Notes under the pieces: model-generated | Database searches by the model: none | What the model saw: the letters and a program-made list of their open reading frames with translations, nothing else | What the model was told of the DNA's origin: nothing | DNA from: Anaerolineaceae bacterium | Lineage (GTDB): Bacteria > Chloroflexota > Anaerolineae > Anaerolineales > Anaerolineaceae | Direction: 5' to 3' | Length of the DNA stretch: 64,000 bases | NCBI GenBank assembly: GCA_035542155.1 | Contig: DATKLX010000229.1 | Coordinates: 442 to 64,441, forward strand | Made by a program: the position numbers and the translations under genes | Shown: piece by piece, positions 1 through 64,000 of the stretch | Position numbering within the stretch: the stretch's first letter is position 1 | Layout: every line of letters starts with the position of its first letter

Positions 1-1127
1 CACCCACCATCCTGATTTACGGCCACTATGACGTTCAGCCGGTCGATCCGGTCGAGCTTTGGAAAACAGGCCCATTTAATCCTGTGATGAACGGGGAAAA
101 CCTGTACGGAAGAGGCGCATCCGATATGAAAGGGCAGGTGATTGCCTCGATGAAAGCCATCGAATCGATCCTTAAAACCGATCAGCTTCCGGTGAACATC
201 AAGTTCCTGGTGGAAGGGGAAGAGGAGATTGGCTCGCCAAATTTGAGAAGCTGGATAGATGCCCATCAGGATCTCCTGGCCTGCGATCTGGCGCTCAACC
301 CGGACGCCGGGATGATCGCCGTAGACGTGCCCACGATCATCTATGCCCTGCGTGGACTGGCTTATTTTGAGATTCGCGTCTATGGACCCGATCATGACCT
401 GCACTCCGGTGTTTTTGGGGGCGTCGTGCACAACCCGGCACAGGTCCTGTGCGACCTGATTTCCGGGATGCATGACTCGCGGGGACGGATCACGCTGCCT
501 GGCTTTTACGATTCTGTGCGCGAGCTGGATGCGGAAGAAAGAAGCGAGCTGGCCCGGCTGCCCGTGGATGATGAATATTACCGAAAACAGACCGGAGCGC
601 CGGCGCTATGGGGCGAGGATGGCTATTCCGCCGTCGAACGGATCGGCTCGCGGCCGACTTTGGACGTGAACGGCCTGCTATCGGGCTTTACCACCAAAGG
701 CTCTAAAACCGTTATCCCGGCCTGGGCCATGGCCAAGATCTCGATGCGGTTGGTCCCCGACCAGGATCCGAAGCAGGTTCACAAGCAGCTTCTCCGGTAC
801 ATGGAAGAACATGCACCCAAAACAGTGCGATGGGAGGTCGACCAGATGTCAGGCGGTCCGGCCAGCCTGACCCAACGCACATCGAAGGGCACCCAGGCGT
901 TGACCAAGGCCATGCAAGCTGTGTGGGGAACGGACCCGGTTTACAAACGAGAAGGAGGCAGCATTCCCGTGGTCAGCGATGTGCAGAATTCCCTCCACGC
1001 CGACTCTGTGCTGACCGGGTTTGGCCTGCCAGACGACAATATCCACTCGCCTAATGAAAAGCTGCACACCCCCACATGGTTTAAAGGGATCGACGCGCTG
1101 ATCCACTTCTTTTATAATCTTCAATAA
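1..1127 (+). CDS. M20 family metallopeptidase (dipeptidase/ArgE-DapE-like), 5' end outside window
   Basis: The reading frame stays open to base 1 (frame 3 reads PTILIYGHYDVQPVDP...). M20 signatures YGHYDVQP and GRGASDMKG are present. The listed ORF start at 84 is internal. Confidence 0.85.
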   Translation, partial: PTILIYGHYDVQPVDPVELWKTGPFNPVMNGENLYGRGASDMKGQVIASMKAIESILKTDQLPVNIKFLVEGEEEIGSPNLRSWIDAHQDLLACDLALNPDAGMIAVDVPTIIYALRGLAYFEIRVYGPDHDLHSGVFGGVVHNPAQVLCDLISGMHDSRGRITLPGFYDSVRELDAEERSELARLPVDDEYYRKQTGAPALWGEDGYSAVERIGSRPTLDVNGLLSGFTTKGSKTVIPAWAMAKISMRLVPDQDPKQVHKQLLRYMEEHAPKTVRWEVDQMSGGPASLTQRTSKGTQALTKAMQAVWGTDPVYKREGGSIPVVSDVQNSLHADSVLTGFGLPDDNIHSPNEKLHTPTWFKGIDALIHFFYNLQ

Positions 1128-1158
1128 ATAATAGTTTTTGGCATGTTAAAGGTAACCT

Positions 1159-2052
1159 ATGGCTGAAAAATTACCCTCTTATGGAGGACAGGCGGTAATC
1201 GAAGGCGTGCTCATGCGCGGCACGCAATCTGTGGCGATGGCCATGCGCGCTCCCAGCGGAGAGATCATCCTCCACGAAGAACCGCTGGATTCGATTTATC
1301 ACAGCAAGCTGACCAGGATCCCTTTCTTGAGGGGATTGGTGGTGCTGTGGGATGCGCTCGGATTGGGAATGCGCCTGCTGACCGTTTCCGCAAACACCCA
1401 GACCGGCCAGGAAGAGAAAATCGAAGGGCCAACCCTGTATATCACCCTCGGAATCTCGCTGCTGCTTGGAATTGGCCTTTTCTTCCTGGCTCCGGCGGCG
1501 CTGGGCCAGCTTGCCGAGCGCGTTTTTGGCTGGAGTCCGTGGGCGGGGAATCTGGTTGAAGGGATCATCCGCCTGGCGATCCTGATTCTCTACATCTGGG
1601 CGATCGGACAGATGAAGGAAATCCAGCGAGTGTTTGGTTATCACGGAGCCGAGCACAAAACGATCAACGCTTTCGAGGCCGGCGCGGAGCTGACCCCGGA
1701 AAATGTGGCCGGGTATTCTATTGAGCACCCCCGCTGCGGGACCGCGTTCCTGCTCACCCTTGTTTTGATCTCAATCCTTGTCTTTTCGCTGCTGGGCCCA
1801 CTGCCGGTTGGGCTGCGATTGATCAGCCGGATTTTGATGATCCCTGTCCTCGCCGGGTTAGCCTACGAGTACATTCGCTGGACGGCAAATCACTTGAGCT
1901 CACCCCTTGTCCGGCTGCTGATCCGCCCGAATCTGGCCCTGCAGCACATGACCACGCGCGAGCCGACCCTGGATATGCTTGAGGTATCGATCGCGGCATT
2001 CTGTTGCATGATCCAGAAAGAACCGAAACGAGAGATCCAAACGATAGCGTAA
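1159..2052 (+). CDS. DUF1385 domain-containing membrane protein
   Basis: The N-terminus YGGQAVIEGVLMRG and the motif YHGAEHKTINAFE are characteristic of DUF1385. Several hydrophobic helices are present. Confidence 0.8.
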   Translation: MAEKLPSYGGQAVIEGVLMRGTQSVAMAMRAPSGEIILHEEPLDSIYHSKLTRIPFLRGLVVLWDALGLGMRLLTVSANTQTGQEEKIEGPTLYITLGISLLLGIGLFFLAPAALGQLAERVFGWSPWAGNLVEGIIRLAILILYIWAIGQMKEIQRVFGYHGAEHKTINAFEAGAELTPENVAGYSIEHPRCGTAFLLTLVLISILVFSLLGPLPVGLRLISRILMIPVLAGLAYEYIRWTANHLSSPLVRLLIRPNLALQHMTTREPTLDMLEVSIAAFCCMIQKEPKREIQTIA

Positions 2053-2089
2053 ACCAACAAAACTGCGCATCCATCATCGAGGTCTAGCA

Positions 2090-2650
2090 ATGAAATCCTG
2101 GTTCCTCATTGCCGCAGGTGTCTTGATCGGTCTGATTGCAGCGGGCATCATCCTCCTGGTGTCCAGTCCACCTCGCGGCGAGCCGATCCAGTTGCCCGCC
2201 CAACCTGCACCGGTTTCGTGGGTCGTCCAGGTAGAAGGAGCCGTTGAAAAACCGGGGATTTATTCGGTGCCTGCGAACAGTCGGGTACGCGATGCTATTC
2301 AGCAAGCCGGAGGCCTGACAGAACTGGCCGATGAAAACGCAGTCAATCTGGCCGCATTTCTCAAAGATGGACAATATATTTTCGTCCCCGAGAAGGGACA
2401 GGCCAGCTTTTCTTCCGTGACGCAGGCCGCGCAGGTGATAACGATCGACCAGCCTGTGGACATCAACACTGCCACCACAGCCGATCTGGACGCGCTGCCC
2501 GGGATCGGCCCGCAAAAAGCGTCTGATATCGTCGAATACCGGAAAACGCACGGCCCGTTTCAAACCATCGATGATATCCAGAAGGTGCCCGGAATTGGCC
2601 CGGCCATCTTCGCCCAGATTAAAAACTTCATCCGCGTCGGTCAACCCTGA
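2090..2650 (+). CDS. comEA: ComEA family DNA-binding protein
   Basis: It has an N-terminal TM helix, an SLBB-like middle region and a tandem helix-hairpin-helix (LDALPGIGPQKASDIV ... IQKVPGIGPAIFAQI). Confidence 0.8.
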   Translation: MKSWFLIAAGVLIGLIAAGIILLVSSPPRGEPIQLPAQPAPVSWVVQVEGAVEKPGIYSVPANSRVRDAIQQAGGLTELADENAVNLAAFLKDGQYIFVPEKGQASFSSVTQAAQVITIDQPVDINTATTADLDALPGIGPQKASDIVEYRKTHGPFQTIDDIQKVPGIGPAIFAQIKNFIRVGQP

Positions 2651-2668
2651 AAAAGGTATAATGTCATT

Positions 2669-3118
2669 ATGGATACCAAAAAGAAACTGGAAAGCGATCT
2701 GAAACAGGCGATGCGGGCGAATGACGCGGTGGCAAAACGGACCATTCGCATGGCGCTCACAGCCATCAAGCTCGCGGAGATCGATAAAGGCGGCGATCTG
2801 GATGAGGGCGCCACCCTGGCAATCCTCCAGAAAGAAATCAAGGGCCGGCGAGAGACGATAGCTGATGCCCAAAAAGCGAACCGGCCGGATATGGTCGCCG
2901 CCGCCGAAGAAGAGATTTCTTTTTTAGAACAATATCTACCCAGGCAACTGTCTCCACAGGAGCTGGACGATCTTGCCCGGGCTGCCGTCACGGAAGCAGG
3001 GGCAACCACCCCGGCCGACATGGGAAAAGTGATGAAGATCCTGTTGCCCAGAACGCTAGGTCGGGCGACCGGCGATCAGGTCAGCCAGGCAGTCCGCAAA
3101 TTCCTCCAGGCAGGATAG
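2669..3118 (+). CDS. GatB/YqeY domain-containing protein
   Basis: The 149-aa product starts MDTKKKLESDLKQAMRANDAVAKRTIRMALTAIK and contains EISFLEQYLP, as in the YqeY family. Confidence 0.8.
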   Translation: MDTKKKLESDLKQAMRANDAVAKRTIRMALTAIKLAEIDKGGDLDEGATLAILQKEIKGRRETIADAQKANRPDMVAAAEEEISFLEQYLPRQLSPQELDDLARAAVTEAGATTPADMGKVMKILLPRTLGRATGDQVSQAVRKFLQAG

Positions 3119-3133
3119 ACCAAGCTGGACAAA

Positions 3134-5311
3134 ATGGCTTTAACCGTCTCCCCCAACCGCAGGAGCCGATTTTCCAGAAACCACTCATTCAGCATCCTTC
3201 TTCTACTGGTTTCGGGAGGCCTGTCATTTGGCGCGCTGATCACACCAGTTAACCTGCGGCCAGTCGCTTTCCCCCTGAAAGTGGGAGACGTTGCCCCGCA
3301 AGACATTCAGGCCCCACGGGCGATCACCTACACCAGCAGTATCCAAACTGAGATGGCCAGGCAGGCTGCAGAACAATCCGTGGCCCCGGTCTATTTACCG
3401 GCGGATCCAGCGCTCACTCGCAACCAGATTGAGAAGATGCGCAGCACACTCATATATGTCAATACGGTACGGCTGGATACGTATGCAACCCGGCCGCAGC
3501 AAATTTCCGATCTGCGCGCGATTCCTAACCTCAATTTGTCCACTGAGACAACCGGTAAACTGCTCAGTCTGAACGACGCGCAATGGCAGGCCGTTCAGGA
3601 GGAGTCCCTTAACGTGCTCGAGCTTGTTATGCGCAATGGGATCCGCGAGGATCGGGTGGACTATTACCGGCGAAGTATACCCACGCTGATCAGCTTTTCT
3701 TTATCTCAAGAGGAAGCGACCGTCATTTCGGAGCTGGTCTCAGCTTTTGTGGTTCCCAACAACCTGTACAGCGCCGAACAAACCGAAGCCGCTCGGCAGG
3801 CAGTGGTATCGAAAGTCCAACCTGTCACCCAGACTTATATCGCCGGGGAAACCATCGTTTTGCGGGGACAGGTGATCAGCGATACCGCCTGGGAAGCCAT
3901 GGAAGAGCTCGGCTTGGTGAAACCCCAGGACAATACCAGGGAAATTATCGGATCGGCGGCGCTGGTGCTTCTGCTAGGCGGTTTCGTCGCCCTATTTTTA
4001 GCCCGCTTGCGCAGAGATTATCCATTGAACGATCTGCGCAGCCTGGTTTTGATAGCCTCCTTATTTCTGGTATTTCTGTATGCTGCTCGCCTGATCATCC
4101 CAAACCGGACTGTGATCCCGTACCTTTTACCGATCTCCGCCTTTGGGCTTACGATCACTGTATTGTTCAACGCGGAGCTGGGGATGGTTCTGTCTCTGGT
4201 TTTAAGCATCCTGGCGGCATTCCAGTTACCAAATTCGCTGGACCTGACTTTGTTCTACATGCTGGGCAGCTTATGCGGGATCCTTTCCATCGGAAGAGCC
4301 AGGCGGGTCTCCAATTTCATCTGGTCAGGTCTGGCGATCGGCGCGGCGGGTTCTACGGTGATCGTGGCATACCGCCTTGCGGATGCCCAGACTGATTGGA
4401 TTGGGCTGGCGACGCTGATCGGGGTCGCTATGTTTAATGGGATTGCATCGGCGAGCATGACCCTGCTGTTCCAATTCTTTTTTGCCCAAATGCTGGGGTT
4501 AACCACCGCGATGCAGCTTCTGGAGATCTCCCGACCAGACCATCCCCTCCTGCAATACCTCCTGCGGAATGCGCCGGGAACCTACCAGCACAGTCTGCAG
4601 GTCGCCAACCTGGCCGAACAGGCTGCGGAAGCCATTGGCGCAGACGCTCTTTTAACGCGTGTTGGAGCCATCTACCACGACGCCGGCAAGGCAGCCAACC
4701 CGCTTTACTTTATCGAAAACCAGGTGCCTGGAAACCTCAATCCTCACGACGACCTGGATCCGCTGACCAGTTCGGCGACGATCATCCAGCATGTGGCGGA
4801 TGGTATGGCCATGGCAAGGAAACACCGCCTGCCGCCGCGGATCCAGAATTTCATCAGCGAACATCACGGGACCCTGCTGACCCGCTACCAGTACACCAAA
4901 GCCATTGAAGCGGCGGGCGGCCAAGCCGAGCTGGTGGACAAGGATCTGTTTCGTTACCCTGGCCCGAGGCCGCGCTCCAGGGAGACAGCCCTGGTCATGC
5001 TGGCAGACGGGGTCGAAGCGCGCGCTCGTGCAGAGCTGCCCAAAGACGAAATTGAGCTGCGGACATTAATCAAGCGGGTTTTCGATTTTTGCCAGACCGA
5101 AGGGCAGCTCGATGAAACCCGCCTGACCCTTAAGGATTTGACCACGGCCATCGATTCTTTCAGTAATACGCTACGGGGACTTTATCATCCACGCATCGTT
5201 TATCCAGAGCTGAAGGCAGCCGCAACTTCCCCTGAACTTCCCGCTGTTGAGCCAATTCTGAATGAAAATTCGTCCGCCCAATCCATACCAACCACCCCTC
5301 TTCCCAAATGA
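3134..5311 (+). CDS. 7TM-receptor-HD (HDIG) phosphohydrolase, PgpH/YqfF-like
   Basis: It has a large N-terminal extracytoplasmic region, about 7 TM helices and a C-terminal HD domain (HSLQVANLAE ... IYHDAGK). It sits in the conserved pgpH-ybeY-dgkA order. Confidence 0.8.
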   Translation: MALTVSPNRRSRFSRNHSFSILLLLVSGGLSFGALITPVNLRPVAFPLKVGDVAPQDIQAPRAITYTSSIQTEMARQAAEQSVAPVYLPADPALTRNQIEKMRSTLIYVNTVRLDTYATRPQQISDLRAIPNLNLSTETTGKLLSLNDAQWQAVQEESLNVLELVMRNGIREDRVDYYRRSIPTLISFSLSQEEATVISELVSAFVVPNNLYSAEQTEAARQAVVSKVQPVTQTYIAGETIVLRGQVISDTAWEAMEELGLVKPQDNTREIIGSAALVLLLGGFVALFLARLRRDYPLNDLRSLVLIASLFLVFLYAARLIIPNRTVIPYLLPISAFGLTITVLFNAELGMVLSLVLSILAAFQLPNSLDLTLFYMLGSLCGILSIGRARRVSNFIWSGLAIGAAGSTVIVAYRLADAQTDWIGLATLIGVAMFNGIASASMTLLFQFFFAQMLGLTTAMQLLEISRPDHPLLQYLLRNAPGTYQHSLQVANLAEQAAEAIGADALLTRVGAIYHDAGKAANPLYFIENQVPGNLNPHDDLDPLTSSATIIQHVADGMAMARKHRLPPRIQNFISEHHGTLLTRYQYTKAIEAAGGQAELVDKDLFRYPGPRPRSRETALVMLADGVEARARAELPKDEIELRTLIKRVFDFCQTEGQLDETRLTLKDLTTAIDSFSNTLRGLYHPRIVYPELKAAATSPELPAVEPILNENSSAQSIPTTPLPK

Positions 5312-5766
5312 TCACCGTTGAAATCAGCGACACTTTTCAAGAAATGGTCGATCCGGCCTGGCTCGAGGAGGCTGCCCAGGCAGCGCTGAGCGAGGAAGAG
5401 GCGCCGGAGTCGTCAGAATTGAGCATCGTCATCGGTGACGATGAGATGCTGCAGACGCTCAACCTTCAATACCTCGGGATCAATTCGCCCACAGACGTAC
5501 TATCCTTCCCGTCAGAGGAAAAAGATCCCGAAAGCGGCAACCTGTATCTTGGAGATATTATCCTGTCCTATCCGCGCGCATCCGAGCAGGCAGAGGCCGG
5601 TGGCCACCCGGTGAAAGCTGAGCTGCAATTGCTCGTCATCCACGGCGTGCTTCACCTCCTCGGCTACGACCACAGCGAGGTGGAGGAAAGAGAACTTATG
5701 TGGGGCAAACAGGCCAGTATCCTCATTGCGCTGGGAAGCCCAATCACAGGGCCGGCTAATGAGTGA
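5308..5766 (+). CDS. ybeY: rRNA maturation RNase YbeY
   Basis: The zinc motif HGVLHLLGYDH is present. It overlaps the upstream gene by 4 bp (ATGA). Confidence 0.9.
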   Translation: MITVEISDTFQEMVDPAWLEEAAQAALSEEEAPESSELSIVIGDDEMLQTLNLQYLGINSPTDVLSFPSEEKDPESGNLYLGDIILSYPRASEQAEAGGHPVKAELQLLVIHGVLHLLGYDHSEVEERELMWGKQASILIALGSPITGPANE

Positions 5767-6190
5767 ACTGAGGCTTCTCTTCAGACGAGATAAGCAAGGG
5801 ATGCAAAAATTTCTTCGCTCCCGGGGGCGCTCGTTTAAGAATGCTTTCGCGGGTCTGTACTACGTGATGCGCACCCAGCGTAACGCCTGGATCCACTCCG
5901 TGGCAACAATGTTGGTGGTACTGCTGGCCATCTGGCTCCAACTTTCGGTGACGAGTTGGGCAATTCTCTTTCTAGCAATGGGGATGGTGTGGACCGCTGA
6001 GTTTTTCAACACCGCCCTGGAAGCGTACATCGATTTGGCCAGCCCACAGATCCACCCGCTGGCAAGAATTGGAAAAGATGTAGGGGCGGGAGCGGTGCTG
6101 GTCAGCGCTTTTTTCGCCGCGATCGTGGGTTTCTTGATCATGGGCCCTCCCTTGTTGAACCGCCTGGAGATGCTTTTTCATTTTCGCTGA
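5759..6190 (+). CDS. dgkA: diacylglycerol/undecaprenol kinase family protein
   Basis: It is a small 3-TM protein with the FNTALEAYIDL motif. I prefer ATG 5759, which overlaps the ybeY stop, over the ORF-track start at 5726. Confidence 0.8.
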   Translation: MSELRLLFRRDKQGMQKFLRSRGRSFKNAFAGLYYVMRTQRNAWIHSVATMLVVLLAIWLQLSVTSWAILFLAMGMVWTAEFFNTALEAYIDLASPQIHPLARIGKDVGAGAVLVSAFFAAIVGFLIMGPPLLNRLEMLFHFR

Positions 6191-6203
6191 ATTGGGGTCG
6201 AGT

Positions 6204-7046
6204 ATGGAATCATTTCGTTTTGGAACCGTTGGCTCACCTTTATCGATGCCCAAAAAGCCAGGTGGCTCTGTCGGGGCAATTCTTCAACTGAGGAGCCTTG
6301 GGCTGACCGCGCTCGAACTGGGATGGGTGCAGTCGGTGCGGGTCAGCGAAGCGACCTGTGTGGAAATCCGCCGGACCGGCGCGGAGCAAGACGTGAAGAT
6401 CAGCGTCCACGCGCCGTATTTTATCAACCTGAATGCCTCGGATGATGAATGGCCCAATTCGCGCAAACGGTTAATAGACGCAGCATATTATGGAAATCTG
6501 GCCGGGGCTACGGATATCGTCTTTCACCCGGGCTCCTATTTCGGAATGCGCCCAGAGGAGATCCTGCCGAAAGCGATCAATCGGTTGGCGGATTGCGTGG
6601 CTGAGCTACGCAAACAGGGAAATCCGGTGACATTGCGGCCGGAGACGATGGGAAAATCCGCCATGCTAGGATCTCTGGAGGATACTCTGGCAATGAGTCA
6701 TGCAATCCCAGGGGTGGTACCCTGCCTGGATTTCGCCCACCTCCACGCTCGCCCGGGAGATGGCACGATGAACACGTACGGCGAATGGTGCCAGGTCCTG
6801 AACGATTATGCGAAGACCTTAGGGGATGCTCAACTGAAGCACCTGCATTGCCATCTTTCTGGGATCCAGTACTCGAAGCTGGGCGAGCGCAAACACGTTC
6901 CCATCCAGGAATCAGATCTGAACCTGGAAGAGTTGTTCCGAGCTTTACGGGATTGTGGAGCCGGCGGAAGGATAATGTGTGAAAGTCCCGATATGGAAAA
7001 CGATGCTTTGTACATGCAAAGCGTGTGGGGAAAAATTAACCAATAA
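6204..7046 (+). CDS. AP endonuclease family 2 / endonuclease IV-like TIM-barrel protein
   Basis: The metal-ligand blocks SVHAPYFINL, FHPGS, RPETMG, LDFAHLH and HCHLSG resemble the Nfo-type sugar-phosphate-isomerase/endonuclease fold. I prefer ATG 6204 over TTG 6192. Confidence 0.65.
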   Translation: MESFRFGTVGSPLSMPKKPGGSVGAILQLRSLGLTALELGWVQSVRVSEATCVEIRRTGAEQDVKISVHAPYFINLNASDDEWPNSRKRLIDAAYYGNLAGATDIVFHPGSYFGMRPEEILPKAINRLADCVAELRKQGNPVTLRPETMGKSAMLGSLEDTLAMSHAIPGVVPCLDFAHLHARPGDGTMNTYGEWCQVLNDYAKTLGDAQLKHLHCHLSGIQYSKLGERKHVPIQESDLNLEELFRALRDCGAGGRIMCESPDMENDALYMQSVWGKINQ

Positions 7047-7058
7047 AAAAGCCTTCTT

Positions 7059-7712
7059 TTAAATATACTCTTTCAGGTTATGCTCCACCGCGTAGGCCGC
7101 GGCTTCGGCCCGGTTGGATACCCCCAGTTTCGAGAGAATGCTGCTGACGTAATTGCGCACGGTGCCTTCGCCAAGAAAAAGCGCTTTGGCGATTTCGCGG
7201 TTCGTCTTCCCTTCAGAAACCAGAACAAGGACGTGTTTTTCCTGCTGGCTCAAGTTCGAAAATGCGGAGGCCTCTTCTTCCTTAACCGCTTTACGCACTT
7301 CCTGGAAAACGCGCTGCGTCACCGCCGGGTCGAGGAGAGCTTCACCGCGCCCAACCGCTTCCAGGGCTTTGATCAGATCTTCACCGCCAATCTGTTTGAG
7401 AATATACCCCGAAGCGCCCGCCCGAATGGCGGAAAAAAGCATCTCGTCTTCTGCATAGGAGGTCAGCATAACGACCCGGGTATCTGGAAAACGGCGGGTA
7501 ATTTCTTCGGTGGCCTCGATCCCTGATGCCCCCGGAAGGCGTATATCCATTAAAACAACATCGGGATTACTGCGCGAAACCTGTTCGACAGCTTCGCGAG
7601 CATTACTGGCTTCTCCAACAACCTCGAATTGGGTGTTGTGTTCGAGAAGCGCTTTCAATCCCAGGCGAACAACTTCATGGTCATCTACCAATAATATACG
7701 TTGTTTGCTCAT
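7059..7712 (-). CDS. response regulator, NarL/FixJ (LuxR-type HTH) family
   Basis: The receiver domain has ILLVDDH ... [10 protein letters not shown]. The C-terminal HTH has [22 protein letters not shown]. No cognate histidine kinase is nearby. Confidence 0.9.
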
Positions 7713-7806
7713 CGTAACCTTGCCTCCAGGTTGGTTTGCTGAAGATAAACAGGGTCAGTATAGCCGAGAGATAAATGAAAGGCAAGGGATCGCCTCTTTT
7801 TTCAAA

Positions 7807-8553
7807 TCAAGCTGTGCTGGCAGCCTGGCTTTCAAGCTTATTGCGGCGATAATCCACAAACCGGTAACCCACACCGCGCTCGGTCAGGATGTACTGCGGG
7901 TTCGCGGGATCTTTCTCAAGCTTTTGGCGGAGATAGTTGATATACAGCCGGACGTAATGGGGCTCGTCCCGATACTCATAGCCCCACACCTTCGCAAGGA
8001 GCTGATCGTGAGTCACCACCCAGCCAGCATTCTGGACCAGATGATACAGGAGCCGGTATTCGGTCGGGCGAAGCTTAACCAACTGGCCATCCACCCAGAC
8101 CTCGCGGCGGTCGAAGTCGATCTTCAAGCGGTCATCCACTTCGATCAGTCCGCGCATTCCACCTCCACCAGAATCGACTCGGCGCAGCACCGCGCGAACC
8201 CGGCTGACCAGCTCACGAGGGCTGAAGGGCTTGGTGATATAGTCATCCGCGCCAAGCTCCAACCCGCGGACGCGGTCGTCTTCCTCTCCTTTTGCTGTGA
8301 GCATTATGATCGGGACCGAGCTGATCTCGCGGATCATTTTCAATACTTCAAAGCCGTCCAGGTCTGGTAGCATTACATCCAAAAGAATCACGTCGGGGAG
8401 GGCATCACGTAGGCGCTGGATAGCCTGCATACCGCGATAGGCTTCGATCACCTGGAAACCATCATGTTCCAGGTTTAAACGAATAAACCGGACCATTCGC
8501 TCTTCGTCATCGACCACCAGGATCCGGCGATTCTTGAAAAGATCTTCTGGCAT
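7807..8553 (-). CDS. response regulator, OmpR/PhoB winged-helix family
   Basis: The receiver domain has ILVVDDEE ... VILLDVMLPDLDG. The winged helix has LRPTEYRLLYHL ... RGVGYRF. Confidence 0.9.
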   Translation of the reverse strand: MPEDLFKNRRILVVDDEERMVRFIRLNLEHDGFQVIEAYRGMQAIQRLRDALPDVILLDVMLPDLDGFEVLKMIREISSVPIIMLTAKGEEDDRVRGLELGADDYITKPFSPRELVSRVRAVLRRVDSGGGGMRGLIEVDDRLKIDFDRREVWVDGQLVKLRPTEYRLLYHLVQNAGWVVTHDQLLAKVWGYEYRDEPHYVRLYINYLRQKLEKDPANPQYILTERGVGYRFVDYRRNKLESQAASTA

Positions 8554-8559
8554 GGCTAC

Positions 8560-8799
8560 CTATTCCCTTACAAAGCCAATGATTTCTTCTTCTTCCCCGG
8601 TAGGCATGATTTCAATGAAATTGATTCTGGCAACGGGTAGCAAAATAGAAGTCACATTGGCATCCAAATAGTGTAAATCCTTGCCATCTTTCCGCCGTGG
8701 GTTTTTTACCGTGAGCAAGGTATCACCAGGGGAAGGCAGCTCATCCACCTCTCCCAGGACTGGATCCTCGTTTTGAATATGGATTAAAAGCGTAGGCAT
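8560..8799 (-). CDS. hypothetical 79-aa protein with acidic C-terminus
   Basis: This clean ORF lies 6 nt upstream of the OmpR-type regulator start on the same strand. I recognise no family. Confidence 0.55.
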   Translation of the reverse strand: MPTLLIHIQNEDPVLGEVDELPSPGDTLLTVKNPRRKDGKDLHYLDANVTSILLPVARINFIEIMPTGEEEEIIGFVRE

Positions 8800-8842
8800 T
8801 TGACTATCCTGAGTTAGATCGAGATACCAAACAAGATCCGGT

Positions 8843-9370
8843 TCAACGGCGGATTAAAACCTGGATTTTTAATTTGCCAAGCGCGAGCATATCGCCATGA
8901 TTCACCGGGTAGTCGACGTTTGGCATGATTTTCTGGCCATTCACACGCGTGCCGTTCGAAGAGCCCAAGTCCATGACGACCACGCGCTGGTTGATGATCT
9001 TCAAGGCAGCATGGAGCCGCGAAACCCCCTGGGCATATGCCTCGTATGGGGAAAGGTCCACATCCGGTAAAATGGGCTGGCCTTCTGCAACCCGGCCAAG
9101 GGTAAATTCAGAGCGGCCGGCGAGGGGAAGAATCTGGCCATTATCGACCATGTGAAGGGAAACCAGGGCATCGATCGCTGAGGATGGTGAGGGTGGCGTG
9201 GTCGCCGGCGGAGGTTGAGGCGTGAGCGGCGTCGAGGGGAGAGCATCCGATTGCGAGCGGATAAAAGCCTGTGTGGACAGCCGCTCGGTGAAAACAAGCT
9301 GCGCCCCACACTCACTGCAAAACAGGGCTCCAGCTATCTCTTGATGTTGGCAATTTGGACAGAGGATCAT
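8843..9370 (-). CDS. zinc-ribbon plus FHA domain protein
   Basis: The N-terminus has a CPNC...CSEC zinc ribbon, followed by a Pro/Thr/Ser linker. The C-terminal FHA domain has FTLGR ... VSRLHAAL ... DLGSSNGTRVNG. It overlaps the upstream gene by 4 bp. Confidence 0.85.
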   Translation of the reverse strand: MILCPNCQHQEIAGALFCSECGAQLVFTERLSTQAFIRSQSDALPSTPLTPQPPPATTPPSPSSAIDALVSLHMVDNGQILPLAGRSEFTLGRVAEGQPILPDVDLSPYEAYAQGVSRLHAALKIINQRVVVMDLGSSNGTRVNGQKIMPNVDYPVNHGDMLALGKLKIQVLIRR

Positions 9371-10848
9371 ACCTTTTTATACTCCGGACCAGACGGCAAA
9401 AGTAAAGCTCGCGTTCCATATTTGATCCGCTTGTCGCCTTCTTTGCTGAATTGTTGGCTGTGATGGACGTGTTCTGCCTCTACCAGGACCGTATGGGCCA
9501 ATTCACGCTCTCCCTGGGAGAGGAGGTGAGTTGCCAGATAATGTAAATGCTTGGTTGCCTGTTTAATCTCCCCGGCAGCCACCTCATTCCGCGCACGATC
9601 CTGCATCCGGTAAAGGGTTAAACGCGATAACGCCTGGACGATTTCATTGGGGGGAGGCTCCGGATCGGAATCAGGCGAAACGGGGCGGACGATCTGAAAA
9701 TTAAACCGCGTATGAGGCACTGACCGGGTTGGGATATCCATTTTTACTTTACCCCGGGCCAGGATTACCTCATCATGGTAATTAGATAGATCTTTTACCA
9801 TAAACTCCAGTAGTATGGATAAGCTTTGAAATTGAACGATATTGCCAACCCGGATCGGGCATTTGGTTGTCAACGGGCCGGATTCGGGCTGAATCCGAAA
9901 CGCGAAGCGCAGCTCAACATTCTCATCTGTTTCGTAATCTAAGGTAACCTGCTCTGCATATATTTTACCAAGGCTGTTGAATTTTTGCTCCAGGAATTTA
10001 TGCAGCTCTTTGGGAGCGGAAACGTACATGCTGGAACCGCCGCTGATACTGGCAATATTATCCAGGAAAGCATCATTCCATTCGTGGCCGATCCCTAGCC
10101 CGCTGATCCCAATTCCCTGCTGGGCAGAGGCTTCTGCCAGCTTCAGGCAGGCATCTTCATCGCCATAGGTGCGGCCATCCGTCAAAAGGATGACGTGGTT
10201 AATGTAAGAGGAGTTCAGATTGCGGCGTACCTGACCGATCCCCTCTTCCAGGCCATGCAGAATTTCAGTTCCGCCACCGGTTTGGAGCATACTTATTTTC
10301 GATTCGATGCGGCTCAAATCCGAAATCCGCGTGGCAGGGATCAGCACTTCGGCTCGATCGCTGAAGGTCACGATGGATATGAGATCCTGAGGCCGCATCT
10401 GGCGAAGCAAGGCAATCGCGTTGGATTTCACCATATCCATCCGCGCTCCCGCCATCGAAGTGGATCGATCCAGAATGAGACAGAGATTGAGCGGAGGAGC
10501 CACATTCACAGCCGGATCTGGAATTGAAGTCAGCTCCATGAGAACGTAAACCAGTTGGGGCTCAGCCAGTTGGGGCAGGCTCGTCCGGCTGTAGAGTGTA
10601 TTGACCGAGATCGAAGGGCTGGAATGTTCCTGAGCGGGCAACATGGCGTCATACTGCCGGCGTTTCTCCGGATTGGAGAGAACATCGTAGGCCTGTTGAA
10701 CCTGCAGAAACAGCTCAGGCGCTTCTGGATCGGGATTGGTGTCCGGGTGTAACTGCCGTGCTGCCTCGAAGTATGCACCCCGGATTTCCTCAGGAGTAGC
10801 ATCTCTGGGTACCCCCAACCGCACGTACAGATTTGAACCACCGATCAT
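9367..10848 (-). CDS. J-domain (DnaJ) - von Willebrand factor A fusion protein
   Basis: The J domain carries an HPD motif (ARQLHPDTNPD ... QAYDVLSNPEKRRQYD). The VWA domain carries a MIDAS DxSxS motif (LILDRSTSMAG) plus LLTDGRT. Confidence 0.85.
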   Translation of the reverse strand: MIGGSNLYVRLGVPRDATPEEIRGAYFEAARQLHPDTNPDPEAPELFLQVQQAYDVLSNPEKRRQYDAMLPAQEHSSPSISVNTLYSRTSLPQLAEPQLVYVLMELTSIPDPAVNVAPPLNLCLILDRSTSMAGARMDMVKSNAIALLRQMRPQDLISIVTFSDRAEVLIPATRISDLSRIESKISMLQTGGGTEILHGLEEGIGQVRRNLNSSYINHVILLTDGRTYGDEDACLKLAEASAQQGIGISGLGIGHEWNDAFLDNIASISGGSSMYVSAPKELHKFLEQKFNSLGKIYAEQVTLDYETDENVELRFAFRIQPESGPLTTKCPIRVGNIVQFQSLSILLEFMVKDLSNYHDEVILARGKVKMDIPTRSVPHTRFNFQIVRPVSPDSDPEPPPNEIVQALSRLTLYRMQDRARNEVAAGEIKQATKHLHYLATHLLSQGERELAHTVLVEAEHVHHSQQFSKEGDKRIKYGTRALLLPSGPEYKKV

Positions 10849-10861
10849 GCAGTATCCCCTA

Positions 10862-11755
10862 TTAATTCGGGTATTGGGCGAGGATTACGCTGATGTTATC
10901 CGGTCCTCCGGCTGCATTGGCCGCTTCCACCAGATTGTGGCAGGCTTTGGATGGGTTTTCTGCGCCGGTGATGATCGAGAACATATCCATCTCAGAGATC
11001 ACTCCCCAGAGCCCATCGCTGCATAACATCAGATAGCCGGGATGAGGCATCAGATAGGTGTTGACATCCGGATCAAAAGGCTCCCCCTGTCCAATCGCGC
11101 GATAGAGCACATTCCGCTGGGGATGAACAGCGGCTTCCTTTTCAGTAATCTGGCCTAATTCCATCAAGCGGCGAACGAGAGAATGGTCGCGGGTCACCGC
11201 CTGCATGCGCCCGTCGGGAAAGATAAAATAAGCCCGGCTGTCGCCCACGTGCGCGATGGTAAGCTGGTCACCCAGGATAAAGGCCGCGGTGAGAGTGGTA
11301 CCACCCCGGGGAGCCAGTCTCAAGACCGCCTGTTGAGCCTCGCGCACGCCCGTCTGGAGGATCTCCTGGAGAGGCTCGCCGCCCATATCAGTACGGATGC
11401 CAATATAGGGCAGGTAAATCTTGCGCATCAGGTAGGTGGACAGGGTCCGCACTGCGACGTTGCTGGCAACCTCGCCGTTTTCGTGACCGCCCATCCCATC
11501 GGCGACCATGAAAATTCCAAAAGGAAGGCTGTTTTCGCTACCGGAAATCATCGAGGACATCGCGAAGAGGCAGTCTTCGTTGTGATCTCTTTGCCGGCCG
11601 ACAGACTGCGCTGTCCCGACAACCAACTGGGGAGGGAAAAACCTGAGCGGTTCTGCAGTGACGGTTTCAAGCTGGTCTGGAGAGAGCGGGGCGGTTTGGA
11701 CACTCTCCGGAAGCTGCTTTTTTCGACCAAATAACCGGGAAATAATATCAATCAC
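10862..11755 (-). CDS. PP2C-family Ser/Thr protein phosphatase
   Basis: The motifs RDHNEDC, VADGMGGH and LCSDGLW, and the C-terminal GGPDNISVIL, are all present. Confidence 0.9.
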   Translation of the reverse strand: MIDIISRLFGRKKQLPESVQTAPLSPDQLETVTAEPLRFFPPQLVVGTAQSVGRQRDHNEDCLFAMSSMISGSENSLPFGIFMVADGMGGHENGEVASNVAVRTLSTYLMRKIYLPYIGIRTDMGGEPLQEILQTGVREAQQAVLRLAPRGGTTLTAAFILGDQLTIAHVGDSRAYFIFPDGRMQAVTRDHSLVRRLMELGQITEKEAAVHPQRNVLYRAIGQGEPFDPDVNTYLMPHPGYLMLCSDGLWGVISEMDMFSIITGAENPSKACHNLVEAANAAGGPDNISVILAQYPN

Positions 11756-11836
11756 GATGATCTCCTCTGCGAAAATGTTAAACCCCGCTTTGCCGCGATG
11801 CTTCGAACCATCTAATTGAATTTATGTGAAAAATGA

Positions 11837-14053
11837 TTATGCAAGGAGGGCATATAGAGTTTTATCCGTAGAACCTACATACAAGATATCATTATACACC
11901 ACTGGGGTACCAGTGATAGGTCCCCCGGTGTTGAATTTCCAGCGCAAGCGGCCGGTGCGGTATTCGAGGCAGTAGAGGTTATTGTCGACCGAGCCGCAGT
12001 AGAGGGAATCTTTATAGATGATCGGGGACCCGGATACCTGGTGATCGGTTTTAAAGCGCCAGATCTCTTTGGCATTTCCAGCGTCCAGGCAATAGATGAA
12101 GCCATCCGCAGATCCAGTAAAGATATAATTATCGACTTTCACTGGGGATGAGATGGAACCCTTACCCATGCGGAAACGCCAGATGACCCACCCAGATTTG
12201 GCGTCCAGGGCATAAAATGAAGTGTCCAGACAGCCAAAAAAGGCCACACCATTGGAGACCAACGGAGATGAAGTGATCCCACGCTTGGCCTTAAACCGCC
12301 ACTTCACCTCACCGCGAAAATCCGCGCAATAAAAATCGCCGCCTTCGCAGCCGAAATAGACATATTCGTTGGTAATGAATGGGGTCGAGCGGACCGCTTC
12401 GGTAGCCTCGACGCGCCAGGCTCGCCGGCTGGAAGCGATATTGACAGCGTGCAGGTAATGATCGTCTGAGCCGACGAACAGGTGACCCTCGGCAACGCGG
12501 GGCGAGCAGCGAATCGGCCCATCCGTGTAATACGTCCAGACCACCTTGCCCGTCCGGATCGAAACCGCGTGGACACGGCGGTCTTCGGATCCAATGAACA
12601 CAGTGTTCTCCGAAACAACCGGGCGGCCGACGATGCCGCCGTCGGTCGCGTATTTCCAGAGGAAATTCCCGTTCGAGCTGTTCAGGGCATAGAGATTATA
12701 GTCGTAGGAGCCGACGAAGAGGATACCATTATCCAGGGTAGGCGTTCCACGGATTTCGTCTTCGCACTCGAACGTCCAGAGCGGCTTGATCGTGTCGGCC
12801 GAGGGACCAATCGCCTGAGTAGTAAACGAAAGGCGAGCCAGCGCCCCGGTCTTGCGCGCCACCATCATCAGAGCATCTTTCATAATCTCAGCGCTCTGGA
12901 AACGGTCCTTGGGCTCATACTGGAGCGCAGTGTTAATTACTGTTTCCAGTTCGGCTGAAACGCCCTGGTTGATTTTGCGGATGGGACGCTCCGAAAAGGT
13001 AAATGGCGGCTCGAGACGGGGGTCTTTGCGGGTAAGCAGGTGATGAAACGTAGCCCCGAGCGCATAGATATCCGCCAGAGGCGTCGCCTCACCGCGGTAC
13101 TGCTCGGGAGGAGAATAGCCTTCCGTTCCAATCATCGTCCCTTTTTGACCCGATTTGAAAATCTTGGCAATCCCAAAATCGACCAAAACAATATGGCCAT
13201 TCTGATTGACCATAATGTTGGAGGGCTTCATATCCCGGAAAATGATCGGCTCCGGTTTGTGGTTATGAAGGAAATGTAAAACATCACACAGCTCGATCGC
13301 CCAGGCGATCACCTGATCTTCGGCGAAGAAGCCAGGGGTCTCGGCCAGGACTGCATCCAGATCCTTCCCATGGATGTACTCTTCTACCAGGTAAGAGCGT
13401 TCATCGTGCGTGAAATAATCGTAAATTCTGGGGATGGCCGGATGGTTTAGGGTGACCAGAATGTTCGCTTCGCGCTCAAAGTTCTGCACGATCGTCTGCC
13501 GAACCAGGGGATCCCTGGCCTGGTTGATCATCTCTTTCACTGCCACCAGTTTGACGACGTTCGGAAAATGGAGATCTCTCGCCCGGTAAACGGACCCCAT
13601 CCCACCGACGCCGATCACTTCCTGGATCGAATATCGGTTTACCAGAATCGAGCCCGCTTGGAGCTGTTGTTCTGGTGGCTGCCCGGAATTGAAGTTTTGA
13701 GTGATATGCTGTGTATCCAGGTTATTCTTCCTTGTACCAGAGATATATGGGTAAGCTCCACAACCTATATTGGCGGGGTTGCCGGACTGGCCGGGTATTC
13801 TATACATCCGGGGTGAGAATAAGTTGAATAAATTATAAGCAGCAATGGTTTCTTTTGCAACCGTTTCACAATTAACAGATATATCAACTGCCTGATCGAG
13901 GTGAAATTCTGGCTTTGCAGAGGGAATTCCGCCTTGCCGATCCCCGGCCTTGAGGGTATGATATTCAGGACCGGTAATTACTCCGGCCACACCAGTTGAA
14001 CCTGCTACAGGACTCATCGATGACGGCAGATTACGAAACCTATCTTTCGCCAT
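11837..14053 (-). CDS. Hanks-type Ser/Thr kinase fused to PQQ-like beta-propeller repeats
   Basis: The kinase motifs are GVGGMGSVYRA, VAVKEM, FRDMKPSNIMV, DFGIAK and SPPEQ. They are followed by about 7-8 repeats of the YxLYALNxxxGxxxW type. I see no TM helix. The start may be 14017 instead. Confidence 0.85.
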   Translation of the reverse strand: MAKDRFRNLPSSMSPVAGSTGVAGVITGPEYHTLKAGDRQGGIPSAKPEFHLDQAVDISVNCETVAKETIAAYNLFNLFSPRMYRIPGQSGNPANIGCGAYPYISGTRKNNLDTQHITQNFNSGQPPEQQLQAGSILVNRYSIQEVIGVGGMGSVYRARDLHFPNVVKLVAVKEMINQARDPLVRQTIVQNFEREANILVTLNHPAIPRIYDYFTHDERSYLVEEYIHGKDLDAVLAETPGFFAEDQVIAWAIELCDVLHFLHNHKPEPIIFRDMKPSNIMVNQNGHIVLVDFGIAKIFKSGQKGTMIGTEGYSPPEQYRGEATPLADIYALGATFHHLLTRKDPRLEPPFTFSERPIRKINQGVSAELETVINTALQYEPKDRFQSAEIMKDALMMVARKTGALARLSFTTQAIGPSADTIKPLWTFECEDEIRGTPTLDNGILFVGSYDYNLYALNSSNGNFLWKYATDGGIVGRPVVSENTVFIGSEDRRVHAVSIRTGKVVWTYYTDGPIRCSPRVAEGHLFVGSDDHYLHAVNIASSRRAWRVEATEAVRSTPFITNEYVYFGCEGGDFYCADFRGEVKWRFKAKRGITSSPLVSNGVAFFGCLDTSFYALDAKSGWVIWRFRMGKGSISSPVKVDNYIFTGSADGFIYCLDAGNAKEIWRFKTDHQVSGSPIIYKDSLYCGSVDNNLYCLEYRTGRLRWKFNTGGPITGTPVVYNDILYVGSTDKTLYALLA

Positions 14054-15411
14054 TCACATGGCGCTACGGCAGCCAGGAAATTCGTAGAATCTGGAGCGAA
14101 ACGAATAAGCGCCGCCTGTGGCGGAAAATCTGGGTCGCCCTGGCAGCGGTTGAAGCCGAGTACGGGCTGGTTACTTCCAGTCAGTTGGCCGATCTCCAGG
14201 CTCATCAGGACGAGGTGGATCTCGACCAGGCGCTGGAGGTCGAAAAAGAAATCCAGCACGACCTGATGGCAGAGCTAAAGATATTTGCCAGACAATGCCC
14301 GGTGGGTGGAAGGATCATCCACCTGGGAGCAACCTCGATGGATATCGAGGATAATGCTGACACGCTGCGCATCCGCGACTCGCTCGATCTGATCCTCGCC
14401 AGAGTAAAAAGCCTCCTGGCCGCATTCGCGAACCAGATCGAGCGCTGGGCCGATACTCCGATCATCGCCTTTACCCATCTCCAACCCGCCGAGCCATCCA
14501 CGCTGGGATACCGCCTGGCCTTCAGCGGGCAGGATTTGCTCAAGGATTTTTCCCTGCTGAAACAATTGCGTGTGGAACTGCGGGGAAAAGGATTTAAAGG
14601 TGCGGTTGGGACTTCGGCAACGTTTGCGGATCTAATCCCCCCCGGCCATCTGGACGATTTCGAAGATAGGCTCGGCCAGATTCTGGAGTTAGCCTTCTTT
14701 CCGGTCACTCACCAGACATATCCACGCAAACAGGAATTCTGGATCGTTTCAGCGTTGGCGGGTGTGGGCGCCACGCTCTCCAAATATGCGTTCGACTTGA
14801 GGATTCTGCAATCACCACCGATCGGTGAATGGTCTGAACCGTTCGGGAAGGAGCAAATCGGCTCTTCGGCCATGCCGTTCAAGCGCAACCCGATGCGGGC
14901 CGAGAAGATCGATTCCCTGGCGCGCTCGCTGGCCCAGATGCCGCGGACAGCCTGGGACAACGCCGCCAATTCACTCCTGGAACGAACCCTGGACGACAGC
15001 GCCAACCGGCGGACCATCCTACCGGAAACCTTCCTGATCGTGGATGAGCTGTTAACCACCAGCCAGATACTGGTGGAAGGATTGAAAGTGGACAGCAAGG
15101 CCCTGGAGCGAAATCTCACCAATTATGGATCTTTCGCCGCGACAGAAAAAATCATGGTTGCGGCTGTCAAAGCCGGGGCCGACCGCCAGGAGATGCATGC
15201 CCACCTGCGCGATCTGTCACTGCAGGCCTGGGATGCAATGCGCAGTGGAAAAGAAAACTCCCTGGCAGACCTGCTGATCAACGATCCGGTCCTGAGACAA
15301 TATCTGGATGCTGATACCATCCACAAGCTGCTCGACCCGGCTGGCCACGTAGGACTGGCCGGGCCCAGGGCTCGAAAACTGGCGGCCGAAATCAGGAAAA
15401 CTCTGGAATGA
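14020..15411 (+). CDS. purB: adenylosuccinate lyase
   Basis: The fumarate-lyase signature GSSAMPFKRNP is present. I prefer ATG 14020 (MTADYETYLSPF...) over TTG 13996. Confidence 0.9.
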   Translation: MTADYETYLSPFTWRYGSQEIRRIWSETNKRRLWRKIWVALAAVEAEYGLVTSSQLADLQAHQDEVDLDQALEVEKEIQHDLMAELKIFARQCPVGGRIIHLGATSMDIEDNADTLRIRDSLDLILARVKSLLAAFANQIERWADTPIIAFTHLQPAEPSTLGYRLAFSGQDLLKDFSLLKQLRVELRGKGFKGAVGTSATFADLIPPGHLDDFEDRLGQILELAFFPVTHQTYPRKQEFWIVSALAGVGATLSKYAFDLRILQSPPIGEWSEPFGKEQIGSSAMPFKRNPMRAEKIDSLARSLAQMPRTAWDNAANSLLERTLDDSANRRTILPETFLIVDELLTTSQILVEGLKVDSKALERNLTNYGSFAATEKIMVAAVKAGADRQEMHAHLRDLSLQAWDAMRSGKENSLADLLINDPVLRQYLDADTIHKLLDPAGHVGLAGPRARKLAAEIRKTLE

Positions 15412-15505
15412 GCGGAGAGTAAATCGCCGTCAGAGGAAAAAGATCTGGACTTCCGCCTGCCGTTTCGGTACAATGATGGAACGTTATTGCACAAAGGAGA
15501 TCAAC

Positions 15506-16726
15506 ATGAGTAACTTTCCGGGAAAAGGCAAGGTCGCTGTGCTCAAAACCCGGCCGGAAACAATCTTGGGGGACATCGACTGCGTCATGGAATTAGCCGG
15601 GGTCCAAAACGCGCTCCCCAAGGAAAACACGACCGGTTTAAAAATTAACATTTCCTGGCAAACCTGGTATCCAGCCTGTTCGACCACCCCCTGGCAGCTT
15701 GAAGGGGTGATCAAATCCTTGCGTAAGTTGGGCTACCGGGACCTGATCGGTTTTCATAACGATACGGTGGTGGTCGATACGACCGTCGGCGAGGTGTATA
15801 ACAAACACCGCTTCGTTACGGACGAATGTGGGATTCCGTGCGTTTATCTGTACGAAGAGAAGTTCGAGTGGGAGCGATATGAGCCCAGGCAGCCTTTCCT
15901 CGTCCTGGATAAAGTATATCCGGATGGGGTGTACATCCCCAAAGCATTGATCGGCAAAAATATCGTCCATCTTCCGACTGTGAAAACTCATGTATTTACC
16001 ACGATCACCGGAGCGATGAAAAACGCTTTTGGTGGGCTACTGCACCGCAACCGCCACTGGACGCACAGCGTCATCCATGAGACGCTGGTAGACCTGCTCA
16101 TGATCCAGCAGGATATCCACCCGGGAATTTTCGCTGTGATGGATGGGACTTTCGCGGGAGATGGACCCGGGCCAAGGGCGATGCGCTGGCACGAAAAGAA
16201 CATTATGCTGGCTTCAGCAGACCAGGTGGCCATCGACGCCATCTCCGCAAAGCTCCAGGGTTTCGACCCGATGGAGATCCCGTTTATCCGCCTCGCCCAC
16301 GAGATGGGGTTGGGGGTTGGGGATCCGAAAGAGATTGAGATTGTGGGCTATGATATCAACCAGGAAGCCCCGTGGAATTTCCACCAGGAAGACACTTTTG
16401 CCTCTAAGGGCCAAAAACTGATCTACAACGGGCCGCTGAAACCGTTCGAAAAAGTGCTTCTGCAAAGCCCGCTCGTCCCGTGGAGCTATTTCGCTAGCAA
16501 CTTTTACCACAATGTGTACTGGTACCCGTTTGTCGGACGCAAACGCGTCCAGAAAGCCCTGGATACACCCTGGGGTAAGTTATTCCAGCAATATGGCAAT
16601 GGAGAGGTTGTGCTGCCCGGAATGGAGCCGAAGACGGTGGTACAGGCTGCGGTGGGGATGGGGCTCGTCGCCGCGACCATGGGAACGATTGCCTGGCTTC
16701 TCACAAAAAAGTCAAAGAGGAATTAG
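15506..16726 (+). CDS. DUF362 domain-containing protein with C-terminal TM anchor
   Basis: It has the DUF362-like blocks LKINISW, HLPTVKTHVFTTITGAMKN and DGTFAGDGPGP. The hydrophobic tail reads VVQAAVGMGLVAATMGTIAWLL. I prefer the start at ATG 15506, after an AAAGGAGA RBS. Confidence 0.65.
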   Translation: MSNFPGKGKVAVLKTRPETILGDIDCVMELAGVQNALPKENTTGLKINISWQTWYPACSTTPWQLEGVIKSLRKLGYRDLIGFHNDTVVVDTTVGEVYNKHRFVTDECGIPCVYLYEEKFEWERYEPRQPFLVLDKVYPDGVYIPKALIGKNIVHLPTVKTHVFTTITGAMKNAFGGLLHRNRHWTHSVIHETLVDLLMIQQDIHPGIFAVMDGTFAGDGPGPRAMRWHEKNIMLASADQVAIDAISAKLQGFDPMEIPFIRLAHEMGLGVGDPKEIEIVGYDINQEAPWNFHQEDTFASKGQKLIYNGPLKPFEKVLLQSPLVPWSYFASNFYHNVYWYPFVGRKRVQKALDTPWGKLFQQYGNGEVVLPGMEPKTVVQAAVGMGLVAATMGTIAWLLTKKSKRN

Positions 16727-16727
16727 G

Positions 16728-16766
16728 ATCAAAAAAGGCCGGGTGCGCACCCGTCCTTTTTTGATT
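16728..16766. terminator. bidirectional intrinsic terminator between convergent genes
   Basis: The sequence is GATCAAAAAAGG-CCGGGTGCGCACCCG-TCCTTTTTTGAT. A GC-rich palindromic stem is flanked by an A-run and a T-run, so a U-tract follows on both strands. Confidence 0.75.
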
Positions 16767-16768
16767 CG

Positions 16769-17296
16769 CTAAGTGAAATATTCATTTCCCTGGCGGGCGC
16801 TCTGGTAAAGCACATCCCACATCCAATCGTTCAGGTATGTTTCGACATCCCGGAGCAAATTGTAGTGAAGATTTAAGCTGGAGACCAGGTCTCGGGCATC
16901 GCGCCACAACTGCATGCACGTAGCTTGGGTTTCTTCCTCCAGGATTCCCTGGGCGCGGAGCACGCCAAGAAAGCGGCTGGGCTTCATGTGGGCGACAGTT
17001 GCTGGCTTACTGACCCCGTGGAAACGGATGCCGTAACTATCCAGGTTTGTTTTCAAGCCATTGAGAACCTGGTCAATATCCTCCTGGACCTGCGATTTTC
17101 GCAGGGTCGTTTCGGCGAGGATCTCGCGAAACACGTCGAGGCTCTCCGGGCCGGCTAAGACCAGAGATTCCACCAGTTTGTGCATAGGATTGACGCTGGA
17201 CACTTCCAAGCAACGCGTCAGCACTTCACCAGCCTGCATCCGAATGAAAGCTTTTTCGGCAAAGGCGAACACACTGTCCAGGGAGTCATCCGTCAT
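16769..17296 (-). CDS. hypothetical protein (about 175 aa, predicted helical)
   Basis: I prefer the start at ATG 17296 (MTDDSLDSV...), which overlaps the stop of the upstream DUF971 gene by 11 nt. I recognise no family. Confidence 0.5.
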   Translation of the reverse strand: MTDDSLDSVFAFAEKAFIRMQAGEVLTRCLEVSSVNPMHKLVESLVLAGPESLDVFREILAETTLRKSQVQEDIDQVLNGLKTNLDSYGIRFHGVSKPATVAHMKPSRFLGVLRAQGILEEETQATCMQLWRDARDLVSSLNLHYNLLRDVETYLNDWMWDVLYQSARQGNEYFT

Positions 17297-17651
17297 GGTT
17301 ACGTTCCTCCTGGCATACCGGGCAGGGACAGAGCGACCTGAGGTAATGCCAGTTGTAAATTCCGTAATGATGGCCATCTTCCCATTGGATGTTGATCGCG
17401 TAGGAGCCAACCTGCTCGATCTGAGCGATATGGGTGGCGGGAGAATCCGGCATCTTTACGGAAAATACCGCTAAGTCGGGTTCAGAGCTCATATATTCGT
17501 GGCCGCCGCGGCAGCCTGCGCAGGGGCAGGCTGCCCGGATCAAAGAAAATGGATAGTAACTTTTATGTCCATCATTCCAGGCGATGCGCAGCAGACCGGA
17601 TTTCCGATCAGCCGTTATCGAAGCTGGTGTTGTATTCCCTGTTCGACTCAT
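17286..17651 (-). CDS. DUF971 (gamma-butyrobetaine hydroxylase-like N-terminal) domain protein
   Basis: It has Cys pairs CPCAGC and CPCPVC, plus IAWNDGH and IQWEDGHHYGIY repeats typical of DUF971. The start is assumed at ATG 17651. Confidence 0.65.
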   Translation of the reverse strand: MSRTGNTTPASITADRKSGLLRIAWNDGHKSYYPFSLIRAACPCAGCRGGHEYMSSEPDLAVFSVKMPDSPATHIAQIEQVGSYAINIQWEDGHHYGIYNWHYLRSLCPCPVCQEERNHDG

Positions 17652-17723
17652 AGCGAATAAACAATGGCGCTTGATTGAACGATGATCATAATGATAGATG
17701 CAAATTCCCAAAAAAGCAAATCG

Positions 17724-18221
17724 TCAGGGCGTTTGGATCACCGCCAGGAAATCTGCTGCAGCCCAGCCGTTGCGGTTCGCATCGTAGGGTGCGACCAGAT
17801 ACCACCAGGTCAGACCATCCGCTGAGTGCGGGCCATCCTTGACCTGAAACACTTCGGATTCGGCGCCGAGAAACTTAAGAGCGCCGCTTTTTCCGGGTTG
17901 CTCTCTCAAACGCAGCCCGTCCCCGCCGGTCCCGGAAATCTGCACGTAGATGCCGATTGAGATGGGCCCGCCGGCTTGCTGGGGAACCGTCTGGAGGGTG
18001 GGCGTTGGGGTGGGTGGAAGATCGGGCAGAACGATATTCGGGGTGAGTGTAGGAGCAGGGACGATGACCACTTCCGCGGTAGGAGCAAGCTGGTGAGAGG
18101 CTGGAGCGCGGAGATAGACCAGCATGAGCCAGACCAGGACGATGAGTAGCCCGGCAAGCGCCAGCCCGCCTAAGACGACCCAGACATTGAGAAAATCCTT
18201 CCACCAGGGGTTTCGCTTCAT
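17724..18221 (-). CDS. membrane-anchored bacterial SH3 domain protein
   Basis: It has an N-terminal TM helix, a Pro/Thr linker and an SH3b-like C-terminus (GLRLREQPGKSG ... WWYLV ... GWAAADFL). Confidence 0.6.
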   Translation of the reverse strand: MKRNPWWKDFLNVWVVLGGLALAGLLIVLVWLMLVYLRAPASHQLAPTAEVVIVPAPTLTPNIVLPDLPPTPTPTLQTVPQQAGGPISIGIYVQISGTGGDGLRLREQPGKSGALKFLGAESEVFQVKDGPHSADGLTWWYLVAPYDANRNGWAAADFLAVIQTP

Positions 18222-19330
18222 TACAATGCTGATGCCGGCATGAGGAAGAAAGCGATGCTGAGGATCAAATAAACTCCCAGCAATGCAGCTCCTTCGAGCC
18301 AGTTCGATTCGCCGTCCGAGGCAACCAGGGCGGCGATCAACACAGCCGCAACGAGGGCCAACAACTCGAACAGGTTGAAGATCAGGGTCAAAGGGTTCCC
18401 AATCATCAGGCTGATAAAAACCAGCAGCGGGGCAACAAAGAGAGCAATCTGCAGGCTGGAAGACATTGCGATTTCGACGCTGAGCTCCATCTGGTTACGC
18501 ATGGCAACCCGGACGGCGACCAAATGCTCAGCCACGTTACCGATGATGGGGATGAGAATGATCCCGAGGAAGAATTCGGAAAGGCCCAACTGCCTGACCA
18601 CCGGTTCGACGGCGCCGACGAGGAGTTCGCTAAGCACCACCACCCCAACTGTCGCCAAAGCCAGAAAGATGACCGCAGTACGGATCGACCAGTGGGCAAC
18701 GGGAGCCGATTGAGCTCCTTTCTGCTCAGCCGGTTCGGAATAGGTGATTGGGCTTTTCTGGTCGCGGAGGCTATAAACAATCCCCAGTATGTAGAGGATA
18801 ATCATGACAGCCGCCACACCGAGGCTTAAGGCTTCGACTTTTGAGCTGCCTTCCGGACCGATCGAGTGGCTGAAGAGGGAAGGGATCACCAGGGCTACGA
18901 CAGAAAGGGTCAGCAACACTGCCTGCTGGCCCACATGTTTTCGGTCGAAACGTTGGACGCCGTGCCTTGCGCCGCCGAGCAGCATTGAAAAACCCATTAC
19001 GAAAAGAAGGTTGCCGAGGATCGAGCCCGTTATGGAAGCTTTCACCAGTTCCAGAAGCCCGGCACGGATGGCGACCAGGGTGATGATCAACTCGGCGGCA
19101 TTGCCGAGGGTGGCGTTCAGTAATCCACCGATCTTGGGACCGGTATGGACGGCGATCGCCTCGGTCGCCTCCCCGATCCAGCCGGAGAGGGGGATAACGC
19201 CCACAGCGGACAGAATAAAGACCCATACATCCCCCCAATTCCCCCATCGCGCCAGAAGAGCCAATGGAAAAGCCAGGATGAGCCAGTTCAGCGGATTCTT
19301 AGCGAAAAAGGCAGCCAGAGTTTTGACCAT
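18221..19330 (-). CDS. calcium/proton (CAX family) exchanger
   Basis: It is a polytopic membrane protein with the two CaCA alpha-repeat motifs GNAAELIITLVA and GNVAEHLVAV. The start is either 19330 or 19354. Confidence 0.85.
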   Translation of the reverse strand: MVKTLAAFFAKNPLNWLILAFPLALLARWGNWGDVWVFILSAVGVIPLSGWIGEATEAIAVHTGPKIGGLLNATLGNAAELIITLVAIRAGLLELVKASITGSILGNLLFVMGFSMLLGGARHGVQRFDRKHVGQQAVLLTLSVVALVIPSLFSHSIGPEGSSKVEALSLGVAAVMIILYILGIVYSLRDQKSPITYSEPAEQKGAQSAPVAHWSIRTAVIFLALATVGVVVLSELLVGAVEPVVRQLGLSEFFLGIILIPIIGNVAEHLVAVRVAMRNQMELSVEIAMSSSLQIALFVAPLLVFISLMIGNPLTLIFNLFELLALVAAVLIAALVASDGESNWLEGAALLGVYLILSIAFFLMPASAL

Positions 19331-19393
19331 AGGCCTGAACCAATTATAACCCAAAGAACCTATGATATAATCTCGAAGGGATATAGAGAAGGA

Positions 19394-20425
19394 ATGCGTG
19401 AAACGCCGTTGTTAAATAATCGCTATGAACTCCAACAAACCCTGGGTTCCGGGGGGATGGCTGTTGTATACCGGGCCAGGGATCAGATGCTGGAGCGCCC
19501 GGTGGCGATCAAAATCCTGCGTGAAGATTATTCCAGCGACGGCGCATTTCGAGAGCGTTTTCACCAGGAAGCCAAAGCTGCTGCTAACCTCTCCCATCCA
19601 AACATCGTCACCGTCCATGATTTTGGGCTGGATAATAACCGCCTGTTTCTGGTCCTTGAGTACGTTCCCGGGACCGACCTGAAAACGTTGATCAAAAAGC
19701 GAGGCCGGTTTTCGATCGAGGAAGCCCTGAACATTATGATCCAGGCCTGCGCAGGAGTTGGCTATGCGCATCGAGCCGGCCTCGTCCACTGCGACATTAA
19801 ACCCCATAATATCCTTGTCACTCCGGACCAGAGAGTTAAGGTCACCGATTTCGGCATCGCCCGCGCTCTGGCGACCATCCAACCCGATGAGCAGAACGAC
19901 ATTGTTTGGGGCTCACCCCAGTACTTCTCCCCCGAACAGGCCGCCGGCCAGGCCCCCTCGCCCGCCTCGGACGTGTATTCGTTGGGTGTCATCCTCTACG
20001 AGCTACTGACCGGCCAGCTCCCCTTTCATGCCGACACTTCGACCGAACTGGCTCGCATGCACCGCGAGATGGTGCCGCCGCCGCCCAGACAGCTCAACCC
20101 CTCTATCTCGCCAGCGCTCGAACAGATCATTGTGAAAGTCCTTTCCAAAGAACCTTCAGCCCGCTACCGGACCGCGGACCAGTTCGGCAGGGTGCTAATC
20201 AACCTCCTCCCCCAGGAAAACGGCGCTCAATCCAGCGCGGTCACCCAGGCCGCACAGTCCCAGTCATCAGCACCGGAATCTACCTCGCAGCCGGTCAAAG
20301 AAGATCACAGTCTGGATTTTGATTGGGTAACGCTCGCCTTAGGCCTGCTCGCAACGATCGCAGTGGGAGGGCTAATTCCCTACTGGCTTTTCGTCTGGTT
20401 TTCCATCAATCCCATGCCCAGGTGA
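19394..20425 (+). CDS. Hanks-type Ser/Thr protein kinase with C-terminal TM helix (PrkC-position)
   Basis: I prefer the start at ATG 19394 (MRETPLLNNRYEL). Kinase motifs are GSGGMAVVYRA, VAIKIL, HCDIKPHNILV, DFGIA and SPEQ. It ends with a single TM helix. Confidence 0.85.
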   Translation: MRETPLLNNRYELQQTLGSGGMAVVYRARDQMLERPVAIKILREDYSSDGAFRERFHQEAKAAANLSHPNIVTVHDFGLDNNRLFLVLEYVPGTDLKTLIKKRGRFSIEEALNIMIQACAGVGYAHRAGLVHCDIKPHNILVTPDQRVKVTDFGIARALATIQPDEQNDIVWGSPQYFSPEQAAGQAPSPASDVYSLGVILYELLTGQLPFHADTSTELARMHREMVPPPPRQLNPSISPALEQIIVKVLSKEPSARYRTADQFGRVLINLLPQENGAQSSAVTQAAQSQSSAPESTSQPVKEDHSLDFDWVTLALGLLATIAVGGLIPYWLFVWFSINPMPR

Positions 20426-20439
20426 GTCAGAATCATCAC

Positions 20440-21102
20440 ATGCCCACCATTTCCGCATCCATTTTATCAGCAGATTTCAGCCGCCTTGGAGAGCAGATCC
20501 GGGAGGCTGAGGTGGGTGGGATCGATTGGATTCACGTGGACGTGATGGACGGGCATTTCGTCCCCAACATCACCATGGGGCCCTTTATCGTCGATACCGT
20601 CCGGCAGATCACCCGGCTGCCGATCGAAACCCACCTGATGATTTCGAACCCAGATGCTTTTCTGGAATCCTTCGCCGAAGCCGGCGCCACCCACCTGACC
20701 GTGCACCTGGAAAGCAATCCGAATATCTACCGGACCCTGCAAAAGATCCGCTCACTGGGATGCGACGCGGGGATTGTCCTCAATCCAGGCACACCGGCGA
20801 ACCTGCTCACCGAGGTGCTGCCGATCGTCGATCTGGTGCTGGTAATGACGGTAAATCCCGGTTACTCCGGGCAAGAATTTATCCCTGCCACCGTCGCGAA
20901 GGTGCGCGAGGTGCGCAGGATGCTGGATGAAATCCATTCGCCAGCCTGGCTGCAGGTGGATGGCGGGATCAATTCAGAAACGCTGCCGGAAATCTTGCAC
21001 GCAGGGGCAACCTCGTTAGTAGCTGCCACCGCTATATTTCGCCACCCTCAGGGAATCCTGGCCGGAATCCGCTCTTTGCAGCAGCAGTTCTCGACTGTTT
21101 AA
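20440..21102 (+). CDS. rpe: ribulose-phosphate 3-epimerase
   Basis: The sequence MPTISASILSADF ... HVDVMDGHFVPN ... MTVNPGYSGQ matches the family. I prefer ATG 20440. Confidence 0.9.
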   Translation: MPTISASILSADFSRLGEQIREAEVGGIDWIHVDVMDGHFVPNITMGPFIVDTVRQITRLPIETHLMISNPDAFLESFAEAGATHLTVHLESNPNIYRTLQKIRSLGCDAGIVLNPGTPANLLTEVLPIVDLVLVMTVNPGYSGQEFIPATVAKVREVRRMLDEIHSPAWLQVDGGINSETLPEILHAGATSLVAATAIFRHPQGILAGIRSLQQQFSTV

Positions 21103-21129
21103 ACAAAAATCACGGCTGAAGCCGCGATT
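21099..21129 (-). terminator. intrinsic terminator downstream of rpmB
   Basis: On the minus strand an imperfect hairpin AATCGCGGC-TTCA-GCCGTGATT is followed by TTTTTGTTT. Confidence 0.55.
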
Positions 21130-21151
21130 CTTGCAGGAGAATTTCGAGCTA

Positions 21152-21334
21152 CTAAGCGCTCTTTACCATCGTCCGAATACATTTGGCGCACATGACCTTG
21201 CGAACTTTGCGACCGTTCTCAACCACCGTGATCTTCTGTAAGTTCGGGCGGAAGGTTCGATTGGTGGCCCGCAAGGAGAAACTGCGATTGTGACCAAAAG
21301 TCGTTGTCTTACCACATACTGCACACTTTGCCAT
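21152..21334 (-). CDS. rpmB: 50S ribosomal protein L28
   Basis: The 60-aa product reads MAKCAVCGKTTTFGHNRSFSLRATNRTFRPNLQK... Confidence 0.92.
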   Translation of the reverse strand: MAKCAVCGKTTTFGHNRSFSLRATNRTFRPNLQKITVVENGRKVRKVMCAKCIRTMVKSA

Positions 21335-21464
21335 GAGAAAATCCTTCCTTCATAATGATTCCCGTCGCTGCTGATCCAGCGAAAATCACTTCGCAACGGT
21401 AGATTTTACCATGACTCGCAACCATTTTCAAGCTTCATTGTTAAATACAAGACAGAGGACCAAT

Positions 21465-21827
21465 ATGACCGTGAATGACGACACCAACCCCCTGGGAACC
21501 ATCCTGATTTCCTACCGCGCCATCGCTACGATCGCGTATCAGGCTGCGTTGCAATCCTATGGAGTTGTCGGTTTTGCTCCCAAGAACCTGGCGGAAGGTC
21601 TGGCTCAGGTTCTGGTGAAAGACCCCACGCGCGGCGTCGATATTCAGTATGATGACGACCGGTTGGTCATCAATCTCTTCATCATCGTTGAGTATGGGAC
21701 CCGGATCAAATCCGTAGCAGCCAGCGTGACGGATAACGTCCGATACCAGGTCGAAAAGACGATTGGCCTCCCGGTATATGAAATCAATATCCACGTTCGC
21801 GGTCTGCGGGTCAGCAATCTTGATTGA
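21465..21827 (+). CDS. Asp23/Gls24 family envelope stress protein (YloU-position)
   Basis: It has the ISYRAIATIAYQAALQSYGVVG block. It is divergent from rpmB and upstream of a DAK2 gene, as in Firmicutes yloU-yloV. Confidence 0.8.
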   Translation: MTVNDDTNPLGTILISYRAIATIAYQAALQSYGVVGFAPKNLAEGLAQVLVKDPTRGVDIQYDDDRLVINLFIIVEYGTRIKSVAASVTDNVRYQVEKTIGLPVYEINIHVRGLRVSNLD

Positions 21828-21876
21828 AACGCCAGCTCACACCCTACATCACAGAAATGATCGGTAGAGGAGCCTT

Positions 21877-23562
21877 ATGAGTGTCGAACAGCAACCCATA
21901 TCCAAAACGGGGGCAACCAAGATCAATCAAAACAACCCGATCGACGGGCAGGACCTGAAAGAGCTGATCGAGGCCGGCATGACATGGTTGAAAACCAACC
22001 AGCAGACGGTCAACGCCTTAAACGTTTTCCCCGTCCCGGATGGGGATACGGGCACGAATATGGTCCTGACCATGCAAGCGGCTTATAATGAGGTCGCCAA
22101 TTCAGGCGAGCATAACATGGGGAAAATGTCCCATGCGGTCGCCCAGGGCGCGTTGATGGGAGCGCGCGGGAATTCTGGCGTGATCCTGTCACAGTTGTTG
22201 CGAGGCTTTGCCCGGGGACTGGACAACCTGGATACGATGAACTCGACCAGCCTGGTCAGTGCGCTCGTGGAAGGGCGAAAAACCGCGTATAAGGGAGTCG
22301 TCCGCCCGGTCGAAGGAACTATTTTGACTGTGGCCAAAGACGTTGCCGCCGCCGGGGAAGCTGCCCTGGCCCAAACGAACTCCATGGTGGAGATTCTCGA
22401 AAAAGTCGTTGAGGCTGCTGACCAATCGGTGAGGCGCACACCCGAGCTTCTCCCTGTATTGAAATCCGCAGGAGTAGTCGATGCCGGCGGGAAAGGATTG
22501 TTTTATATCTTGGAAGGAATTCTTCGCTACGTCAAAGATCAATCGCTGGAAACCCCCCTGGTCGCCGTCCAGCCTCTGGCTGCTCTGGATATGACCAATT
22601 CACTGGAAGAGCTAGAGCCAGGCCAGGATTATGAGGTTGTGGTCGACTTTACTCCGAATGCGCCGCTGGATCTGGACAGTTTTTACAACGACCTGACCCA
22701 AATCGGCACCTCCATCCAGGTCGGCGAAGGCGAAGGAATCTACCGGATGCACATCCACGTCCCAAAAGAGAAGCGGGATGACCCGATCAAATACACCGAG
22801 AGTCTGGGGATCGTCAAAAAAGTCAGCATGGAAAACCTGGTTGCCCAAATGGGAGATCTCCAGGGGAGCAGAGCGGCGCACCTGAACCTCACTCCAGTGG
22901 AGCCCGGGCAAATCGCAGCCGTGGTGGTATCTCCTGGACTGGGCATCTCTCGGATTTTCGCCAGCCTGGGCGCAGCCGCGATCATTCCGGGCGGCCAGAC
23001 GATGAATCCTAGTACAGAGGATATTCTTAAAGCACTCGAAAATCTGCCAACCGATAAGATCCTGATCCTGCCCAATAACAAGAACATCATTCTGACTGCC
23101 CGGACCGCCGCCAGCCTGACCGTTAAGAAAGTGGCTGTGATTCCCAGCGCCAGTGTGCCACAGGGCCTTTCTGCCATGCTCCGCTTGGCGCCAGATGGGG
23201 AGTTGGATGAGGTCGCGCAAGAAATGACCGGTGCTCTGAATGACGTTGAAACCGGTGAGATCACCACAGCCACCCGCTCCGTGGAGCTCAATGGGGTCAC
23301 CGTTCAGAAAGGGCAGGTAATCGCTTTACTCAACGGAAAACTGGTCTATTCGGCGTCCAGCCTGGAAGAAGCCTGCCTGGGCCTGCTGGCCCGGGCCGAG
23401 ACCGATGGTCGCGAGCGGATCACCCTCTTCTACGGAGATAACATCGACAAGCACGAGGTGAACCGGGTGGCAGATAAAATTCGGGCTGCCTATCCGCTCC
23501 AGGAGCTGGAAGTTCACGAAGGTGATCAGCCTCATTACCAGTTCATCATATCAATCGAATAA
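21877..23562 (+). CDS. DAK2 domain fusion protein (YloV family)
   Basis: The DhaL-type motif PDGDTGTNM is present. The size (561 aa) is typical of YloV. Confidence 0.85.
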   Translation: MSVEQQPISKTGATKINQNNPIDGQDLKELIEAGMTWLKTNQQTVNALNVFPVPDGDTGTNMVLTMQAAYNEVANSGEHNMGKMSHAVAQGALMGARGNSGVILSQLLRGFARGLDNLDTMNSTSLVSALVEGRKTAYKGVVRPVEGTILTVAKDVAAAGEAALAQTNSMVEILEKVVEAADQSVRRTPELLPVLKSAGVVDAGGKGLFYILEGILRYVKDQSLETPLVAVQPLAALDMTNSLEELEPGQDYEVVVDFTPNAPLDLDSFYNDLTQIGTSIQVGEGEGIYRMHIHVPKEKRDDPIKYTESLGIVKKVSMENLVAQMGDLQGSRAAHLNLTPVEPGQIAAVVVSPGLGISRIFASLGAAAIIPGGQTMNPSTEDILKALENLPTDKILILPNNKNIILTARTAASLTVKKVAVIPSASVPQGLSAMLRLAPDGELDEVAQEMTGALNDVETGEITTATRSVELNGVTVQKGQVIALLNGKLVYSASSLEEACLGLLARAETDGRERITLFYGDNIDKHEVNRVADKIRAAYPLQELEVHEGDQPHYQFIISIE

Positions 23563-23565
23563 ATC

Positions 23566-24423
23566 ATGAGTTCTGTTTGCATCCTCACGGATAACACCGC
23601 ACAATTTACCAAGGGCCTATTTCCAGGCAGAGATTTGGTGACCTGCATCAATCTGCAAATCCTGGGAGATCTGGCTCCGGAGGAGAGCCAGGAGCAGATG
23701 GCAAAAAGCCTGCCGCCTTCTGTGCGCAATGGAACTGCGCCAAAACTGGCCATCCCCACGGCGGAAGACTACCGCCAGATGTTCCTCAGATTGGGCCAGG
23801 ACTACAACGAGGTTGTAGCGATTTGCCATTCCTCCTATCTCAGCCGGGCTTATGAAAATGTACTCGAAGCTGCCGAATCGGTGCGCGGTAGAGTCTCCGT
23901 CCAGCCGATCGATTCGCAAACCACGTCCGTGGGGTTAGGTTTCCTGGTCCAGGCGGCCGCTGAAGCCGCCGCCAACGATTCACCCTCCACAGAAATCGAG
24001 CGGCTGTTGCGGGGATTGATCCCGCATATTTATTCCATTTTCTGCATCCCCAGCCTGACCTATCTGCACCAGGCTGGTTTTTTAGGCCAGGCGCAGGCTC
24101 TGGTTGGAGAAATGCTAGGACTGCTCCCCCTCTTCTCTCTCGAGGATGGGCACCTCACCCCACTCGAAAAGGTACGCAACTCGCGCCAGTTGCTGGATTT
24201 CCTCCAGGAATTTCTGGACGAGTTCAGCGACCTGTATCAGATCGCGGTGATTCAAAGCATTCCGCCGATGACCCACGAAGCGAAGACCCTGAAAGAACAC
24301 GCCGCGACAAATTTCCCGAAAACGCCTTTCACAGAGGTAACAATCAGCCTGCCCCTGGCTACCTTGTTTGGCCCACGCAGCATGGGTGTTTTCGCGATCG
24401 AGATCCCGGATTCAAGAGAATAA
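23566..24423 (+). CDS. DegV family (fatty-acid binding) protein
   Basis: Length, position after yloV and general DegV-like sequence support the call (ILTDNTAQF ..., IDSQTTSVGLGFLV). Confidence 0.7.
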   Translation: MSSVCILTDNTAQFTKGLFPGRDLVTCINLQILGDLAPEESQEQMAKSLPPSVRNGTAPKLAIPTAEDYRQMFLRLGQDYNEVVAICHSSYLSRAYENVLEAAESVRGRVSVQPIDSQTTSVGLGFLVQAAAEAAANDSPSTEIERLLRGLIPHIYSIFCIPSLTYLHQAGFLGQAQALVGEMLGLLPLFSLEDGHLTPLEKVRNSRQLLDFLQEFLDEFSDLYQIAVIQSIPPMTHEAKTLKEHAATNFPKTPFTEVTISLPLATLFGPRSMGVFAIEIPDSRE

Positions 24424-24444
24424 TGGAAATGGTACAATTAGCGC

Positions 24445-27009
24445 ATGCAGCCATCTCTTGAGAAACTTCACAAATTTTTTCGTCTGGAAACCGAGAGAGG
24501 ATTCGACAATCGCGCAGTGGTTGGCGGCTTAAATAAAATCCTCCCGGCCTGGGAAACCGAAGCCAGGATAGACCACCTCGCTGAGGAAATCGTCAGAGCG
24601 GTGATTCACTGCCTGGATGAATATCCCGGCCTCGAACCCAAGGCTCGCTCCGAGTCACTGAAGAATCTATGGCGGCAGATCCAGGAAAACCATCAGGAGG
24701 GTCATGTTGCAGACCTGCCCCGCCCACACAGGCAGCCACTCCACGAGCACAACCCATACAAACCTGGGGAAACCAGACAGGGGAAGCCGAACCATCCTAT
24801 CCAACCCCCATCCCAGGGTCAGGCTGCATCTCAGGAGCGGACCCAGGCGCTGATGCAGGGTCCCACGCCACCGCGATCCTTACGCAGGGCCATCGATACT
24901 GGCGGTGACCCCACCGCCGCTGCCAAATTAGGCTTGAGCGCTCCCCTGACCGTTCTGCCCGGGATCGGTCCAAAGCATGCCGAGACACTCAGCCGCCTGG
25001 GATTGAAGACCCTGGGAGATATGCTCTATTATTTCCCCCGCCGGTACGATGACTACAGCCAGCTCAAGACGATCGACCGGCTGTGGTACGGTGAGGACGT
25101 CACCGTGATCGGAACCGTGCAGAGCGTCAACCAGAGGCCGTTCCGCGGCGGGCATATCCAGATCACCGAAGTGATCATCGGCGATGGGACCGGTTTTTTA
25201 AGAGCTACCTGGTTCAACCAGCCCTGGATCGCAACCAGAATGTCAATCGGGCTGCCGGTCTCCCTTTCTGGCAAAGTGGGCCAGTACCTGGGCCGATTGA
25301 TGATCAACAACCCAGACTGGGAACCGCTCGACCGCGAGCTGATCAATACCAACCGGATCGTTCCCATCTACCCGCTCAGCGGGCGTATCACCCAGCGCTG
25401 GCTGCGCACCCTGATGAACCATACCGTGAATTACTGGGCGCCGCGCATCCCAGATTATTTACCCAACTCGATCCGCCAATCGGCGCAGCTAGTCGACCTA
25501 TCGGCAGCGCTGCTGGAAATTCACTTTCCGAACAACGCCAGGCAACTCCAGGAGGCGCGCGAACGGCTGGCTTTCGACGAGATTTTCTTGCTGCAATTAG
25601 GTGTGATCCGCCAGAAACAGGCCTGGCAGCAGGTCAGCGGGCGGATCTTTGAAACCTCCGATGACTGGCTGGGCGGGCAGACCAGCCGGCTTCCATACCT
25701 GCTCACCGAAGCTCAGCACAGGGCGATCGCCGAAATCCGGGCCGATCTGGCCTCAGGCAGACCCATGAACCGCCTGCTGCAGGGCGACGTTGGCTCAGGA
25801 AAGACGGTCGTCGGGGCGATCGGGATCGGGATGGTGGTCCAGCATGGGGCGCAGGCCGCGGTCATGGCGCCAACCAGCATCCTGGCGGAGCAGCATTTCC
25901 ACACCCTGACCCGCCTGCTCTGCCCGGGTGGAGAGAATTCCGAAGGTGCGGTCCTCCAACCGGAAGAGGTTCGCCTGTTGATCGGAGACACACCAGAAAC
26001 CGAAAAACGCGAGATCCGCGAGGGGCTCAGCGAGGGGCGGATCAAGCTGGTGATCGGCACTCATTCGTTGATCGAAGCGCCGATTGTATTTCAGGATTTG
26101 CAGTTTATCATAGTGGACGAGCAACACCGTTTTGGGGTTGAACAACGGGCGATCTTGCGGTCAAAGGGAACGAATCCGCACCTGCTGGTGATGACTGCTA
26201 CCCCGATACCGCGATCGCTGGCGCTGACGGTGTATGGCGACCTGGACCTTACGGTGATGGATGAAATGCCCGCCGGTCGGCAAGAAATTGAGACCCACGT
26301 CGTGCTGCCTGTGGAGCGGGAGCGGGCCTATAGCCTGATCCGTTCGCAGGTGAACCAGGGCTACCAGGCGTTTATCATCTATCCTCTGGTAGAACAGGGC
26401 GAACGCGACGAGGTGAAGGCCGCGGTAGAGGAATACGAGATCCTGCAGAAGGAGATCTTCCCCCACCTCAAACTGGGACTGCTCCACGGAAGGATGAGGC
26501 CAGAGGAAAAAGACGAGGTGATGGCCCACTTTCGGGATGGGGAGTATTCCATCCTGGTATCCACCTCGGTGGTAGAGGTGGGGGTTGACATCCCTAACGC
26601 GACGGTGATGCTCATCGAGGGCGCGAACCGGTTTGGTTTGGCCCAGCTTCACCAGTTCCGCGGCCGGGTCGGGCGCGGCGATGCGAAATCATACTGCCTG
26701 CTCATCCCCGAATCGGAAAATGCCGGAGAGAATGAACGCTTGCAGGCAATGGTCATGACGAACGACGGGTTTGTGCTCGCGGAAAAAGATCTGGAGCAAC
26801 GTGGCCCAGGTGAGTTCCTGGGAACTCGCCAGTCGGGATATTCTGAGCTGCGCCTCGCTAACCTCACCAACGTGCGCCTGATTGAAAAAGCCCGCAACCT
26901 GGCCCAGGAGTTTTATCAACTGGATCCCACGATGACCAGACCGGAGCATGGCTCATTAGAACAAACTCTTCGCCGTTTCTGGGGTGAAGGAAAAGGAGAC
27001 ATCAGTTAA
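24445..27009 (+). CDS. recG: ATP-dependent DNA helicase RecG (with about 180-aa N-terminal extension)
   Basis: It has Walker A GDVGSGKT, the DEQH box IVDEQHRFG and QLHQFRGRVGRG, plus a wedge-domain region. Confidence 0.9.
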   Translation: MQPSLEKLHKFFRLETERGFDNRAVVGGLNKILPAWETEARIDHLAEEIVRAVIHCLDEYPGLEPKARSESLKNLWRQIQENHQEGHVADLPRPHRQPLHEHNPYKPGETRQGKPNHPIQPPSQGQAASQERTQALMQGPTPPRSLRRAIDTGGDPTAAAKLGLSAPLTVLPGIGPKHAETLSRLGLKTLGDMLYYFPRRYDDYSQLKTIDRLWYGEDVTVIGTVQSVNQRPFRGGHIQITEVIIGDGTGFLRATWFNQPWIATRMSIGLPVSLSGKVGQYLGRLMINNPDWEPLDRELINTNRIVPIYPLSGRITQRWLRTLMNHTVNYWAPRIPDYLPNSIRQSAQLVDLSAALLEIHFPNNARQLQEARERLAFDEIFLLQLGVIRQKQAWQQVSGRIFETSDDWLGGQTSRLPYLLTEAQHRAIAEIRADLASGRPMNRLLQGDVGSGKTVVGAIGIGMVVQHGAQAAVMAPTSILAEQHFHTLTRLLCPGGENSEGAVLQPEEVRLLIGDTPETEKREIREGLSEGRIKLVIGTHSLIEAPIVFQDLQFIIVDEQHRFGVEQRAILRSKGTNPHLLVMTATPIPRSLALTVYGDLDLTVMDEMPAGRQEIETHVVLPVERERAYSLIRSQVNQGYQAFIIYPLVEQGERDEVKAAVEEYEILQKEIFPHLKLGLLHGRMRPEEKDEVMAHFRDGEYSILVSTSVVEVGVDIPNATVMLIEGANRFGLAQLHQFRGRVGRGDAKSYCLLIPESENAGENERLQAMVMTNDGFVLAEKDLEQRGPGEFLGTRQSGYSELRLANLTNVRLIEKARNLAQEFYQLDPTMTRPEHGSLEQTLRRFWGEGKGDIS

Positions 27010-27013
27010 CAGC

Positions 27014-27538
27014 ATGGTGCGCGCAGTGTTCCCTGGTACCTTCGATCCAATCCATTATGGCCACGTCGATATCGCCCGGCGGGCTGCCCGAGTATTCGAT
27101 GAGGTCATCGTGGCCGTCTACGACCGGCCGCTTAAAAACCTGTTATTTTCCCCCGCAGACCGCCTGGCAATGGTCAAAACGACTTTTGAAAATGATGAGA
27201 AAATACGGGTGATGGGGTATGATGGATTAACCGTTTACTTCTGCCGTTCGATCAGCGCCCAGGTCATTGTCCGCGGGTTGAGGGTTTTTTCGGATTTCGA
27301 ACACGAGTTCCGCATGGCCCTGGCAAACCACCGCCTGACCCCGGATATCGAAGTGATGGCGCTGATTACCAGTGAAGAGCACACCTTTTTGTCCTCAACC
27401 ACTGTCCGGGAAATCGCTTCTCTGGGAGGTGATGTCTCCAGCATGGTGCCGCCGCACGTGGCATCGATGCTGAAAGCCCGATTTCGCGAGCTAGGGACTG
27501 AACAGACGGTGGTTCCGATGACCTCTTTGCGCGATTAA
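27014..27538 (+). CDS. coaD: pantetheine-phosphate adenylyltransferase
   Basis: The FPGTFDPIHYGH motif is present. I prefer ATG 27014. Confidence 0.9.
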   Translation: MVRAVFPGTFDPIHYGHVDIARRAARVFDEVIVAVYDRPLKNLLFSPADRLAMVKTTFENDEKIRVMGYDGLTVYFCRSISAQVIVRGLRVFSDFEHEFRMALANHRLTPDIEVMALITSEEHTFLSSTTVREIASLGGDVSSMVPPHVASMLKARFRELGTEQTVVPMTSLRD

Positions 27539-27619
27539 TTTGACGAAAATGGACTTTCAGTCTAAACTCTGGCTTAGATATTGCAACAATCTGGAAGCCA
27601 TCAAGGTACGGAGGATGCA

Positions 27620-28105
27620 ATGGATATTCAACATCTGATCGATCGCCTGGAAGAGTTGTTCAATGAAAGCCGGCCGATTCCATTGACGCACAGCGTGATT
27701 GTCGATGAAGACCGCATGTTGGACCTGATCGACCAGATGCGGGTATCCATTCCGGAAGAAGTGAAAAAAGCCCAACAGCTTCTGGTACAGCGGGACCGGA
27801 TTCTGGCCCAGGCGCAGGAAGAGGCAAATCGCACCCTGGCGTTGGCCCGCGAAAAGAGCGAGCAATTGGTCGATCGCGATGGGATTGTTCAGGCAGCCCA
27901 GGTAAGATCTGAACAGATCATCGCCCAGTCGCGGGCGGAAAGCGAGCAAACCAAACGCGAAGCCGATGAATATGTGCTCGAAACGCTGACCCACCTTGAA
28001 ATGGAAATGGAACGTGACCTGATCCAGGTGCGCAACGGCATCCGCGCCCTGCAAACGGAGAAGACTCATACTTCCACCAGTGCGGTCCCGGCCAACCAGA
28101 CATAG
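27620..28105 (+). CDS. coiled-coil protein of unknown function (ATPase subunit H/b-like heptads)
   Basis: I prefer the start at ATG 27620 (MDIQHLIDRLEEL...). The sequence is rich in E/Q/R/A heptads. I recognise no catalytic motif. Confidence 0.5.
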   Translation: MDIQHLIDRLEELFNESRPIPLTHSVIVDEDRMLDLIDQMRVSIPEEVKKAQQLLVQRDRILAQAQEEANRTLALAREKSEQLVDRDGIVQAAQVRSEQIIAQSRAESEQTKREADEYVLETLTHLEMEMERDLIQVRNGIRALQTEKTHTSTSAVPANQT

Positions 28106-28130
28106 TCCACGCGAAATTTCCCGCTTCAAA

Positions 28131-28177
28131 TCACAGGAGGGAGGCGCGGTCGTGGACCGCGCCTCCCTCCTGTGATG
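28131..28177. terminator. 22-bp perfect GC-rich hairpin between convergent genes (putative bidirectional terminator, no U-tract)
   Basis: ATCACAGGAGGGAGGCGCGGTC - GTG - GACCGCGCCTCCCTCCTGTGAT. Confidence 0.4.
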
Positions 28178-28189
28178 CCCTGCTGCGAG

Positions 28190-30715
28190 TTAGTTCGGGC
28201 TCACTTTTTCTTTCTCCTTCTCTTCTTTCTCTTTCTCGACCTTTTTATCTGCGGATTTTCGCTGGCGCAGGTGACGTTTTTCCTCGACAAACGGTGCAGG
28301 ATAGAGCGCCACCTCAATGACCTGGTCCATATGGTTGACCGGGATGATCTTCAGATCGGTGCGGACTTTCTTGGGGACATCGACCAGATCCTTCAAGTTG
28401 CGCTCAGGCAGGATGACCCGCTTTAAACCCGCGCGGTGGGCGGAAAGAACCTTTTCACGCACCCCACCGATGGGCAGCACGCGCCCGCGGAGGGTAATTT
28501 CACCGGTCATGCCCACATCTTTATACACCTTTCGGTCGGTGAAGGCGGAGATCAGTGCGGTGGCCATGGTGATGCCGGCGCTTGGCCCGTCTTTGGGGAT
28601 GGCTCCCTCAGGAACGTGAATGTGAACGTCCAATCGTTCAAAGCTTTCACTCTGGATACCCAACTGGTCTGCCCGCGATTTCAGGTAGGAAAGCGCGGCC
28701 TGGGCCGATTCCTGCATGACATCGCCGATCTGTCCGGTGATTTGCAGGTTACCTTTCCCCTCGAGGATGAGCACTTCGATGGGCATGATCTCGCCGCCGT
28801 TTTCCGTCCAGGCGACCGCGGTCGCGACGCCCACTTCATCCTGCCGCTCTGCTTCAGTGTCGAAGAATTGGGGCGGGCCCAGGTATTTTTCGATCAGGTT
28901 CGGCCCCAGGCGGGTGGGATAGCGACGCTTTTCGGATTTCATGCGGGCGACCTTGCGGCACATCCGGCCAATCTCTCGCTCCAGGTTGCGCACCCCTGCT
29001 TCATAGGTATATTCCCGGATCAGGCGCTTCAAAGCGGAATCCATGATCTGAATTTCTGCGTCAGCCAAACCACTTTCTTCGATCTGGCGTGGGATGAGAA
29101 AGCGATGAGCGATCTCAACTTTTTCTTCCTCGATATACCCGGGGAACTCAATTACCTCCATGCGATCGAGAAGAGCGGCGGGAATCGTCCCCAGGGCATT
29201 GGCCGTGGTGATGAACATTACCCTGGATAAATCGTAGGCCAGCTCCAGGTAATGGTCCGAAAAAGCAAAGTTTTGTTCGGGGTCCAGCACCTCGAGCAAG
29301 GCAGCCGCGGGATCGCCGCGAAAATCGACGCCCAGCTTATCGATCTCATCGAGCATGAACAGTGGATTCACGGTACCCGCCCGTTTCATGGTCTGCAGGA
29401 TGCGCCCCGGCATGGCGCCGATATAGGTCCGGCGATGCCCGCGAATCTCAGCTTCATCGCGCACTCCTCCCAGGGAGAGGCGCACGAACTTGCGCCCCAG
29501 CGCTTCGGCGATCGAGCGACCGAGGGAGGTCTTGCCCGTTCCCGGCGGGCCGACAAAACAGAGGATCGGCTGGCGCGACTTCTTGGGATTGAGACTGCGC
29601 ACTGCGATATATTCCAGGATGCGGTCCTTTGCGCGACCCAGGCCATAATGGTACTGATCGAGGATGCAGGCCGCGTGGCGGACGTCAAGGTTATCCGGCG
29701 TGGAGAGCTCCCAGGGGAGCTCGAGGATCCAGTCCAGGTAGGTACGGATGATGCCGACCTCTGGAGCCAGCGGAGGCATCTGGGCCAGGCGCTCGATTTC
29801 TTTCATCGCCGCTGAGCGCGCCTCGACCGGCAGAGCGGTCTGTTCCACTTTGGCGCGCAGTTCGGTGATCTCCCGGCCCCAGATATCGCCCTCCCCCAGC
29901 TCGGTCTGGATGGCCTTCATCTGCTCGCGCAGATAGAATTCCCGCTGGCTGCGATCTACCTCGCTTTGGACACGGGTCTGGATCTCATCTTCGAGCTGGA
30001 GTACGTCCAGCTCCTGGGCAAGAAGCCAGTTCACCCGCTTGAGCCGGTCCTGAGGATCGGCGGTAAGCAGCAAAGCCTGGCGCTCTTTGAAGGGCAGCGA
30101 GATCGCCGTGGCGATCATATCCGCCAGCCACCCCGGCTCGCTGATATTGATGGAAAACAGGTGAGCTTCGTCCGGAAGACTGCGATCCAACTGGACACAG
30201 CGCTCGAAGAGATCGCGCGCGGTCCGCATCAGGGCATCCGTCTGGCGGTCCACATCCGGGGATTCCTCGATCGGGCGAGCGCGGATAATATAGAAGGGTT
30301 CGCGCTGGATAAAATCGACCACTTCGACCCGGCGTCGGCCCTGGACCAGGGCGGAGCTGTTGCCATCCGGCATGCTCAGCAAACGACCGACCGCCATTTC
30401 CACACCCACCGGGAGATAATCATCTGGTTGGGGATCATCGATGTCTGGATCCCGCTGGGTCAGAGCGATCACCGTCGTGCCGGCATCCTGGGCTTCCTGA
30501 ATCGCGAGCAGGGTAGGGCCAGGGGTGATAAATATCGGCGATACCATGCGGGGAAAGACAACCAGATCGCGCATGGTTAAAACTGCGCAGGTAATCAGGC
30601 CTTCGTCATCGGTTTCCGCATTTGGGATCCGGTACAGCTCTTCGGTACGCTGGTGCAGCGCCGCAGAAAACTCTTCGTCTTCTACCCCACGCGGGTTCCA
30701 ATCTTCACCTTTCAT
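28190..30715 (-). CDS. lon: endopeptidase La (Lon protease)
   Basis: It has Walker A GPPGTGKTS and the catalytic Ser block PKDGPSAGITMATALIS, with an N-terminal LON substrate domain. The C-terminal tail is unusually K/E-rich. Confidence 0.92.
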   Translation of the reverse strand: MKGEDWNPRGVEDEEFSAALHQRTEELYRIPNAETDDEGLITCAVLTMRDLVVFPRMVSPIFITPGPTLLAIQEAQDAGTTVIALTQRDPDIDDPQPDDYLPVGVEMAVGRLLSMPDGNSSALVQGRRRVEVVDFIQREPFYIIRARPIEESPDVDRQTDALMRTARDLFERCVQLDRSLPDEAHLFSINISEPGWLADMIATAISLPFKERQALLLTADPQDRLKRVNWLLAQELDVLQLEDEIQTRVQSEVDRSQREFYLREQMKAIQTELGEGDIWGREITELRAKVEQTALPVEARSAAMKEIERLAQMPPLAPEVGIIRTYLDWILELPWELSTPDNLDVRHAACILDQYHYGLGRAKDRILEYIAVRSLNPKKSRQPILCFVGPPGTGKTSLGRSIAEALGRKFVRLSLGGVRDEAEIRGHRRTYIGAMPGRILQTMKRAGTVNPLFMLDEIDKLGVDFRGDPAAALLEVLDPEQNFAFSDHYLELAYDLSRVMFITTANALGTIPAALLDRMEVIEFPGYIEEEKVEIAHRFLIPRQIEESGLADAEIQIMDSALKRLIREYTYEAGVRNLEREIGRMCRKVARMKSEKRRYPTRLGPNLIEKYLGPPQFFDTEAERQDEVGVATAVAWTENGGEIMPIEVLILEGKGNLQITGQIGDVMQESAQAALSYLKSRADQLGIQSESFERLDVHIHVPEGAIPKDGPSAGITMATALISAFTDRKVYKDVGMTGEITLRGRVLPIGGVREKVLSAHRAGLKRVILPERNLKDLVDVPKKVRTDLKIIPVNHMDQVIEVALYPAPFVEEKRHLRQRKSADKKVEKEKEEKEKEKVSPN

Positions 30716-32124
30716 AGGCTCTTCTCCCTCTCCAACAAGCGGACCTCAGGATGGTTCATTTGCCAGGTTTCGCGGACCGCGGCGGCGACGAACAAACTAC
30801 CCGCAGCAATTACTGCTGCCTGAGTTCCCGCAAGCTCTACAGCTTCCATCAATGCTTTTCCGAGTGGAACAACCGCCTCTGCCTTACACCCATAATGATG
30901 GGAGATTTTAACGATTTCTTCTGGATCCATCGCCCTGGGATGGATGGAGCGGGTTGCGATCACCCGGTCGACCCGGGGAAGCAGCTCGGCGAACATCCCG
31001 GAGATATCCTTATCTTCGGAAGCGCCAAAAACCAGAATGGCCGGCTCTCCCCCCAGGTAATCATCCAACGCCAGGCGAAGCTTCAAGGCGGAATCCGGGT
31101 TGTGAGCCGAATCAACGATCACCAGTGGATCTTTCTGCAGCACCTCGAAGCGACCCGGCCAGACGACGTTCGCAAATCCGCGTTGGATCGCGTCTGGAGG
31201 GATCTCGAACCCTTCCCTGCTGGCGGTGTCGATCGCCGCAAAGGCTGTGGCAGCGTTGACCGCCTGGTGATATCCCAGCAGGGGGATGGTCAGCCGCAGC
31301 GGCTGCCAGGCCGAGAGTCCGTCCGCTTCGACAAACCTGTCGACCAGGGCTTGCTGATCTGCGGGCCAGACAAAGAGGGATTGCCCATTCAGGGAGTGCT
31401 CGCGGGGGGCGTAAAAAAAATCTTTGCCGACCTGCGTCAGCCTGGACTGATTTTGGGCAGCCACTTCTTCCACGACTGCCTGCGCCTCACTTTTTTGAGG
31501 CGAGGAAACGACGGGGCGGCCTGGCTTGATAATGCCTGCCTTTTCCGCGGCGATCTTCACCAGGGTATCTCCAAGGATGCTCATATGATCCATGGATAAC
31601 GATGTAATCACCGAAAGGAGCGGCTGAACAACATTGGTGGCATCCAGCCGGCCTCCGAGGCCCACCTCAATCACGGCGACATCGACCGCCCGGCGTTGGA
31701 AGTAGAGAAATCCGAGAGCCGTCGTCAGCTCGAAGGTGGTCAGGTCAGGCACCCGGTCCACAAAGGGTTTGATCAGATTGACCAGGTGTGCAAAATCGAG
31801 ACGCGGAATACTCAATCCATCGACCTGAATCCGCTCGGTGAAATCATGCAGGTGAGGAGATGTATATAAGCCCACCCGGTAACCGGCTTCACGCAGCACG
31901 CTCGCCAGCAGGGCCGAGACAGATCCTTTCCCCTTCGTCCCGGCGACGTGGATGACCGGGTAAGCCAGATGGGGATCTCCCAGCAACGCTAAGAAAACGC
32001 GCATCCGCTCCAGGTTAAATTTTTCTGGTGAAAAACGAAACGCGCGGGTCTGGCTGTAATCGACAAACTTGTAGAGATAATCCAGCGCTTCTTGATACGC
32101 AGTTACTTCAATTACTTCAATCAT
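30712..32124 (-). CDS. folC: folylpolyglutamate synthase / dihydrofolate synthase
   Basis: It has the Mur-ligase P-loop VAGTKGKGS. I prefer the start at ATG 32124 (MIEVIEVTAYQEALDYL). It overlaps the lon start by 4 bp. Confidence 0.85.
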   Translation of the reverse strand: MIEVIEVTAYQEALDYLYKFVDYSQTRAFRFSPEKFNLERMRVFLALLGDPHLAYPVIHVAGTKGKGSVSALLASVLREAGYRVGLYTSPHLHDFTERIQVDGLSIPRLDFAHLVNLIKPFVDRVPDLTTFELTTALGFLYFQRRAVDVAVIEVGLGGRLDATNVVQPLLSVITSLSMDHMSILGDTLVKIAAEKAGIIKPGRPVVSSPQKSEAQAVVEEVAAQNQSRLTQVGKDFFYAPREHSLNGQSLFVWPADQQALVDRFVEADGLSAWQPLRLTIPLLGYHQAVNAATAFAAIDTASREGFEIPPDAIQRGFANVVWPGRFEVLQKDPLVIVDSAHNPDSALKLRLALDDYLGGEPAILVFGASEDKDISGMFAELLPRVDRVIATRSIHPRAMDPEEIVKISHHYGCKAEAVVPLGKALMEAVELAGTQAAVIAAGSLFVAAAVRETWQMNHPEVRLLEREKSL

Positions 32125-32313
32125 TATAATCGTACCAGGTCCATACAGGTAGTTGCAGAAGATTGTACCCGGCAGGGGGACTTTGTGCAAGGGCGATCCA
32201 CCAGCAGGTAAAAATGGATATTTGTCATCCGATTGATCTGACCATTGTTGATTGACGGTTTCGGGCGCATCGGGTACAGTAAGGTGACTTTTCATTCTGC
32301 TTCACTTTGGACA

Positions 32314-32598
32314 ATGCCCGTAGGCCTCCTGACTCTTCACCTGCATCTCCCCGGCTGCACCTCCTTGAAAGAAAAACGCAGCCGGATCAAACCCATCCTG
32401 GCCCGGCTTCACCGCGAATTTAACATCTCCACTGCCGAGATCGACCGGCAGGATGCCTGGCAGGAGGCGGTCATTGCCTGCGCGCTGGTCAGCAATGACG
32501 CAGTCCACATTCGCCGATCCCTCCAAGAGGTGGTAAAGTACTTCGAGAAAAATTGGCCGGACGAGCCGCTGGTGAATGATACGATCGAAATGCTGTAA
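32314..32598 (+). CDS. DUF503 (YlxP-like) protein
   Basis: The product begins MPVGLLTLHLHLPGCTSLKEKRSRIKP..., typical of DUF503. Confidence 0.7.
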   Translation: MPVGLLTLHLHLPGCTSLKEKRSRIKPILARLHREFNISTAEIDRQDAWQEAVIACALVSNDAVHIRRSLQEVVKYFEKNWPDEPLVNDTIEML

Positions 32599-32624
32599 AG
32601 ATACGCAGGAAACAGGAGACTTCG

Positions 32625-34544
32625 TTGCTAACCCCCCAGGAAATTCAAAACCGCCTCGAGCGGATTTTACTCAGTGTCCAGAAACCGGGCCGCTACGTCG
32701 GCGGTGAATACAACCAGGTTGTCAAAGATTGGGAACAAATTCAAACCAGGGTGGCGCTGATCTTTCCCGACATCTACGATATCGGCCTGCCAAACCTGGG
32801 GTTGGCGATTCTGTACGACCTGCTTAACCAGCGCCCCGACGTCCTGGCGGAGCGCGCCTATAGCCCCTGGCTGGACATGGAAGTAGCTATGCGCAGCGCC
32901 GGGATCCCACTGTACAGCCTGGAGACCAGACACCCCCTGGCGGCGTTCGATATCCTCGGGTTTTCCCTGCCCTACGAGACCTTGTATACCAACGTGCTCA
33001 ACGCACTCGACCTCAGCCAGATTCCCCTGTATGCCTCCGAGCGCACGGGAAAAAACCCGCTGGTGATCGCCGGCGGCCATGCCACATTTAACCCTGAGCC
33101 GATGCACGCGTTTATCGATGCATTCGTGATCGGGGAGGGAGAAGAAGCGATCCTGGATATCGTCCGCGCGCAGCAGGCCTGGAAATCAGCGGGTGAGACG
33201 CGAGCGGACCTGCTCCAGGCCCTGGCGAAAATCCCCGGGGTGTACGTTCCATCCCTGTACCGCGTCTCCTACCAGGAGGACGGGCGGTTGGAAAAAATCG
33301 AAGCCCGAGAAGGCGCTCCCACCCGGATTACCAAGCGGATCGTGGCCAGGCTGCCCAAGCCTACCACCCGCTTTCTGGTCCCTTCGGTGGACGTGGTTCA
33401 CAACCGGGTCGCCGTCGAAATCATGCGCGGCTGCACTCGCGGGTGCCGCTTCTGCCACGCCGGGATGATCAATCGGCCGGTGCGGGAGAGGCCAATCGAG
33501 GAGATCACCGCCGCTCTCGAAGAAGCTTTGAGCTATACCGGCTTCGAGGAGATCGCCCTGTTATCCCTATCTTCCTCTGACTACACGCATATCCTCGACC
33601 TGGTCGATCAGCTAAGCCGCCGCTTTGCCAGCCGCCACGTCCACATCACCCTGCCCTCTTTGCGGATTGAATCCTTCTCCGTTGAGTTGATGGACCGGCT
33701 GAAAGACTCCCGCGCATCGGGAGGCTTTACCCTGGCTCCCGAGGCAGCCACCGAGCGCATGCGCCGCATCATCAATAAACCAGTCGCGACCGAACAGCTC
33801 CTGGAAACCGCGCGCGCCATCTACGATCACGGCTGGACGAGCATCAAGCTGTATTTCATGATCGGCCACCCATCCGAAACGATCGAAGACGTCCAGGCCA
33901 TCGTGGGCCTGTGCAAGGCAGTCCTGGCGGAAGGCCGACGCAGGATCGGCGGCAAGGCCAGAGTCCATGCAGGGGTGAGCACCTTCGTCCCCAAGCCGCA
34001 TACGCCCTTCCAGTGGGTCCCCTGCGACACAGCAGATCAGATCCGCGCCAAGCAAGATCTGCTCAAGCGAGAGCTGCGCAACCCGGGCATCAAGCTGACC
34101 TGGACGGAACCGGAGGACACATTCCTCGAATCCTGGCTTTCCCGCGGAGACCGGAGACTCGCGGAGGTTATTTACACGGCCTGGAAGCTGGGGGCGAAAT
34201 TCGACGCCTGGCAAGACCAGTACCGCTATCCACTCTGGGTCGAGGCGTTCCAGAGCGCCAGCCTGGACCCCGATTTCTACAGCCACCGCCAACGGGATCT
34301 CGATGAGGTCCTGCCCTGGGCGCACATCAGCGCCGCCGTACGCCCGGCGCATCTGAAGGAAGAGTACCGCTGGAGCCTGGAAGGCAGACTGCGGGACGAT
34401 TGCCGTGAGCAGTGCTATGCCTGTGGAATTCTGCCACAGTTCGCAGCGCTACGCACGCAGAACCCCGGTCCAGCCTGGAAATGCCCGGAAGTCAAACCCA
34501 AGGACCAGAGCGCGCGAAAGCCTCGAATGTTAGTCCCCAATTGA
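32625..34544 (+). CDS. B12-binding-domain radical SAM protein (TIGR03960-like)
   Basis: The N-terminus reads ILLSVQKPGRYVGGE. The radical SAM cluster reads EIMRGCTRGCRFCHAG. It has a TTG start and encodes 639 aa. Confidence 0.8.
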   Translation: MLTPQEIQNRLERILLSVQKPGRYVGGEYNQVVKDWEQIQTRVALIFPDIYDIGLPNLGLAILYDLLNQRPDVLAERAYSPWLDMEVAMRSAGIPLYSLETRHPLAAFDILGFSLPYETLYTNVLNALDLSQIPLYASERTGKNPLVIAGGHATFNPEPMHAFIDAFVIGEGEEAILDIVRAQQAWKSAGETRADLLQALAKIPGVYVPSLYRVSYQEDGRLEKIEAREGAPTRITKRIVARLPKPTTRFLVPSVDVVHNRVAVEIMRGCTRGCRFCHAGMINRPVRERPIEEITAALEEALSYTGFEEIALLSLSSSDYTHILDLVDQLSRRFASRHVHITLPSLRIESFSVELMDRLKDSRASGGFTLAPEAATERMRRIINKPVATEQLLETARAIYDHGWTSIKLYFMIGHPSETIEDVQAIVGLCKAVLAEGRRRIGGKARVHAGVSTFVPKPHTPFQWVPCDTADQIRAKQDLLKRELRNPGIKLTWTEPEDTFLESWLSRGDRRLAEVIYTAWKLGAKFDAWQDQYRYPLWVEAFQSASLDPDFYSHRQRDLDEVLPWAHISAAVRPAHLKEEYRWSLEGRLRDDCREQCYACGILPQFAALRTQNPGPAWKCPEVKPKDQSARKPRMLVPN

Positions 34545-34565
34545 CAAGCCTAAGGAGCTTTATCA

Positions 34566-35231
34566 TTGGAGAACCCGGATTCCACATACCGTTACCGCAT
34601 CTACTACAAAAAAGGGGAAGCGATCCGCTATATCGGCCATCTCGACCTGCACCGCGCCTGGGAGCGCAGCCTGCGGCGAGCCGGACTGCCGATGACCTTC
34701 AGCCAGGGTTACCATCCTCAGCCGCGTATGCAGCAGGCCTGCGCCCTTCCGCTGGGTTTTACCAGCCTGGGCGAGGTGATAGACGTCTGGCTGGTGAATG
34801 AATACTCGCCGGCAGAGATCCAGCAGGCCCTCAACCGCGCCGTCCCGCCTGGGCTGGAGATCACCGCCATCGAAATGGTAGATCTCAAATCCCCGCCGCT
34901 GCAAACCCGGGTCAGGTCGAGCCGCTACCTGGCAACCCTCCTGGATCCGGCGAAGGGAGACGAGGTAATAGCCCGCGTCACGGATCTGCTCAATTCGACC
35001 AGTCTTCCCCGCGAGCGGAGAGGCAAATCCTACGATTTACGGCCCTTGATCGAGGCATTATCCGCGGATGACTGCGTCGAGCAGCCGGGTAAGGTTCGAA
35101 TCCATATGCTGCTTTCAGCGCGAGAAGGGGCTACCGGCCGGCCGGAAGAGGTCCTTGAAAGCCTGGGGCTGGATCCGTTGGGAGCGCAGATCCAGCGGGT
35201 CGAGCTGGTTTTCGCCGATCCCCGAGGATAG
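34566..35231 (+). CDS. radical-SAM-associated protein (TIGR03936/DUF2344-like)
   Basis: The product YRIYYKKGEAIRYIGHLDLHRAWERSLRRAGLPMTFSQGYHPQP resembles the family that is adjacent or fused to TIGR03960. It has a TTG start. Confidence 0.7.
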   Translation: MENPDSTYRYRIYYKKGEAIRYIGHLDLHRAWERSLRRAGLPMTFSQGYHPQPRMQQACALPLGFTSLGEVIDVWLVNEYSPAEIQQALNRAVPPGLEITAIEMVDLKSPPLQTRVRSSRYLATLLDPAKGDEVIARVTDLLNSTSLPRERRGKSYDLRPLIEALSADDCVEQPGKVRIHMLLSAREGATGRPEEVLESLGLDPLGAQIQRVELVFADPRG

Positions 35232-35277
35232 CGCTATCCATTTCCGTGGTAAAATAGGGTTGCTCTTTCGGGAACCC

Positions 35278-35349
35278 GTCCCTGTAGCTCAGTGGATAGA
35301 GCGTCGGCCTCCGGAGCCGAAAGCGGGAGTTCGAGCCTCCCCAGGGACG
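35278..35349 (+). tRNA. tRNA-Arg (anticodon CCG)
   Basis: The sequence folds by hand into a cloverleaf: acceptor GTCCCTG/CAGGGAC, D-arm GCTC-AGTGGATA-GAGC, anticodon arm TCGGC-CTCCGGA-GCCGA, T-arm GGGAG-TTCGAGC-CTCCC. CCA is not encoded. Confidence 0.9.
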
Positions 35350-35762
35350 CCTGAAACCTGGCCTATTACCCGGGTACAATTACCGTCCGCCGATCAGCGC
35401 CGCAATTCATGGCGCTGATTGGCGTTAACCCCAGATTATCTGGGTACAAATATTTGCGGAAAGGATTAATATTCACTATAATAGATAAAAATAGATCGAA
35501 TTCACCTGGCAAGCTGGGTGAGAGAATGACCCTCGTACCGATGCTCGTCGGGCGATACAAGTGAGGTCAAAGCTTGTATCGCTGATTGTTATATTTATAA
35601 AAATCTTACAGAAAATAAATTAATTGTATACCTGTGTGGTGTAGGATTTAATCGAAAGAAGACTATTAAAGTCAGGTGGCACTTGACTAAACGAATTGCT
35701 TCTGTTTTTCTTTAAGAGAAATCAAGCCTTATCGTTGGGGTGGTCAGGAGACGGTTCTTACA

Positions 35763-36857
35763 ATGAACGCAAATATACGCTTGGGCCGGATTGGCGGTGT
35801 ACCAGTTGGCCTGCATTGGAGCTGGTTTATCGTTTTCTTTTTAGTGACTGGCTCTCTCTCGATGGGATATTTCGTCATCGAGGATACGCTGCTTAATCCG
35901 ACCTTAAATTGGGTGCTGGGCATTTCGACCAGCCTGTTGTTCTTCTTGTCTGTATTGATCCACGAATTGGGCCATGCAGTAGTTGCGATCCGCGCCGGTA
36001 TTCCTGTCCGCAATATCGTATTATTCATTTTTGGCGGGATGGCTACCATCACCGAAGAACCAAGTTCGGCCAGGACCGAATTCAAGATCGCGATCGCCGG
36101 TCCATTGGCCAGCCTTCTTCTTGCGGTATTCTTTGGGTTGATCAGCCTGATCTTCGCGGATATCCCCTTTTTGGGGATCTCGGCGAAATGGCTGGGATTA
36201 GTAAATCTGGCTCTGGCCGGTTTCAACATGCTCCCCGGGTTTCCACTCGACGGCGGTAGGGTTTTCCGCGCGATCCTTTGGGCAATCACCAAAAATTTCC
36301 AACAGGCCACGCGGGTCGCTTCGATCAGTGGACAGATCGTAGCCTTTGGTTTTATCGGTTTCGGAATATTCACGCTGTTTGGCGGGAACCTGGTCAACGG
36401 GCTATGGCTGGCCTTTATTGGCTGGTTCCTCCAGAACGCCGCACTTGCTTCGCGCCAGCATACCGACCAGCAGCATGTCCTGGATACGTTCAAGGTATCC
36501 CAGGTGATGTCGCATGACCTGGAGAGCGTTCCGGGGAAGCTTTCGATCACGAAACTGGTCGAGGAAAAATTTTTACCCAGCGGGAAGCACCTCTTTCTGA
36601 TTGCCGAAAACGGCCAGCCGAAAGGAATGATATCCCTCCACGAGGTCACGGTGATCCCCAGGATGGAGTGGGATACCACCGCCATCGAACAGGTGATGAC
36701 CCCCTGGGACAAACTGGTTCAGGTGCAGGCAGATATGGCGTTGGGTCTGGCGATCGATGCGATGGATTTTGCAAAAGCCAGCCTGGCCCCGGTTGTGGAG
36801 GAAGGGCAAATCGCTGGCCTCCTCTCAAGGGAGCAAATTGCCCGCTATGTCAGATAG
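35763..36857 (+). CDS. site-2 protease family (M50) zinc metalloprotease with C-terminal CBS pair
   Basis: The HELGHA zinc motif lies in a TM segment, LPGFPLDGGR is present, and the C-terminus has CBS-like repeats. Confidence 0.85.
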   Translation: MNANIRLGRIGGVPVGLHWSWFIVFFLVTGSLSMGYFVIEDTLLNPTLNWVLGISTSLLFFLSVLIHELGHAVVAIRAGIPVRNIVLFIFGGMATITEEPSSARTEFKIAIAGPLASLLLAVFFGLISLIFADIPFLGISAKWLGLVNLALAGFNMLPGFPLDGGRVFRAILWAITKNFQQATRVASISGQIVAFGFIGFGIFTLFGGNLVNGLWLAFIGWFLQNAALASRQHTDQQHVLDTFKVSQVMSHDLESVPGKLSITKLVEEKFLPSGKHLFLIAENGQPKGMISLHEVTVIPRMEWDTTAIEQVMTPWDKLVQVQADMALGLAIDAMDFAKASLAPVVEEGQIAGLLSREQIARYVR

Positions 36858-36979
36858 CATAACAAAATTTGCAAGAAATTCTGGCGGTCCGCGGACCTGT
36901 GAACCGCTTTTAGAACATCGAGAAGATATTATAATCATAGCAATTCACTCAATGGGTGAATTGCATAGGAGTTAAAAAA

Positions 36980-37690
36980 ATGTATCCTTTCTTTTTCCCT
37001 GGGTACGGACTGTATATTCTTTTCAGCCTGCCCGCACTGTTGCTAGGCTTTTGGGCGCAGATCAAAGTCCAATCAGCCTTTCAAAAATTTTCCCGGGTAC
37101 GCAGCTATACCGGCCTGACCGGCGCGGAAGTCGCCGCGCGTATGCTGAACAATACCGGTTTGAACGACGTCCACGTCGAGGAAACAGGTGGTTTTCTCTC
37201 GGATAATTACGATCCCAGATCGCGCGTTCTGCGCCTGAGCCCGGATGTGTACCGTGGAAACAGCCTGGCAGCGGCGGGTGTCGCCGCGCACGAGGCAGGG
37301 CACGCGCTGCAGCACAAGGAAGGCTATGCCTTTCTGAGCGCGCGAAGCGCAATGGTGCCAGCGGTCCAGGTGGGAAGCTGGCTGGGTCCAGTGATTTTCT
37401 TCGTCGGCCTTTTCCTGTCTGGGCAAACCGGTTATATGGTGAGCTGGATTGGAGTAATCCTGTTCGCTGCAGTCGCCCTGTTCGCGCTGATCACCCTGCC
37501 GGTTGAGTTCGACGCCAGCCGGAAAGCCAAAGCCTGGCTGTCGACCTCGGGCGTGCTCTACCAGCAGGAAATGGGCGGCGTGAACGCTGTCCTCGACGCA
37601 GCCGCATTGACCTACGTGGCCGCCGCGGTCCAGGCGATTTCCACACTCCTGTATTATGGCTTCCTGCTGATGGGCAGAAGGCGGAATTAG
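36980..37690 (+). CDS. YugP-like putative neutral zinc metallopeptidase (membrane)
   Basis: The HEAGHALQH motif is present and TM helices flank the domain. I prefer ATG 36980. Confidence 0.8.
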   Translation: MYPFFFPGYGLYILFSLPALLLGFWAQIKVQSAFQKFSRVRSYTGLTGAEVAARMLNNTGLNDVHVEETGGFLSDNYDPRSRVLRLSPDVYRGNSLAAAGVAAHEAGHALQHKEGYAFLSARSAMVPAVQVGSWLGPVIFFVGLFLSGQTGYMVSWIGVILFAAVALFALITLPVEFDASRKAKAWLSTSGVLYQQEMGGVNAVLDAAALTYVAAAVQAISTLLYYGFLLMGRRRN

Positions 37691-37711
37691 TCGTCAATGA
37701 AAAGTTTGCAA

Positions 37712-37745
37712 CTGACCCCCGAAGATCATTCGGGGGTCAGCTAAT
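37712..37745 (+). terminator. intrinsic terminator
   Basis: CTGACCCCCGAA-GATCA-TTCGGGGGTCAG forms a 12-bp stem. It is followed by a weak T-rich tract (CTAATTTATA). Confidence 0.55.
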
Positions 37746-37801
37746 TTATATTGGGTAGGCTCGCCGTTTCATCGTACAATCGGATTGGCTTGGATGTTTT
37801 T

Positions 37802-40072
37802 ATGAGATGCGCCCGTTCCCCAAAATTTTCCGCTGCCAGGGTTTCTCTGACGATCCTGGTCGGTTGGCTGCTGGTCAGCGCCTGCCAGCCTTACCAGCCT
37901 GTTCCAGATAGAATCCCTTTCCACTTCCAGGACTGGAAGCTCGCCGATCTGCGCCTTCTACAGAATCCGCCGGAGGAGGTTCCGGCTGAACTCGCCCTGG
38001 TCGCGTTATACACGCGCGAGCTTGCAGCGGATATCCAGATCCGCGTGGATTTTCTCGCCAGCCGGCCGGAGCCGGATTGCGACCTCTATCTGTTTTTTGA
38101 TGCTCAGCCCGGAGGCGGAGGAGGAAAACCACTGCTGGCGGTTAAAGACCAAATCCAATGGGATTTCGCCATCATCCTGCCGGCTGGTGGTCCCGGACTG
38201 GTTTTCCGGCCGGATGGAAGCACCATCCCGGCTCTGATCCCCAGGTATTCCCGTGACAGCCTGATCGGCGATCTGGTTTTAACTTTGCGGAAGGAGCAGT
38301 TCCCCGGAAACCCGCGCCATTACCAGGTGGTAGTATTTTCAACATCGCCGGGAAGTAAGCTGCCGGCGGGAAACATCGGACCTGCCTGGAACGACACCAC
38401 CCCACCACGGCCCGCGCCGGTGCTGCTCGCGTTCTGGAACACCTTGCCAGCCGCTACCCCCGCTCAAACTCTGCGCCGTTGGGATGGTGCGCACACCGGC
38501 CCGCTTGGCCAGCGCCATGGCCTCAAAGAGCTGATCGACGCAAGCGCGTCCAATAACGTTCCGGTGGGATTGCTGGATTTAAAAAAACCAGCCAGCCTGC
38601 AAGCGCTGGATTATCTGGGCGTAATCCCATGGATCCAGGATCTGACAGCAAGCGGCCTTCTGCTCCTGCCTGACACCGCCTGGGGAGATCCGTATCTCCT
38701 GCGTGGACTGTATTCCAGCCGGGATAGCGCAGCTCGATTCGGGATCAAGCCGAGCGCCTTCCTGTATGGCGCCTTGCGATCCGCGCTGCCAGAGGAATAC
38801 CGTTTCGTATTTGCCCGTCTCCAGGATTCCAGCCACCTGGCAAGGAGGGGGAACCATATCTTCGTACCGCTTCCCGCTAACAACGGCGCCGAATTTGACC
38901 TGGAACATCCAGAAACCGGCCTGACCATAGCGGCCCGGCGGCAGACCATAGCGGTCGCCCTTTCACCCGACCCATCTGACCTGCTCGCGCTGGGTGGCTC
39001 GCTCCCGGAAAGTCTGTGGGGCGACTCGATCACCGCGGCCCAGGCGATGGGCTATCTCGGCGGTCATCCCTGGATCCAGATGCTCGATGAGAGTGGATTG
39101 GAAACTCTCCCCCCTGCCGCAAACGGGTCCCACCCTCTTTGCCCGGATTGGGCCTGCCTGATCCCGGCAGAAAATGACGCCCAGGACCCGGCTGTAGCGG
39201 TCCTGCGACAGGAGCTGGAGGCTATGCCACAAAGCGCCATCCACGATCTGGCCTGGGATACTTACCTGCGCCTGACCGATCCTGATCCTGACTCGAAACG
39301 GATGGCATTAAACCGGGAATACCTCCCCGAGATTCGGGAACTGGTCCGCGCCGCAAGCTGGGCTAACGACCCTGTGAACCTCTCCACCTGCACGTTCGAA
39401 GCCGGGGTATTCGGAAAACCCGGCTGCATGCTGGCAAATCAGAATTTATTCCTGATCATCGATCCTGAAAAAGCCTTGATCCAGTATGCTTTCGGGTTGA
39501 TCCATAACAAACCGGTTCAGATGATTGGGCCTTCCTCCCAATTAGATGTGGGACTGGGTGACCCGGCAGAATGGCAGCCAGGGAAAGGCTTCTTCTCCGA
39601 TCCGCAGGTGATCCCTGGAGCTTTCTGGGACCAAACCACGTCTACAGGATCTTTCAGGGTTGAAATTCATTCCGGAGAAATGGTTTTTTCACGGGCCGAG
39701 CCGCACCTGACCAAACTCATCCACCTCGAAGGCAGCCACCTGATCGTCAGCTTTGAGACGCAATCTCCGGTTCAAACCACCCTGCCGCTTTTGGTGAATT
39801 CGTTACAGGGTGGCATACAGGACCGGTTTGGAAGCTATGCGTTCGAACCCACCGATGGCGGCTGGCGTTGGGGGATCTCTCAAGGTCCAACCGTCGAGGT
39901 CTGGACCAACGGGTCCGGTGAGTTTACCTCATTCCTGGAATCGCGTTCCCTGATGGCAAATCCAGAAAACCCCGACCGGGATTACCCTGCCGGACATTAC
40001 CTGCCATTTCCGCTGGCAGTGATCCACATTTCAGTGGAGAAATATTTCACAGTCAGCATGGCCATTCAGTAG
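37802..40072 (+). CDS. large hypothetical lipoprotein (about 756 aa)
   Basis: The signal peptide has a lipobox-like LLVSAC. I recognise no catalytic family. I prefer ATG 37802. Confidence 0.6.
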   Translation: MRCARSPKFSAARVSLTILVGWLLVSACQPYQPVPDRIPFHFQDWKLADLRLLQNPPEEVPAELALVALYTRELAADIQIRVDFLASRPEPDCDLYLFFDAQPGGGGGKPLLAVKDQIQWDFAIILPAGGPGLVFRPDGSTIPALIPRYSRDSLIGDLVLTLRKEQFPGNPRHYQVVVFSTSPGSKLPAGNIGPAWNDTTPPRPAPVLLAFWNTLPAATPAQTLRRWDGAHTGPLGQRHGLKELIDASASNNVPVGLLDLKKPASLQALDYLGVIPWIQDLTASGLLLLPDTAWGDPYLLRGLYSSRDSAARFGIKPSAFLYGALRSALPEEYRFVFARLQDSSHLARRGNHIFVPLPANNGAEFDLEHPETGLTIAARRQTIAVALSPDPSDLLALGGSLPESLWGDSITAAQAMGYLGGHPWIQMLDESGLETLPPAANGSHPLCPDWACLIPAENDAQDPAVAVLRQELEAMPQSAIHDLAWDTYLRLTDPDPDSKRMALNREYLPEIRELVRAASWANDPVNLSTCTFEAGVFGKPGCMLANQNLFLIIDPEKALIQYAFGLIHNKPVQMIGPSSQLDVGLGDPAEWQPGKGFFSDPQVIPGAFWDQTTSTGSFRVEIHSGEMVFSRAEPHLTKLIHLEGSHLIVSFETQSPVQTTLPLLVNSLQGGIQDRFGSYAFEPTDGGWRWGISQGPTVEVWTNGSGEFTSFLESRSLMANPENPDRDYPAGHYLPFPLAVIHISVEKYFTVSMAIQ

Positions 40073-40146
40073 TATTTGTGATAAATTTGACTAAATGACC
40101 CTTTTTCTGCTATGATTGTACTGATCTCATACACTGGATGGAGTAG

Positions 40147-40767
40147 ATGACTGATAAACCAATCCCTGATGTCATTGTCGGCCGATTACCCCGCTATCTC
40201 CGCGCCCTGCGGCAAATGAGCGAAGCAGGGGCTCAAACCACCTCTTCACAGGAATTGGGCGAACGTCTGGGCATCTCCGCTGCCCAAATCCGCAAAGACC
40301 TATCCCAGTTTGGTGAGTTTGGAAAACAGGGTACAGGATATTCGATCTCCTTTTTGGTGAGACAACTCCAGGCAATCTTGAAAGTTGACCGCACGTGGGA
40401 GATGGTGTTGGTCGGCGCCGGTGACCTGGGACACGCGATCGCCGGCTACAACGGGTTCGCCAACTGGGGCTTTCACGTAGCTATGGTATTTGATAACGAC
40501 CCGCAGAAAATTGGTAAAAAGATCGACGAGTACACAATCTTGGATATGTCCGAGCTCAGCCCAAAGATAAAAGAATCAGGGATTCAGGTCGCCATGATCA
40601 CCACGCCAGCTTCCGCGGCGCAAGAAGTGGTCGATCAGCTCGTCAAGGCGGGAATAAAATCGATCCTCAATTACGCTCCAATCAATTTACACGTCCCGAA
40701 CAGTGTAAAGGTCCAGTATATCGATCCGGTCATCCACCTGCAGCGGATGACCTATTACCTGGATTAA
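40147..40767 (+). CDS. rex: redox-sensing transcriptional repressor Rex
   Basis: It has an RLPRYLRAL winged helix, SSQELGERLGISAAQIRKDLSQFGEFGKQGTGY, and the Rossmann motif VLVGAGDLGHAIA. Confidence 0.9.
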   Translation: MTDKPIPDVIVGRLPRYLRALRQMSEAGAQTTSSQELGERLGISAAQIRKDLSQFGEFGKQGTGYSISFLVRQLQAILKVDRTWEMVLVGAGDLGHAIAGYNGFANWGFHVAMVFDNDPQKIGKKIDEYTILDMSELSPKIKESGIQVAMITTPASAAQEVVDQLVKAGIKSILNYAPINLHVPNSVKVQYIDPVIHLQRMTYYLD

Positions 40768-41573
40768 CGCTTGTTGGCGAGGGACAAAAGTACGTCCAGA
40801 TTGGGAACCTGGTAGACCATCACCGGGGGTTGAGAGGTTGTGAGTTTGCCATCCGGAGCCAGGCGGACCCTCACCTGGCCGTCCAGAACTGCCAGCTCGT
40901 CGAGTTGGCTCCAGTCATAGACGTGCGTTCCGATCCGAACCCCTTCGTGCAGGCTGACCTGCACTGGTCCAAAATGAAGGATCTGGCCATTTTCCAGAGC
41001 CTGGGAGTAGCGCGCCAGGATATAAGGGGTGGCCTTTTCCCGGATCGAACTGCCTAAAACCTCTATCCGATCGAGAGTATCATCCAGGGTAACTTTATTC
41101 CCATTGCGGCGAGTCAATGTGTAGACGTAGCTGGGAGCGCTCGCCCGGTGGAGAAAGACCATCCTGGTGATTGCTGCCTGTATGGAAGAAATATCCTCCC
41201 AGTGCCAGGAGCGCATCTTTAGCAGGGTAGAGATCGCCACTCCCCTTTCATACAGAACCACAGCCCGGTTGAGACGGGTCAGGGCAATCCAGGCCACCGC
41301 GATACCAATGAGGATCAAAACGGCCGCCAGGATCAGAGGCAGGGTTAAACTGCGCCAGATGACCGCCGGGCCATTGCGGAAATAGCGCTGGTAGGTTTGA
41401 AACGCCCCCCAGGCCAGAACGGCAATCGCGGCCAGAATGGTGAGGATGGCCAGCAGAAACGGCCCAATGCGGACCATAAAATCCTGGCGAGGTAAAAAAA
41501 CGTCGATTGGGCGTCCCAGGCCCTGAACTTTGCTGAATTGGGATGGAACCTTATTCACATACCACCCAGTCAT
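40764..41573 (-). CDS. hypothetical 2-TM membrane protein with PH/beta-rich C-terminal region
   Basis: Two hydrophobic helices are followed by a soluble domain. Its stop overlaps the rex stop by 4 bp (convergent genes). Confidence 0.55.
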   Translation of the reverse strand: MTGWYVNKVPSQFSKVQGLGRPIDVFLPRQDFMVRIGPFLLAILTILAAIAVLAWGAFQTYQRYFRNGPAVIWRSLTLPLILAAVLILIGIAVAWIALTRLNRAVVLYERGVAISTLLKMRSWHWEDISSIQAAITRMVFLHRASAPSYVYTLTRRNGNKVTLDDTLDRIEVLGSSIREKATPYILARYSQALENGQILHFGPVQVSLHEGVRIGTHVYDWSQLDELAVLDGQVRVRLAPDGKLTTSQPPVMVYQVPNLDVLLSLANKR

Positions 41574-41634
41574 CGCAACCCCTTTATTTTGGGTAGCTCA
41601 TGCATCGTACGAATCACACTCAACCAGTAATATT

Positions 41635-42645
41635 TTATACCATGGGTAGATTTCGGCGAAGAATTTCGCGCATGGCAAGCCCGCGCGCGGCCCCTTCGGC
41701 AGTACAGGTGACCGGGTTATCCACCAGGTACGCGGGAATGCCAAGCGATTTAGTCAGAAATTTATCGATCCCGCGGAGGAGCGCCCCACCCCCACACAAC
41801 GCTACACCGCGGTCGATAATATCCGAAATCAGCTCGGGAGGGGTTTTTTCCAGGACGCGCCGCGTCGTGGAGACAATCTCGGCCAGCGGCTCCTGGAGAG
41901 CTTCGACGATCTCATCGGTTGTCAAGGTGGCTGGTTTGGGTAAGCCGGTTACCTGGTCCTGCCCCTGTATCTCCATGGATTGCTGCTCATCCTGTGGTAG
42001 CGCCGCGCCGATGCGGATCTTGAGCTGTTCGGCGGTTGGCTGGCCGATAACCAGTCCATATTTCTTGCGGATATAAGCTACGATAGCCTCATCCTGGCGC
42101 AGCCCACCCGTTCGTGTAGTCTCGGCGGAGACGATCCCATTCATGGCCAGAACTGCGACCTGAAAGGTGCCCCCTCCCAGACAGATGATCATATTGCCCG
42201 AGGGGGTGCCGATGGGCAGATCGATGCCGATCGCCGCGGCCAGGGGACTCCAGATGAGATATACCTCGCGGCTTCCGGCGCCAAGCCCGGCTTCGTGAAC
42301 GGCGCGGCTCTCCACGCTGGTGATCCCGTAGGGAACGGAGATCATTACCCGCGGGCGAAAAATTCCAAAAGGACCGCTCAATTTGTCTTTGATCAGGTGC
42401 TTCAGCAGGTTCTCGGTGATTTCATAATCCGCGATCACGCCATGAGAGAGCGGACGAACTACCTCAATGGTGTCAGGAACCCTGCCATACATGTCTCGCG
42501 CTGCCCGCCCCCACTCGACCATTTTTTGCTCTTCTACTACAACCGCAACCACAGTCGGTTCCTGAACGATCACCTGATTGCCTTCGGCGACAGTCGTATT
42601 GAATGAACCCAGGTCAATACCCAATTCTCGGGTAAAAGCAGGCAT
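41635..42645 (-). CDS. mreB: rod shape-determining protein MreB
   Basis: It shows actin-fold motifs: LGIDLGSFNT, the EPTVVAV region and GGGALLRGIDKFL. Confidence 0.9.
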   Translation of the reverse strand: MPAFTRELGIDLGSFNTTVAEGNQVIVQEPTVVAVVVEEQKMVEWGRAARDMYGRVPDTIEVVRPLSHGVIADYEITENLLKHLIKDKLSGPFGIFRPRVMISVPYGITSVESRAVHEAGLGAGSREVYLIWSPLAAAIGIDLPIGTPSGNMIICLGGGTFQVAVLAMNGIVSAETTRTGGLRQDEAIVAYIRKKYGLVIGQPTAEQLKIRIGAALPQDEQQSMEIQGQDQVTGLPKPATLTTDEIVEALQEPLAEIVSTTRRVLEKTPPELISDIIDRGVALCGGGALLRGIDKFLTKSLGIPAYLVDNPVTCTAEGAARGLAMREILRRNLPMV

Positions 42646-42757
42646 AACGATTAATTTCCCTTCCTGAAGATATCCTTGAGTGATGATGCGGGCCGATTGT
42701 GCATTGACCTGTCAAAATCATACCTGAAAGCCGTCTGCTTGTCCAGTTGGTATTTTC

Positions 42758-43336
42758 TCAGGAAGAAAAATATTGGAGCGCCAGGCGTAGCCGGGCTTCA
42801 ACGTCCATGGGTGCATCTTTGGGGATGGCCTGAAGAGCAGTCTGGGCTTCGATGACACTGTAGCCGAGCGCGGTCAACGCCCCAATCACCTCGGTCTCAA
42901 TATCGGTGAGGGGCGACATAGCAGCAAACTGTTCCTCGCCACTGACCTTTCCCTGCAGGTGGAGCAGGATCTTCTGGGCGGTCTTCTTACCCACGCCAGG
43001 CACCCTGCTAAAAATATCCGCCTGCTCGTTGACTACGGCGCGGCGGATGGCGTCCGTGGAAAGGACTGAAAGGATCGCCAGAGCGATGCGTGGGCCAACT
43101 CCATTCACCCCGAGGAGCAAAGTAAAGAATTCGCGGGTCTCACGCGTTTCAAAGCCGTACAAAGCAAGCAGGTCCTCGCGGACGACCAGATGGGTGTGCA
43201 GGGTAATATACTCGCCGACCCGCACCTGAGCGATCAGCGGTGCCGGGACGAAGACCCGCAATCCCAGTCCTCCCAACGTCACCACCAGATGATCTACTCC
43301 TACCTCCAACACTTCGCCACTCAAGGTAGCTATCAT
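42758..43336 (-). CDS. ruvA: Holliday junction branch migration protein RuvA
   Basis: The sequence reads MIATLSGEV ... LYGF ... FFTLLLGVNGVGPRIALAILS ... VPGVGKKTAQKI. Confidence 0.9.
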   Translation of the reverse strand: MIATLSGEVLEVGVDHLVVTLGGLGLRVFVPAPLIAQVRVGEYITLHTHLVVREDLLALYGFETRETREFFTLLLGVNGVGPRIALAILSVLSTDAIRRAVVNEQADIFSRVPGVGKKTAQKILLHLQGKVSGEEQFAAMSPLTDIETEVIGALTALGYSVIEAQTALQAIPKDAPMDVEARLRLALQYFSS

Positions 43337-43339
43337 ATC

Positions 43340-44167
43340 TTATCCTTTCCATGCCCGGCCCCGGTGCTGGTTGAAAATCTGGTAGAGTATGATCGCCGTG
43401 GCGATCGCCAGGTTGAGCGAATCGCTGCGGCCGCGCATGGGGATGGCGACCATCTGGTCACAAAAGCGAATAGCCTCTTCGCTCAGCCCCTGGCGTTCAT
43501 TGCCCATCAACAGCACCAGGGACTGCGGGTACTCCACTTCGGTATAGTCCCGCGCCGCGCCGCCAGAGGTTCCGACCAAGTGAACGTGGTTGGCGCGTTT
43601 CCATTCCGAAAATTGCGCAAGACTTGCCCGCACCAGCCGTTGCGAAAAAAGAGCGCCCATGCTGGCGCGGACGCAGGTGGGATCGAAGGGGTCTGTCGAA
43701 TGGTCGAGCAGGATCAACCCCGCGCCGCCAACGGCGTCGTTCGTCCGCAAAATAGTCCCCAGGTTGCCGGGATCGGCGATTGAGTCCAGGGCAACCCAGT
43801 CACAATTGACACTTAAGCCCTCCAGAGGCTCGACATGCTGGCGAACCAGGGCAGCGATCCCCTGGGGTCCCTCTTTCAGTGAAAAGGATTTGAAAACGTC
43901 GCTGCTCACCTCGAGCAGCGGAACTCCCCTTGCCGCCATTTTATCAATGAGCTCCCGGCCAAATTGGCTGGTCACCAGCTCTGGCGCGACAATCAGCGTA
44001 TCCAGGTCGGCGTCAAGCTGGACAGCCTCAGCCACAATGCGCAGGCCTTCGATCCAGTAGAGGCCGGCCTCATCACGATGACGGCGTTCTTTGAGCTTGC
44101 GAATCCACTTGATTTTTGAATTGGATAGGCTGGTGATGCGGCCGCCTGATTGAACGGATGCCCCCAT
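43340..44167 (-). CDS. TrmH/SpoU family RNA 2'-O-methyltransferase
   Basis: The SpoU motifs are LLMGNERQGLS and IPMRGRSDSLNLAIATAIILY. I prefer the start at ATG 44167, after a GAGGGAGGAAG RBS. The longer ORF would overlap ruvC. Confidence 0.8.
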   Translation of the reverse strand: MGASVQSGGRITSLSNSKIKWIRKLKERRHRDEAGLYWIEGLRIVAEAVQLDADLDTLIVAPELVTSQFGRELIDKMAARGVPLLEVSSDVFKSFSLKEGPQGIAALVRQHVEPLEGLSVNCDWVALDSIADPGNLGTILRTNDAVGGAGLILLDHSTDPFDPTCVRASMGALFSQRLVRASLAQFSEWKRANHVHLVGTSGGAARDYTEVEYPQSLVLLMGNERQGLSEEAIRFCDQMVAIPMRGRSDSLNLAIATAIILYQIFNQHRGRAWKG

Positions 44168-44177
44168 TCTTCCTCCC

Positions 44178-44678
44178 TCAGGCTGCTTCGACGGCGCGCA
44201 ACTGGTAACGAGAGCTGTGCAGGTGACAGATAGCAATGGCAAGCGCATCCGCCGCGTCATCCGGACGGGGAACCTCAGGCAGGTCGAGCAGCGCGCGCAC
44301 CATTTGCTGAACCTGCTGCTTATCCGCACCTCCAAACCCGGCAATCGCCTGCTTGACCTCCATCGGGGTGTACTCGGCAACCTCCAGCCCCGCTTCAGCC
44401 AGGGTCATCAGGATTACCCCGCGCGCCTGGCCGACTGCGATGGCTGTGGTCACATTTTTGGAGAAAAACAGCTTCTCCACCGCACATGAAACCGGGTGGT
44501 GGAGAAGGACAATTTCTTTCAGGCTCTGATTCAGTTTTAAAAGTCGTTCCGGCATCGCGAGGCCTGGCGGCGTGGTGATGACCCCATAACCCACTGAAAC
44601 CAGGCTTCCATCCGCTGCTTCACTGACCAGGCCGTATCCGGTGGTCGCTGTCCCAGGGTCAATGCCTAAAACGATCAT
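44178..44678 (-). CDS. ruvC: crossover junction endodeoxyribonuclease RuvC
   Basis: The product begins MIVLGIDPGTATTGYG, and the C-terminal ADALAIAICH is present. Confidence 0.9.
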   Translation of the reverse strand: MIVLGIDPGTATTGYGLVSEAADGSLVSVGYGVITTPPGLAMPERLLKLNQSLKEIVLLHHPVSCAVEKLFFSKNVTTAIAVGQARGVILMTLAEAGLEVAEYTPMEVKQAIAGFGGADKQQVQQMVRALLDLPEVPRPDDAADALAIAICHLHSSRYQLRAVEAA

Positions 44679-44688
44679 CCAGCCAGAC

Positions 44689-45444
44689 CTACTCTGCCTC
44701 CATCTCGGCCAACGCCTCGTCGGTGATGCGCAGGTTGGTATATACATTCTGGACATCGTCCAGCTCTTCCAGTGCCTCGACGGTTTTCATCACCGAGATA
44801 ATTTGATCTGTAGGCAACTCAATTTCCTGGTTGGGGATCATACGCAGGCCAGCCTCATCCGGATGGACACCTGCAGCCCGCAGCGCGTCACCGATAGCTT
44901 TGAAAGACTCTACCGGCCCAAAGATTTCGATCTCGTCACCGTCAAAAACGACATCATTCGCCCCGGCTTCAACCGCGATCTCAAAGATTTTATCCTGGTC
45001 CTGGCCCTCGGCTGGAAAGGCAATATAGGCCGTGCGGGTAAACTGCCAGCCCACGGATCCAGCCTCAGCCATATTTCCCCCACCCCGGCTGAGGAGATGA
45101 CGAATTTCAGAAACGGCGCGGTTGCGGTTGTCGGTGACACATTCGATCATGCAGGCAACTCCATGACCCACGTACCCTTCATAAAAAATCTGCTCTAAAA
45201 CGCTGCCATCTTTCGATTCACCGGTGCCGCGTTTAATCGCCCGGTCGATATTGTCCTTAGGCATATTTTGAGCGCGAGCACGTTCAATGGCCATTTGCAA
45301 GCGCACATTGGAATCCGGGTCCCCGCCGCCCTCGCGCGCTGCCATCACAATTTCGCGTGCCAGGCGGGTAAAGACCTGGCCTCTTTTGGCATCCGCGGCG
45401 CCCTTCTTGCGCCGGATCGTTGCCCAGTGGGAATGTCCTGACAT
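44689..45444 (-). CDS. yebC: YebC/PmpR family DNA-binding transcriptional regulator
   Basis: The product begins MSGHSHWATIRRKKGAADAKRGQVFTRLAREI. Confidence 0.9.
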   Translation of the reverse strand: MSGHSHWATIRRKKGAADAKRGQVFTRLAREIVMAAREGGGDPDSNVRLQMAIERARAQNMPKDNIDRAIKRGTGESKDGSVLEQIFYEGYVGHGVACMIECVTDNRNRAVSEIRHLLSRGGGNMAEAGSVGWQFTRTAYIAFPAEGQDQDKIFEIAVEAGANDVVFDGDEIEIFGPVESFKAIGDALRAAGVHPDEAGLRMIPNQEIELPTDQIISVMKTVEALEELDDVQNVYTNLRITDEALAEMEAE

Positions 45445-45665
45445 ACGTTAATCTCCTCTTTCAAACCATTCAGGATGGGAAGTTTCCAGTTTCGCAAATT
45501 ATACCATGCAATCCCGGCACCGATTACAGATTTGAAAGGTAGCCCGGTTTATGACATTTGTTCCTTGTGGAATCGCATTGGCAAATAATACAATACAACC
45601 AGAATTGGTATCCAAGCAAACCATTTTATAACCAAACAAACTTTCACGACCTGCATCGCTCCGCT

Positions 45666-46388
45666 ATGAACCCGAAGAGAATAATGCGACTACTCACATT
45701 ACTGGCCTTATCCCTATGTCTGGCTTTTGTCACCGTGGCTTTTACCCTGCCCCCCTCACCTATCACGGATACACCATCCTCGATGAACTTTGATCAGACC
45801 GTCAAAATCTCCCAATCCACCGGGATGACCGAATTTATCAGCCAGATCCGCAATGGCAAATCCGGTCAGCTCGTCGGGATCTACGCACCGGATATTATGG
45901 CCCTACCGGTCATCCAGCAGCCCGCAAAAAGCCCATCCTTCGTCTCAACTGCGCCTGACACCCTCACCCAATTTGGGATGGCGTCCCAGTATGGCACGAT
46001 CGGGATCCTCGCCCACAATAACCTGGCGGGCGCGAACTTCTACAAGTTCGCGGCAGGTGATCTGGTGGCCCTGGTCTACGGTGATGGTGTGGTAAAGTTC
46101 TACCAGATTGACAGGATCCAGCGGTTCCAGGCTCTTTCTCCGGAAAGCCCATTCTCAAATTTCATCGAACTGGACCACCCGGACAAGCAAATCACCTCCA
46201 CAGAGCTGTTTAACCGAATTTATTCGCACGGCGATCCGCTCGTTTTCCAGACCTGCCTGGCAGTCAGGGGTAACCTCTCATGGGGAAGAATTTTCGTCAC
46301 CGCGAAGGCCTTCTCACCTCGCCAGGCTGCTGTGGCCGGTCCACGGGTCTTCAAAGTCAGCACACCTATCAATGCCTTCGCCCGGTAG
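45666..46388 (+). CDS. putative divergent sortase-like transpeptidase
   Basis: It has an N-terminal TM/signal anchor. A candidate His-Cys-Arg triad is spaced like sortases (GILAHNN ... LVFQTC ... WGRIFVTA). The assignment rests on motif resemblance only. Confidence 0.45.
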   Translation: MNPKRIMRLLTLLALSLCLAFVTVAFTLPPSPITDTPSSMNFDQTVKISQSTGMTEFISQIRNGKSGQLVGIYAPDIMALPVIQQPAKSPSFVSTAPDTLTQFGMASQYGTIGILAHNNLAGANFYKFAAGDLVALVYGDGVVKFYQIDRIQRFQALSPESPFSNFIELDHPDKQITSTELFNRIYSHGDPLVFQTCLAVRGNLSWGRIFVTAKAFSPRQAAVAGPRVFKVSTPINAFAR

Positions 46389-46408
46389 GGAGAGTCGGTA
46401 TCCAACCG

Positions 46409-46445
46409 ATACACCCCGAAGAACGATCTTCGGGGTGTATTTTTG
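46409..46445 (+). terminator. intrinsic terminator
   Basis: ATACACCCCGAAG-AACGAT-CTTCGGGGTGTAT forms a 13-bp stem. It is followed by TTTT. Confidence 0.8.
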
Positions 46446-46460
46446 GAATCCAGGGGAACC

Positions 46461-47237
46461 TTACCGGAATGGACGGGCTACGACTACCACCCGGTTTGTG
46501 TTGTTGTCCGGCGGCCAGCAGGATACCAACGTGACCCGCTCATCGTCGGTATGCTCCAGCCAGCGGGCATTCTGAAGGCGAATTTCCAGCTCTTGATACT
46601 TTTCCGGCAGGATCATCACATTGGAGACGACGTAAACGAACACCTGAGGACCTGAATAGAGCATCACAAAATCGCCGGCTTTGAGATTGGATAGGTGGGC
46701 AAATACTTTTCCATGGATGTTGTGATGTCCGATCAGGACCGTATTGCCAGGTACTCCCAGGCTGGCCGAATCCGAATTCCATCCAGCCGCAAGTTCATCG
46801 GGCGCATTCCACTGTTCGAAAAATGACTCTCCGATCTTCACCACTTTCAACAAGGAAGGTTTGACCGGCGCATCCAGATTGATCGCCGGAATGACCAGGC
46901 GATCCGGAAGATAAACCACGCCCGGTACATGGGTCGGCGCCGGTGTGGGGATTGGCAGCCCCTGAGTGGTACCTGACGCCGGGTCACCCGAGGCAACCGC
47001 TGCTTCATCCGGTGTTGGACTGACAGTCCCGTCTGGCGCAGCCTCTGTCGCACTCTGGGTTTCGGCGGGCAAAAAGTATGGCACGAAGCCCTGCGAAGTA
47101 GACTGCTCTAACCGGTCAAACTGGTAATCCAGGCTTTCATCCGGATACAACAGATCGTTCACTACTCCTGAAAAGCCCGTGAAAATCATCAGCATTCCAA
47201 AGGCGGCCAGCCATTGGTTCAACCGTGGAAAGTGCAT
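46461..47237 (-). CDS. sortase family protein
   Basis: It has an N-terminal TM anchor and a Pro-rich linker. The catalytic blocks are NTVLIGHHN (His), RVTLVSCWP (Cys, TLxTC-like) and NRVVVVARP (Arg). Confidence 0.75.
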   Translation of the reverse strand: MHFPRLNQWLAAFGMLMIFTGFSGVVNDLLYPDESLDYQFDRLEQSTSQGFVPYFLPAETQSATEAAPDGTVSPTPDEAAVASGDPASGTTQGLPIPTPAPTHVPGVVYLPDRLVIPAINLDAPVKPSLLKVVKIGESFFEQWNAPDELAAGWNSDSASLGVPGNTVLIGHHNIHGKVFAHLSNLKAGDFVMLYSGPQVFVYVVSNVMILPEKYQELEIRLQNARWLEHTDDERVTLVSCWPPDNNTNRVVVVARPFR

Positions 47238-47251
47238 GGAACTACCTGGAC

Positions 47252-48700
47252 TTACCTGGACCTACCCAGCCATAAGGTGATCCCATGAACCACCAGAGCC
47301 AGACCAAACATGCCGATTCCGAGGTTGATGAACAACCGCTGGAACAGCTCGACAGGGACAGGTGGGCCGGAGAGATCCGCGCCAGTTACTGGGATGACGC
47401 CCACAGGAGTGGAACCAGACGGTGCCGCCAGAGTTGGCACAGAGGTATGCGTAGGGGTGGGTGTCGAGGATGGAGTTTCGCCGCTTACCTGGGTGCCGGA
47501 GGTCGGCGTGGGGGTGCGGGAGGGAGTGGGGGTATTGGTGGACGCATTCGTCGCTGTGGTCGTGGGAGTCGGAGTGGCCGTGTTCGTCGGTTCGCTGGAT
47601 GTAGATGTGGCTGTTGGGGTCGGGGTGGGCGTGTTGGTTGGATTGGTTGACGTAGAAGTAGCTGTCGGCGTCGGAGTAAATGTATTGGTAGGAACGCTTG
47701 ACGTGGAAGTTGCTGTTGGCGTTGGCGTGTTAGTCGGAACGCTTGACGTGGAAGTTGTTGTTGGCGTGGGCGTGTTGGTGGCTGTATTGGTTGGAGTGTT
47801 CGTAGGTGTATTGGTCGGCGTGTTTGTGGGCGTAGGCAGCGTTCCCGTGGGCGTCAGGGTCGGTGTAGGGGTAACGGTGTGCGTATTGGTTGGCGTGAGG
47901 GTTGGCGTATTGGTGGGTGTATTGGTCGGAACACCAGGGGTATTGGTCGGTGTATTGGTCGCTGTATTGGTCGGTGTATTGGTGGGAAGACCCGGGGTAA
48001 CGGTTGGCGTATCAGTCGGTGTACTGGTGGGTGTATTGGTAGGAACCTCCGGGGTAACGGTTGGCGTATCAGTCGGTGTACTGGTGGGTGTATTGGTAGG
48101 AACCCCCGGGGTATTAGTCGGAGTGCGGGTATTCGTAGGAGTCGCCGTATTGGTCGGAGTTTTGCTGGGACCATGGGTTGGAGTCCGGGTCGGCGTGAAG
48201 GTAGGTACAGGCGGAGTAGAGCCGCAGTCCGTGTAGGGATACCAGTAATAATCTAGGCCGGCACCCTGATCCAGGAGCGAGTTGGTGCTGACCGGGTCGA
48301 GCAAATTCGCTCCCCAATGGATCTCGACCACCTGATCGCCCGGTCGGACACCTGGCCAGGTTCCATCTACCGAGAACCGGTAACCGTCCGATACTCCCCT
48401 GACATAAGAGTAGGTCTGTGGGGTTCTCAAGTCAGGTGGATTGACTATAAAAGCGGAAAGCTGCAAATCTGCCTTTTGACCTTCCGGCAGGGTCACCGTA
48501 CCATGGACTGTGATCGTCGTCGGGGAGAAATAACAGACTGCATGGTCTTTTTCGTCGAAGGTGACTGCCGGCGGCCCAGCCGCGACGGCGGGCTGGATAA
48601 TTGCTGATAAGGAGACCCCCAGAACCAAGAAGAGGATACTGCCGGTGTAAAAAGTATATGCCAGTACCTTTAGTATTGAACGAAGCTGAGAAGGTTTCAT
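47252..48700 (-). CDS. secreted Pro/Thr-repeat surface protein with C-terminal sorting-signal-like tail
   Basis: It has a signal peptide, a globular domain of about 120 aa and roughly 270 aa of TPTNTPT-type repeats. The tail is IPVTG + 16 aa + hydrophobic helix + GRSR. Confidence 0.8.
47691..47780. repeat. 2 x 45-bp imperfect tandem repeat inside the PT-repeat gene
   Basis: GGAACGCTTGACGTGGAAGTTG(C/T)TGTTGGCGT... is repeated at 47691 and 47736 with a few mismatches. Confidence 0.8.
47994..48107. repeat. 2 x 57-bp near-perfect tandem repeat inside the PT-repeat gene
   Basis: 47994-48050 and 48051-48107 differ at one base (T/C). Each copy encodes [19 protein letters not shown] on the minus strand. 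Confidence 0.9.
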
Positions 48701-48772
48701 TTTGGTTTTCCTTTTATCACCGATAATGGCCAGGATTGGAATGGCGTAAACTTTCCAACACCCTGCGGTGAT

Positions 48773-49711
48773 CTATAACAGGGCAGTTTGCAGTTTATAT
48801 CCGTATGCCTCGTTATTCAGAATCAAGGCCGGATTAGCAGGGTCTTTTTCAAGCTTGCGCCTGAGCAGGTAGATGAGATATTTCAGGCGCTTCCGAGCCA
48901 GAGATGTATCCTCACCCCAGACCTCATTGGCGAGGGTCTCATAATGGACCGTTTTTGGAGCATGCTTGGCCAGGACTGCCAGCACCGCAAACTCTTTAAT
49001 GGTTAGGTGAATAGGACGATTTCTTATGCTGACCTCCATCGTTTCGAGATTGATGATCAGTGGAATGCTGGGAAAAACCAGGGTAGTTTTATGCTCAGGC
49101 GCTTTCGAGCGGCGTAAAACCGCCTTGACCCGCGCAATGACCTCCGCATTGAAAAACGGTTTGGTGACGTAATCATCCACTCCGATCTGCAGCCCTTGTA
49201 CGATATCCTCCTTGCTACCTTTAGCGGATACGATAATCACCGGAGCAGCGGTCATCTGGCGAAGATAATCGAATGTCTGCCAGCCATCCGTTTCGGGCAT
49301 CATCAGATCAAGCAGAATGATGTCGGGTGGAATATCGGCGCATTTTTTGAGAGCTTCAGACGCATTGCTTGCCCCGATGACGTCAAATCCAGCCATTCTC
49401 AAGATCTCCTTGAGCAGGTGAAGCGTTTCCAGATCATCATCGACAATTAACACCCGCTGGCGGGACGGCCCCTGATAGATCACGTCCAGGTCTAATCCAG
49501 GCGAACCGGAATGGCGGGTGGAGGTATTCGATGCAATTGCAGACAAACGAGTCTCAGAACTCACTTTTCCTACCAGCTTTCCAATTTGACGGTTCCGGAT
49601 GAGGGGTTCATTGAGCCAGAAAACAATTTGGCTTTGGTTAGGTAGCTCATTCAAAGATAATATTGTTAAAATAATCTGATCCATGCAGGCGCACGGAACA
49701 GGAATTGCCAA
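48773..49711 (-). CDS. response regulator, OmpR/PhoB winged-helix family, with about 85-aa N-terminal extension
   Basis: The receiver domain has VLIVDDDLE ... IILLDLMMPETDG. The winged helix has LTIKEFAVLAVL ... YGYKL. The start is uncertain (ATG 49711, ATG 49684 or an internal GTG). Confidence 0.8.
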   Translation of the reverse strand: MAIPVPCACMDQIILTILSLNELPNQSQIVFWLNEPLIRNRQIGKLVGKVSSETRLSAIASNTSTRHSGSPGLDLDVIYQGPSRQRVLIVDDDLETLHLLKEILRMAGFDVIGASNASEALKKCADIPPDIILLDLMMPETDGWQTFDYLRQMTAAPVIIVSAKGSKEDIVQGLQIGVDDYVTKPFFNAEVIARVKAVLRRSKAPEHKTTLVFPSIPLIINLETMEVSIRNRPIHLTIKEFAVLAVLAKHAPKTVHYETLANEVWGEDTSLARKRLKYLIYLLRRKLEKDPANPALILNNEAYGYKLQTALL

Positions 49712-49915
49712 TCGGATAAGAATGTTAAGTCGAAAAATACTCCTGTAAATTACCCCGATGATTAGGAGCCTGGTTGTGCCTTACAAAATGCTTACACCCC
49801 ACGCCATCGGACTTAACAAATTTGTAAAGTCAGTATATAACCACAAAATAACTTTGTCAATAACCAATATGGATCTACTTTCTCACCTTAACGATAGGAT
49901 TAAATAATATCCATC

Positions 49916-50689
49916 CTAGATATGGCGAGTGTCCCTTCCAACCGGATTCTGAAGAGAGCCAATCCCCTCCACCGTCGCAACGATCACGTCCCCTGATTGC
50001 AGCGGCGCGATGCCGGCGGGCGTCCCGGTCATGATCGCATCGCCAGGCGATAAGGTCATGATTGTAGAGATAAAAGCAATCAATTGGCGCACGCTGAAAA
50101 CCATATCGCGCGTAGAAGCCATCTGGCGGAGCTCCTGGTTGACGTGGCAGGTCACCATAGCGTCCGCCGGGTCGAATTCCGTTTCAATCCAGGGTCCTAA
50201 TGGGCAAAAAGTGTCAAACCCTTTTGCCCGGGTCCACTGCCCATCTTTGCGCTGCAGATCCCGGGCGGTCACATCATTCCCGACGGTATAGCCAAATACG
50301 TGCTCGAGAGCATCTTCCGGGCGGATCCACCGCCCTGTTTTCCCGATGACGACTACCAGCTCGGCCTCATGGTCTACCTGTTCGGCCTGGGGGGGAAGCA
50401 GGATGGTCTCATCCGGCCCAATCACCGCGGTAGGGGGTTTCATGAAAAGCAGGGGATATTCCGGAACGGCGTTACCCAATTCTTGAGCGTGTTCCGCGTA
50501 ATTCCGGCCGACGCAGATGATCTTGGAAGGCTGCAGCGGGGGCAGCAGGCGGACCAACTCGAGGGGAATTTGAGCTTCCAGGCGGCGAAATTCGCCAAAC
50601 GGCGATCCTTCAAGAGGCCCAACGTGATTTTCATAAATCCAGCCCCACTGCGGCTTTTCTCCGCGGCGCTGAAAACGGACGATGCGCAT
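49916..50689 (-). CDS. fumarylacetoacetate hydrolase (FAH) family protein
   Basis: It has the blocks DHEAELVVVIGK, GYTVGNDVTARDLQ, KGFDTFCPLGPW and TGTPAG. I prefer ATG 50689. Confidence 0.85.
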   Translation of the reverse strand: MRIVRFQRRGEKPQWGWIYENHVGPLEGSPFGEFRRLEAQIPLELVRLLPPLQPSKIICVGRNYAEHAQELGNAVPEYPLLFMKPPTAVIGPDETILLPPQAEQVDHEAELVVVIGKTGRWIRPEDALEHVFGYTVGNDVTARDLQRKDGQWTRAKGFDTFCPLGPWIETEFDPADAMVTCHVNQELRQMASTRDMVFSVRQLIAFISTIMTLSPGDAIMTGTPAGIAPLQSGDVIVATVEGIGSLQNPVGRDTRHI

Positions 50690-50824
50690 ATTCTCCCTCC
50701 TGGTGAAATCCGGCAACCCTTCCGGTAATCTTATCGGCGAGCAGACCCGCTGTCAAGCCGGTTCAATGAGACGTCAAGCCTGGGGAAAAAATGGAAGAAA
50801 GCTATGGTACAATCGATGGGGAAT

Positions 50825-50901
50825 GGGCGCTTAGCTCAGTCGGTTAGAGCACTTCGTTTACACCGAAGGGGTCGGGGGTTCGAGTCCCTCAGCGCCCACC
50901 A
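50825..50901 (+). tRNA. tRNA-Val (anticodon TAC), CCA encoded
   Basis: The cloverleaf is: acceptor GGGCGCT/AGCGCCC, D-arm GCTC-AGTCGGTTA-GAGC, anticodon arm CTTCG-TTTACAC-CGAAG, T-arm GGGGG-TTCGAGT-CCCTC, then A-CCA. Confidence 0.9.
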
Positions 50902-50904
50902 GGA

Positions 50905-50929
50905 CCATCCCGCGGCCGGGATGGTTTTT
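50905..50929 (+). terminator. intrinsic terminator after tRNA-Val
   Basis: CCATCCCG-CGGC-CGGGATGG is followed by TTTTT. Confidence 0.8.
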
Positions 50930-51181
50930 CCATTCATCTCATCCACCTGCGATCCCAACCCAATCGCACATGTATCGCTCTCATCCCCGCCATCTCCGCG
51001 GCAGACTCTTCGGCTGCATCCGGCGGAGGTGATTCCCCGTGAGCTTCGGGAGGCGGCGCATCGGGGACCGGATGAACAATCAAAATGGCTGATCCATTGA
51101 TGGGTACTATTTAGAGTGTTCTGACGTACAGCAGCATAGTATAATGAACCATCTTTATCCTTAACAAACCCAGGTAGTTCC

Positions 51182-52102
51182 ATGAAACCCCAAAAACCAT
51201 TCCATCGTTTTCTGCTTGGAGCTGGCCTCGTTCTCGTTCTCGTAATCGCCGGATTTACCATAGTCAATACCATCATCCCTACCTGGGGCTCGACCACGCA
51301 AGAGATGCGCATGGCATTGCCAGGCGATGATGCCATCCCCAACCCCAATTTGACCTGGGACCACGCGCTGACAATCCACGCCCCGGCAGAAGTGGTGTAT
51401 CCCTGGCTGGTGCAGATCGGCGATTCACGGGCGGCTTTTTATTCGATCACCTTTATCGAAAATGCATTCTGTGCTACGAGCGGTGAATGCCGCTACGTGA
51501 ACGCGGACCGGATCCATCCAGAATGGCAGACCCCTGAGAAGGGGAAACAGGGGATCATCGTGGATTACATGGTTATCCAGGATTATCAGGCTGGCAGCTA
51601 CGTGCTGGCTGTCCCCACCGAAAAGCTGCCGCTCCAATGGACCTGGCTGTGGTACGTCCAGCCCATCGACGAGAGCACCTCCCGGCTAATCGTTCGCCAC
51701 CGGATTGCTTTCCCTCCTGACGCACCCAAAGCGATCGTCAACACGGTGTTCTCAGCCGGTTTCATCATGGAACGGGGGATGATGCTGGGCATCCAGTCCC
51801 GTGCCGAGGGGATTGTTCCGGGGGCGTTGGAAGAGCCGTTGGGAGCAGTTCTCTGGCTGCTGGTTTTTGGGATGGGTGTTGCCTGCGCAATCCGTTTTAT
51901 TCGCATCGCTGACGGCTACCATCCCCTGGGAGTGGGCCTGGAAGCCGTAGCGGTATTGTTCATCCTGACCTATATCCAGCCAGCAATCCTCGTTCGGGTT
52001 GTCCTGACTCTATTAGTCGCCGCGGGGGTATACGTCGCGTTCAGGCGCAAACATGTCCAGGCCAGTCTTCCGTTGAAGGAGGACCTCGCCGAGGGAAGGT
52101 AG
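51182..52102 (+). CDS. hypothetical membrane protein (N-terminal TM, SRPBCC-like middle, C-terminal TM helices)
   Basis: The call rests on the hydrophobicity pattern. The SRPBCC resemblance is weak and based on memory only. Confidence 0.5.
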   Translation: MKPQKPFHRFLLGAGLVLVLVIAGFTIVNTIIPTWGSTTQEMRMALPGDDAIPNPNLTWDHALTIHAPAEVVYPWLVQIGDSRAAFYSITFIENAFCATSGECRYVNADRIHPEWQTPEKGKQGIIVDYMVIQDYQAGSYVLAVPTEKLPLQWTWLWYVQPIDESTSRLIVRHRIAFPPDAPKAIVNTVFSAGFIMERGMMLGIQSRAEGIVPGALEEPLGAVLWLLVFGMGVACAIRFIRIADGYHPLGVGLEAVAVLFILTYIQPAILVRVVLTLLVAAGVYVAFRRKHVQASLPLKEDLAEGR

Positions 52103-52205
52103 TTAATCGAAATGCTCTCGCGCATAAGCGATCATTGGACGAACCCATTTAAGATATGTACCGCCATAAAAACAGCAAGGCGCGTCGCCCCCACTCGCGG
52201 GTCGG

Positions 52206-53369
52206 CTAGAACTGGCCGGCCAGGCTGCCGGCATAACCGGTCAGCTCGACATAGCCATTACCGGTGACCGGCGCCCCGCCGGCGCTCCCGGAGAGCTTCA
52301 CCGCCCCTTCCCAGTAGGTAAAAGACAGATGGTTTTCTTGATCGGGTATCCAGGGCTGAATTTCCAGATCCAATCCAGCTTCTGGAACCTGCAATCGCCA
52401 GCCGGCCGGGTAGACACCTCCCGAATGCGGGCTTTTCCACTTGTCGAGCATCTCGATCTTCACCGTGGCTAGATCGAGAGGCCTGGAGGCGCTGTCCGCC
52501 GCAATGAATAGGCCGCTGGAAAATGAGTCCGTAGTCCCATCCGCGCGGCGGAGGCAGTAAACCATCACCTCGGTCCCGTTGCTGAGCTGCAGGGCGAACC
52601 AGTCCCAGCCGACCTGGCCTTTGGAGAGCATGCTGGTGGAAAATTCGTGGTCCATCCAGCTCACTCCGCTCACTTCGAACCGTTTCCCGTCCGATTCAAC
52701 CTGGCCGGTGGTCAACAGGCGGGTCTGGCTGAAGTAATACGAAGCGTTTCCCGCTTCAGGGCCTTTCTGGCTGTACCCATGGTCGCCTTGCAGCGCCAGC
52801 CCCTTCCGATCGACGAGGGTCAAATCCAGAGAAATTTCGCCCTGCCTGGCCTGCAGGCGGTAGCTATCGCTGCCAGCTTGTTCAACGCGCCAATCATCCA
52901 GCCAGACCCGATAGGCCGGATCGATGCCAGCTCCTGCCAATCCCGCCGCCCCGCGCTCGATGCGCTCGAAAGATTGGAAACGGTTCGCACCCACATCGGT
53001 GAGCGCAAAGTGCGCCAGGTAGATTTGGCCAGCAGCCCAGGGAGAGCTTCGCTCAAAAAGCCGGGCAGGACCGGCGAGCCCTCTGCGGAAAAAAGTGAGC
53101 TGGAAGCCAAAGTGGCGGCCGTCCTTCGAATCCAGGTTTCCCGTGTAATACCACCATTCGGTCTGGTAAGCAGGGTGAGGGCCGAAATCGCGGGGGAATT
53201 CAAGCGGTGCAGGTCCAAGTACGCGCGCAAAATCCGCATCTGGCGGGGGGAGGACCACCAGACTGGCCTGAACCACCTCCGGATGCCGGTTAAACTCCAC
53301 AGCGGCTGCAATCCAGAAACCCGCCGCAGCGAGAAGAAAGATCAGGCCAATCAGAAAACACCTTTTCAT
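52206..53369 (-). CDS. AttH/CrtC-like lipocalin-domain protein (secreted)
   Basis: It has a signal peptide and the block EWWYYTGNL ... GRHFGFQLTFFR typical of AttH / hydroxyneurosporene-synthase-like proteins. It lies downstream of an FtsX permease and an ABC ATPase. Confidence 0.7.
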   Translation of the reverse strand: MKRCFLIGLIFLLAAAGFWIAAAVEFNRHPEVVQASLVVLPPPDADFARVLGPAPLEFPRDFGPHPAYQTEWWYYTGNLDSKDGRHFGFQLTFFRRGLAGPARLFERSSPWAAGQIYLAHFALTDVGANRFQSFERIERGAAGLAGAGIDPAYRVWLDDWRVEQAGSDSYRLQARQGEISLDLTLVDRKGLALQGDHGYSQKGPEAGNASYYFSQTRLLTTGQVESDGKRFEVSGVSWMDHEFSTSMLSKGQVGWDWFALQLSNGTEVMVYCLRRADGTTDSFSSGLFIAADSASRPLDLATVKIEMLDKWKSPHSGGVYPAGWRLQVPEAGLDLEIQPWIPDQENHLSFTYWEGAVKLSGSAGGAPVTGNGYVELTGYAGSLAGQF

Positions 53370-53378
53370 GGCGATTCC

Positions 53379-55964
53379 CTATTCAGAGCGCATCGCATCC
53401 GCCGCAGCCATCCGCCCCAATCGGCGCGCCGGGTAGAGGCCGGCCAGGAGCGCCGCCAAAAGAGCAATTGCCAGCGCCTGCAGAAAAGGTCCAGGGCCTA
53501 GCTCCATCCGCAGAGTCCAGCCAAAAGATCGCTGGTTGATGATGTAGATCAGGATCAGAGCCAGTACGTAGCCGGTCGGCATGGCAAACAGGCCGGCCGC
53601 CAACCCCATGAGGCCGGTCTCGAGCAGAACCAGTTCCCATAGCTGGCGAACTGTCAGGCCGATGGCGCGCAGGATCCCCAGCTCGCGCTGCTTATCCAAC
53701 TGGAGGAGCAGCAGAGAATTGAGCAGGCCAACGAAGGCAACCAGAATAGTAAGGATCTGCAGCGCGCCGGTGATGGCAAAGGTGCGATCGAAGACTACCA
53801 GGACCTCACGACGCAGAGCCTGGTTGGGTTGGACAACGATTTGCTGCCCAGAGGCAAAGGCATCCTGGATCTGGCGAGATACCTGGTCCGGATCGCTTCC
53901 TTTCGCCAGGCGGAGGGAAATCGCGGTGATCGCCGGGTCGCTCCACAATCGGCGGTAAACGTCCAGCGACATCAGCACGATCCCCTGGCTGGAAGAATAA
54001 TCGTAATACACTCCGGCGACGGGGAAGGACTTCTCCCCCTGCGGAGTGTTCAAGTACACAGCTCCACCCCGATCGCCAATCTGAAGGCGGTTGGCCAGCG
54101 GTTCCGAGATCAAGACCGCGCCGGCCTTTAACGCAGGGTATATATCGTCCACCCGGCCTCGAAGGCTGCGGAAGATCCGCTCGCTGGCGATGCTCGGGTT
54201 GTCGGTGGCAGAGACCTGGACCGGGCCCAAGGGGGACTCGACTCGGGCCACGCGGAGCAGATCAAGGCGGGCGACGCCCCGCCAGCGGCGCAGGGCTTCC
54301 ACGCGAGCCGGGTCGATCTCGATTGCGGCAGCGGTGGCGGTGAAACTGGGAGCGGAGATATAGACGTCGCCCTGGAGGCTTTGCTCAAGCCAGGTGATCA
54401 CCGTCCCGCGAAAGCTGGCGATCATCAGGCTCACCCCGACTGTCACTGCCACGGCGACCATCAACGCCGCAACCGCCACCCCGGTGCGGCTCAGCGCCGA
54501 GGTCACGTTGCGGGGCGCCATCCTCCCCAGCACGCCGAAGACACCGGCCGTCAGCGGGGTGAGCAGGCGCATGAGACCGAGCAGACCCCCAACCGCCAGC
54601 AGCGCAAAGGCGACCACTAATGCCAGGGTCCCGCTGAAACCGGCCACCAGACTGCGCGTCGGCAGGGCAAACACGCCGGCGCCGAGCAGCGCGGCCAGAA
54701 TCCCTGTGATAGTAATTGCTTTCACCGAGCCGCGAGCGCGAGACTCGAGGGTCGAGCGGAGCAGGGCCAGGCGTGGAGAGACCAAGGCCGCTTCCCAGGC
54801 AGGGGGAACAGTCGCCAGTAGGACGGCGCCCACCCCTAGGAGGCCGCCTTTCACCAGGCTGGAGAGCGGCAGGCCGACGTCGCGAACGGTGGTGGTGAAG
54901 TATAGATCGTTGATCGTCTGCAGGACCAGGCGCACGGTCACCTGGCCGAGGAGAATACCCAGGCCCAGGCCGGCGAGCGATCCGATCACGGCAACCAGGC
55001 CGGCCTCGCCCAGGACGAGGGTGAATATTTCCCCGCGGGTGACACCCAGGCAGCGCAGAGTGCCGAAGAGCTGGCGGCGCTGGACGACCGAGAAGGTCAT
55101 GGTGTTATAGATCAGGAACAGGCCGACGACCAGGGCCAGCAGGCTCAGCGCGGTGAGATTGACCTGGAAGGCATCGCTCAATTGGGAGAGGGTGGAGTTG
55201 TTCTCCGCCGTGGAAGCCAACTCCACCCCACCCGGAAGCCGGGCGCGGATTCTGGCAACTCGCCCCGGATCGTTTGTGGGCAGGATCAGGTCGATGCGGT
55301 CCAGGCGGCCGATGCGCCCGGTCAGCTCCTGGGCGGTAGCAATATCGACCAGGATCAGGCCATCCAACGTGCGCCGGGATAGATCGTCCTGCGGCTCGAG
55401 CAGTCCGGCGACAAATCCTTCCCTGATCTTCCCGCCCATATTGAAAGTCAGCGAGGATCCCAGGTTCAGATGGTAACGCCGGGCATTTTCGGCCGAAATC
55501 AGCGCCGCGCCGGGACGGGTGAGAAAGTCGACAAGCAGGCTTGAGGAAGGCGCCGGGCTGGCGCCAAAAAAGCCGCGAAACGGGGCTTCCGCCAGCGGAT
55601 CGACGCCGAGGAGCTGCAGCGGCTGCCCGCCGAGCTGCGGCGAGCTGACGATCGCGCTCACCACCGGCGCGGCTGCCTGGACCAACCCTGACTGGCGCAG
55701 GCGGAGATAGACCTGGTCATCCATACCGAGCGAGCCGGCGGAAATCTGGTGGGTCGCCCTGCCGGTCAGCGTCTCAGTGCTGAGGTGGAAGGCGCGGCTG
55801 GCCGATGCATTGGCGATATCAATCGAAACGACGACCGCCACCCCAAGCGCAACACCGATCACCATCAGGACCGCCTGCCAGGAGTGGCGGCGCAGATAAC
55901 CCCAGGCAACCTTCCACAGGACCGGGGGAAAGCGCGGGGTTGCGAAGCGCAGGTCAGCGGCCAT
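53379..55964 (-). CDS. ABC transporter permease with two FtsX domains (MacB/AttFG-like)
   Basis: The 861-aa product has two 4-TM FtsX-type blocks, each preceded by a large extracytoplasmic loop. It overlaps the ATPase gene by 11 bp. Confidence 0.8.
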   Translation of the reverse strand: MAADLRFATPRFPPVLWKVAWGYLRRHSWQAVLMVIGVALGVAVVVSIDIANASASRAFHLSTETLTGRATHQISAGSLGMDDQVYLRLRQSGLVQAAAPVVSAIVSSPQLGGQPLQLLGVDPLAEAPFRGFFGASPAPSSSLLVDFLTRPGAALISAENARRYHLNLGSSLTFNMGGKIREGFVAGLLEPQDDLSRRTLDGLILVDIATAQELTGRIGRLDRIDLILPTNDPGRVARIRARLPGGVELASTAENNSTLSQLSDAFQVNLTALSLLALVVGLFLIYNTMTFSVVQRRQLFGTLRCLGVTRGEIFTLVLGEAGLVAVIGSLAGLGLGILLGQVTVRLVLQTINDLYFTTTVRDVGLPLSSLVKGGLLGVGAVLLATVPPAWEAALVSPRLALLRSTLESRARGSVKAITITGILAALLGAGVFALPTRSLVAGFSGTLALVVAFALLAVGGLLGLMRLLTPLTAGVFGVLGRMAPRNVTSALSRTGVAVAALMVAVAVTVGVSLMIASFRGTVITWLEQSLQGDVYISAPSFTATAAAIEIDPARVEALRRWRGVARLDLLRVARVESPLGPVQVSATDNPSIASERIFRSLRGRVDDIYPALKAGAVLISEPLANRLQIGDRGGAVYLNTPQGEKSFPVAGVYYDYSSSQGIVLMSLDVYRRLWSDPAITAISLRLAKGSDPDQVSRQIQDAFASGQQIVVQPNQALRREVLVVFDRTFAITGALQILTILVAFVGLLNSLLLLQLDKQRELGILRAIGLTVRQLWELVLLETGLMGLAAGLFAMPTGYVLALILIYIINQRSFGWTLRMELGPGPFLQALAIALLAALLAGLYPARRLGRMAAADAMRSE

Positions 55965-56808
55965 TCTGGGGACTGGGGATCTCGACCAGGTGCCCTTCGC
56001 GGAGGGAGAACACCCGCCCGGCGCGCGCCGCGGCTTCAGCGCTGTGGGTGACCAGGATCAGGTTTGCGTCCGATGCGGAGACCAGGCGAATGAGCAGGTT
56101 GAGGACCTGTTTCCCGGTCTCCTCATCCAGGTTGCCGGTTGGCTCGTCGGCCAGGACCAGGACCGGCCGGTGGACCAGGGCGCGGACGATGGCGACGCGC
56201 TGCTGCTCGCCCCCCGAGAGCCGGTCCGGATAGGTTTTCTCGCGCCCGGAGAGGCCGACTTCGGCGAGCAGGCCGCGAGCGCGCTCCAGACCGGATGGAG
56301 GCATACTCCCGGTCAATTCGAGGGGCAGGGTTACATTTTCCCAAACCGTCAGGGTTGGGATCAGGTTAAAAAACTGGAAGATAAAGCCGATTGCCTGGCG
56401 GCGGAAGAGGGTGCGCTGGTGATCGTCCAGGGCAGTCAGGTTCAGCCCGTCGATGAAGATCTCCCCGCAGTCGACCCGGTCGATCCCGCTGATCAGGTTG
56501 AGAAGGGTCGTTTTCCCGCTACCGCTTTTACCCAGGATGGCGATGATTTCGCCCCTGGAGACCTGCAGGGTCGTCGCGTGGAGAACCACGCGTGTCTGTT
56601 CGCCCTCCGGGTAGGATTTGCACAGCTCGCTGAGGAAAAGAAAATTCTCGGTTTGGGTACGAGGTCCGAGGGTCGCCTGCCCTGGCGGATAGGCCAGGGA
56701 GAACCGGGCACCGACATCTGCTGGTTCTAATCCCCTGTTAATATTTTGCTTTATACTGATTTTCACTGTACTTTGCTGTTCTCCACTTTTATTCGAACCA
56801 CTGGCCAC
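55954..56808 (-). CDS. ABC transporter ATP-binding protein (LolD/MacB-type)
   Basis: It has Walker A GKSGSGKTT, the signature LSGGEQQR and Walker B LVLADEPT. The true start may be downstream of 56808. Confidence 0.85.
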   Translation of the reverse strand: MASGSNKSGEQQSTVKISIKQNINRGLEPADVGARFSLAYPPGQATLGPRTQTENFLFLSELCKSYPEGEQTRVVLHATTLQVSRGEIIAILGKSGSGKTTLLNLISGIDRVDCGEIFIDGLNLTALDDHQRTLFRRQAIGFIFQFFNLIPTLTVWENVTLPLELTGSMPPSGLERARGLLAEVGLSGREKTYPDRLSGGEQQRVAIVRALVHRPVLVLADEPTGNLDEETGKQVLNLLIRLVSASDANLILVTHSAEAAARAGRVFSLREGHLVEIPSPQNGR

Positions 56809-56858
56809 GAACCACCGACCACTGGCTTTACAATTCTAACGGAAATCCGGTAAACACG

Positions 56859-56866
56859 TGTATAAT
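56859..56866 (+). promoter_or_regulatory. extended -10 element (TGTATAAT) upstream of ssrA
   Basis: TG-n-TATAAT ends 11 nt before the first base of the mature tmRNA. I see no convincing -35. Confidence 0.45.
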
Positions 56867-56877
56867 ATGGATAATCT

Positions 56878-57276
56878 GGGGATGACAGGCTTCGACGGAG
56901 GAGGCTGGTCCCGGATTGCGAGCCGAGAGGTGCCGACCTCGATAAATCAGCACAAACCTTTAAGTGCCAACCGCACGAACTACGCTGCTCTTCCTCTCGC
57001 TGCTTAATCAGTGAGGTGAATCAGCAATGACCTCTGCGGAGGTCACGTCCGCCTACTCCGCTGTCTGACCGGCAGCAGGACCGGGCGTCACAAAGTCAGA
57101 ATGCCGCGCGCGATGTCGCTAAGCGCGCGAAAGAGGGCTTTCGGGTCCGAGCGACTGGCCGGACGTCAATCCCGTTGGCCGGCGGACGTTCCGGCGAAAC
57201 TGAGAGGCCAACTACGCTCGTAGAGATCCGAGGGTCGAATCTTTCGGACGCGGGTTCAACTCCCGCCATCTCCACC
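56878..57276 (+). ncRNA. ssrA: tmRNA (transfer-messenger RNA, one-piece)
   Basis: The 5' end GGGGATGACAGGCTTCGACGG pairs with the 3' end CATCTCCACC (acceptor stem with a G3:U pair). The T-arm is GGACGCGGGTTCAACTCCCGCC. The internal tag ORF GCC AAC CGC ACG AAC TAC GCT GCT CTT CCT CTC GCT GCT TAA (56966-57007) encodes ANRTNYAALPLAA. Confidence 0.9.
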
Positions 57277-57312
57277 TTAACTACGATCTTGTCCACAAGG
57301 TTAGTTCCACTC

Positions 57313-57337
57313 AAAAAACGGCGAGAAGCCGTTTTTT
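57313..57337 (+). terminator. intrinsic terminator after ssrA
   Basis: AAAAAACGGC-GAGAA-GCCGTTTTTT. Confidence 0.8.
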
Positions 57338-57443
57338 GATTTCATCGGAGATCCTTTGGTTTAGAGACATTTTCCATGATTGTTCTTTATCATGGAAACG
57401 GTTACAATCAAATTGTCCTTTTCTATTAAAAGCGACGGTGGGG

Positions 57444-60400
57444 ATGGAAAAAATCCAGTACATCGATTTTGACATCCGGATCGAACGGCGCGAGGATGCA
57501 TATCGAGCTGTGGTTTTGAATTCACCGGCTGGAGAGGCAGAGACTCTTTTTCAACTTCCCTGGCTTGGCTCTGACCTGGATAACCTGATCCGCCGGATGG
57601 GCCATTTGAGGGGTGGAATTCGCAGGCTGGAATCTCCTGAAAGTGAAACCGCTCGCATTTTTGGCTCAGGCCTGTTCAACGCATTATTTTCCAATGCCGT
57701 TCGTTCCTGTTTCGAAAGCTCCCGCGCTCGCTTGAAAGAAGGCAGCGGCCTGCGTCTGCGCCTTCGCCTCTCCGAAGTCCCAGAATTATTGGACGTTCCC
57801 TGGGAATTCTTATACGATCCAGAGGCAGACCGGTTCCTGATCCTCTCCGTGGAAACACCGCTGGTCCGGTATATCGACCTGCCGCACGTTGCAGGTCCAT
57901 TGCAGGTCCAGCCGCCGCTCGAGATCATAGCGGCGATATCTTCCCCCCGAGATTACCGCCCGCTGGATGTTGCGCGGGAGTGGGATAAACTCAAGCAGGC
58001 GCTCAGCGATCTTGAAAAGAACGGCCTGGTCCGCATGCACGGCCTGGAGAGTGCGACTCTTGCGAATCTGCATCGCCAGTTACGCCGGCAAGCCTGCCAT
58101 ATTTTCCATTTTATCGGCCATGGAATCTTTGATGAGGCAGCCCAGGATGGGATCCTGCTTTTCGAGGATGAGGGTAACCGGGGCCGCCCGGTTACCGGGC
58201 GAGAATTGGGCACACTGTTTTACGATTATCGCTCGTCGATGCGATTGGTGATGTTGAATGCCTGCGAAGGGGCGCGGACATCCCGGTCGGATCCCTTCGC
58301 TGGGGCTGCGCAAAGCCTGGTTCAAAAAGGCATCCCGGCGGTCATCGCCATGCAATTTGAAATCTCTGAAGAAGCTGCGATCACCCTGGCGCATGAATTC
58401 TACTCGGCCCTTTCTGAAGGCTATCCTGTGGATGCGGCCCTTTCCGAAGCACGAAAATCGATCTATACCCAGAGCGCAGAATATACTTCGAATGTGGAAT
58501 GGGGAACCCCGGTTCTGTACATGCGCTCGCCAGATGGGGTTATCTTTGATATCCAGGCTCACCCCTCTCCTCTTGAGGTTAGAGAACCTCCGATTCAACC
58601 AGATCTTACGGCAGAAAAGCTGAACCGGCTGTATGATGATGGCCTGGAAGCCTACGTGCTGGGCCAATGGGAAAAAGCCTGCGCGGCTTTCGAAGCGGTT
58701 TTAAAGCTGAACCCGAGTTATCAGGATGCATCCGCCAGGCTGGAAGAGTGCCAGAAAAAAGCCCGCCTCGTCGCCTTACAATCCAAGGCCAACCTGGCGA
58801 TTGAGGGTATGAACTGGGATGAGGCTGTTCAGATCCTGGAAGAGCTGGTCTCCCTTGACCCAACCTACGGCCAATCAGAATTGCTGTTAGCCAACACCCG
58901 CAAGCAGAAGCAAATCTCCGGGCTGTATGCACAGGCAAAACGCCTGCATCATTCCGAAAAATGGGAGGCTGTGCTTAAAATACGCGACCAGATCCGCACG
59001 CTCGAGCCACAGCCTGCCGACCCGGACAATCTATTTCCTGCGGCTCAAGCCGCGCTGGACGAGATCCAGAAACAATCCAGGTTGGAAAAAACTTATAACT
59101 TGGCTTTGAGGGAGATTGCGGCCGGGAACTGGGATAACGCTGCTCAACTGCTCTTTGAAATCCAGTCCATCCAGCCAGGTTACCGCGAATCCGACCGCCT
59201 TGCTCAGATCGTCGATACCAACCGGAAAGAGACCATCGAGCGGAAGCAGCGCCAGGAGCAGGTCACTCTTTTATACGCGCAAGCCGCGGAACATGCCCGA
59301 TCCCGCCGCTGGGAAAAAGCGCTGGCAATCATGGAGCAAATCACAAAGCTTGAGCCAGCATTTCCCGATTCTCAAGGAATCGCCAGCCGCGCCCAGATAG
59401 AGCTTGAGCAATTGCAACAGAAAGCGGAGACGCAAAAACGGGTCATCGCCCAAATTGTCCATAAAAACAAACCAGAGAACTTTGAACCGGTGTCCTCCGA
59501 TGAAATTTCTACAGGTATCTCTCAACATAAAGGGATAAATGTAATCCCTGAAAACTTCTCGAATTCCTTTGATTTCAATATATTCTTTAAACAGGTAAGA
59601 TCAAGGTTATCTACGTATGACCATTCGTTCGAGGGATTTATAAAGCAACTGAATCGGAATCAGAAAATTCTTATGGTGGGAATTGTATTGTTGGTTTTGA
59701 CTCTGGCGGCAGGATTGGTTTTATTCATATTAGGTGCGGGGGGAAGTTTTCTCAAACCCGCCAATCCAGGTGTTACTGGTTATAGCTCATACATTTACTT
59801 TGTGTCAGACCAGGATGGGAAGAAAGAGATTTTCAGCCTCGTAAATGGGAACCGGATCCAGGTCACACACACTCCGGGTCAATTCCAAAGCTGGAATCCG
59901 GTTATATCCCCAGACGGAATGTATTTCACGTCCAATCGCAACGGAAAACAAGAAATTTATCTCCTCGACAACCAGGGGATAATGCAGGTTACGCATACAC
60001 CCGGGAATTTTCAGAGCTGGAATCCGAATTACGCTCCAGATAGAAGTCTGTTGTTTACGTCTGACCGATCCGGCGGGAAAGAGGTTTATAGGCTGGATCA
60101 AAAGGGAACAACCAAAGTCACTTCAAGCTCTCAAGGAGAAAGCTGGGATCCATTTGTCTCCCTAAATGGCGAAATCTTTTTTACTTCGAACCGCAGCGGA
60201 AAACGTGAGGTTTATCGGCTCAACAATAATGGTGTATCAAGATTGACAAACACACCAGGGAAATTCGAAAGCTGGGATCCCTTCGTAGACGATGATGGGA
60301 CTATATATTTCACATCTAACCGAGACGGTACCGTAGAAATTTTTAAACTTGAAAAAGGGCAGACTGTTCAAATGACAAATACTCCCAATGGTAAAAATAG

Positions 60401-60554
60401 CTGGGGAGTCCTCGATGTTAGCAATGGCACGATGATATTCTCTTCCGATCGAAACCAGAAGTCTGAAATATTTCTCATGGATATGAAAGGGGTAATACAA
60501 ATAACTCATACAAGAGGTGACAGGGTAAGCTGGTCAGTCAGCAGCGAGGATTAA
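57444..60554 (+). CDS. CHAT (caspase-like) protease - TPR - TM - PD40/TolB-like beta-propeller protein
   Basis: I prefer ATG 57444. The CHAT His block is HIFHFIGHG and the Cys block is LVMLNACEGA. About 5 TPR-like units follow. The TM helix is ILMVGIVLLVLTLAAGLVLFILGAGG. Six repeats of the YFTSNRNGKQEIY (PD40) type complete the protein. Confidence 0.8.
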   Translation: MEKIQYIDFDIRIERREDAYRAVVLNSPAGEAETLFQLPWLGSDLDNLIRRMGHLRGGIRRLESPESETARIFGSGLFNALFSNAVRSCFESSRARLKEGSGLRLRLRLSEVPELLDVPWEFLYDPEADRFLILSVETPLVRYIDLPHVAGPLQVQPPLEIIAAISSPRDYRPLDVAREWDKLKQALSDLEKNGLVRMHGLESATLANLHRQLRRQACHIFHFIGHGIFDEAAQDGILLFEDEGNRGRPVTGRELGTLFYDYRSSMRLVMLNACEGARTSRSDPFAGAAQSLVQKGIPAVIAMQFEISEEAAITLAHEFYSALSEGYPVDAALSEARKSIYTQSAEYTSNVEWGTPVLYMRSPDGVIFDIQAHPSPLEVREPPIQPDLTAEKLNRLYDDGLEAYVLGQWEKACAAFEAVLKLNPSYQDASARLEECQKKARLVALQSKANLAIEGMNWDEAVQILEELVSLDPTYGQSELLLANTRKQKQISGLYAQAKRLHHSEKWEAVLKIRDQIRTLEPQPADPDNLFPAAQAALDEIQKQSRLEKTYNLALREIAAGNWDNAAQLLFEIQSIQPGYRESDRLAQIVDTNRKETIERKQRQEQVTLLYAQAAEHARSRRWEKALAIMEQITKLEPAFPDSQGIASRAQIELEQLQQKAETQKRVIAQIVHKNKPENFEPVSSDEISTGISQHKGINVIPENFSNSFDFNIFFKQVRSRLSTYDHSFEGFIKQLNRNQKILMVGIVLLVLTLAAGLVLFILGAGGSFLKPANPGVTGYSSYIYFVSDQDGKKEIFSLVNGNRIQVTHTPGQFQSWNPVISPDGMYFTSNRNGKQEIYLLDNQGIMQVTHTPGNFQSWNPNYAPDRSLLFTSDRSGGKEVYRLDQKGTTKVTSSSQGESWDPFVSLNGEIFFTSNRSGKREVYRLNNNGVSRLTNTPGKFESWDPFVDDDGTIYFTSNRDGTVEIFKLEKGQTVQMTNTPNGKNSWGVLDVSNGTMIFSSDRNQKSEIFLMDMKGVIQITHTRGDRVSWSVSSED

Positions 60555-60629
60555 TAGAAGATCTTCCTTCTGGGGGGTCATGAAACCATTTGTTATGTTA
60601 GATAAGCGTCGAATTGGCAAAACACCTGC

Positions 60630-60658
60630 TTGACTCCCGCTTCGTGGCGAGGTATAAC
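60630..60658 (+). promoter_or_regulatory. sigma-70-like promoter upstream of VOC gene
   Basis: TTGACT - 17 nt - TATAAC lies about 70 nt upstream of ATG 60727. An AAGGAAGG RBS is present. Confidence 0.45.
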
Positions 60659-60726
60659 ATAAGTCGAACATACGTTCTTTATTGTGGATATAAATTCGAC
60701 ATTTTGGATCTTTAAGGAAGGTGATC

Positions 60727-61119
60727 ATGTTTCAGCCAAAATCAGCATTCAGCGGTTTTTCGGTGGATAACCTTGCTAAGGCCAGGAATTTTTACAGCCA
60801 GATCCTCGGCGTGGAGGTATTGGAAAACGGAATGGGACTGGAGCTTCATTTGCCGGGCGGCGCAACGGTGTTCGTCTATGAGAAACCAAACCACGTGCCG
60901 GCCACTTTTACCATTTTGAATTTCCAGGTGGAGGACATCGACGAGGCGGTGGAAGCGCTCACCCGGCGCGGGGTCAGGTTCGAACGCTATGAGGGAGAAT
61001 ACGGGACAGACTCGAAGGGCATCACCCGCGGAATTGCCAGGAATCAAGGCCCAGATATCGCCTGGTTCAAGGACCCGGCCGGGAATTTTCTGGCAGTGCT
61101 GCAGAGTCCAGAGAGGTAA
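60727..61119 (+). CDS. VOC (glyoxalase/bleomycin resistance) family protein
   Basis: It is a protein of about 130 aa with the beta-alpha-beta-beta-beta pattern. [10 protein letters not shown] and [12 protein letters not shown] are typical VOC blocks. Confidence 0.75.
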
Positions 61120-61122
61120 AGA

Positions 61123-61389
61123 ATGGGCCAGTTCTTCGATGTAAAGTGGCCCTGGATCGAAGCCAGCCACGGGCAGCGGGATGTCCTGCTCTCCGGGCTG
61201 AACGATGCGGATCTGGTTTTCGTACCGGGAGAGCAGCCTATCCTGCGCCCGACCGGCAACACCTTTTCCCCCGGCGATCAGGTAGATATTTACGTCCAGG
61301 CGATGATGGTCTTTTTCGGGAAGGCGGTGGTGTATTTCCGGACAATGAATAAGCCGCTGCCTCCCAGCATCGAGGAGTACATTGCCTGA
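61123..61389 (+). CDS. hypothetical protein (88 aa)
   Basis: The ORF starts 3 nt after the VOC stop and abuts the convergent rlmI stop. I recognise no family. Confidence 0.35.
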   Translation: MGQFFDVKWPWIEASHGQRDVLLSGLNDADLVFVPGEQPILRPTGNTFSPGDQVDIYVQAMMVFFGKAVVYFRTMNKPLPPSIEEYIA

Positions 61390-62577
61390 TCATTCTTTTT
61401 GACAAATCAACCCTTTCAAATAGGCCCCTTCCGGGAAGCTCAGCAGCACGGGGTGATCCGGGCCCTGCTCGAGGTGGGCGACGATGCGCGCGTCGACGCC
61501 GGCGTCCTGCGCTGCCCCGGCGACGATCTTCTGAAACAACTCTGGGGAAATTCCCCCCGAGCAGGAGAAGGTGAACAGCGTACCGCCCGGGTTAAGCAGC
61601 TTGAGCGCCAGCAGGTTGATGTCCTTGTAGCCGCGCGCCGCCCGTTCGGCCTGGGCAGAGGTGGGAGCGAACCTGGGCGGATCGAGGACGATCAGGTCGA
61701 AGGAGCGCGCCTGGTCGCGGAAGGAACGCAGGACGTGAAAGACGTCGCCCTCCAGCCAAGCAGCCCGGTCTCCGGGAAATCCGTTCAGGCGAACGTTTTC
61801 CGCAGCCAGCGCCAACGCATCTGTGGACGTATCCACCGAGAGGACCGTCCGCGCTCCGCCTCTCAGCGCCGCCAGGGTAAACCCACCGGTGTAAGAAAAA
61901 CAGTTCAACACGGATTTTCCGGCCGCCCAGGGGACCAGCCTGGTCCGGTTGGCCCGCTGATCGAGGTAAAACCCGGTCTTATGGCCTCGCTTCACATCGA
62001 CCAGGAAGCGCAGCCCATTTTCGCAGATTTCGGCCCGCTCGGGCGGTTCCGCGCCGCGCAGCGGACCCACCCGCTCGGGGAGGCCCTCCAGCCGCCGGAC
62101 ATCCACGTCCGAGCGCTCGTACACCTGGTCCAGGCCGGTTTCCTCAGCCAGGATTTCTACCAGGACCTCCTTCCAGGCTTCAGCCCCGGCAGAGAGGATT
62201 TGGGTCACGAGTAAACCGGGATAGCGGTCGACGATTAACCCGGGCAGGCCGTCCGATTCGGCATGAACCAGGCGGTAGGCATCCGTTTCCCCTGGGGGGA
62301 CTACCTCGTTCCGGTAACGGATGGCATCCTGGATGCGGCGGCGAAAAAAATCCGCGCCGACAAGCTCGTCTTCTCGGGTGGTCCACAACCGGGCGCGGAT
62401 TTGCGAGGCCGGGCTGTAGGCTGCCCGGCCCAGGAATTCTCCGCTCTGGGCGCAGACGGAAACAGTCTCGCCAGGTACAGGATCCCCTTCGACACGCTGG
62501 ATCGAGCCTGAGAAGATCCAGGGATGGCGCAGCCGGATGGATTTTTCCCGCCCCGCCTTGAGAATAATCCTGGACAT
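61390..62577 (-). CDS. rlmI: class I SAM-dependent rRNA (cytosine-C5) methyltransferase, RlmI-like (PUA + MTase)
   Basis: The N-terminus has KSIRLRHPWIFSGSI, DGLPGLIVDRY is present, and the SAM fold has VLNCFSYTGGF ... LDPP. Confidence 0.8.
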   Translation of the reverse strand: MSRIILKAGREKSIRLRHPWIFSGSIQRVEGDPVPGETVSVCAQSGEFLGRAAYSPASQIRARLWTTREDELVGADFFRRRIQDAIRYRNEVVPPGETDAYRLVHAESDGLPGLIVDRYPGLLVTQILSAGAEAWKEVLVEILAEETGLDQVYERSDVDVRRLEGLPERVGPLRGAEPPERAEICENGLRFLVDVKRGHKTGFYLDQRANRTRLVPWAAGKSVLNCFSYTGGFTLAALRGGARTVLSVDTSTDALALAAENVRLNGFPGDRAAWLEGDVFHVLRSFRDQARSFDLIVLDPPRFAPTSAQAERAARGYKDINLLALKLLNPGGTLFTFSCSGGISPELFQKIVAGAAQDAGVDARIVAHLEQGPDHPVLLSFPEGAYLKGLICQKE

Positions 62578-62581
62578 CCAA

Positions 62582-64000
<1,419 letters not shown>

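Follow-up and report, generated by a model that had tools for sequence, protein, structure and literature searches.

The stretch of DNA analysed here (the window, 64,000 nucleotides from an Anaerolineaceae bacterium) carries a real and uncharacterised six-gene operon of Anaerolineae-type Chloroflexota, in which a kinase, a phosphatase and a bacterial counterpart of ArnA/ArnB are encoded together with a small protein specific to the lineage and a DNA-binding regulator of very high conservation; among characterised systems, the archaeal ArnA/ArnB switch comes closest to it. The first-pass annotation had described seven minus-strand ORFs at this place, and their coordinates, gaps and domains all matched in our ORF check and in the Pfam/NCBIfam profile searches of the seven products that it had called for; the successive junctions in the window measure 81, 13, -4 (an overlap), 43, 6 and 94 nt (Table 1). 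Its packaging of a Ser/Thr kinase (STK) as writer, a PP2C phosphatase as eraser and an FHA protein as reader with an adaptor bearing a J domain and a MIDAS-containing VWA domain (J-VWA) was likewise borne out, all motifs being intact, and TM helices are absent from the seven proteins, since no 19-residue window exceeds a Kyte-Doolittle value of 1.27. The functional unit, however, is not the seven genes first proposed but six: STK, PP2C, J-VWA, the Zn-ribbon-FHA gene (ZnR-FHA), the 79-aa ORF (s79) and the OmpR-type regulator.

Table 1. Features of the cluster in the window (positions within the 64,000 nucleotides; aa, residues of the product).
Feature	Position	Strand	Basis
Hanks Ser/Thr kinase with cytoplasmic PQQ/BamB-type beta-propeller (AfsK/RqkA-like architecture)	11837..14053	-	Pkinase 142.8 bits; Beta-prop_ACSF4/PQQ_2
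Kinase domain	about 12872-13633	-	Pkinase aa 141-394
Propeller of kinase	about 11840-12787	-	PQQ/BamB-type, aa ~423-738
Operon promoter TTGCAA-17-TATAAT	13832..13860	-	Consensus scan 10/12; same -35/-10 pair at same relative position in 63/69 related loci
PP2C Ser/Thr phosphatase (Stp1-like)	10862..11755	-	PF00481 58.5 bits; NF033484 209 bits, below 230 cutoff
J-domain and ArnB-type VWA scaffold (J-VWA)	9367..10848	-	Pfam DnaJ 73.7 bits, VWA 71 bits
J domain of J-VWA (aa 6-67; HPD at aa 34-36)	10648-10833	-	Pfam DnaJ
VWA with MIDAS of J-VWA (aa 121-287)	9988-10488	-	Pfam VWA
Beta-sandwich of J-VWA	9676-9963	-	
Four-helix bundle of J-VWA, then invariant tail KYGT479RAL	9406-9648	-	
Zn-ribbon, S/T/P-rich linker and FHA reader (ZnR-FHA; ArnA-like architecture)	8843..9370	-	FHA 51.4 bits; Zn_Ribbon_1/DZR
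Zn-ribbon of ZnR-FHA (aa 4-25)	9296-9361	-	Zn_Ribbon_1/DZR
FHA domain of ZnR-FHA (aa 103-165)	8876-9064	-	FHA profile
s79, acidic small beta-barrel, 79 aa	8560..8799	-	AF2 pLDDT 87, five strands
OmpR-family response regulator, last gene of operon	7807..8553	-	Response_reg 111 bits, Trans_reg_C 92 bits
Separate promoter of NarL-type gene, TTGCCT-17-TATACT	7757..7785	-	Consensus scan
NarL/LuxR-family response regulator	7059..7712	-	Response_reg and GerE

The order of the six genes is invariant, and because they are collinear, as far as the contig reaches, in 80 of 80 loci from Anaerolineae species representatives (64 complete, the others limited by contig ends), the arrangement is far from chance. 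From STK through PP2C, J-VWA, ZnR-FHA and s79 to the OmpR-type gene the median junctions in these representatives are 24, 5, -4, 19 and 3 nt; the PP2C gene is present in 77 of the 80 loci, the rest being cut by contig ends. The same six genes occur in Ca. Promineifilum breve and also in a lineage whose J-VWA is only 36% identical, and conservation of the neighbourhood past close relatives, a check proposed in the first-pass annotation, was found in Anaerolineales, Aggregatilineales and Promineifilum/Ardenticatenia-type lineages. The NarL-type gene, which had been counted as the seventh member, is a frequent, non-obligatory neighbour with a transcription unit of its own, because it is found at 35 of the 67 loci with room for it, at a median gap of 144 nt, and has its own conserved promoter (TTG(T/C)CA-17-TATACT, 23-47 nt 5' of the start codon, at about 24 of 35 loci). 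An Hsp20 gene sometimes lies between the OmpR-type and NarL-type genes.

At the head of the operon, the kinase motifs FRD, DFG and SPPE (APE) are 97-100% conserved, and the metal motifs of the PP2C phosphatase are intact. While the kinase domains stand as first annotated, the ORF is too long at its 5' end, with M83 at 13807 as the likely true start, since residues 1-110 are unconserved, orthologues are 590-650 aa long and the promoter conserved at 63 of the 69 related loci lies inside the ORF.

The AF2 model of J-VWA (pLDDT 84, pTM 0.80) has the tripartite fold of ArnB, i.e., VWA, beta-sandwich and helical bundle. The top Foldseek matches of the model are 4fx5 (E 4e-24), ArnB 8s05 (E 2e-23, TMt 0.72-0.75) and 5a8j, and the J-VWA profile matches ArnB at E 1.3e-19. 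Both the MIDAS and T479 are 100% conserved, and HPD is kept in 83 of 85 proteins of the window's clade but lost in 118 of 120 sister-clade proteins, in which the same operon is retained. The Hsp70-recruiting J domain claimed at the outset therefore holds for the window's clade only, and the core mechanism must be something other than DnaK recruitment. This loss also weighs against a feedback of the proteostasis or stress type, which we consider quite improbable and in which the J domain would deliver the regulator or s79 to DnaK as a bound client, free DnaK would set how active the regulator is (compare titration in HspR-DnaK or sigma32-DnaK/J), and Ser/Thr phosphorylation would gate the hand-over. 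Retention of HPD in the window's clade suits such a scheme, as does the presence at many related loci, directly downstream on the same strand, of a thioredoxin gene or of an Hsp20 gene under a HAIR-like operator; the Hsp20 gene, however, is not in the window and is served by a promoter and palindromic operator of its own, and neither dnaK nor grpE is in the cluster.

The ZnR-FHA gene shares 4 bp with the J-VWA gene, and a median overlap of -4 nt holds over 79 loci. The CxxC...CxxC pairs and the pThr-binding residues of the FHA domain (GR...SxxH...NG) are conserved across 82 sequences. Since no sequence similarity was detectable between ZnR-FHA and ArnA, the pairing with J-VWA may be convergent with that of ArnA and ArnB. 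The best match of the FHA protein is FhaB/FipA, at 29 bits against a cutoff of 125, which would fit an Anaerolineae counterpart of the Gram-positive growth/division modules (FhaA/FhaB-PstP-PknA/B, AfsK-DivIVA, PrkC-WalR), with envelope or filament growth as the output through an essential MtrA/WalR/RpaB-like regulator. The AfsK-like kinase architecture and the OmpR-type regulator point the same way, the latter with RpaB, MtrA (about 225 bits), PhoB and YycF as its best NCBIfam matches (~214-226 bits) and a class-wide identity of 78-89% over 73 species, as for core regulators. We nevertheless hold this reading to be unlikely: all those scores fall under the curated cutoffs, genes for RodA/FtsW, PBP and DivIVA are neither in nor beside the cluster at any locus, and PASTA or another extracytoplasmic sensor is absent.

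The 79-aa protein (pI 4.55) carries an invariant NPRxRDGK loop and an acidic C-terminal tail, has no invariant Ser/Thr, and gave no match in Pfam, NCBIfam or PDB sequences; by Foldseek it is Sm/LSm-like, a weak assignment (TM 0.5-0.6, E about 1e-2). It belongs to a Chloroflexota-restricted family, with only 237 clusters among 1.84e9 representatives; its companion is the kinase in some lineages, the OmpR-type gene in another. Reduced variants consist of STK-PP2C-s79 (L092), STK-JVWA-FHA-s79 (L088) or s79-OmpR with no kinase module adjoining (L091), and in L084 and L081 the STK/propeller is fused to s79 or adjoins it, so that s79, present in every variant, is the common denominator of the cluster. 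In the propeller::s79 fusion the host kinase gene is decaying, with an in-frame stop and DFG turned into EFG.

Both regulators had been called kinase-less, which is right as to position only. HisKA and HATPase_c were found neither in the seven proteins, nor in 30 other ORFs (including all others of at least 250 aa save two housekeeping ORFs adjoining the cluster, 3134-5311 and 13996-15411), nor in a motif scan of the whole window, and 86 of 89 related loci have no histidine kinase in the neighbourhood. The receivers themselves are canonical: the DD/D/T/Y/K residues are retained in 76/76 OmpR-type (D15, D16, D59, T86, Y105 and K108, all 100% conserved) and 35/35 NarL-type orthologues. Selection thus maintains Asp phosphorylation, a histidine kinase at some distance is to be expected, and the initial suggestion that the receivers are run by Ser/Thr phosphorylation or FHA/VWA binding instead of a histidine kinase needs revision. 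The window's third OmpR-type regulator (48773-49711) likewise has no histidine kinase beside it, so in this genome regulators commonly stand unlinked.

It is possible, though we rate it below an even chance, that two separate functions share one transcript, STK, PP2C, J-VWA, FHA and s79 acting on unlinked targets while the OmpR-family regulator is driven solely by a distal histidine kinase; adjacency would then reflect co-expression or control of the operon by the regulator, with no signal running from kinase to regulator. The conserved receiver and the unlinked third regulator agree with this, and the clusters of L088, L092 and L084 have no OmpR-type gene, so the regulator need not be the module's target. 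Against it, s79 and the OmpR-type gene lie a median of 3 nt apart in 72 loci, the pair persists in L091 with no kinase module adjoining, no conserved promoter-sized gap precedes s79 or the OmpR-type gene, and an OmpR-type direct repeat was not evident near the operon promoter in a simple k-mer scan.

On balance we lean, with modest confidence, towards a single operon of six genes under a constitutive promoter, whose products are a soluble phospho-threonine switch and a transcription factor. By analogy with ArnA/ArnB/ArnC/PP2A of Sulfolobus, the propeller-bearing kinase would phosphorylate J-VWA on threonines of its C-terminal helical bundle and tail (candidate sites T440, T453, S468 and T479, the last invariant and in a pT-x-x-L context), and perhaps also the S/T/P-rich linker of the FHA protein; FHA would then clamp the scaffold in a 'loose to tight' transition, and PP2C would reset the switch. 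The J domain, where it bears HPD as in the window's clade, might further engage DnaK, and s79 may be the connector from switch state to the co-transcribed OmpR-family regulator, through which the Ser/Thr module would control that regulator, which would still also need Asp phosphorylation by a histidine kinase whose gene lies elsewhere. The neighbouring NarL-type regulator is transcribed separately. AfsK/AfsR/KbpA offers a precedent: there a PQQ-propeller kinase has a Trans_reg_C regulator as its target and is bound by a small partner protein. Among the points that count against the switch is that the ArnB tripartite fold is widespread, mostly without phospho-regulation.

The first-pass annotation had also pointed to NTP-dependent conflict systems. 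In theme 3 of the GAP1-N2 GTPase-centric systems, an active actinobacterial kinase, often Zn-ribbon-fused, has PP2C and a standalone vWA as neighbours (Kaur et al. 2020, PMC7159879). That theme, along with matches of the kinase domain to generic kinase defence models in PADLOC, would favour an anti-phage or conflict system of this vWA/kinase/PP2C type. The comparison proved a misfit and we regard such a role as highly improbable, as those systems are centred on a GTPase and FNIII-repeat proteins, whereas GTPase, MoxR, STAND NTPase and effector domain are all absent here, PADLOC gives no match for J-VWA, FHA or s79, and the cluster is single-copy, class-wide collinear and highly conserved among housekeeping genes.

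Convergence of a Hanks kinase and an Asp-phosphorylatable canonical regulator on one output is familiar from PrkC-WalR, Stk1-CovR and PknH-DosR; within such cross-talk we know of no conserved kinase-regulator operon and of no FHA/VWA/J-domain adaptor or small connector. The Thr-phosphorylation pathway of Type VI secretion (PpkA with VWA, PppA, Fha1/TagH) also unites STK, PP2C, FHA and VWA in one switch, but there the VWA sits in the periplasm as part of a membrane kinase, and the output is assembly of a secretion machine, whereas the Chloroflexota system is all cytoplasmic and T6SS genes are absent. Likewise, the actinobacterial cluster FhaA/FhaB(FipA)-PstP-RodA-PbpA-PknA-PknB places FHA, PP2C and Hanks kinase in one core-genome operon, with a disordered S/T-rich linker in the FHA protein; the Chloroflexota cluster differs in gene order, lacks RodA, PBP, PASTA and TM segments, and has the VWA scaffold, J domain, s79 and response regulator. 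A soluble Hanks kinase followed by a C-terminal PQQ-type propeller is shared with AfsK-KbpA-AfsR of Streptomyces and RqkA of Deinococcus, and the AfsK target AfsR has a Trans_reg_C-family DNA-binding domain, with modulation by the small kinase-binding protein KbpA. The window's kinase, however, is not an AfsK orthologue, because its 219.8 bits on the equivalog model fall short of the 1300 cutoff. Partners with VWA, FHA or J domains are absent from those systems, AfsR is of the SARP/NB-ARC kind and lacks the receiver of the window's regulator, and, as far as family matches tell, s79 and KbpA are not related.

The nearest likeness is to the motility-repression switch ArnA/ArnB of Sulfolobus acidocaldarius, in which the kinases are ArnC/ArnD and the phosphatase is PP2A (PDB 8S05, 5A8J, 5A8I; PMC6509490, PMC12852372). 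In both systems a VWA domain with intact MIDAS is followed by a beta-sandwich and a C-terminal helical bundle (the fold match given above), the VWA partner combines an N-terminal Zn-binding module with a C-terminal FHA domain, the writer is a kinase of Hanks type and the eraser a Ser/Thr phosphatase, and the output, a presumed one in the Chloroflexota system, is transcriptional, probably via other DNA-binding proteins. The Chloroflexota system differs in being bacterial, with kinase and phosphatase inside the operon, a PP2C instead of PP2A, and a PQQ-type propeller on the kinase instead of OB/TPR domains; moreover, it adds an N-terminal J domain to the scaffold, and the 79-aa protein and a co-transcribed response regulator to the operon.

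Seven minus-strand ORFs lie exactly where the first-pass annotation had placed them, with junctions of 81, 13, -4, 43, 6 and 94 nt, and a Pfam and NCBIfam search run on every product bore out all the domains it had named. Also as it had stated, a TM helix is absent from all seven products (maximum Kyte-Doolittle 19-mer of 1.27) and the 79-aa product, here called s79, is acidic (pI 4.55). The other products are a Hanks Ser/Thr kinase with a propeller (STK), a PP2C phosphatase, a DnaJ-VWA scaffold (J-VWA), a Zn-ribbon-FHA protein (ZnR-FHA) and two response regulators. An Rfam scan of window 6500-14600 found nothing. Identical proteins bear names that point to an Anaerolineaceae MAG as the source of the window.

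Features of the window and of related loci (L numbers, loci from other genomes with their own coordinates; P numbers, related proteins)
Feature	Location	Content	Source
STK	14053-11837 (-)	738-aa ORF; Pkinase aa 141-394, then PQQ/BamB-type propeller	Pfam/NCBIfam
PP2C	11755-10862 (-)	PP2C domain	Pfam/NCBIfam
J-VWA	10848-9367 (-)	DnaJ aa 6-67, VWA aa 121-287	Pfam/NCBIfam
ZnR-FHA	9370-8843 (-)	Zn-ribbon aa 4-25 (Zn_Ribbon_1/DZR), FHA aa 103-165	Pfam/NCBIfam
s79	8799-8560 (-)	79 aa, without family assignment	Pfam/NCBIfam
OmpR-type regulator	8553-7807 (-)	Response_reg, Trans_reg_C	Pfam/NCBIfam
NarL-type regulator	7712-7059 (-)	Response_reg, GerE	Pfam/NCBIfam
Operon promoter, inside STK ORF	13860-13832 (-)	TTGCAA-17-TATAAT	
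NarL-type promoter	7785-7757	TTG(T/C)CA-17-TATACT	
Second Hanks-type kinase	19145-20425 (+)	Pkinase 192.8 bits, no further domain	
ORF of 773 aa	37751-40072 (+)	no Pfam match at E <=1e-3	
Sortase gene	46461-47237 (-)		
ORF of 482 aa	47252-48700 (-)	no Pfam match	
Third OmpR-type regulator	48773-49711 (-)		
CHAT protein, 1072 aa	57336-60554 (+)	CHAT (caspase-like), TPR, PD40/beta-propeller	
HPD-less J-like scaffolds	P0423-P0542; L093:9001-10479; L086:7956-9449		
Divergent lineage	L086/L087	all six genes; J-VWA 36% identical to the window's	
Ca. Promineifilum breve	L093	all six genes	
Aggregatilineales	L090	J-VWA, FHA, s79, OmpR; upstream side cut	
Ardenticatenaceae-like	L088	STK, J-VWA, FHA, s79; without PP2C or regulator	
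Reduced locus	L092	STK, PP2C, s79 only	
Reduced locus	L091	s79, OmpR only	
Thermomicrobiales-like	L084, L081	eroded kinase adjoining or fused to s79	
Eroded kinase-propeller genes beside s79 homologue	L084:8951-10825; L081:8600-10255	in-frame stop, EFG or frameshifts	
Hsp20/alpha-crystallin gene, 146 aa	L010:13116-13556; L019:13102-13542; L068:13053-13493; ~19 other related loci	between OmpR- and NarL-type genes, same strand	
Thioredoxin gene	10 related loci, e.g. L013:13410-13760	directly downstream of OmpR-type gene, same strand	
RelA/SpoT gene	L086:11175-13409; L087:7235-9469	directly after OmpR-type gene, same strand	

Scanning a single genome for each GTDB species gave at least 593 relatives of J-VWA. 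The best 80 of these loci all belong to Anaerolineae, Anaerolinea thermolimosa and A. thermophila among them, and in these loci STK, PP2C, J-VWA, ZnR-FHA, s79 and the OmpR-type gene follow in invariant order on a single strand; the order is broken only where a contig stops, with 64 of the loci complete. Junction medians from STK through the OmpR-type gene are 24, 5, -4, 19 and 3 nt, with at least 90% of the junctions at 60 nt or less, while the flanks on both sides vary among loci and consist of housekeeping genes. The invariant order, the tight junctions and a conserved promoter make the six genes, as far as genomic signals tell, one operon, which belongs to the core throughout the class Anaerolineae. 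Median identity to the window protein is 67% for STK, 53% for PP2C, 50% for J-VWA, 53% for ZnR-FHA, 58% for s79, 82% for the OmpR-type and 85% for the NarL-type regulator. Conservation reaches beyond close relatives, as the same six genes occur in Ca. Promineifilum breve and in a lineage with a 36%-identical J-VWA.

The seventh gene of the unit as first proposed did not hold its place: the NarL-type gene is a loose neighbour, following in 35 of the 67 loci with room for it, at a median gap of 144 nt, under a conserved promoter of its own, and often with an Hsp20 gene between it and the OmpR-type gene. The Hsp20 gene, absent from the window, also has its own promoter, with a strongly conserved palindrome, CTTGCGT-N7-ACGCAAG, between -35 and -10 that is similar to the HspR operator (HAIR); there is no convincing HAIR-like copy in the window (3 matches at 3 mismatches against 2.35 expected). 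Seen together, the Hsp20 and thioredoxin genes are a hint that stress genes tend to collect on the downstream side of the operon. A RelA/SpoT gene (ppGpp synthetase/hydrolase) occupies this position in one divergent lineage.

The operon promoter bears on where the kinase begins. The STK ORF is longer than its orthologues (590-650 aa, even by longest-ORF calling), its residues 1-110 are unconserved among them, and the near-consensus promoter inside it recurs at the equivalent position in 63 of 69 related loci. The true start is for these reasons likely to be M83 at 13807, which would also leave the divergent adenylosuccinate-lyase ORF (13996-15411) free of overlap, and the 5' 246 nt of the ORF (13807-14053, -) are probably non-coding. 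A k-mer enrichment scan for an autoregulatory OmpR box near this promoter returned the promoter itself and a clade-specific second TTGCAAT copy only. In the subclade of L041, L043, L046, L055, L056, L060, L072, L073 and L076, the second ATTGCAAT copy upstream of STK precedes the -35 TTGCAA by ~15-20 nt and may serve as an operator or UP-like element; no such copy is evident in the window.

All catalytic motifs of STK are present, with an invariant FRD instead of HRD. The combination of kinase and PQQ propeller is common to STK, AfsK and RqkA, but with AfsK only this TM-less architecture is shared: against the AfsK equivalog model NF053615, STK scores 219.8 bits for a cutoff of 1300 and is no equivalog. 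Elsewhere in the window, a second Hanks-type kinase is 30% identical to STK; because its longest ORF and the convergent Na/Ca-exchanger gene (18221-19354) overlap, the true start of this kinase is probably further downstream.

The scaffold gives the cluster its closest known counterpart. The J-VWA family profile matches Sulfolobus ArnB (PDB 8S05) at E 1.3e-19, as well as the ArnB paralogue vWA2 (5A8J) and the Catenulispora protein 4FX5. In the AlphaFold (AF2) model (pLDDT 84, pTM 0.80), the J domain and VWA are followed by an eight-strand beta-sandwich (strands 296-391) and a four-helix bundle (helices 401-481), that is, the predicted structure has the ArnB-type tripartite fold of VWA, beta-sandwich and C-terminal helical bundle. 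In Foldseek, 4FX5, ArnB and vWA2 rank first (E 4e-24 to 6e-20), with single scores of E 2e-23 and TMt 0.72-0.75 for ArnB 8s05 and E 6e-20 for 5a8j. The MIDAS (DxSxS + T + D) is intact, D127, S129, S131, T194 and D224 being 100% conserved in 85 sequences. Candidate phosphosites in the alignment of 82-85 orthologues are T440, T453 and S468 (at least 87% conserved) and T479, 100% conserved in KYGT-R-A-L, a pT-x-x-L context.

The ZnR-FHA gene overlaps that of J-VWA by 4 bp, the same value as the median junction in 79 loci (species), and its Cys pairs and FHA pThr-pocket residues (GR/SxxH/NG) are conserved in 82-85 orthologues. A phmmer search of the PDB listed other FHA domains (E >=1e-4) and neither 5A8I nor 8S05; as sequence similarity to ArnA was not detected, homology to ArnA is unproven.

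The J domain is clear (PF00226, 73.7 bits against a cutoff of 27.8; HPD at aa 34-36). Its description as Hsp70-recruiting is plausible for the cluster orthologues, 83 of 85 of which have HPD, but not for the sister clade of Promineifilum/Ardenticatenia-type lineages, where HPD is missing from 118 of 120 proteins. These retain the same operon and a J-like domain with helices I and III recognisable. Hsp70 recruitment is therefore plausible in the window's organism but, as judged from HPD, cannot be the system's ancestral core, since the sister clade keeps the same operon without that motif.

The s79 family is small, accounting for 237 of the 50%-identity clusters among 1.84 billion representatives, almost all of them standalone and ~80 aa long, and its named members come from Chloroflexota only (Aggregatilineales, Ardenticatenaceae, Thermomicrobium). 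By sequence, no family was found in Pfam, NCBIfam or PDB, and an LSM/Hfq Pfam match is absent even at E <=5. The model is a five-strand small barrel (pLDDT 87) with the N-terminal helix absent; Foldseek gives weak LSm/SmAP (Sm/LSm-like) matches (TM 0.5-0.6, E 1e-2 to 1e-1). An NPRxRDGK loop and an acidic tail are invariant. Among the best 80-150 matches examined per search, all from Chloroflexota, the gene contexts of the family form a nested series, s79 accompanying the kinase where the regulator is absent and the regulator where no kinase adjoins. By these contexts, s79 is the one constant across the cluster variants. An apparent propeller-s79 "Rosetta-stone" fusion (P0421, L084) was rejected as such: its kinase gene has an in-frame stop and EFG for DFG, and in the fused s79 part strands one and two are missing. 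This protein, found on three contigs, is evidence of adjacency only; the kinase of the Thermomicrobium locus is likewise frameshifted.

Both regulators combine a receiver with the DNA-binding domain of their family, and the acidic pair, phospho-acceptor Asp, T, Y and K are kept in 76 of 76 OmpR-type and 35 of 35 NarL-type orthologues. Given this complete retention, both are predicted to be ordinary Asp-phosphorylated receivers with histidine kinases encoded elsewhere. That the 64 kb lack a histidine kinase was confirmed by Pfam searches with the seven products of the cluster and another 30 ORFs (all but two of the window ORFs of at least 250 aa) and by an H-box/G-box motif scan of the whole window; an adjacent cognate kinase is typical, not obligatory, and neither HisKA nor HATPase_c was found in the 64 kb. 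A histidine-kinase-like ORF lies within 10 kb in 3 of 89 related loci, each time more than 6 kb away. The term "kinase-less" is thus right for position (86 of 89 loci) but not in the sense of lacking Asp phosphorylation, as the receivers are canonical. A third OmpR-type gene in the window is likewise an orphan by position. It has an ~86-aa N-terminal extension, provided the longest ORF is real; an ORF without Pfam match and a sortase gene lie downstream.

Such canonical receivers sit well with the main rival explanation, namely that the OmpR-type regulator is simply co-expressed and controlled solely by a distal histidine kinase. The s79 protein is a concrete candidate for the connection between Hanks kinases and two-component regulators. 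The best-supported reading is a soluble phospho-threonine switch of the ArnAB kind, equipped with a kinase and PP2C of its own and expressed from one strong promoter along with a master-type OmpR-family regulator. To the demonstrated composition, order, co-transcription signals, intact motifs and scaffold fold, this switch would add that the kinase phosphorylates particular residues, T440, T453, S468 and T479 being candidates, that FHA binding depends on the phosphorylation, that the J domain engages DnaK, and that s79 forms the link between switch and regulator. It is improbable that an ArnAB-type switch with a working J domain is wired via a lineage-specific Sm-like connector to the master OmpR-family regulator, which is then controlled by a gated Hsp70 hand-over. 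If this were true, a eukaryote-like kinase of Anaerolineales would control a two-component transcription factor without phosphorylating it, a previously undescribed coupling of Ser/Thr signalling, chaperones and two-component output.

The suggested connection with NTP-dependent conflict systems, such as the vWA-MoxR ternary and GAP1-N2 GTPase systems among those treated by Kaur et al. 2020 (PMC7159879), was rejected on core-genome inheritance and on the absence of NTPase, effector and PADLOC support. No core NTPase (MoxR AAA+, GTPase, STAND) or effector domain was found in the seven products or their neighbours, and on the cluster PADLOC gave no more than generic kinase and PP2C matches. A T6SS threonine-phosphorylation pathway was also discarded (TagH model, 23.9 bits against 120), no T6SS genes being found in the window ORFs scanned or the annotated related loci. 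Unrelated to the cluster, the window encodes a protein of CHAT/TPR/PD40 architecture, of the kind discussed for conflict or programmed-death systems.

Anaerolineae are abundant filamentous bacteria of sludge, sediments and subsurface habitats, with Anaerolinea thermophila and A. thermolimosa as cultured hosts, and to our knowledge almost nothing is known of their signalling. As had been supposed, no description of this exact architecture was found, within incomplete literature coverage that yielded nothing beyond Kaur et al. 2020, and we know of no earlier bacterial gene cluster shown with the whole ArnA/ArnB logic, kinase and phosphatase included. In the archaeal switch, ArnB is the scaffold and ArnA consists of a Zn finger and an FHA domain; the Zn finger holds unphosphorylated ArnB loosely, phosphorylation of threonines in the ArnB helical bundle by ArnC lets the FHA domain bind tightly, PP2A reverses this, and the output is transcriptional, probably indirect (PMC6509490, PMC12852372). 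As the likely output is encoded in the same operon, Anaerolineae offer a tractable route to the question of the archaeal ArnAB output path. Precedents are known for each module but not for the combination, in which a J-domain-bearing scaffold of the ArnB type is joined by a dedicated kinase and PP2C, the Chloroflexota-specific s79 and a co-transcribed regulator. The Arn-like feature is the partner with N-terminal Zn-ribbon and C-terminal FHA encoded beside the VWA gene; in Anaerolineae the genes for kinase and phosphatase accompany this pair, and the operon extends the archaeal plan by a J domain and by a DNA-binding regulator that is directly co-transcribed.

Follow-up and report, generated by a model that had tools for sequence, protein, structure and literature searches.

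The analysed window is a stretch of 64,000 nucleotides from an Anaerolineaceae bacterium. At positions 57444..60554 (+ strand) it contains a gene for a 1036-residue CHAT-TPR-TM-PD40 protein, delineated from the ORF, Pfam matches and the deposited protein. The database entry (HVN56257.1, from an Anaerolineaceae MAG) has the same 1036-residue form and is titled "CHAT domain-containing protein". The open frame itself spans 57336-60554 (+). GGTGGGG lies just 5' of the ATG at 57444, and homologue alignments all begin at residues 1-4 of the 1036-residue protein, in agreement with this start codon. No second copy of the gene was found within the window.

According to the original prediction, the gene lies directly downstream of ssrA. 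A tmRNA gene was indeed detected at 56878..57277 (+; ARAGORN; Rfam RF00023, 163 bits; tag ANRTNYAALPLAA). However, this adjacency is lineage-specific and has no family-wide meaning: a complete tmRNA adjoins a family member only on the window's own contig (L001), an orthologue contig (L085) retains the tmRNA 3' end, and no tmRNA was found beside family members in 84 other family loci. An ssrA-targeted genomic island was rejected, because there is no att-like direct repeat of the ssrA 3' end within 56800-61400, no integrase was found in the flanks, no tmRNA was found in the 84 other loci and synteny is kept in the orthologue. The ssrA gene is upstream context and lies outside the receptor-protease device considered below. 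An intrinsic-terminator-like hairpin at 57311..57339 (+; perfect 12-bp stem, 5-nt loop, T-run), kept in L085 with a different loop, ends ssrA and sets it apart from the CHAT gene. Inspection of the sequence also revealed a perfect palindrome, TTTCCATGAT-N8-ATCATGGAAA (57371-57398, +), followed by TACAAT (57403-57408, +), which we take as no more than a putative operator, or a hairpin in the 5' UTR, with a -10 box for the CHAT gene. The L085 counterpart of the palindrome has 9 bp with both arms changed, and the result of a promoter scan was not above chance.

The neighbours encode an ABC transporter, a glyoxalase, a methyltransferase and LigA; two further neighbours, unknown proteins of 306 and 88 residues, had no Pfam or PADLOC match. 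The gene is embedded among housekeeping genes with synteny conserved in L085, outside any defence island, and no neighbour linking it to a pathway was found nearby. PADLOC returned only generic domain-level matches for the neighbours (response regulator, rRNA-type methyltransferase), and a defence annotation of these genes was rejected on that ground. No gasdermin, NTPase, CRISPR or PADLOC-type partner was found near the gene, no cas-like genes within +/-10 kb and no CRISPR-like repeat array in the 64-kb window. As predicted, the gene stands alone, without an adjacent partner.

Domain architecture and predicted topology

The four parts originally assigned to this single ORF, a CHAT domain, a TPR array, a TM helix and six PD40 blades, were all recovered by Pfam, hydropathy and AF2. 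Profile searches found both CHAT (PF12770, E 1e-35) and PD40 (E 4e-20), and AF2 predicted a folded CHAT domain, TPR hairpins and a propeller with pLDDT values of about 92-95.

The N-terminal CHAT domain (clan CD, caspase-like protease; residues 1-372; 57444..58559, +; Pfam, AF2, Foldseek) is predicted to be cytoplasmic. PF12770 matches residues 77-355 with 123.9 bits (cutoff 24), covering model positions 7-283 of 289. The motifs HIFHFIGHG and LVMLNACEGA, starting at residues 219 and 268, and alignment place the catalytic residues at His226 (codon 58119-58121, +) and Cys274 (codon 58263-58265, +). H222, H226 and C274 are unchanged across an alignment of 120 homologues, and in a PDB profile search the two motifs line up with HILHFIGHG / LVVLNAC of the SAVED-CHAT protease 8tl0, bearing out the proposed dyad context. 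The caspase equivalents of the CHAT GHG / xAC(E/x)G context are SHG / QACxG. The AF2 model (pLDDT about 93) matched SAVED-CHAT (8tl0), Csx29 (7zoq) and DdvA (8rot) in Foldseek with a probability of 1.0, pointing to a caspase/hemoglobinase-type fold. The domain is complete with an intact His226/Cys274 dyad and is predicted to be a cysteine protease. Its dN/dS relative to the orthologue is 0.055.

Five extended TPR-like helical hairpins follow (residues 389-672; 58608..59459, +; Pfam, AF2; pLDDT about 95), also predicted to be cytoplasmic. In the model each repeat consists of a short and a long helix, 14 residues alternating with 26-37. The five turn motifs listed in the original prediction were all found in these repeats. 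Pfam matches are to TPR_2 and related models, and the family consensus of the array shows a conserved W..A...L..L..P.Y.DA repeat. The array has a dN/dS of 0.24. It is probably a substrate-binding or oligomerisation scaffold.

Between array and membrane lies a disordered juxtamembrane tether of about 65 residues (residues 673-737; 59460..59654, +; AF2 pLDDT below 50). Compared with the orthologue it has a dN/dS of 0.87, 62% identity and a 41-residue indel, indicating nearly neutral evolution and variable length. Such a long, exposed segment between head and TM helix might be a substrate of the protein itself, cut by the CHAT domain in cis or in trans so that the CHAT-TPR head or a membrane stub is freed. 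A precedent is DdvA, in which the CHAT active site faces the linker of the partner protomer and autoproteolysis has been proposed (PMC11506125). However, the DdvA cleavage is still unproven (PMC11506125), DdvA has the opposite topology, and the fast-changing tether described here contains no conserved site. We consider self-processing very unlikely.

A single predicted TM helix (residues 738-767; 59655..59744, +) was assigned from Kyte-Doolittle hydropathy, AF2 and positive-inside bias. The only stretch of the protein with a mean hydropathy >1.6 comprises window starts 739-754 (peak 3.0), and the AF2 model contains a helix at residues 738-764. Hydropathy revealed no N-terminal hydrophobic segment or signal peptide in the 1036-residue protein, and in 111 of 129 single-TM family members there is more K+R on the CHAT flank of the TM helix than on the other. 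From the single hydrophobic segment, the lack of a signal peptide and this family-wide bias we infer an N-in/C-out topology with the CHAT-TPR head in the cytoplasm and the propeller outside the membrane, as originally proposed.

The predicted extracytoplasmic part is a six-bladed PD40 (TolB-type) beta-propeller (residues 771-1036; 59754..60551, +; Pfam, AF2, Foldseek). Six PD40 repeats of 42-43 residues run in register over residues 771-1027, followed by a closing strand. The AF2 model of residues 733-1036 (pLDDT 92, pTM 0.80) superimposed on TolB propellers in Foldseek with TM scores of 0.71-0.73 and an rmsd of 2.9 A over 277 columns. The propeller has a dN/dS of 0.29, indicating purifying rather than diversifying selection.

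Gene integrity and the wider family

A compositional break had been noted within the gene, together with the concern that the ORF might be an assembly chimera. The break is real: GC drops from ~0.55 to ~0.43 and GC3 from ~0.60 to ~0.44 at residue ~650, and the low-GC part of the gene is the lowest-GC stretch of the window. Identity to protein P0003 is 68% as far as residue 669, after which the two are unrelated; this junction coincides with the GC3 drop. A recombination breakpoint is visible at the start of the tether. So sharp a step could in principle reflect a faulty assembly, or a CHAT gene that became fused to a low-GC TolB-like gene and is now decaying. However, the same fusion, GC step and ssrA/glyoxalase flanks are present in L085, an independent Logan assembly from another sample whose encoded orthologue shares the architecture at 85% amino acid identity. 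Moreover, dS is uniform along the gene, both halves are under purifying selection, and at least ten other proteins have the CHAT-TPR-TM-PD40 architecture. L085 and the dN/dS data thus refute the chimera concern and rule out a pseudogene, leaving an artefact with a vanishingly small probability. All folded domains are under purifying selection, and the gene is real and functional.

To the extent that the original prediction implied an unrecognised, isolated protein, this did not hold up: besides being deposited already as a CHAT protein, it has thousands of CHAT-TM-ectodomain relatives and is an unexceptional representative of a huge bacterial family that is still uncharacterised. The CHAT(+TPR) head family comprises at least 6,777 clusters (E<=1e-30, 50%-identity clusters). 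The layout of CHAT, one TM helix and ectodomain occurs in about two thirds of its members (54 of 84 complete genes in genome loci, 80 of 121 representatives). The ectodomains include PD40, WD40, FGE-sulfatase, SBP_bac_5, PA14, CBM9, ConA-like (lectin-like) and TPR domains, which by their sequence assignments are ligand-binding types. Other relatives have multipass-TM C-termini, for which no Pfam identity was found. The C-terminal search did not return the query protein itself, so absence from its results is not evidence of absence. Close relatives were not found on phages or plasmids, where there were only distant CHAT matches.

The outer part of the protein also occurs behind other heads. A PD40 cassette with the motif 'THTPG..SW.P' is found C-terminal to TIR_2 and Pkinase heads, each with one TM helix. 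A kinase-linked copy is 45% identical to the window propeller (218 bits) and CHAT-linked copies are 42-44% identical; judged by sequence, the kinase-linked copy is as close as those attached to CHAT. Paralogues with differing ectodomains occur in tandem (L002, L056) or as several per genome. These sequence comparisons show a head that is retained across thousands of proteins and a membrane and ectodomain portion that is swapped.

The three genes on either flank of 84 loci were compared all against all, which revealed no general partner gene. The downstream genes in L002 and L004 (485, 517 and 484 residues) are mutually unrelated. A gene for a Trypco1 adaptor (defined in PMC7159879) lies directly upstream of a family member in 6 loci, and some loci have TCAD7-CHAT neighbours or, directly downstream, a clan-CD C25-like (C25-like/TPR) protein. 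The C25-like family is itself huge and adjoins CHAT genes only sometimes. Trypco1, a C25-like homologue and TCAD7-CHAT are all absent around the window gene.

A possible receptor-protease and its alternatives

We propose, at roughly even odds (about 0.5), that the gene encodes a bitopic inner-membrane, one-component receptor-protease. The propeller would bind a ligand in the envelope or outside the cell, for example a peptide, glycan or wall fragment, and the resulting clustering or re-orientation of the receptors would bring the CHAT-TPR heads close to one another in the cytoplasm. Proximity or oligomerisation is the typical switch for caspase-type enzymes. The CHAT head would in turn cleave, at a specific site, one cytoplasmic substrate or a few, with either a regulatory or a lethal outcome; the TPR array would recruit these substrates, and they would be encoded elsewhere in the genome. 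The idea of a sensor outside and a protease inside gains comparative support from the swapped ectodomains and from the PD40 cassette on TIR and kinase heads. Precedents are HetF, a CHAT protease of the membrane that acts on a specific substrate (PMC8406250, PMC9457339), and a proposed receptor-like metacaspase (PMC3501461). The long, disordered, near-neutral and length-variable tether speaks against allosteric transmission, and it is equally compatible with simple anchoring.

A broader and more tentative version, to which we give considerably less weight, is that a large repertoire of single-pass surface receptors exists in Anaerolineae and in further bacteria, most of them multicellular or from soil, with interchangeable extracellular ligand-binding cassettes recombined onto one of three cytoplasmic outputs, CHAT, TIR or Ser/Thr kinase. 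They would form an outside-in pattern-recognition layer with TLR/RLK-like logic that can trigger proteolytic or NADase death or immune signalling, with the window gene as one of their number. The cassettes named in this context are PD40, WD40, FGE-sulfatase, lectin-like and SBP.

With the same receptor layout, the protein could also be a conflict or immune device, its ectodomain detecting phage, a competitor or envelope damage and its CHAT head causing abortive infection or death, directly or via a second protease. Known defence systems use CHAT proteases as effectors; PADLOC matched SAVED_CHAT at 4e-14, and the structural neighbours of the head (8tl0, 7zoq, 8rot) point in the same direction, as do the sharing of the PD40 cassette with TIR heads, the Trypco1, TCAD7-CHAT or C25-like neighbours of some family members, and a diversification of paralogues and ectodomains that resembles immune receptors. 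The window gene itself, however, lies outside defence islands in conserved synteny with core genes, and has no C25-like homologue, Trypco1 or PADLOC defence protein around it. In addition, its propeller is under purifying selection and there are no close relatives on phages or plasmids. We regard an immune function as rather unlikely.

If the ectodomain gates the protease, as in the receptor-protease reading, the family would provide a direct outside-to-inside proteolytic signalling route in bacteria, which bears on how receptor-coupled caspase and TIR signalling arose. If it only anchors, the protein would be another HetF-like envelope-localised protease, an ordinary finding. The modularity of the family makes this question testable. 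The window gene represents, in clean and intact form, a very large class, as yet uncharacterised, in which a membrane-tethered caspase-like head is combined with swappable extracellular domains.

Comparison with known systems

The original prediction recognised no described system with a TM helix plus PD40 propeller. We found no description of a CHAT-TM-PD40 protein in the literature, and neither CHAT nor PD40 was found in the text of Kaur et al. 2020. However, the general layout is not without parallel, being shared by HetF (PMC8406250, PMC9457339) and noted for receptor-like metacaspases in 2012 (PMC3501461). The studied prokaryotic CHAT or caspase-type proteases that we found are either cytoplasmic with intracellular sensors or membrane proteins of a different layout.

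HetF (Alr3546 of Anabaena PCC 7120), a developmental enzyme, is the nearest studied layout. Its CHAT domain, which has a catalytic Cys, is N-terminal and cytoplasmic and is followed by one TM helix and periplasmic repeats, and like the window gene it is a stand-alone gene of a filamentous multicellular host (PMC8406250, PMC9457339). HetF localises to septa, binds FtsI and degrades PatU3 (PMC8406250, PMC9457339). Its CHAT domain alone complements the mutant (PMC9457339), and the ectodomain of such a protease thus need not gate activity. The window protein might similarly be a housekeeping or developmental protease with a constitutively competent head, in which the ectodomain is only an envelope tether, not a sensor, to the septum, the wall or a partner enzyme of a filamentous host, and which trims a cell-division or differentiation regulator. 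The housekeeping neighbourhood with conserved synteny and a floppy tether suited to an anchor fit this possibility, as does a match of the NCBIfam HetF equivalog model (NF045509) to the CHAT region (residues 73-362, E 7e-19). Yet this match is limited to the CHAT region and, at 67.6 bits for a cutoff of 1200, does not exceed that of a generic CHAT domain; by this measure the window protein is not a HetF orthologue. The domain order also differs: the extracytoplasmic part of HetF is TPR and there is no cytoplasmic TPR array, whereas the window protein has TPR inside and PD40 outside. PatU3, moreover, is cyanobacterial, and the many paralogues, the interchangeable ligand-binding ectodomains and a cassette found also on TIR and kinase heads resemble a set of receptors more than a single housekeeping enzyme. 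A HetF-like role of this kind appears improbable, though by analogy with HetF a non-immune role is equally possible as one in conflict or defence.

DdvA of Myxococcus xanthus (8rot) resembles the putative receptor-protease in being single-pass, with TPR and CHAT domains, a flexible juxtamembrane linker and a structural match. In contrast, its TPR-CHAT part is periplasmic and a zinc anti-sigma domain (ASD) cytoplasmic, its TPR precedes CHAT, its active site is incomplete and it has an ECF sigma partner; none of these applies to the window protein. Pfam detected no ASD, there is no adjacent sigma gene and the CHAT domain is on the N-terminal, cytoplasmic side. An anti-sigma factor of the DdvA type was rejected.

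The soluble defence proteases SAVED-CHAT (8tl0), a CBASS / type III CRISPR effector, and Csx29, the TPR-CHAT protease of craspase (7zoq), share the CHAT fold and aligned His/Cys motifs, and both are activated from an attached sensor module. However, these sensors are located in the cytoplasm (SAVED binding cA3; gRAMP-RNA), both proteases lack a TM helix and an ectodomain, and they sit in CRISPR/CBASS operons that are absent at the window gene. The PADLOC SAVED_CHAT match is confined to the CHAT part, at model positions 130-271 of 498, and Pfam found no SAVED domain; the protein thus lacks the N-terminal SAVED sensor of that group. In Csx29, TPR is N-terminal to CHAT and associated with gRAMP/Cas7-11 and a CRISPR array. 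The order of CHAT before TPR and the lack of cas-like genes and of an array place the window protein outside type III-E craspase, and with no gasdermin gene adjacent it does not belong to a gasdermin-protease system either.

TolB of the Tol-Pal system, a soluble periplasmic protein, has a similar six-bladed PD40 propeller, at a sequence identity of ~21%. The TolB model TIGR02800 matches only the propeller, with 71.2 bits against a cutoff of 343. The window protein has neither the TolB N-terminal domain nor a signal peptide, and its propeller is membrane-tethered, following an internal TM helix; it was not assigned to TolB. Receptor-like membrane metacaspases (Peptidase_C14-TM-CHASE2 and similar), noted by Asplund-Samuelsson et al. 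2012 (PMC3501461), likewise have a caspase homologue inside, TM helices and a receptor domain outside. They differ in having C14 rather than CHAT and other ectodomains, and are known from bioinformatics only, uncharacterised. Single-pass Ser/Thr kinases and TIR proteins (P0121, P0127, P0137; P0124-P0126 and others), also uncharacterised, have a kinase or TIR as cytoplasmic output instead of CHAT-TPR, but share the TM helix and six-blade PD40 cassette at 40-45% identity and the same N-in layout as the window protein.

Domain architecture and membrane topology

The 1036-residue window protein (HVN56257.1, encoded at 57444-60554 on the forward strand) matched CHAT in Pfam at residues 77-355 (E 1e-35), covering nearly the entire model, as well as PD40 (E 4e-20) and several TPR families. 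Matches to TolB and HetF in NCBIfam were at the domain level only and well under their cutoffs, and the PADLOC model SAVED_CHAT was matched in its CHAT half only. The motifs HIFHFIGHG (residue 219) and LVMLNACEGA (residue 268) contain H226 and C274, which are invariant across 120 homologues. Both motifs have aligned counterparts in the solved structure of the SAVED-CHAT protease, 8tl0, upholding the His/Cys dyad context proposed earlier. Judged from sequence, the protein carries an intact and conserved clan-CD protease head.

In the full-length AF2 model, residues 1-370 reached a pLDDT of about 93 and residues 389-672 one of about 95, the latter forming five repeats in which 14-residue helices alternate with helices of 26-37 residues. 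Residues 673-730 were disordered. Remodelling of residues 733-1036 from a deeper alignment (pLDDT 92) yielded a single long helix and a closed six-bladed propeller, with six repeats of 42-43 residues that can be written in register. The propeller superposed on TolB with a TM score of 0.71-0.73 (2.9 A). Foldseek retrieved SAVED-CHAT, Csx29 and DdvA with the head, and TolB with the tail. Thus Pfam, the motifs, AF2, Foldseek and the in-register repeats bear out the CHAT-TPR-TM-PD40 architecture of the original prediction: the head is followed by a conserved helical scaffold, a floppy neutral tether, one TM helix and a conserved propeller.

The N-terminus is hydrophilic, and the sole hydrophobic segment lies at hydropathy-window starts 739-754 (Kyte-Doolittle mean up to 3.0). 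In membrane-protein insertion, a folded N-terminal region of ~740 residues without a signal peptide has to remain cytoplasmic. Of 129 single-TM relatives, 111 have an excess of K+R on the CHAT-proximal flank of the helix. These features agree with the predicted single helix in N-in/C-out orientation.

The gene, its upstream elements and the compositional break

An uninterrupted open frame spans 57336-60554 (+). Within it, ATG 57444 is the true start codon: GGTGGGG lies just 5' of it, the alignments of every homologue begin at residue 1-4, and the deposited form has 1036 aa (record 'MAG TPA: CHAT domain-containing protein [Anaerolineaceae bacterium]'; ENA contig of 64.7 kb). The upstream tmRNA gene (ssrA, 56878-57277) is closed by a perfect 12-bp hairpin with a T-run (57311-57339), so that the CHAT gene would form its own unit, transcribed separately from ssrA. 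About 45 nt 5' of the ATG lies a perfect 10-bp palindrome, TTTCCATGAT-N8-ATCATGGAAA (57371-57398), followed by TACAAT, the region ending at 57408. The palindrome may serve as an operator or form a hairpin in the leader; it is kept in the orthologous locus L085 with both arms altered.

Both GC (about 0.55 before, about 0.43 after) and GC3 (about 0.60 and about 0.44) drop near residue 650. Ahead of the break the gene has the GC of the window average (0.56); nowhere in the window is GC lower than in the C-terminal part of the gene. L085, assembled independently (Logan) from a different sample, encodes an orthologue of 85% amino acid identity with the identical fusion and GC step. Its flanks are those of the window: the ssrA 3' end and the terminator precede the gene, and a glyoxalase gene follows it. 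Between the two genes dS was uniform (0.22-0.29), and dN/dS was 0.055 for CHAT, 0.24 for TPR, 0.29 for PD40 and about 0.85 for tether plus TM. From these comparisons, the gene is genuine and functional, and it is old. In the next relative, P0003, the similarity (68% identity) stops at residue 669 and the remainder is unrelated; the GC step therefore marks an ancient recombination site where the TPR array ends.

A second low-GC patch (GC 0.47) was seen at 49001-50000; here, ORF 48773-49711 (-) encodes a response regulator (Response_reg + Trans_reg_C; GC3 0.54). ORF 47252-48700 (-) contains at 47502-48205 a 12-nt periodicity over about 700 nt, GTATTGGTCGGT-like on the forward strand, the reverse strand of which would encode a Thr/Pro/Asn-rich tetrapeptide repeat. 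Its 482-aa product has a hydrophobic N-terminal segment and found no match in the Pfam search.

A large family with exchangeable ectodomains and varied neighbours

Among the candidates scored with the full-length query, >3,600 were relatives, most of them about 45% identical over residues 1-670 and divergent thereafter. An exhaustive search with residues 1-672 gave 6,777 clusters at 50% identity (E<=1e-30). The 84 complete genes taken from species-representative genomes comprised 54 for CHAT-1TM-ectodomain proteins, 5 for multipass and 25 for soluble forms; 80 of 121 further representatives were single-TM. A singular architecture is therefore not supported. Rather, the protein belongs to a large, already-catalogued but unstudied family, found in Chloroflexota (dominant for the CHAT+TPR form), Acidobacteriota, Actinomycetota, Verrucomicrobiota and KSB1, among others. 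Residues 1-368 also have a CHAT-domain counterpart of 43% identity, encoded at 965-2062 of MT836801.1, an unannotated 8.7-kb 'Bacteriophage sp.' record from human faeces that may be a misbinned bacterial contig.

The family ectodomains fall into many unrelated clusters, including PD40, WD40, FGE-sulfatase, SBP_bac_5, PA14, CBM9, 3-keto-disaccharide-hydrolase/LamG and TPR. Several paralogues can occur per genome, and tandem paralogues can differ in ectodomain (PD40, then WD40, in L002; three copies in L056). The outer part is thus exchanged modularly across the family.

With the TM+PD40 portion as sole query, the closest non-CHAT relatives were single-pass proteins of the same PD40 subtype with an N-terminal Ser/Thr kinase (P0121, P0127, P0137) or TIR_2 domain (P0124-P0126, P0129, P0130, P0132). 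In BLAST against the window propeller, kinase-linked P0121 scored 45% (218 bits), CHAT-linked propellers 42-44%, and TIR-linked ones 40-45% except for P0132 (36%). P0121 is at least as near as the CHAT-linked and the TIR-linked propellers. The ectodomain therefore appears to act as an interchangeable input module, with the cytoplasmic head providing the output. We found no description of the CHAT-TPR-TM-PD40 family, or of cassette sharing with TIR or kinase heads, in the open-access papers searched.

Orthologues aside, no propeller is closer to that of the window protein than the one of P0121. The TIR_2-TM-PD40 proteins, with TIR inside and propeller outside, have an inverted TLR-like layout. 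Locus L087 carries two such genes in tandem (6099-7916 and 8001-9452), the first with a GC of 0.39 vs 0.53 for the locus.

The window gene is surrounded by genes for a MacB-type ABC transporter, ssrA, a glyoxalase, an 88-aa unknown, an RlmI-like methyltransferase and LigA. As predicted, it has no adjacent partner: we found no defence-type protein nearby, and no CRISPR-like array or second CHAT gene in the window. No neighbour is generally conserved across the 84 family loci. The significance attached to ssrA adjacency was not sustained, as a tmRNA adjoins the family gene in this lineage only. Elsewhere in the window, a four-gene run at 8843-14053 (-) comprises ORFs of 175, 493, 297 and 738 aa; the first has an N-terminal CxxC...CxxC motif, and in the last, tblastn matched a Ser/Thr kinase at 12788-13246. 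Another kinase-like match lies at 19664-20197 (+).

Subsets of family loci do have partner genes, none of which occurs in the window. A small Trypco1 gene (PF19493; defined in PMC7159879) lies directly upstream on the same strand in six loci (L042, 7543-7938; L046; L048; L059, 5421-5864; L063; L084). The ectodomain extends only about 12 residues past the TM in L042, L046, L048 and L063 and about 230 in L059; no TM was detected in L084. In three loci, a ~730-aa clan-CD C25-like/TPR protein is encoded directly downstream. Such conserved C25-like proteins (~480-730 aa; weak Peptidase_C25 similarity, SHGMG and FACYGAG motifs, variable TPR tail) are encoded directly 3' of CHAT-TM genes or beside a CHAT gene cluster (L019 10554-12743; L065 11595-13790; L002 12151-13608; L090 1604-3637). 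They could be substrates or second proteases; their family has >5,900 members, often unlinked to CHAT genes. Another subset has TCAD7-CHAT neighbours: in two Verrucomicrobiae genomes, large DUF7379 + TCAD7 + DUF7363 proteins adjoin CHAT-TM genes (L051 10034-13486 (-); L052 10553-13585 (-)), with a CHAT domain detected in the L051 protein but not in its L052 counterpart.

The adaptor genes beside other clade members, together with the PD40 cassette shared with TIR heads, suggest a possible conflict or immune role for the window protein. Nothing at the window locus supports such a role, and the window propeller is not diversifying.

Proposed mechanism and relation to known systems

Caspase-type enzymes are typically activated by proximity. 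We propose that an envelope or extracellular molecule is the probable ligand of the propeller, whose occupancy would alter receptor clustering and bring heads together. Their proximity would trigger specific cleavage of a substrate in the cytoplasm, one that the TPR array may hold. SAVED-CHAT, according to the title of PDB entry 8tl0, activates as a filament. Rigid allostery is disfavoured because the tether is long and disordered, a property that fits either clustering or plain anchoring.

A localised protease resembling HetF is the chief rival reading. HetF combines a cytoplasmic CHAT domain with one TM and a periplasmic TPR. It localizes to septa, has FtsI as a binding partner and degrades PatU3; the CHAT domain alone suffices to complement the mutant (PMC8406250; PMC9457339). 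The window protein is not a HetF orthologue (67.6 bits vs 1200).

In conclusion, the window protein is a bona fide CHAT protein distinct from the systems compared. TolB was ruled out (71 bits vs 343). Craspase and SAVED-CHAT were excluded because the SAVED domain and cas genes are absent and the TPR order is opposite, and a DdvA-like protein because DdvA is oriented the other way in the membrane. For C14 metacaspases, the concept of a caspase homologue in the membrane with its receptor on the outside dates from 2012 (PMC3501461).
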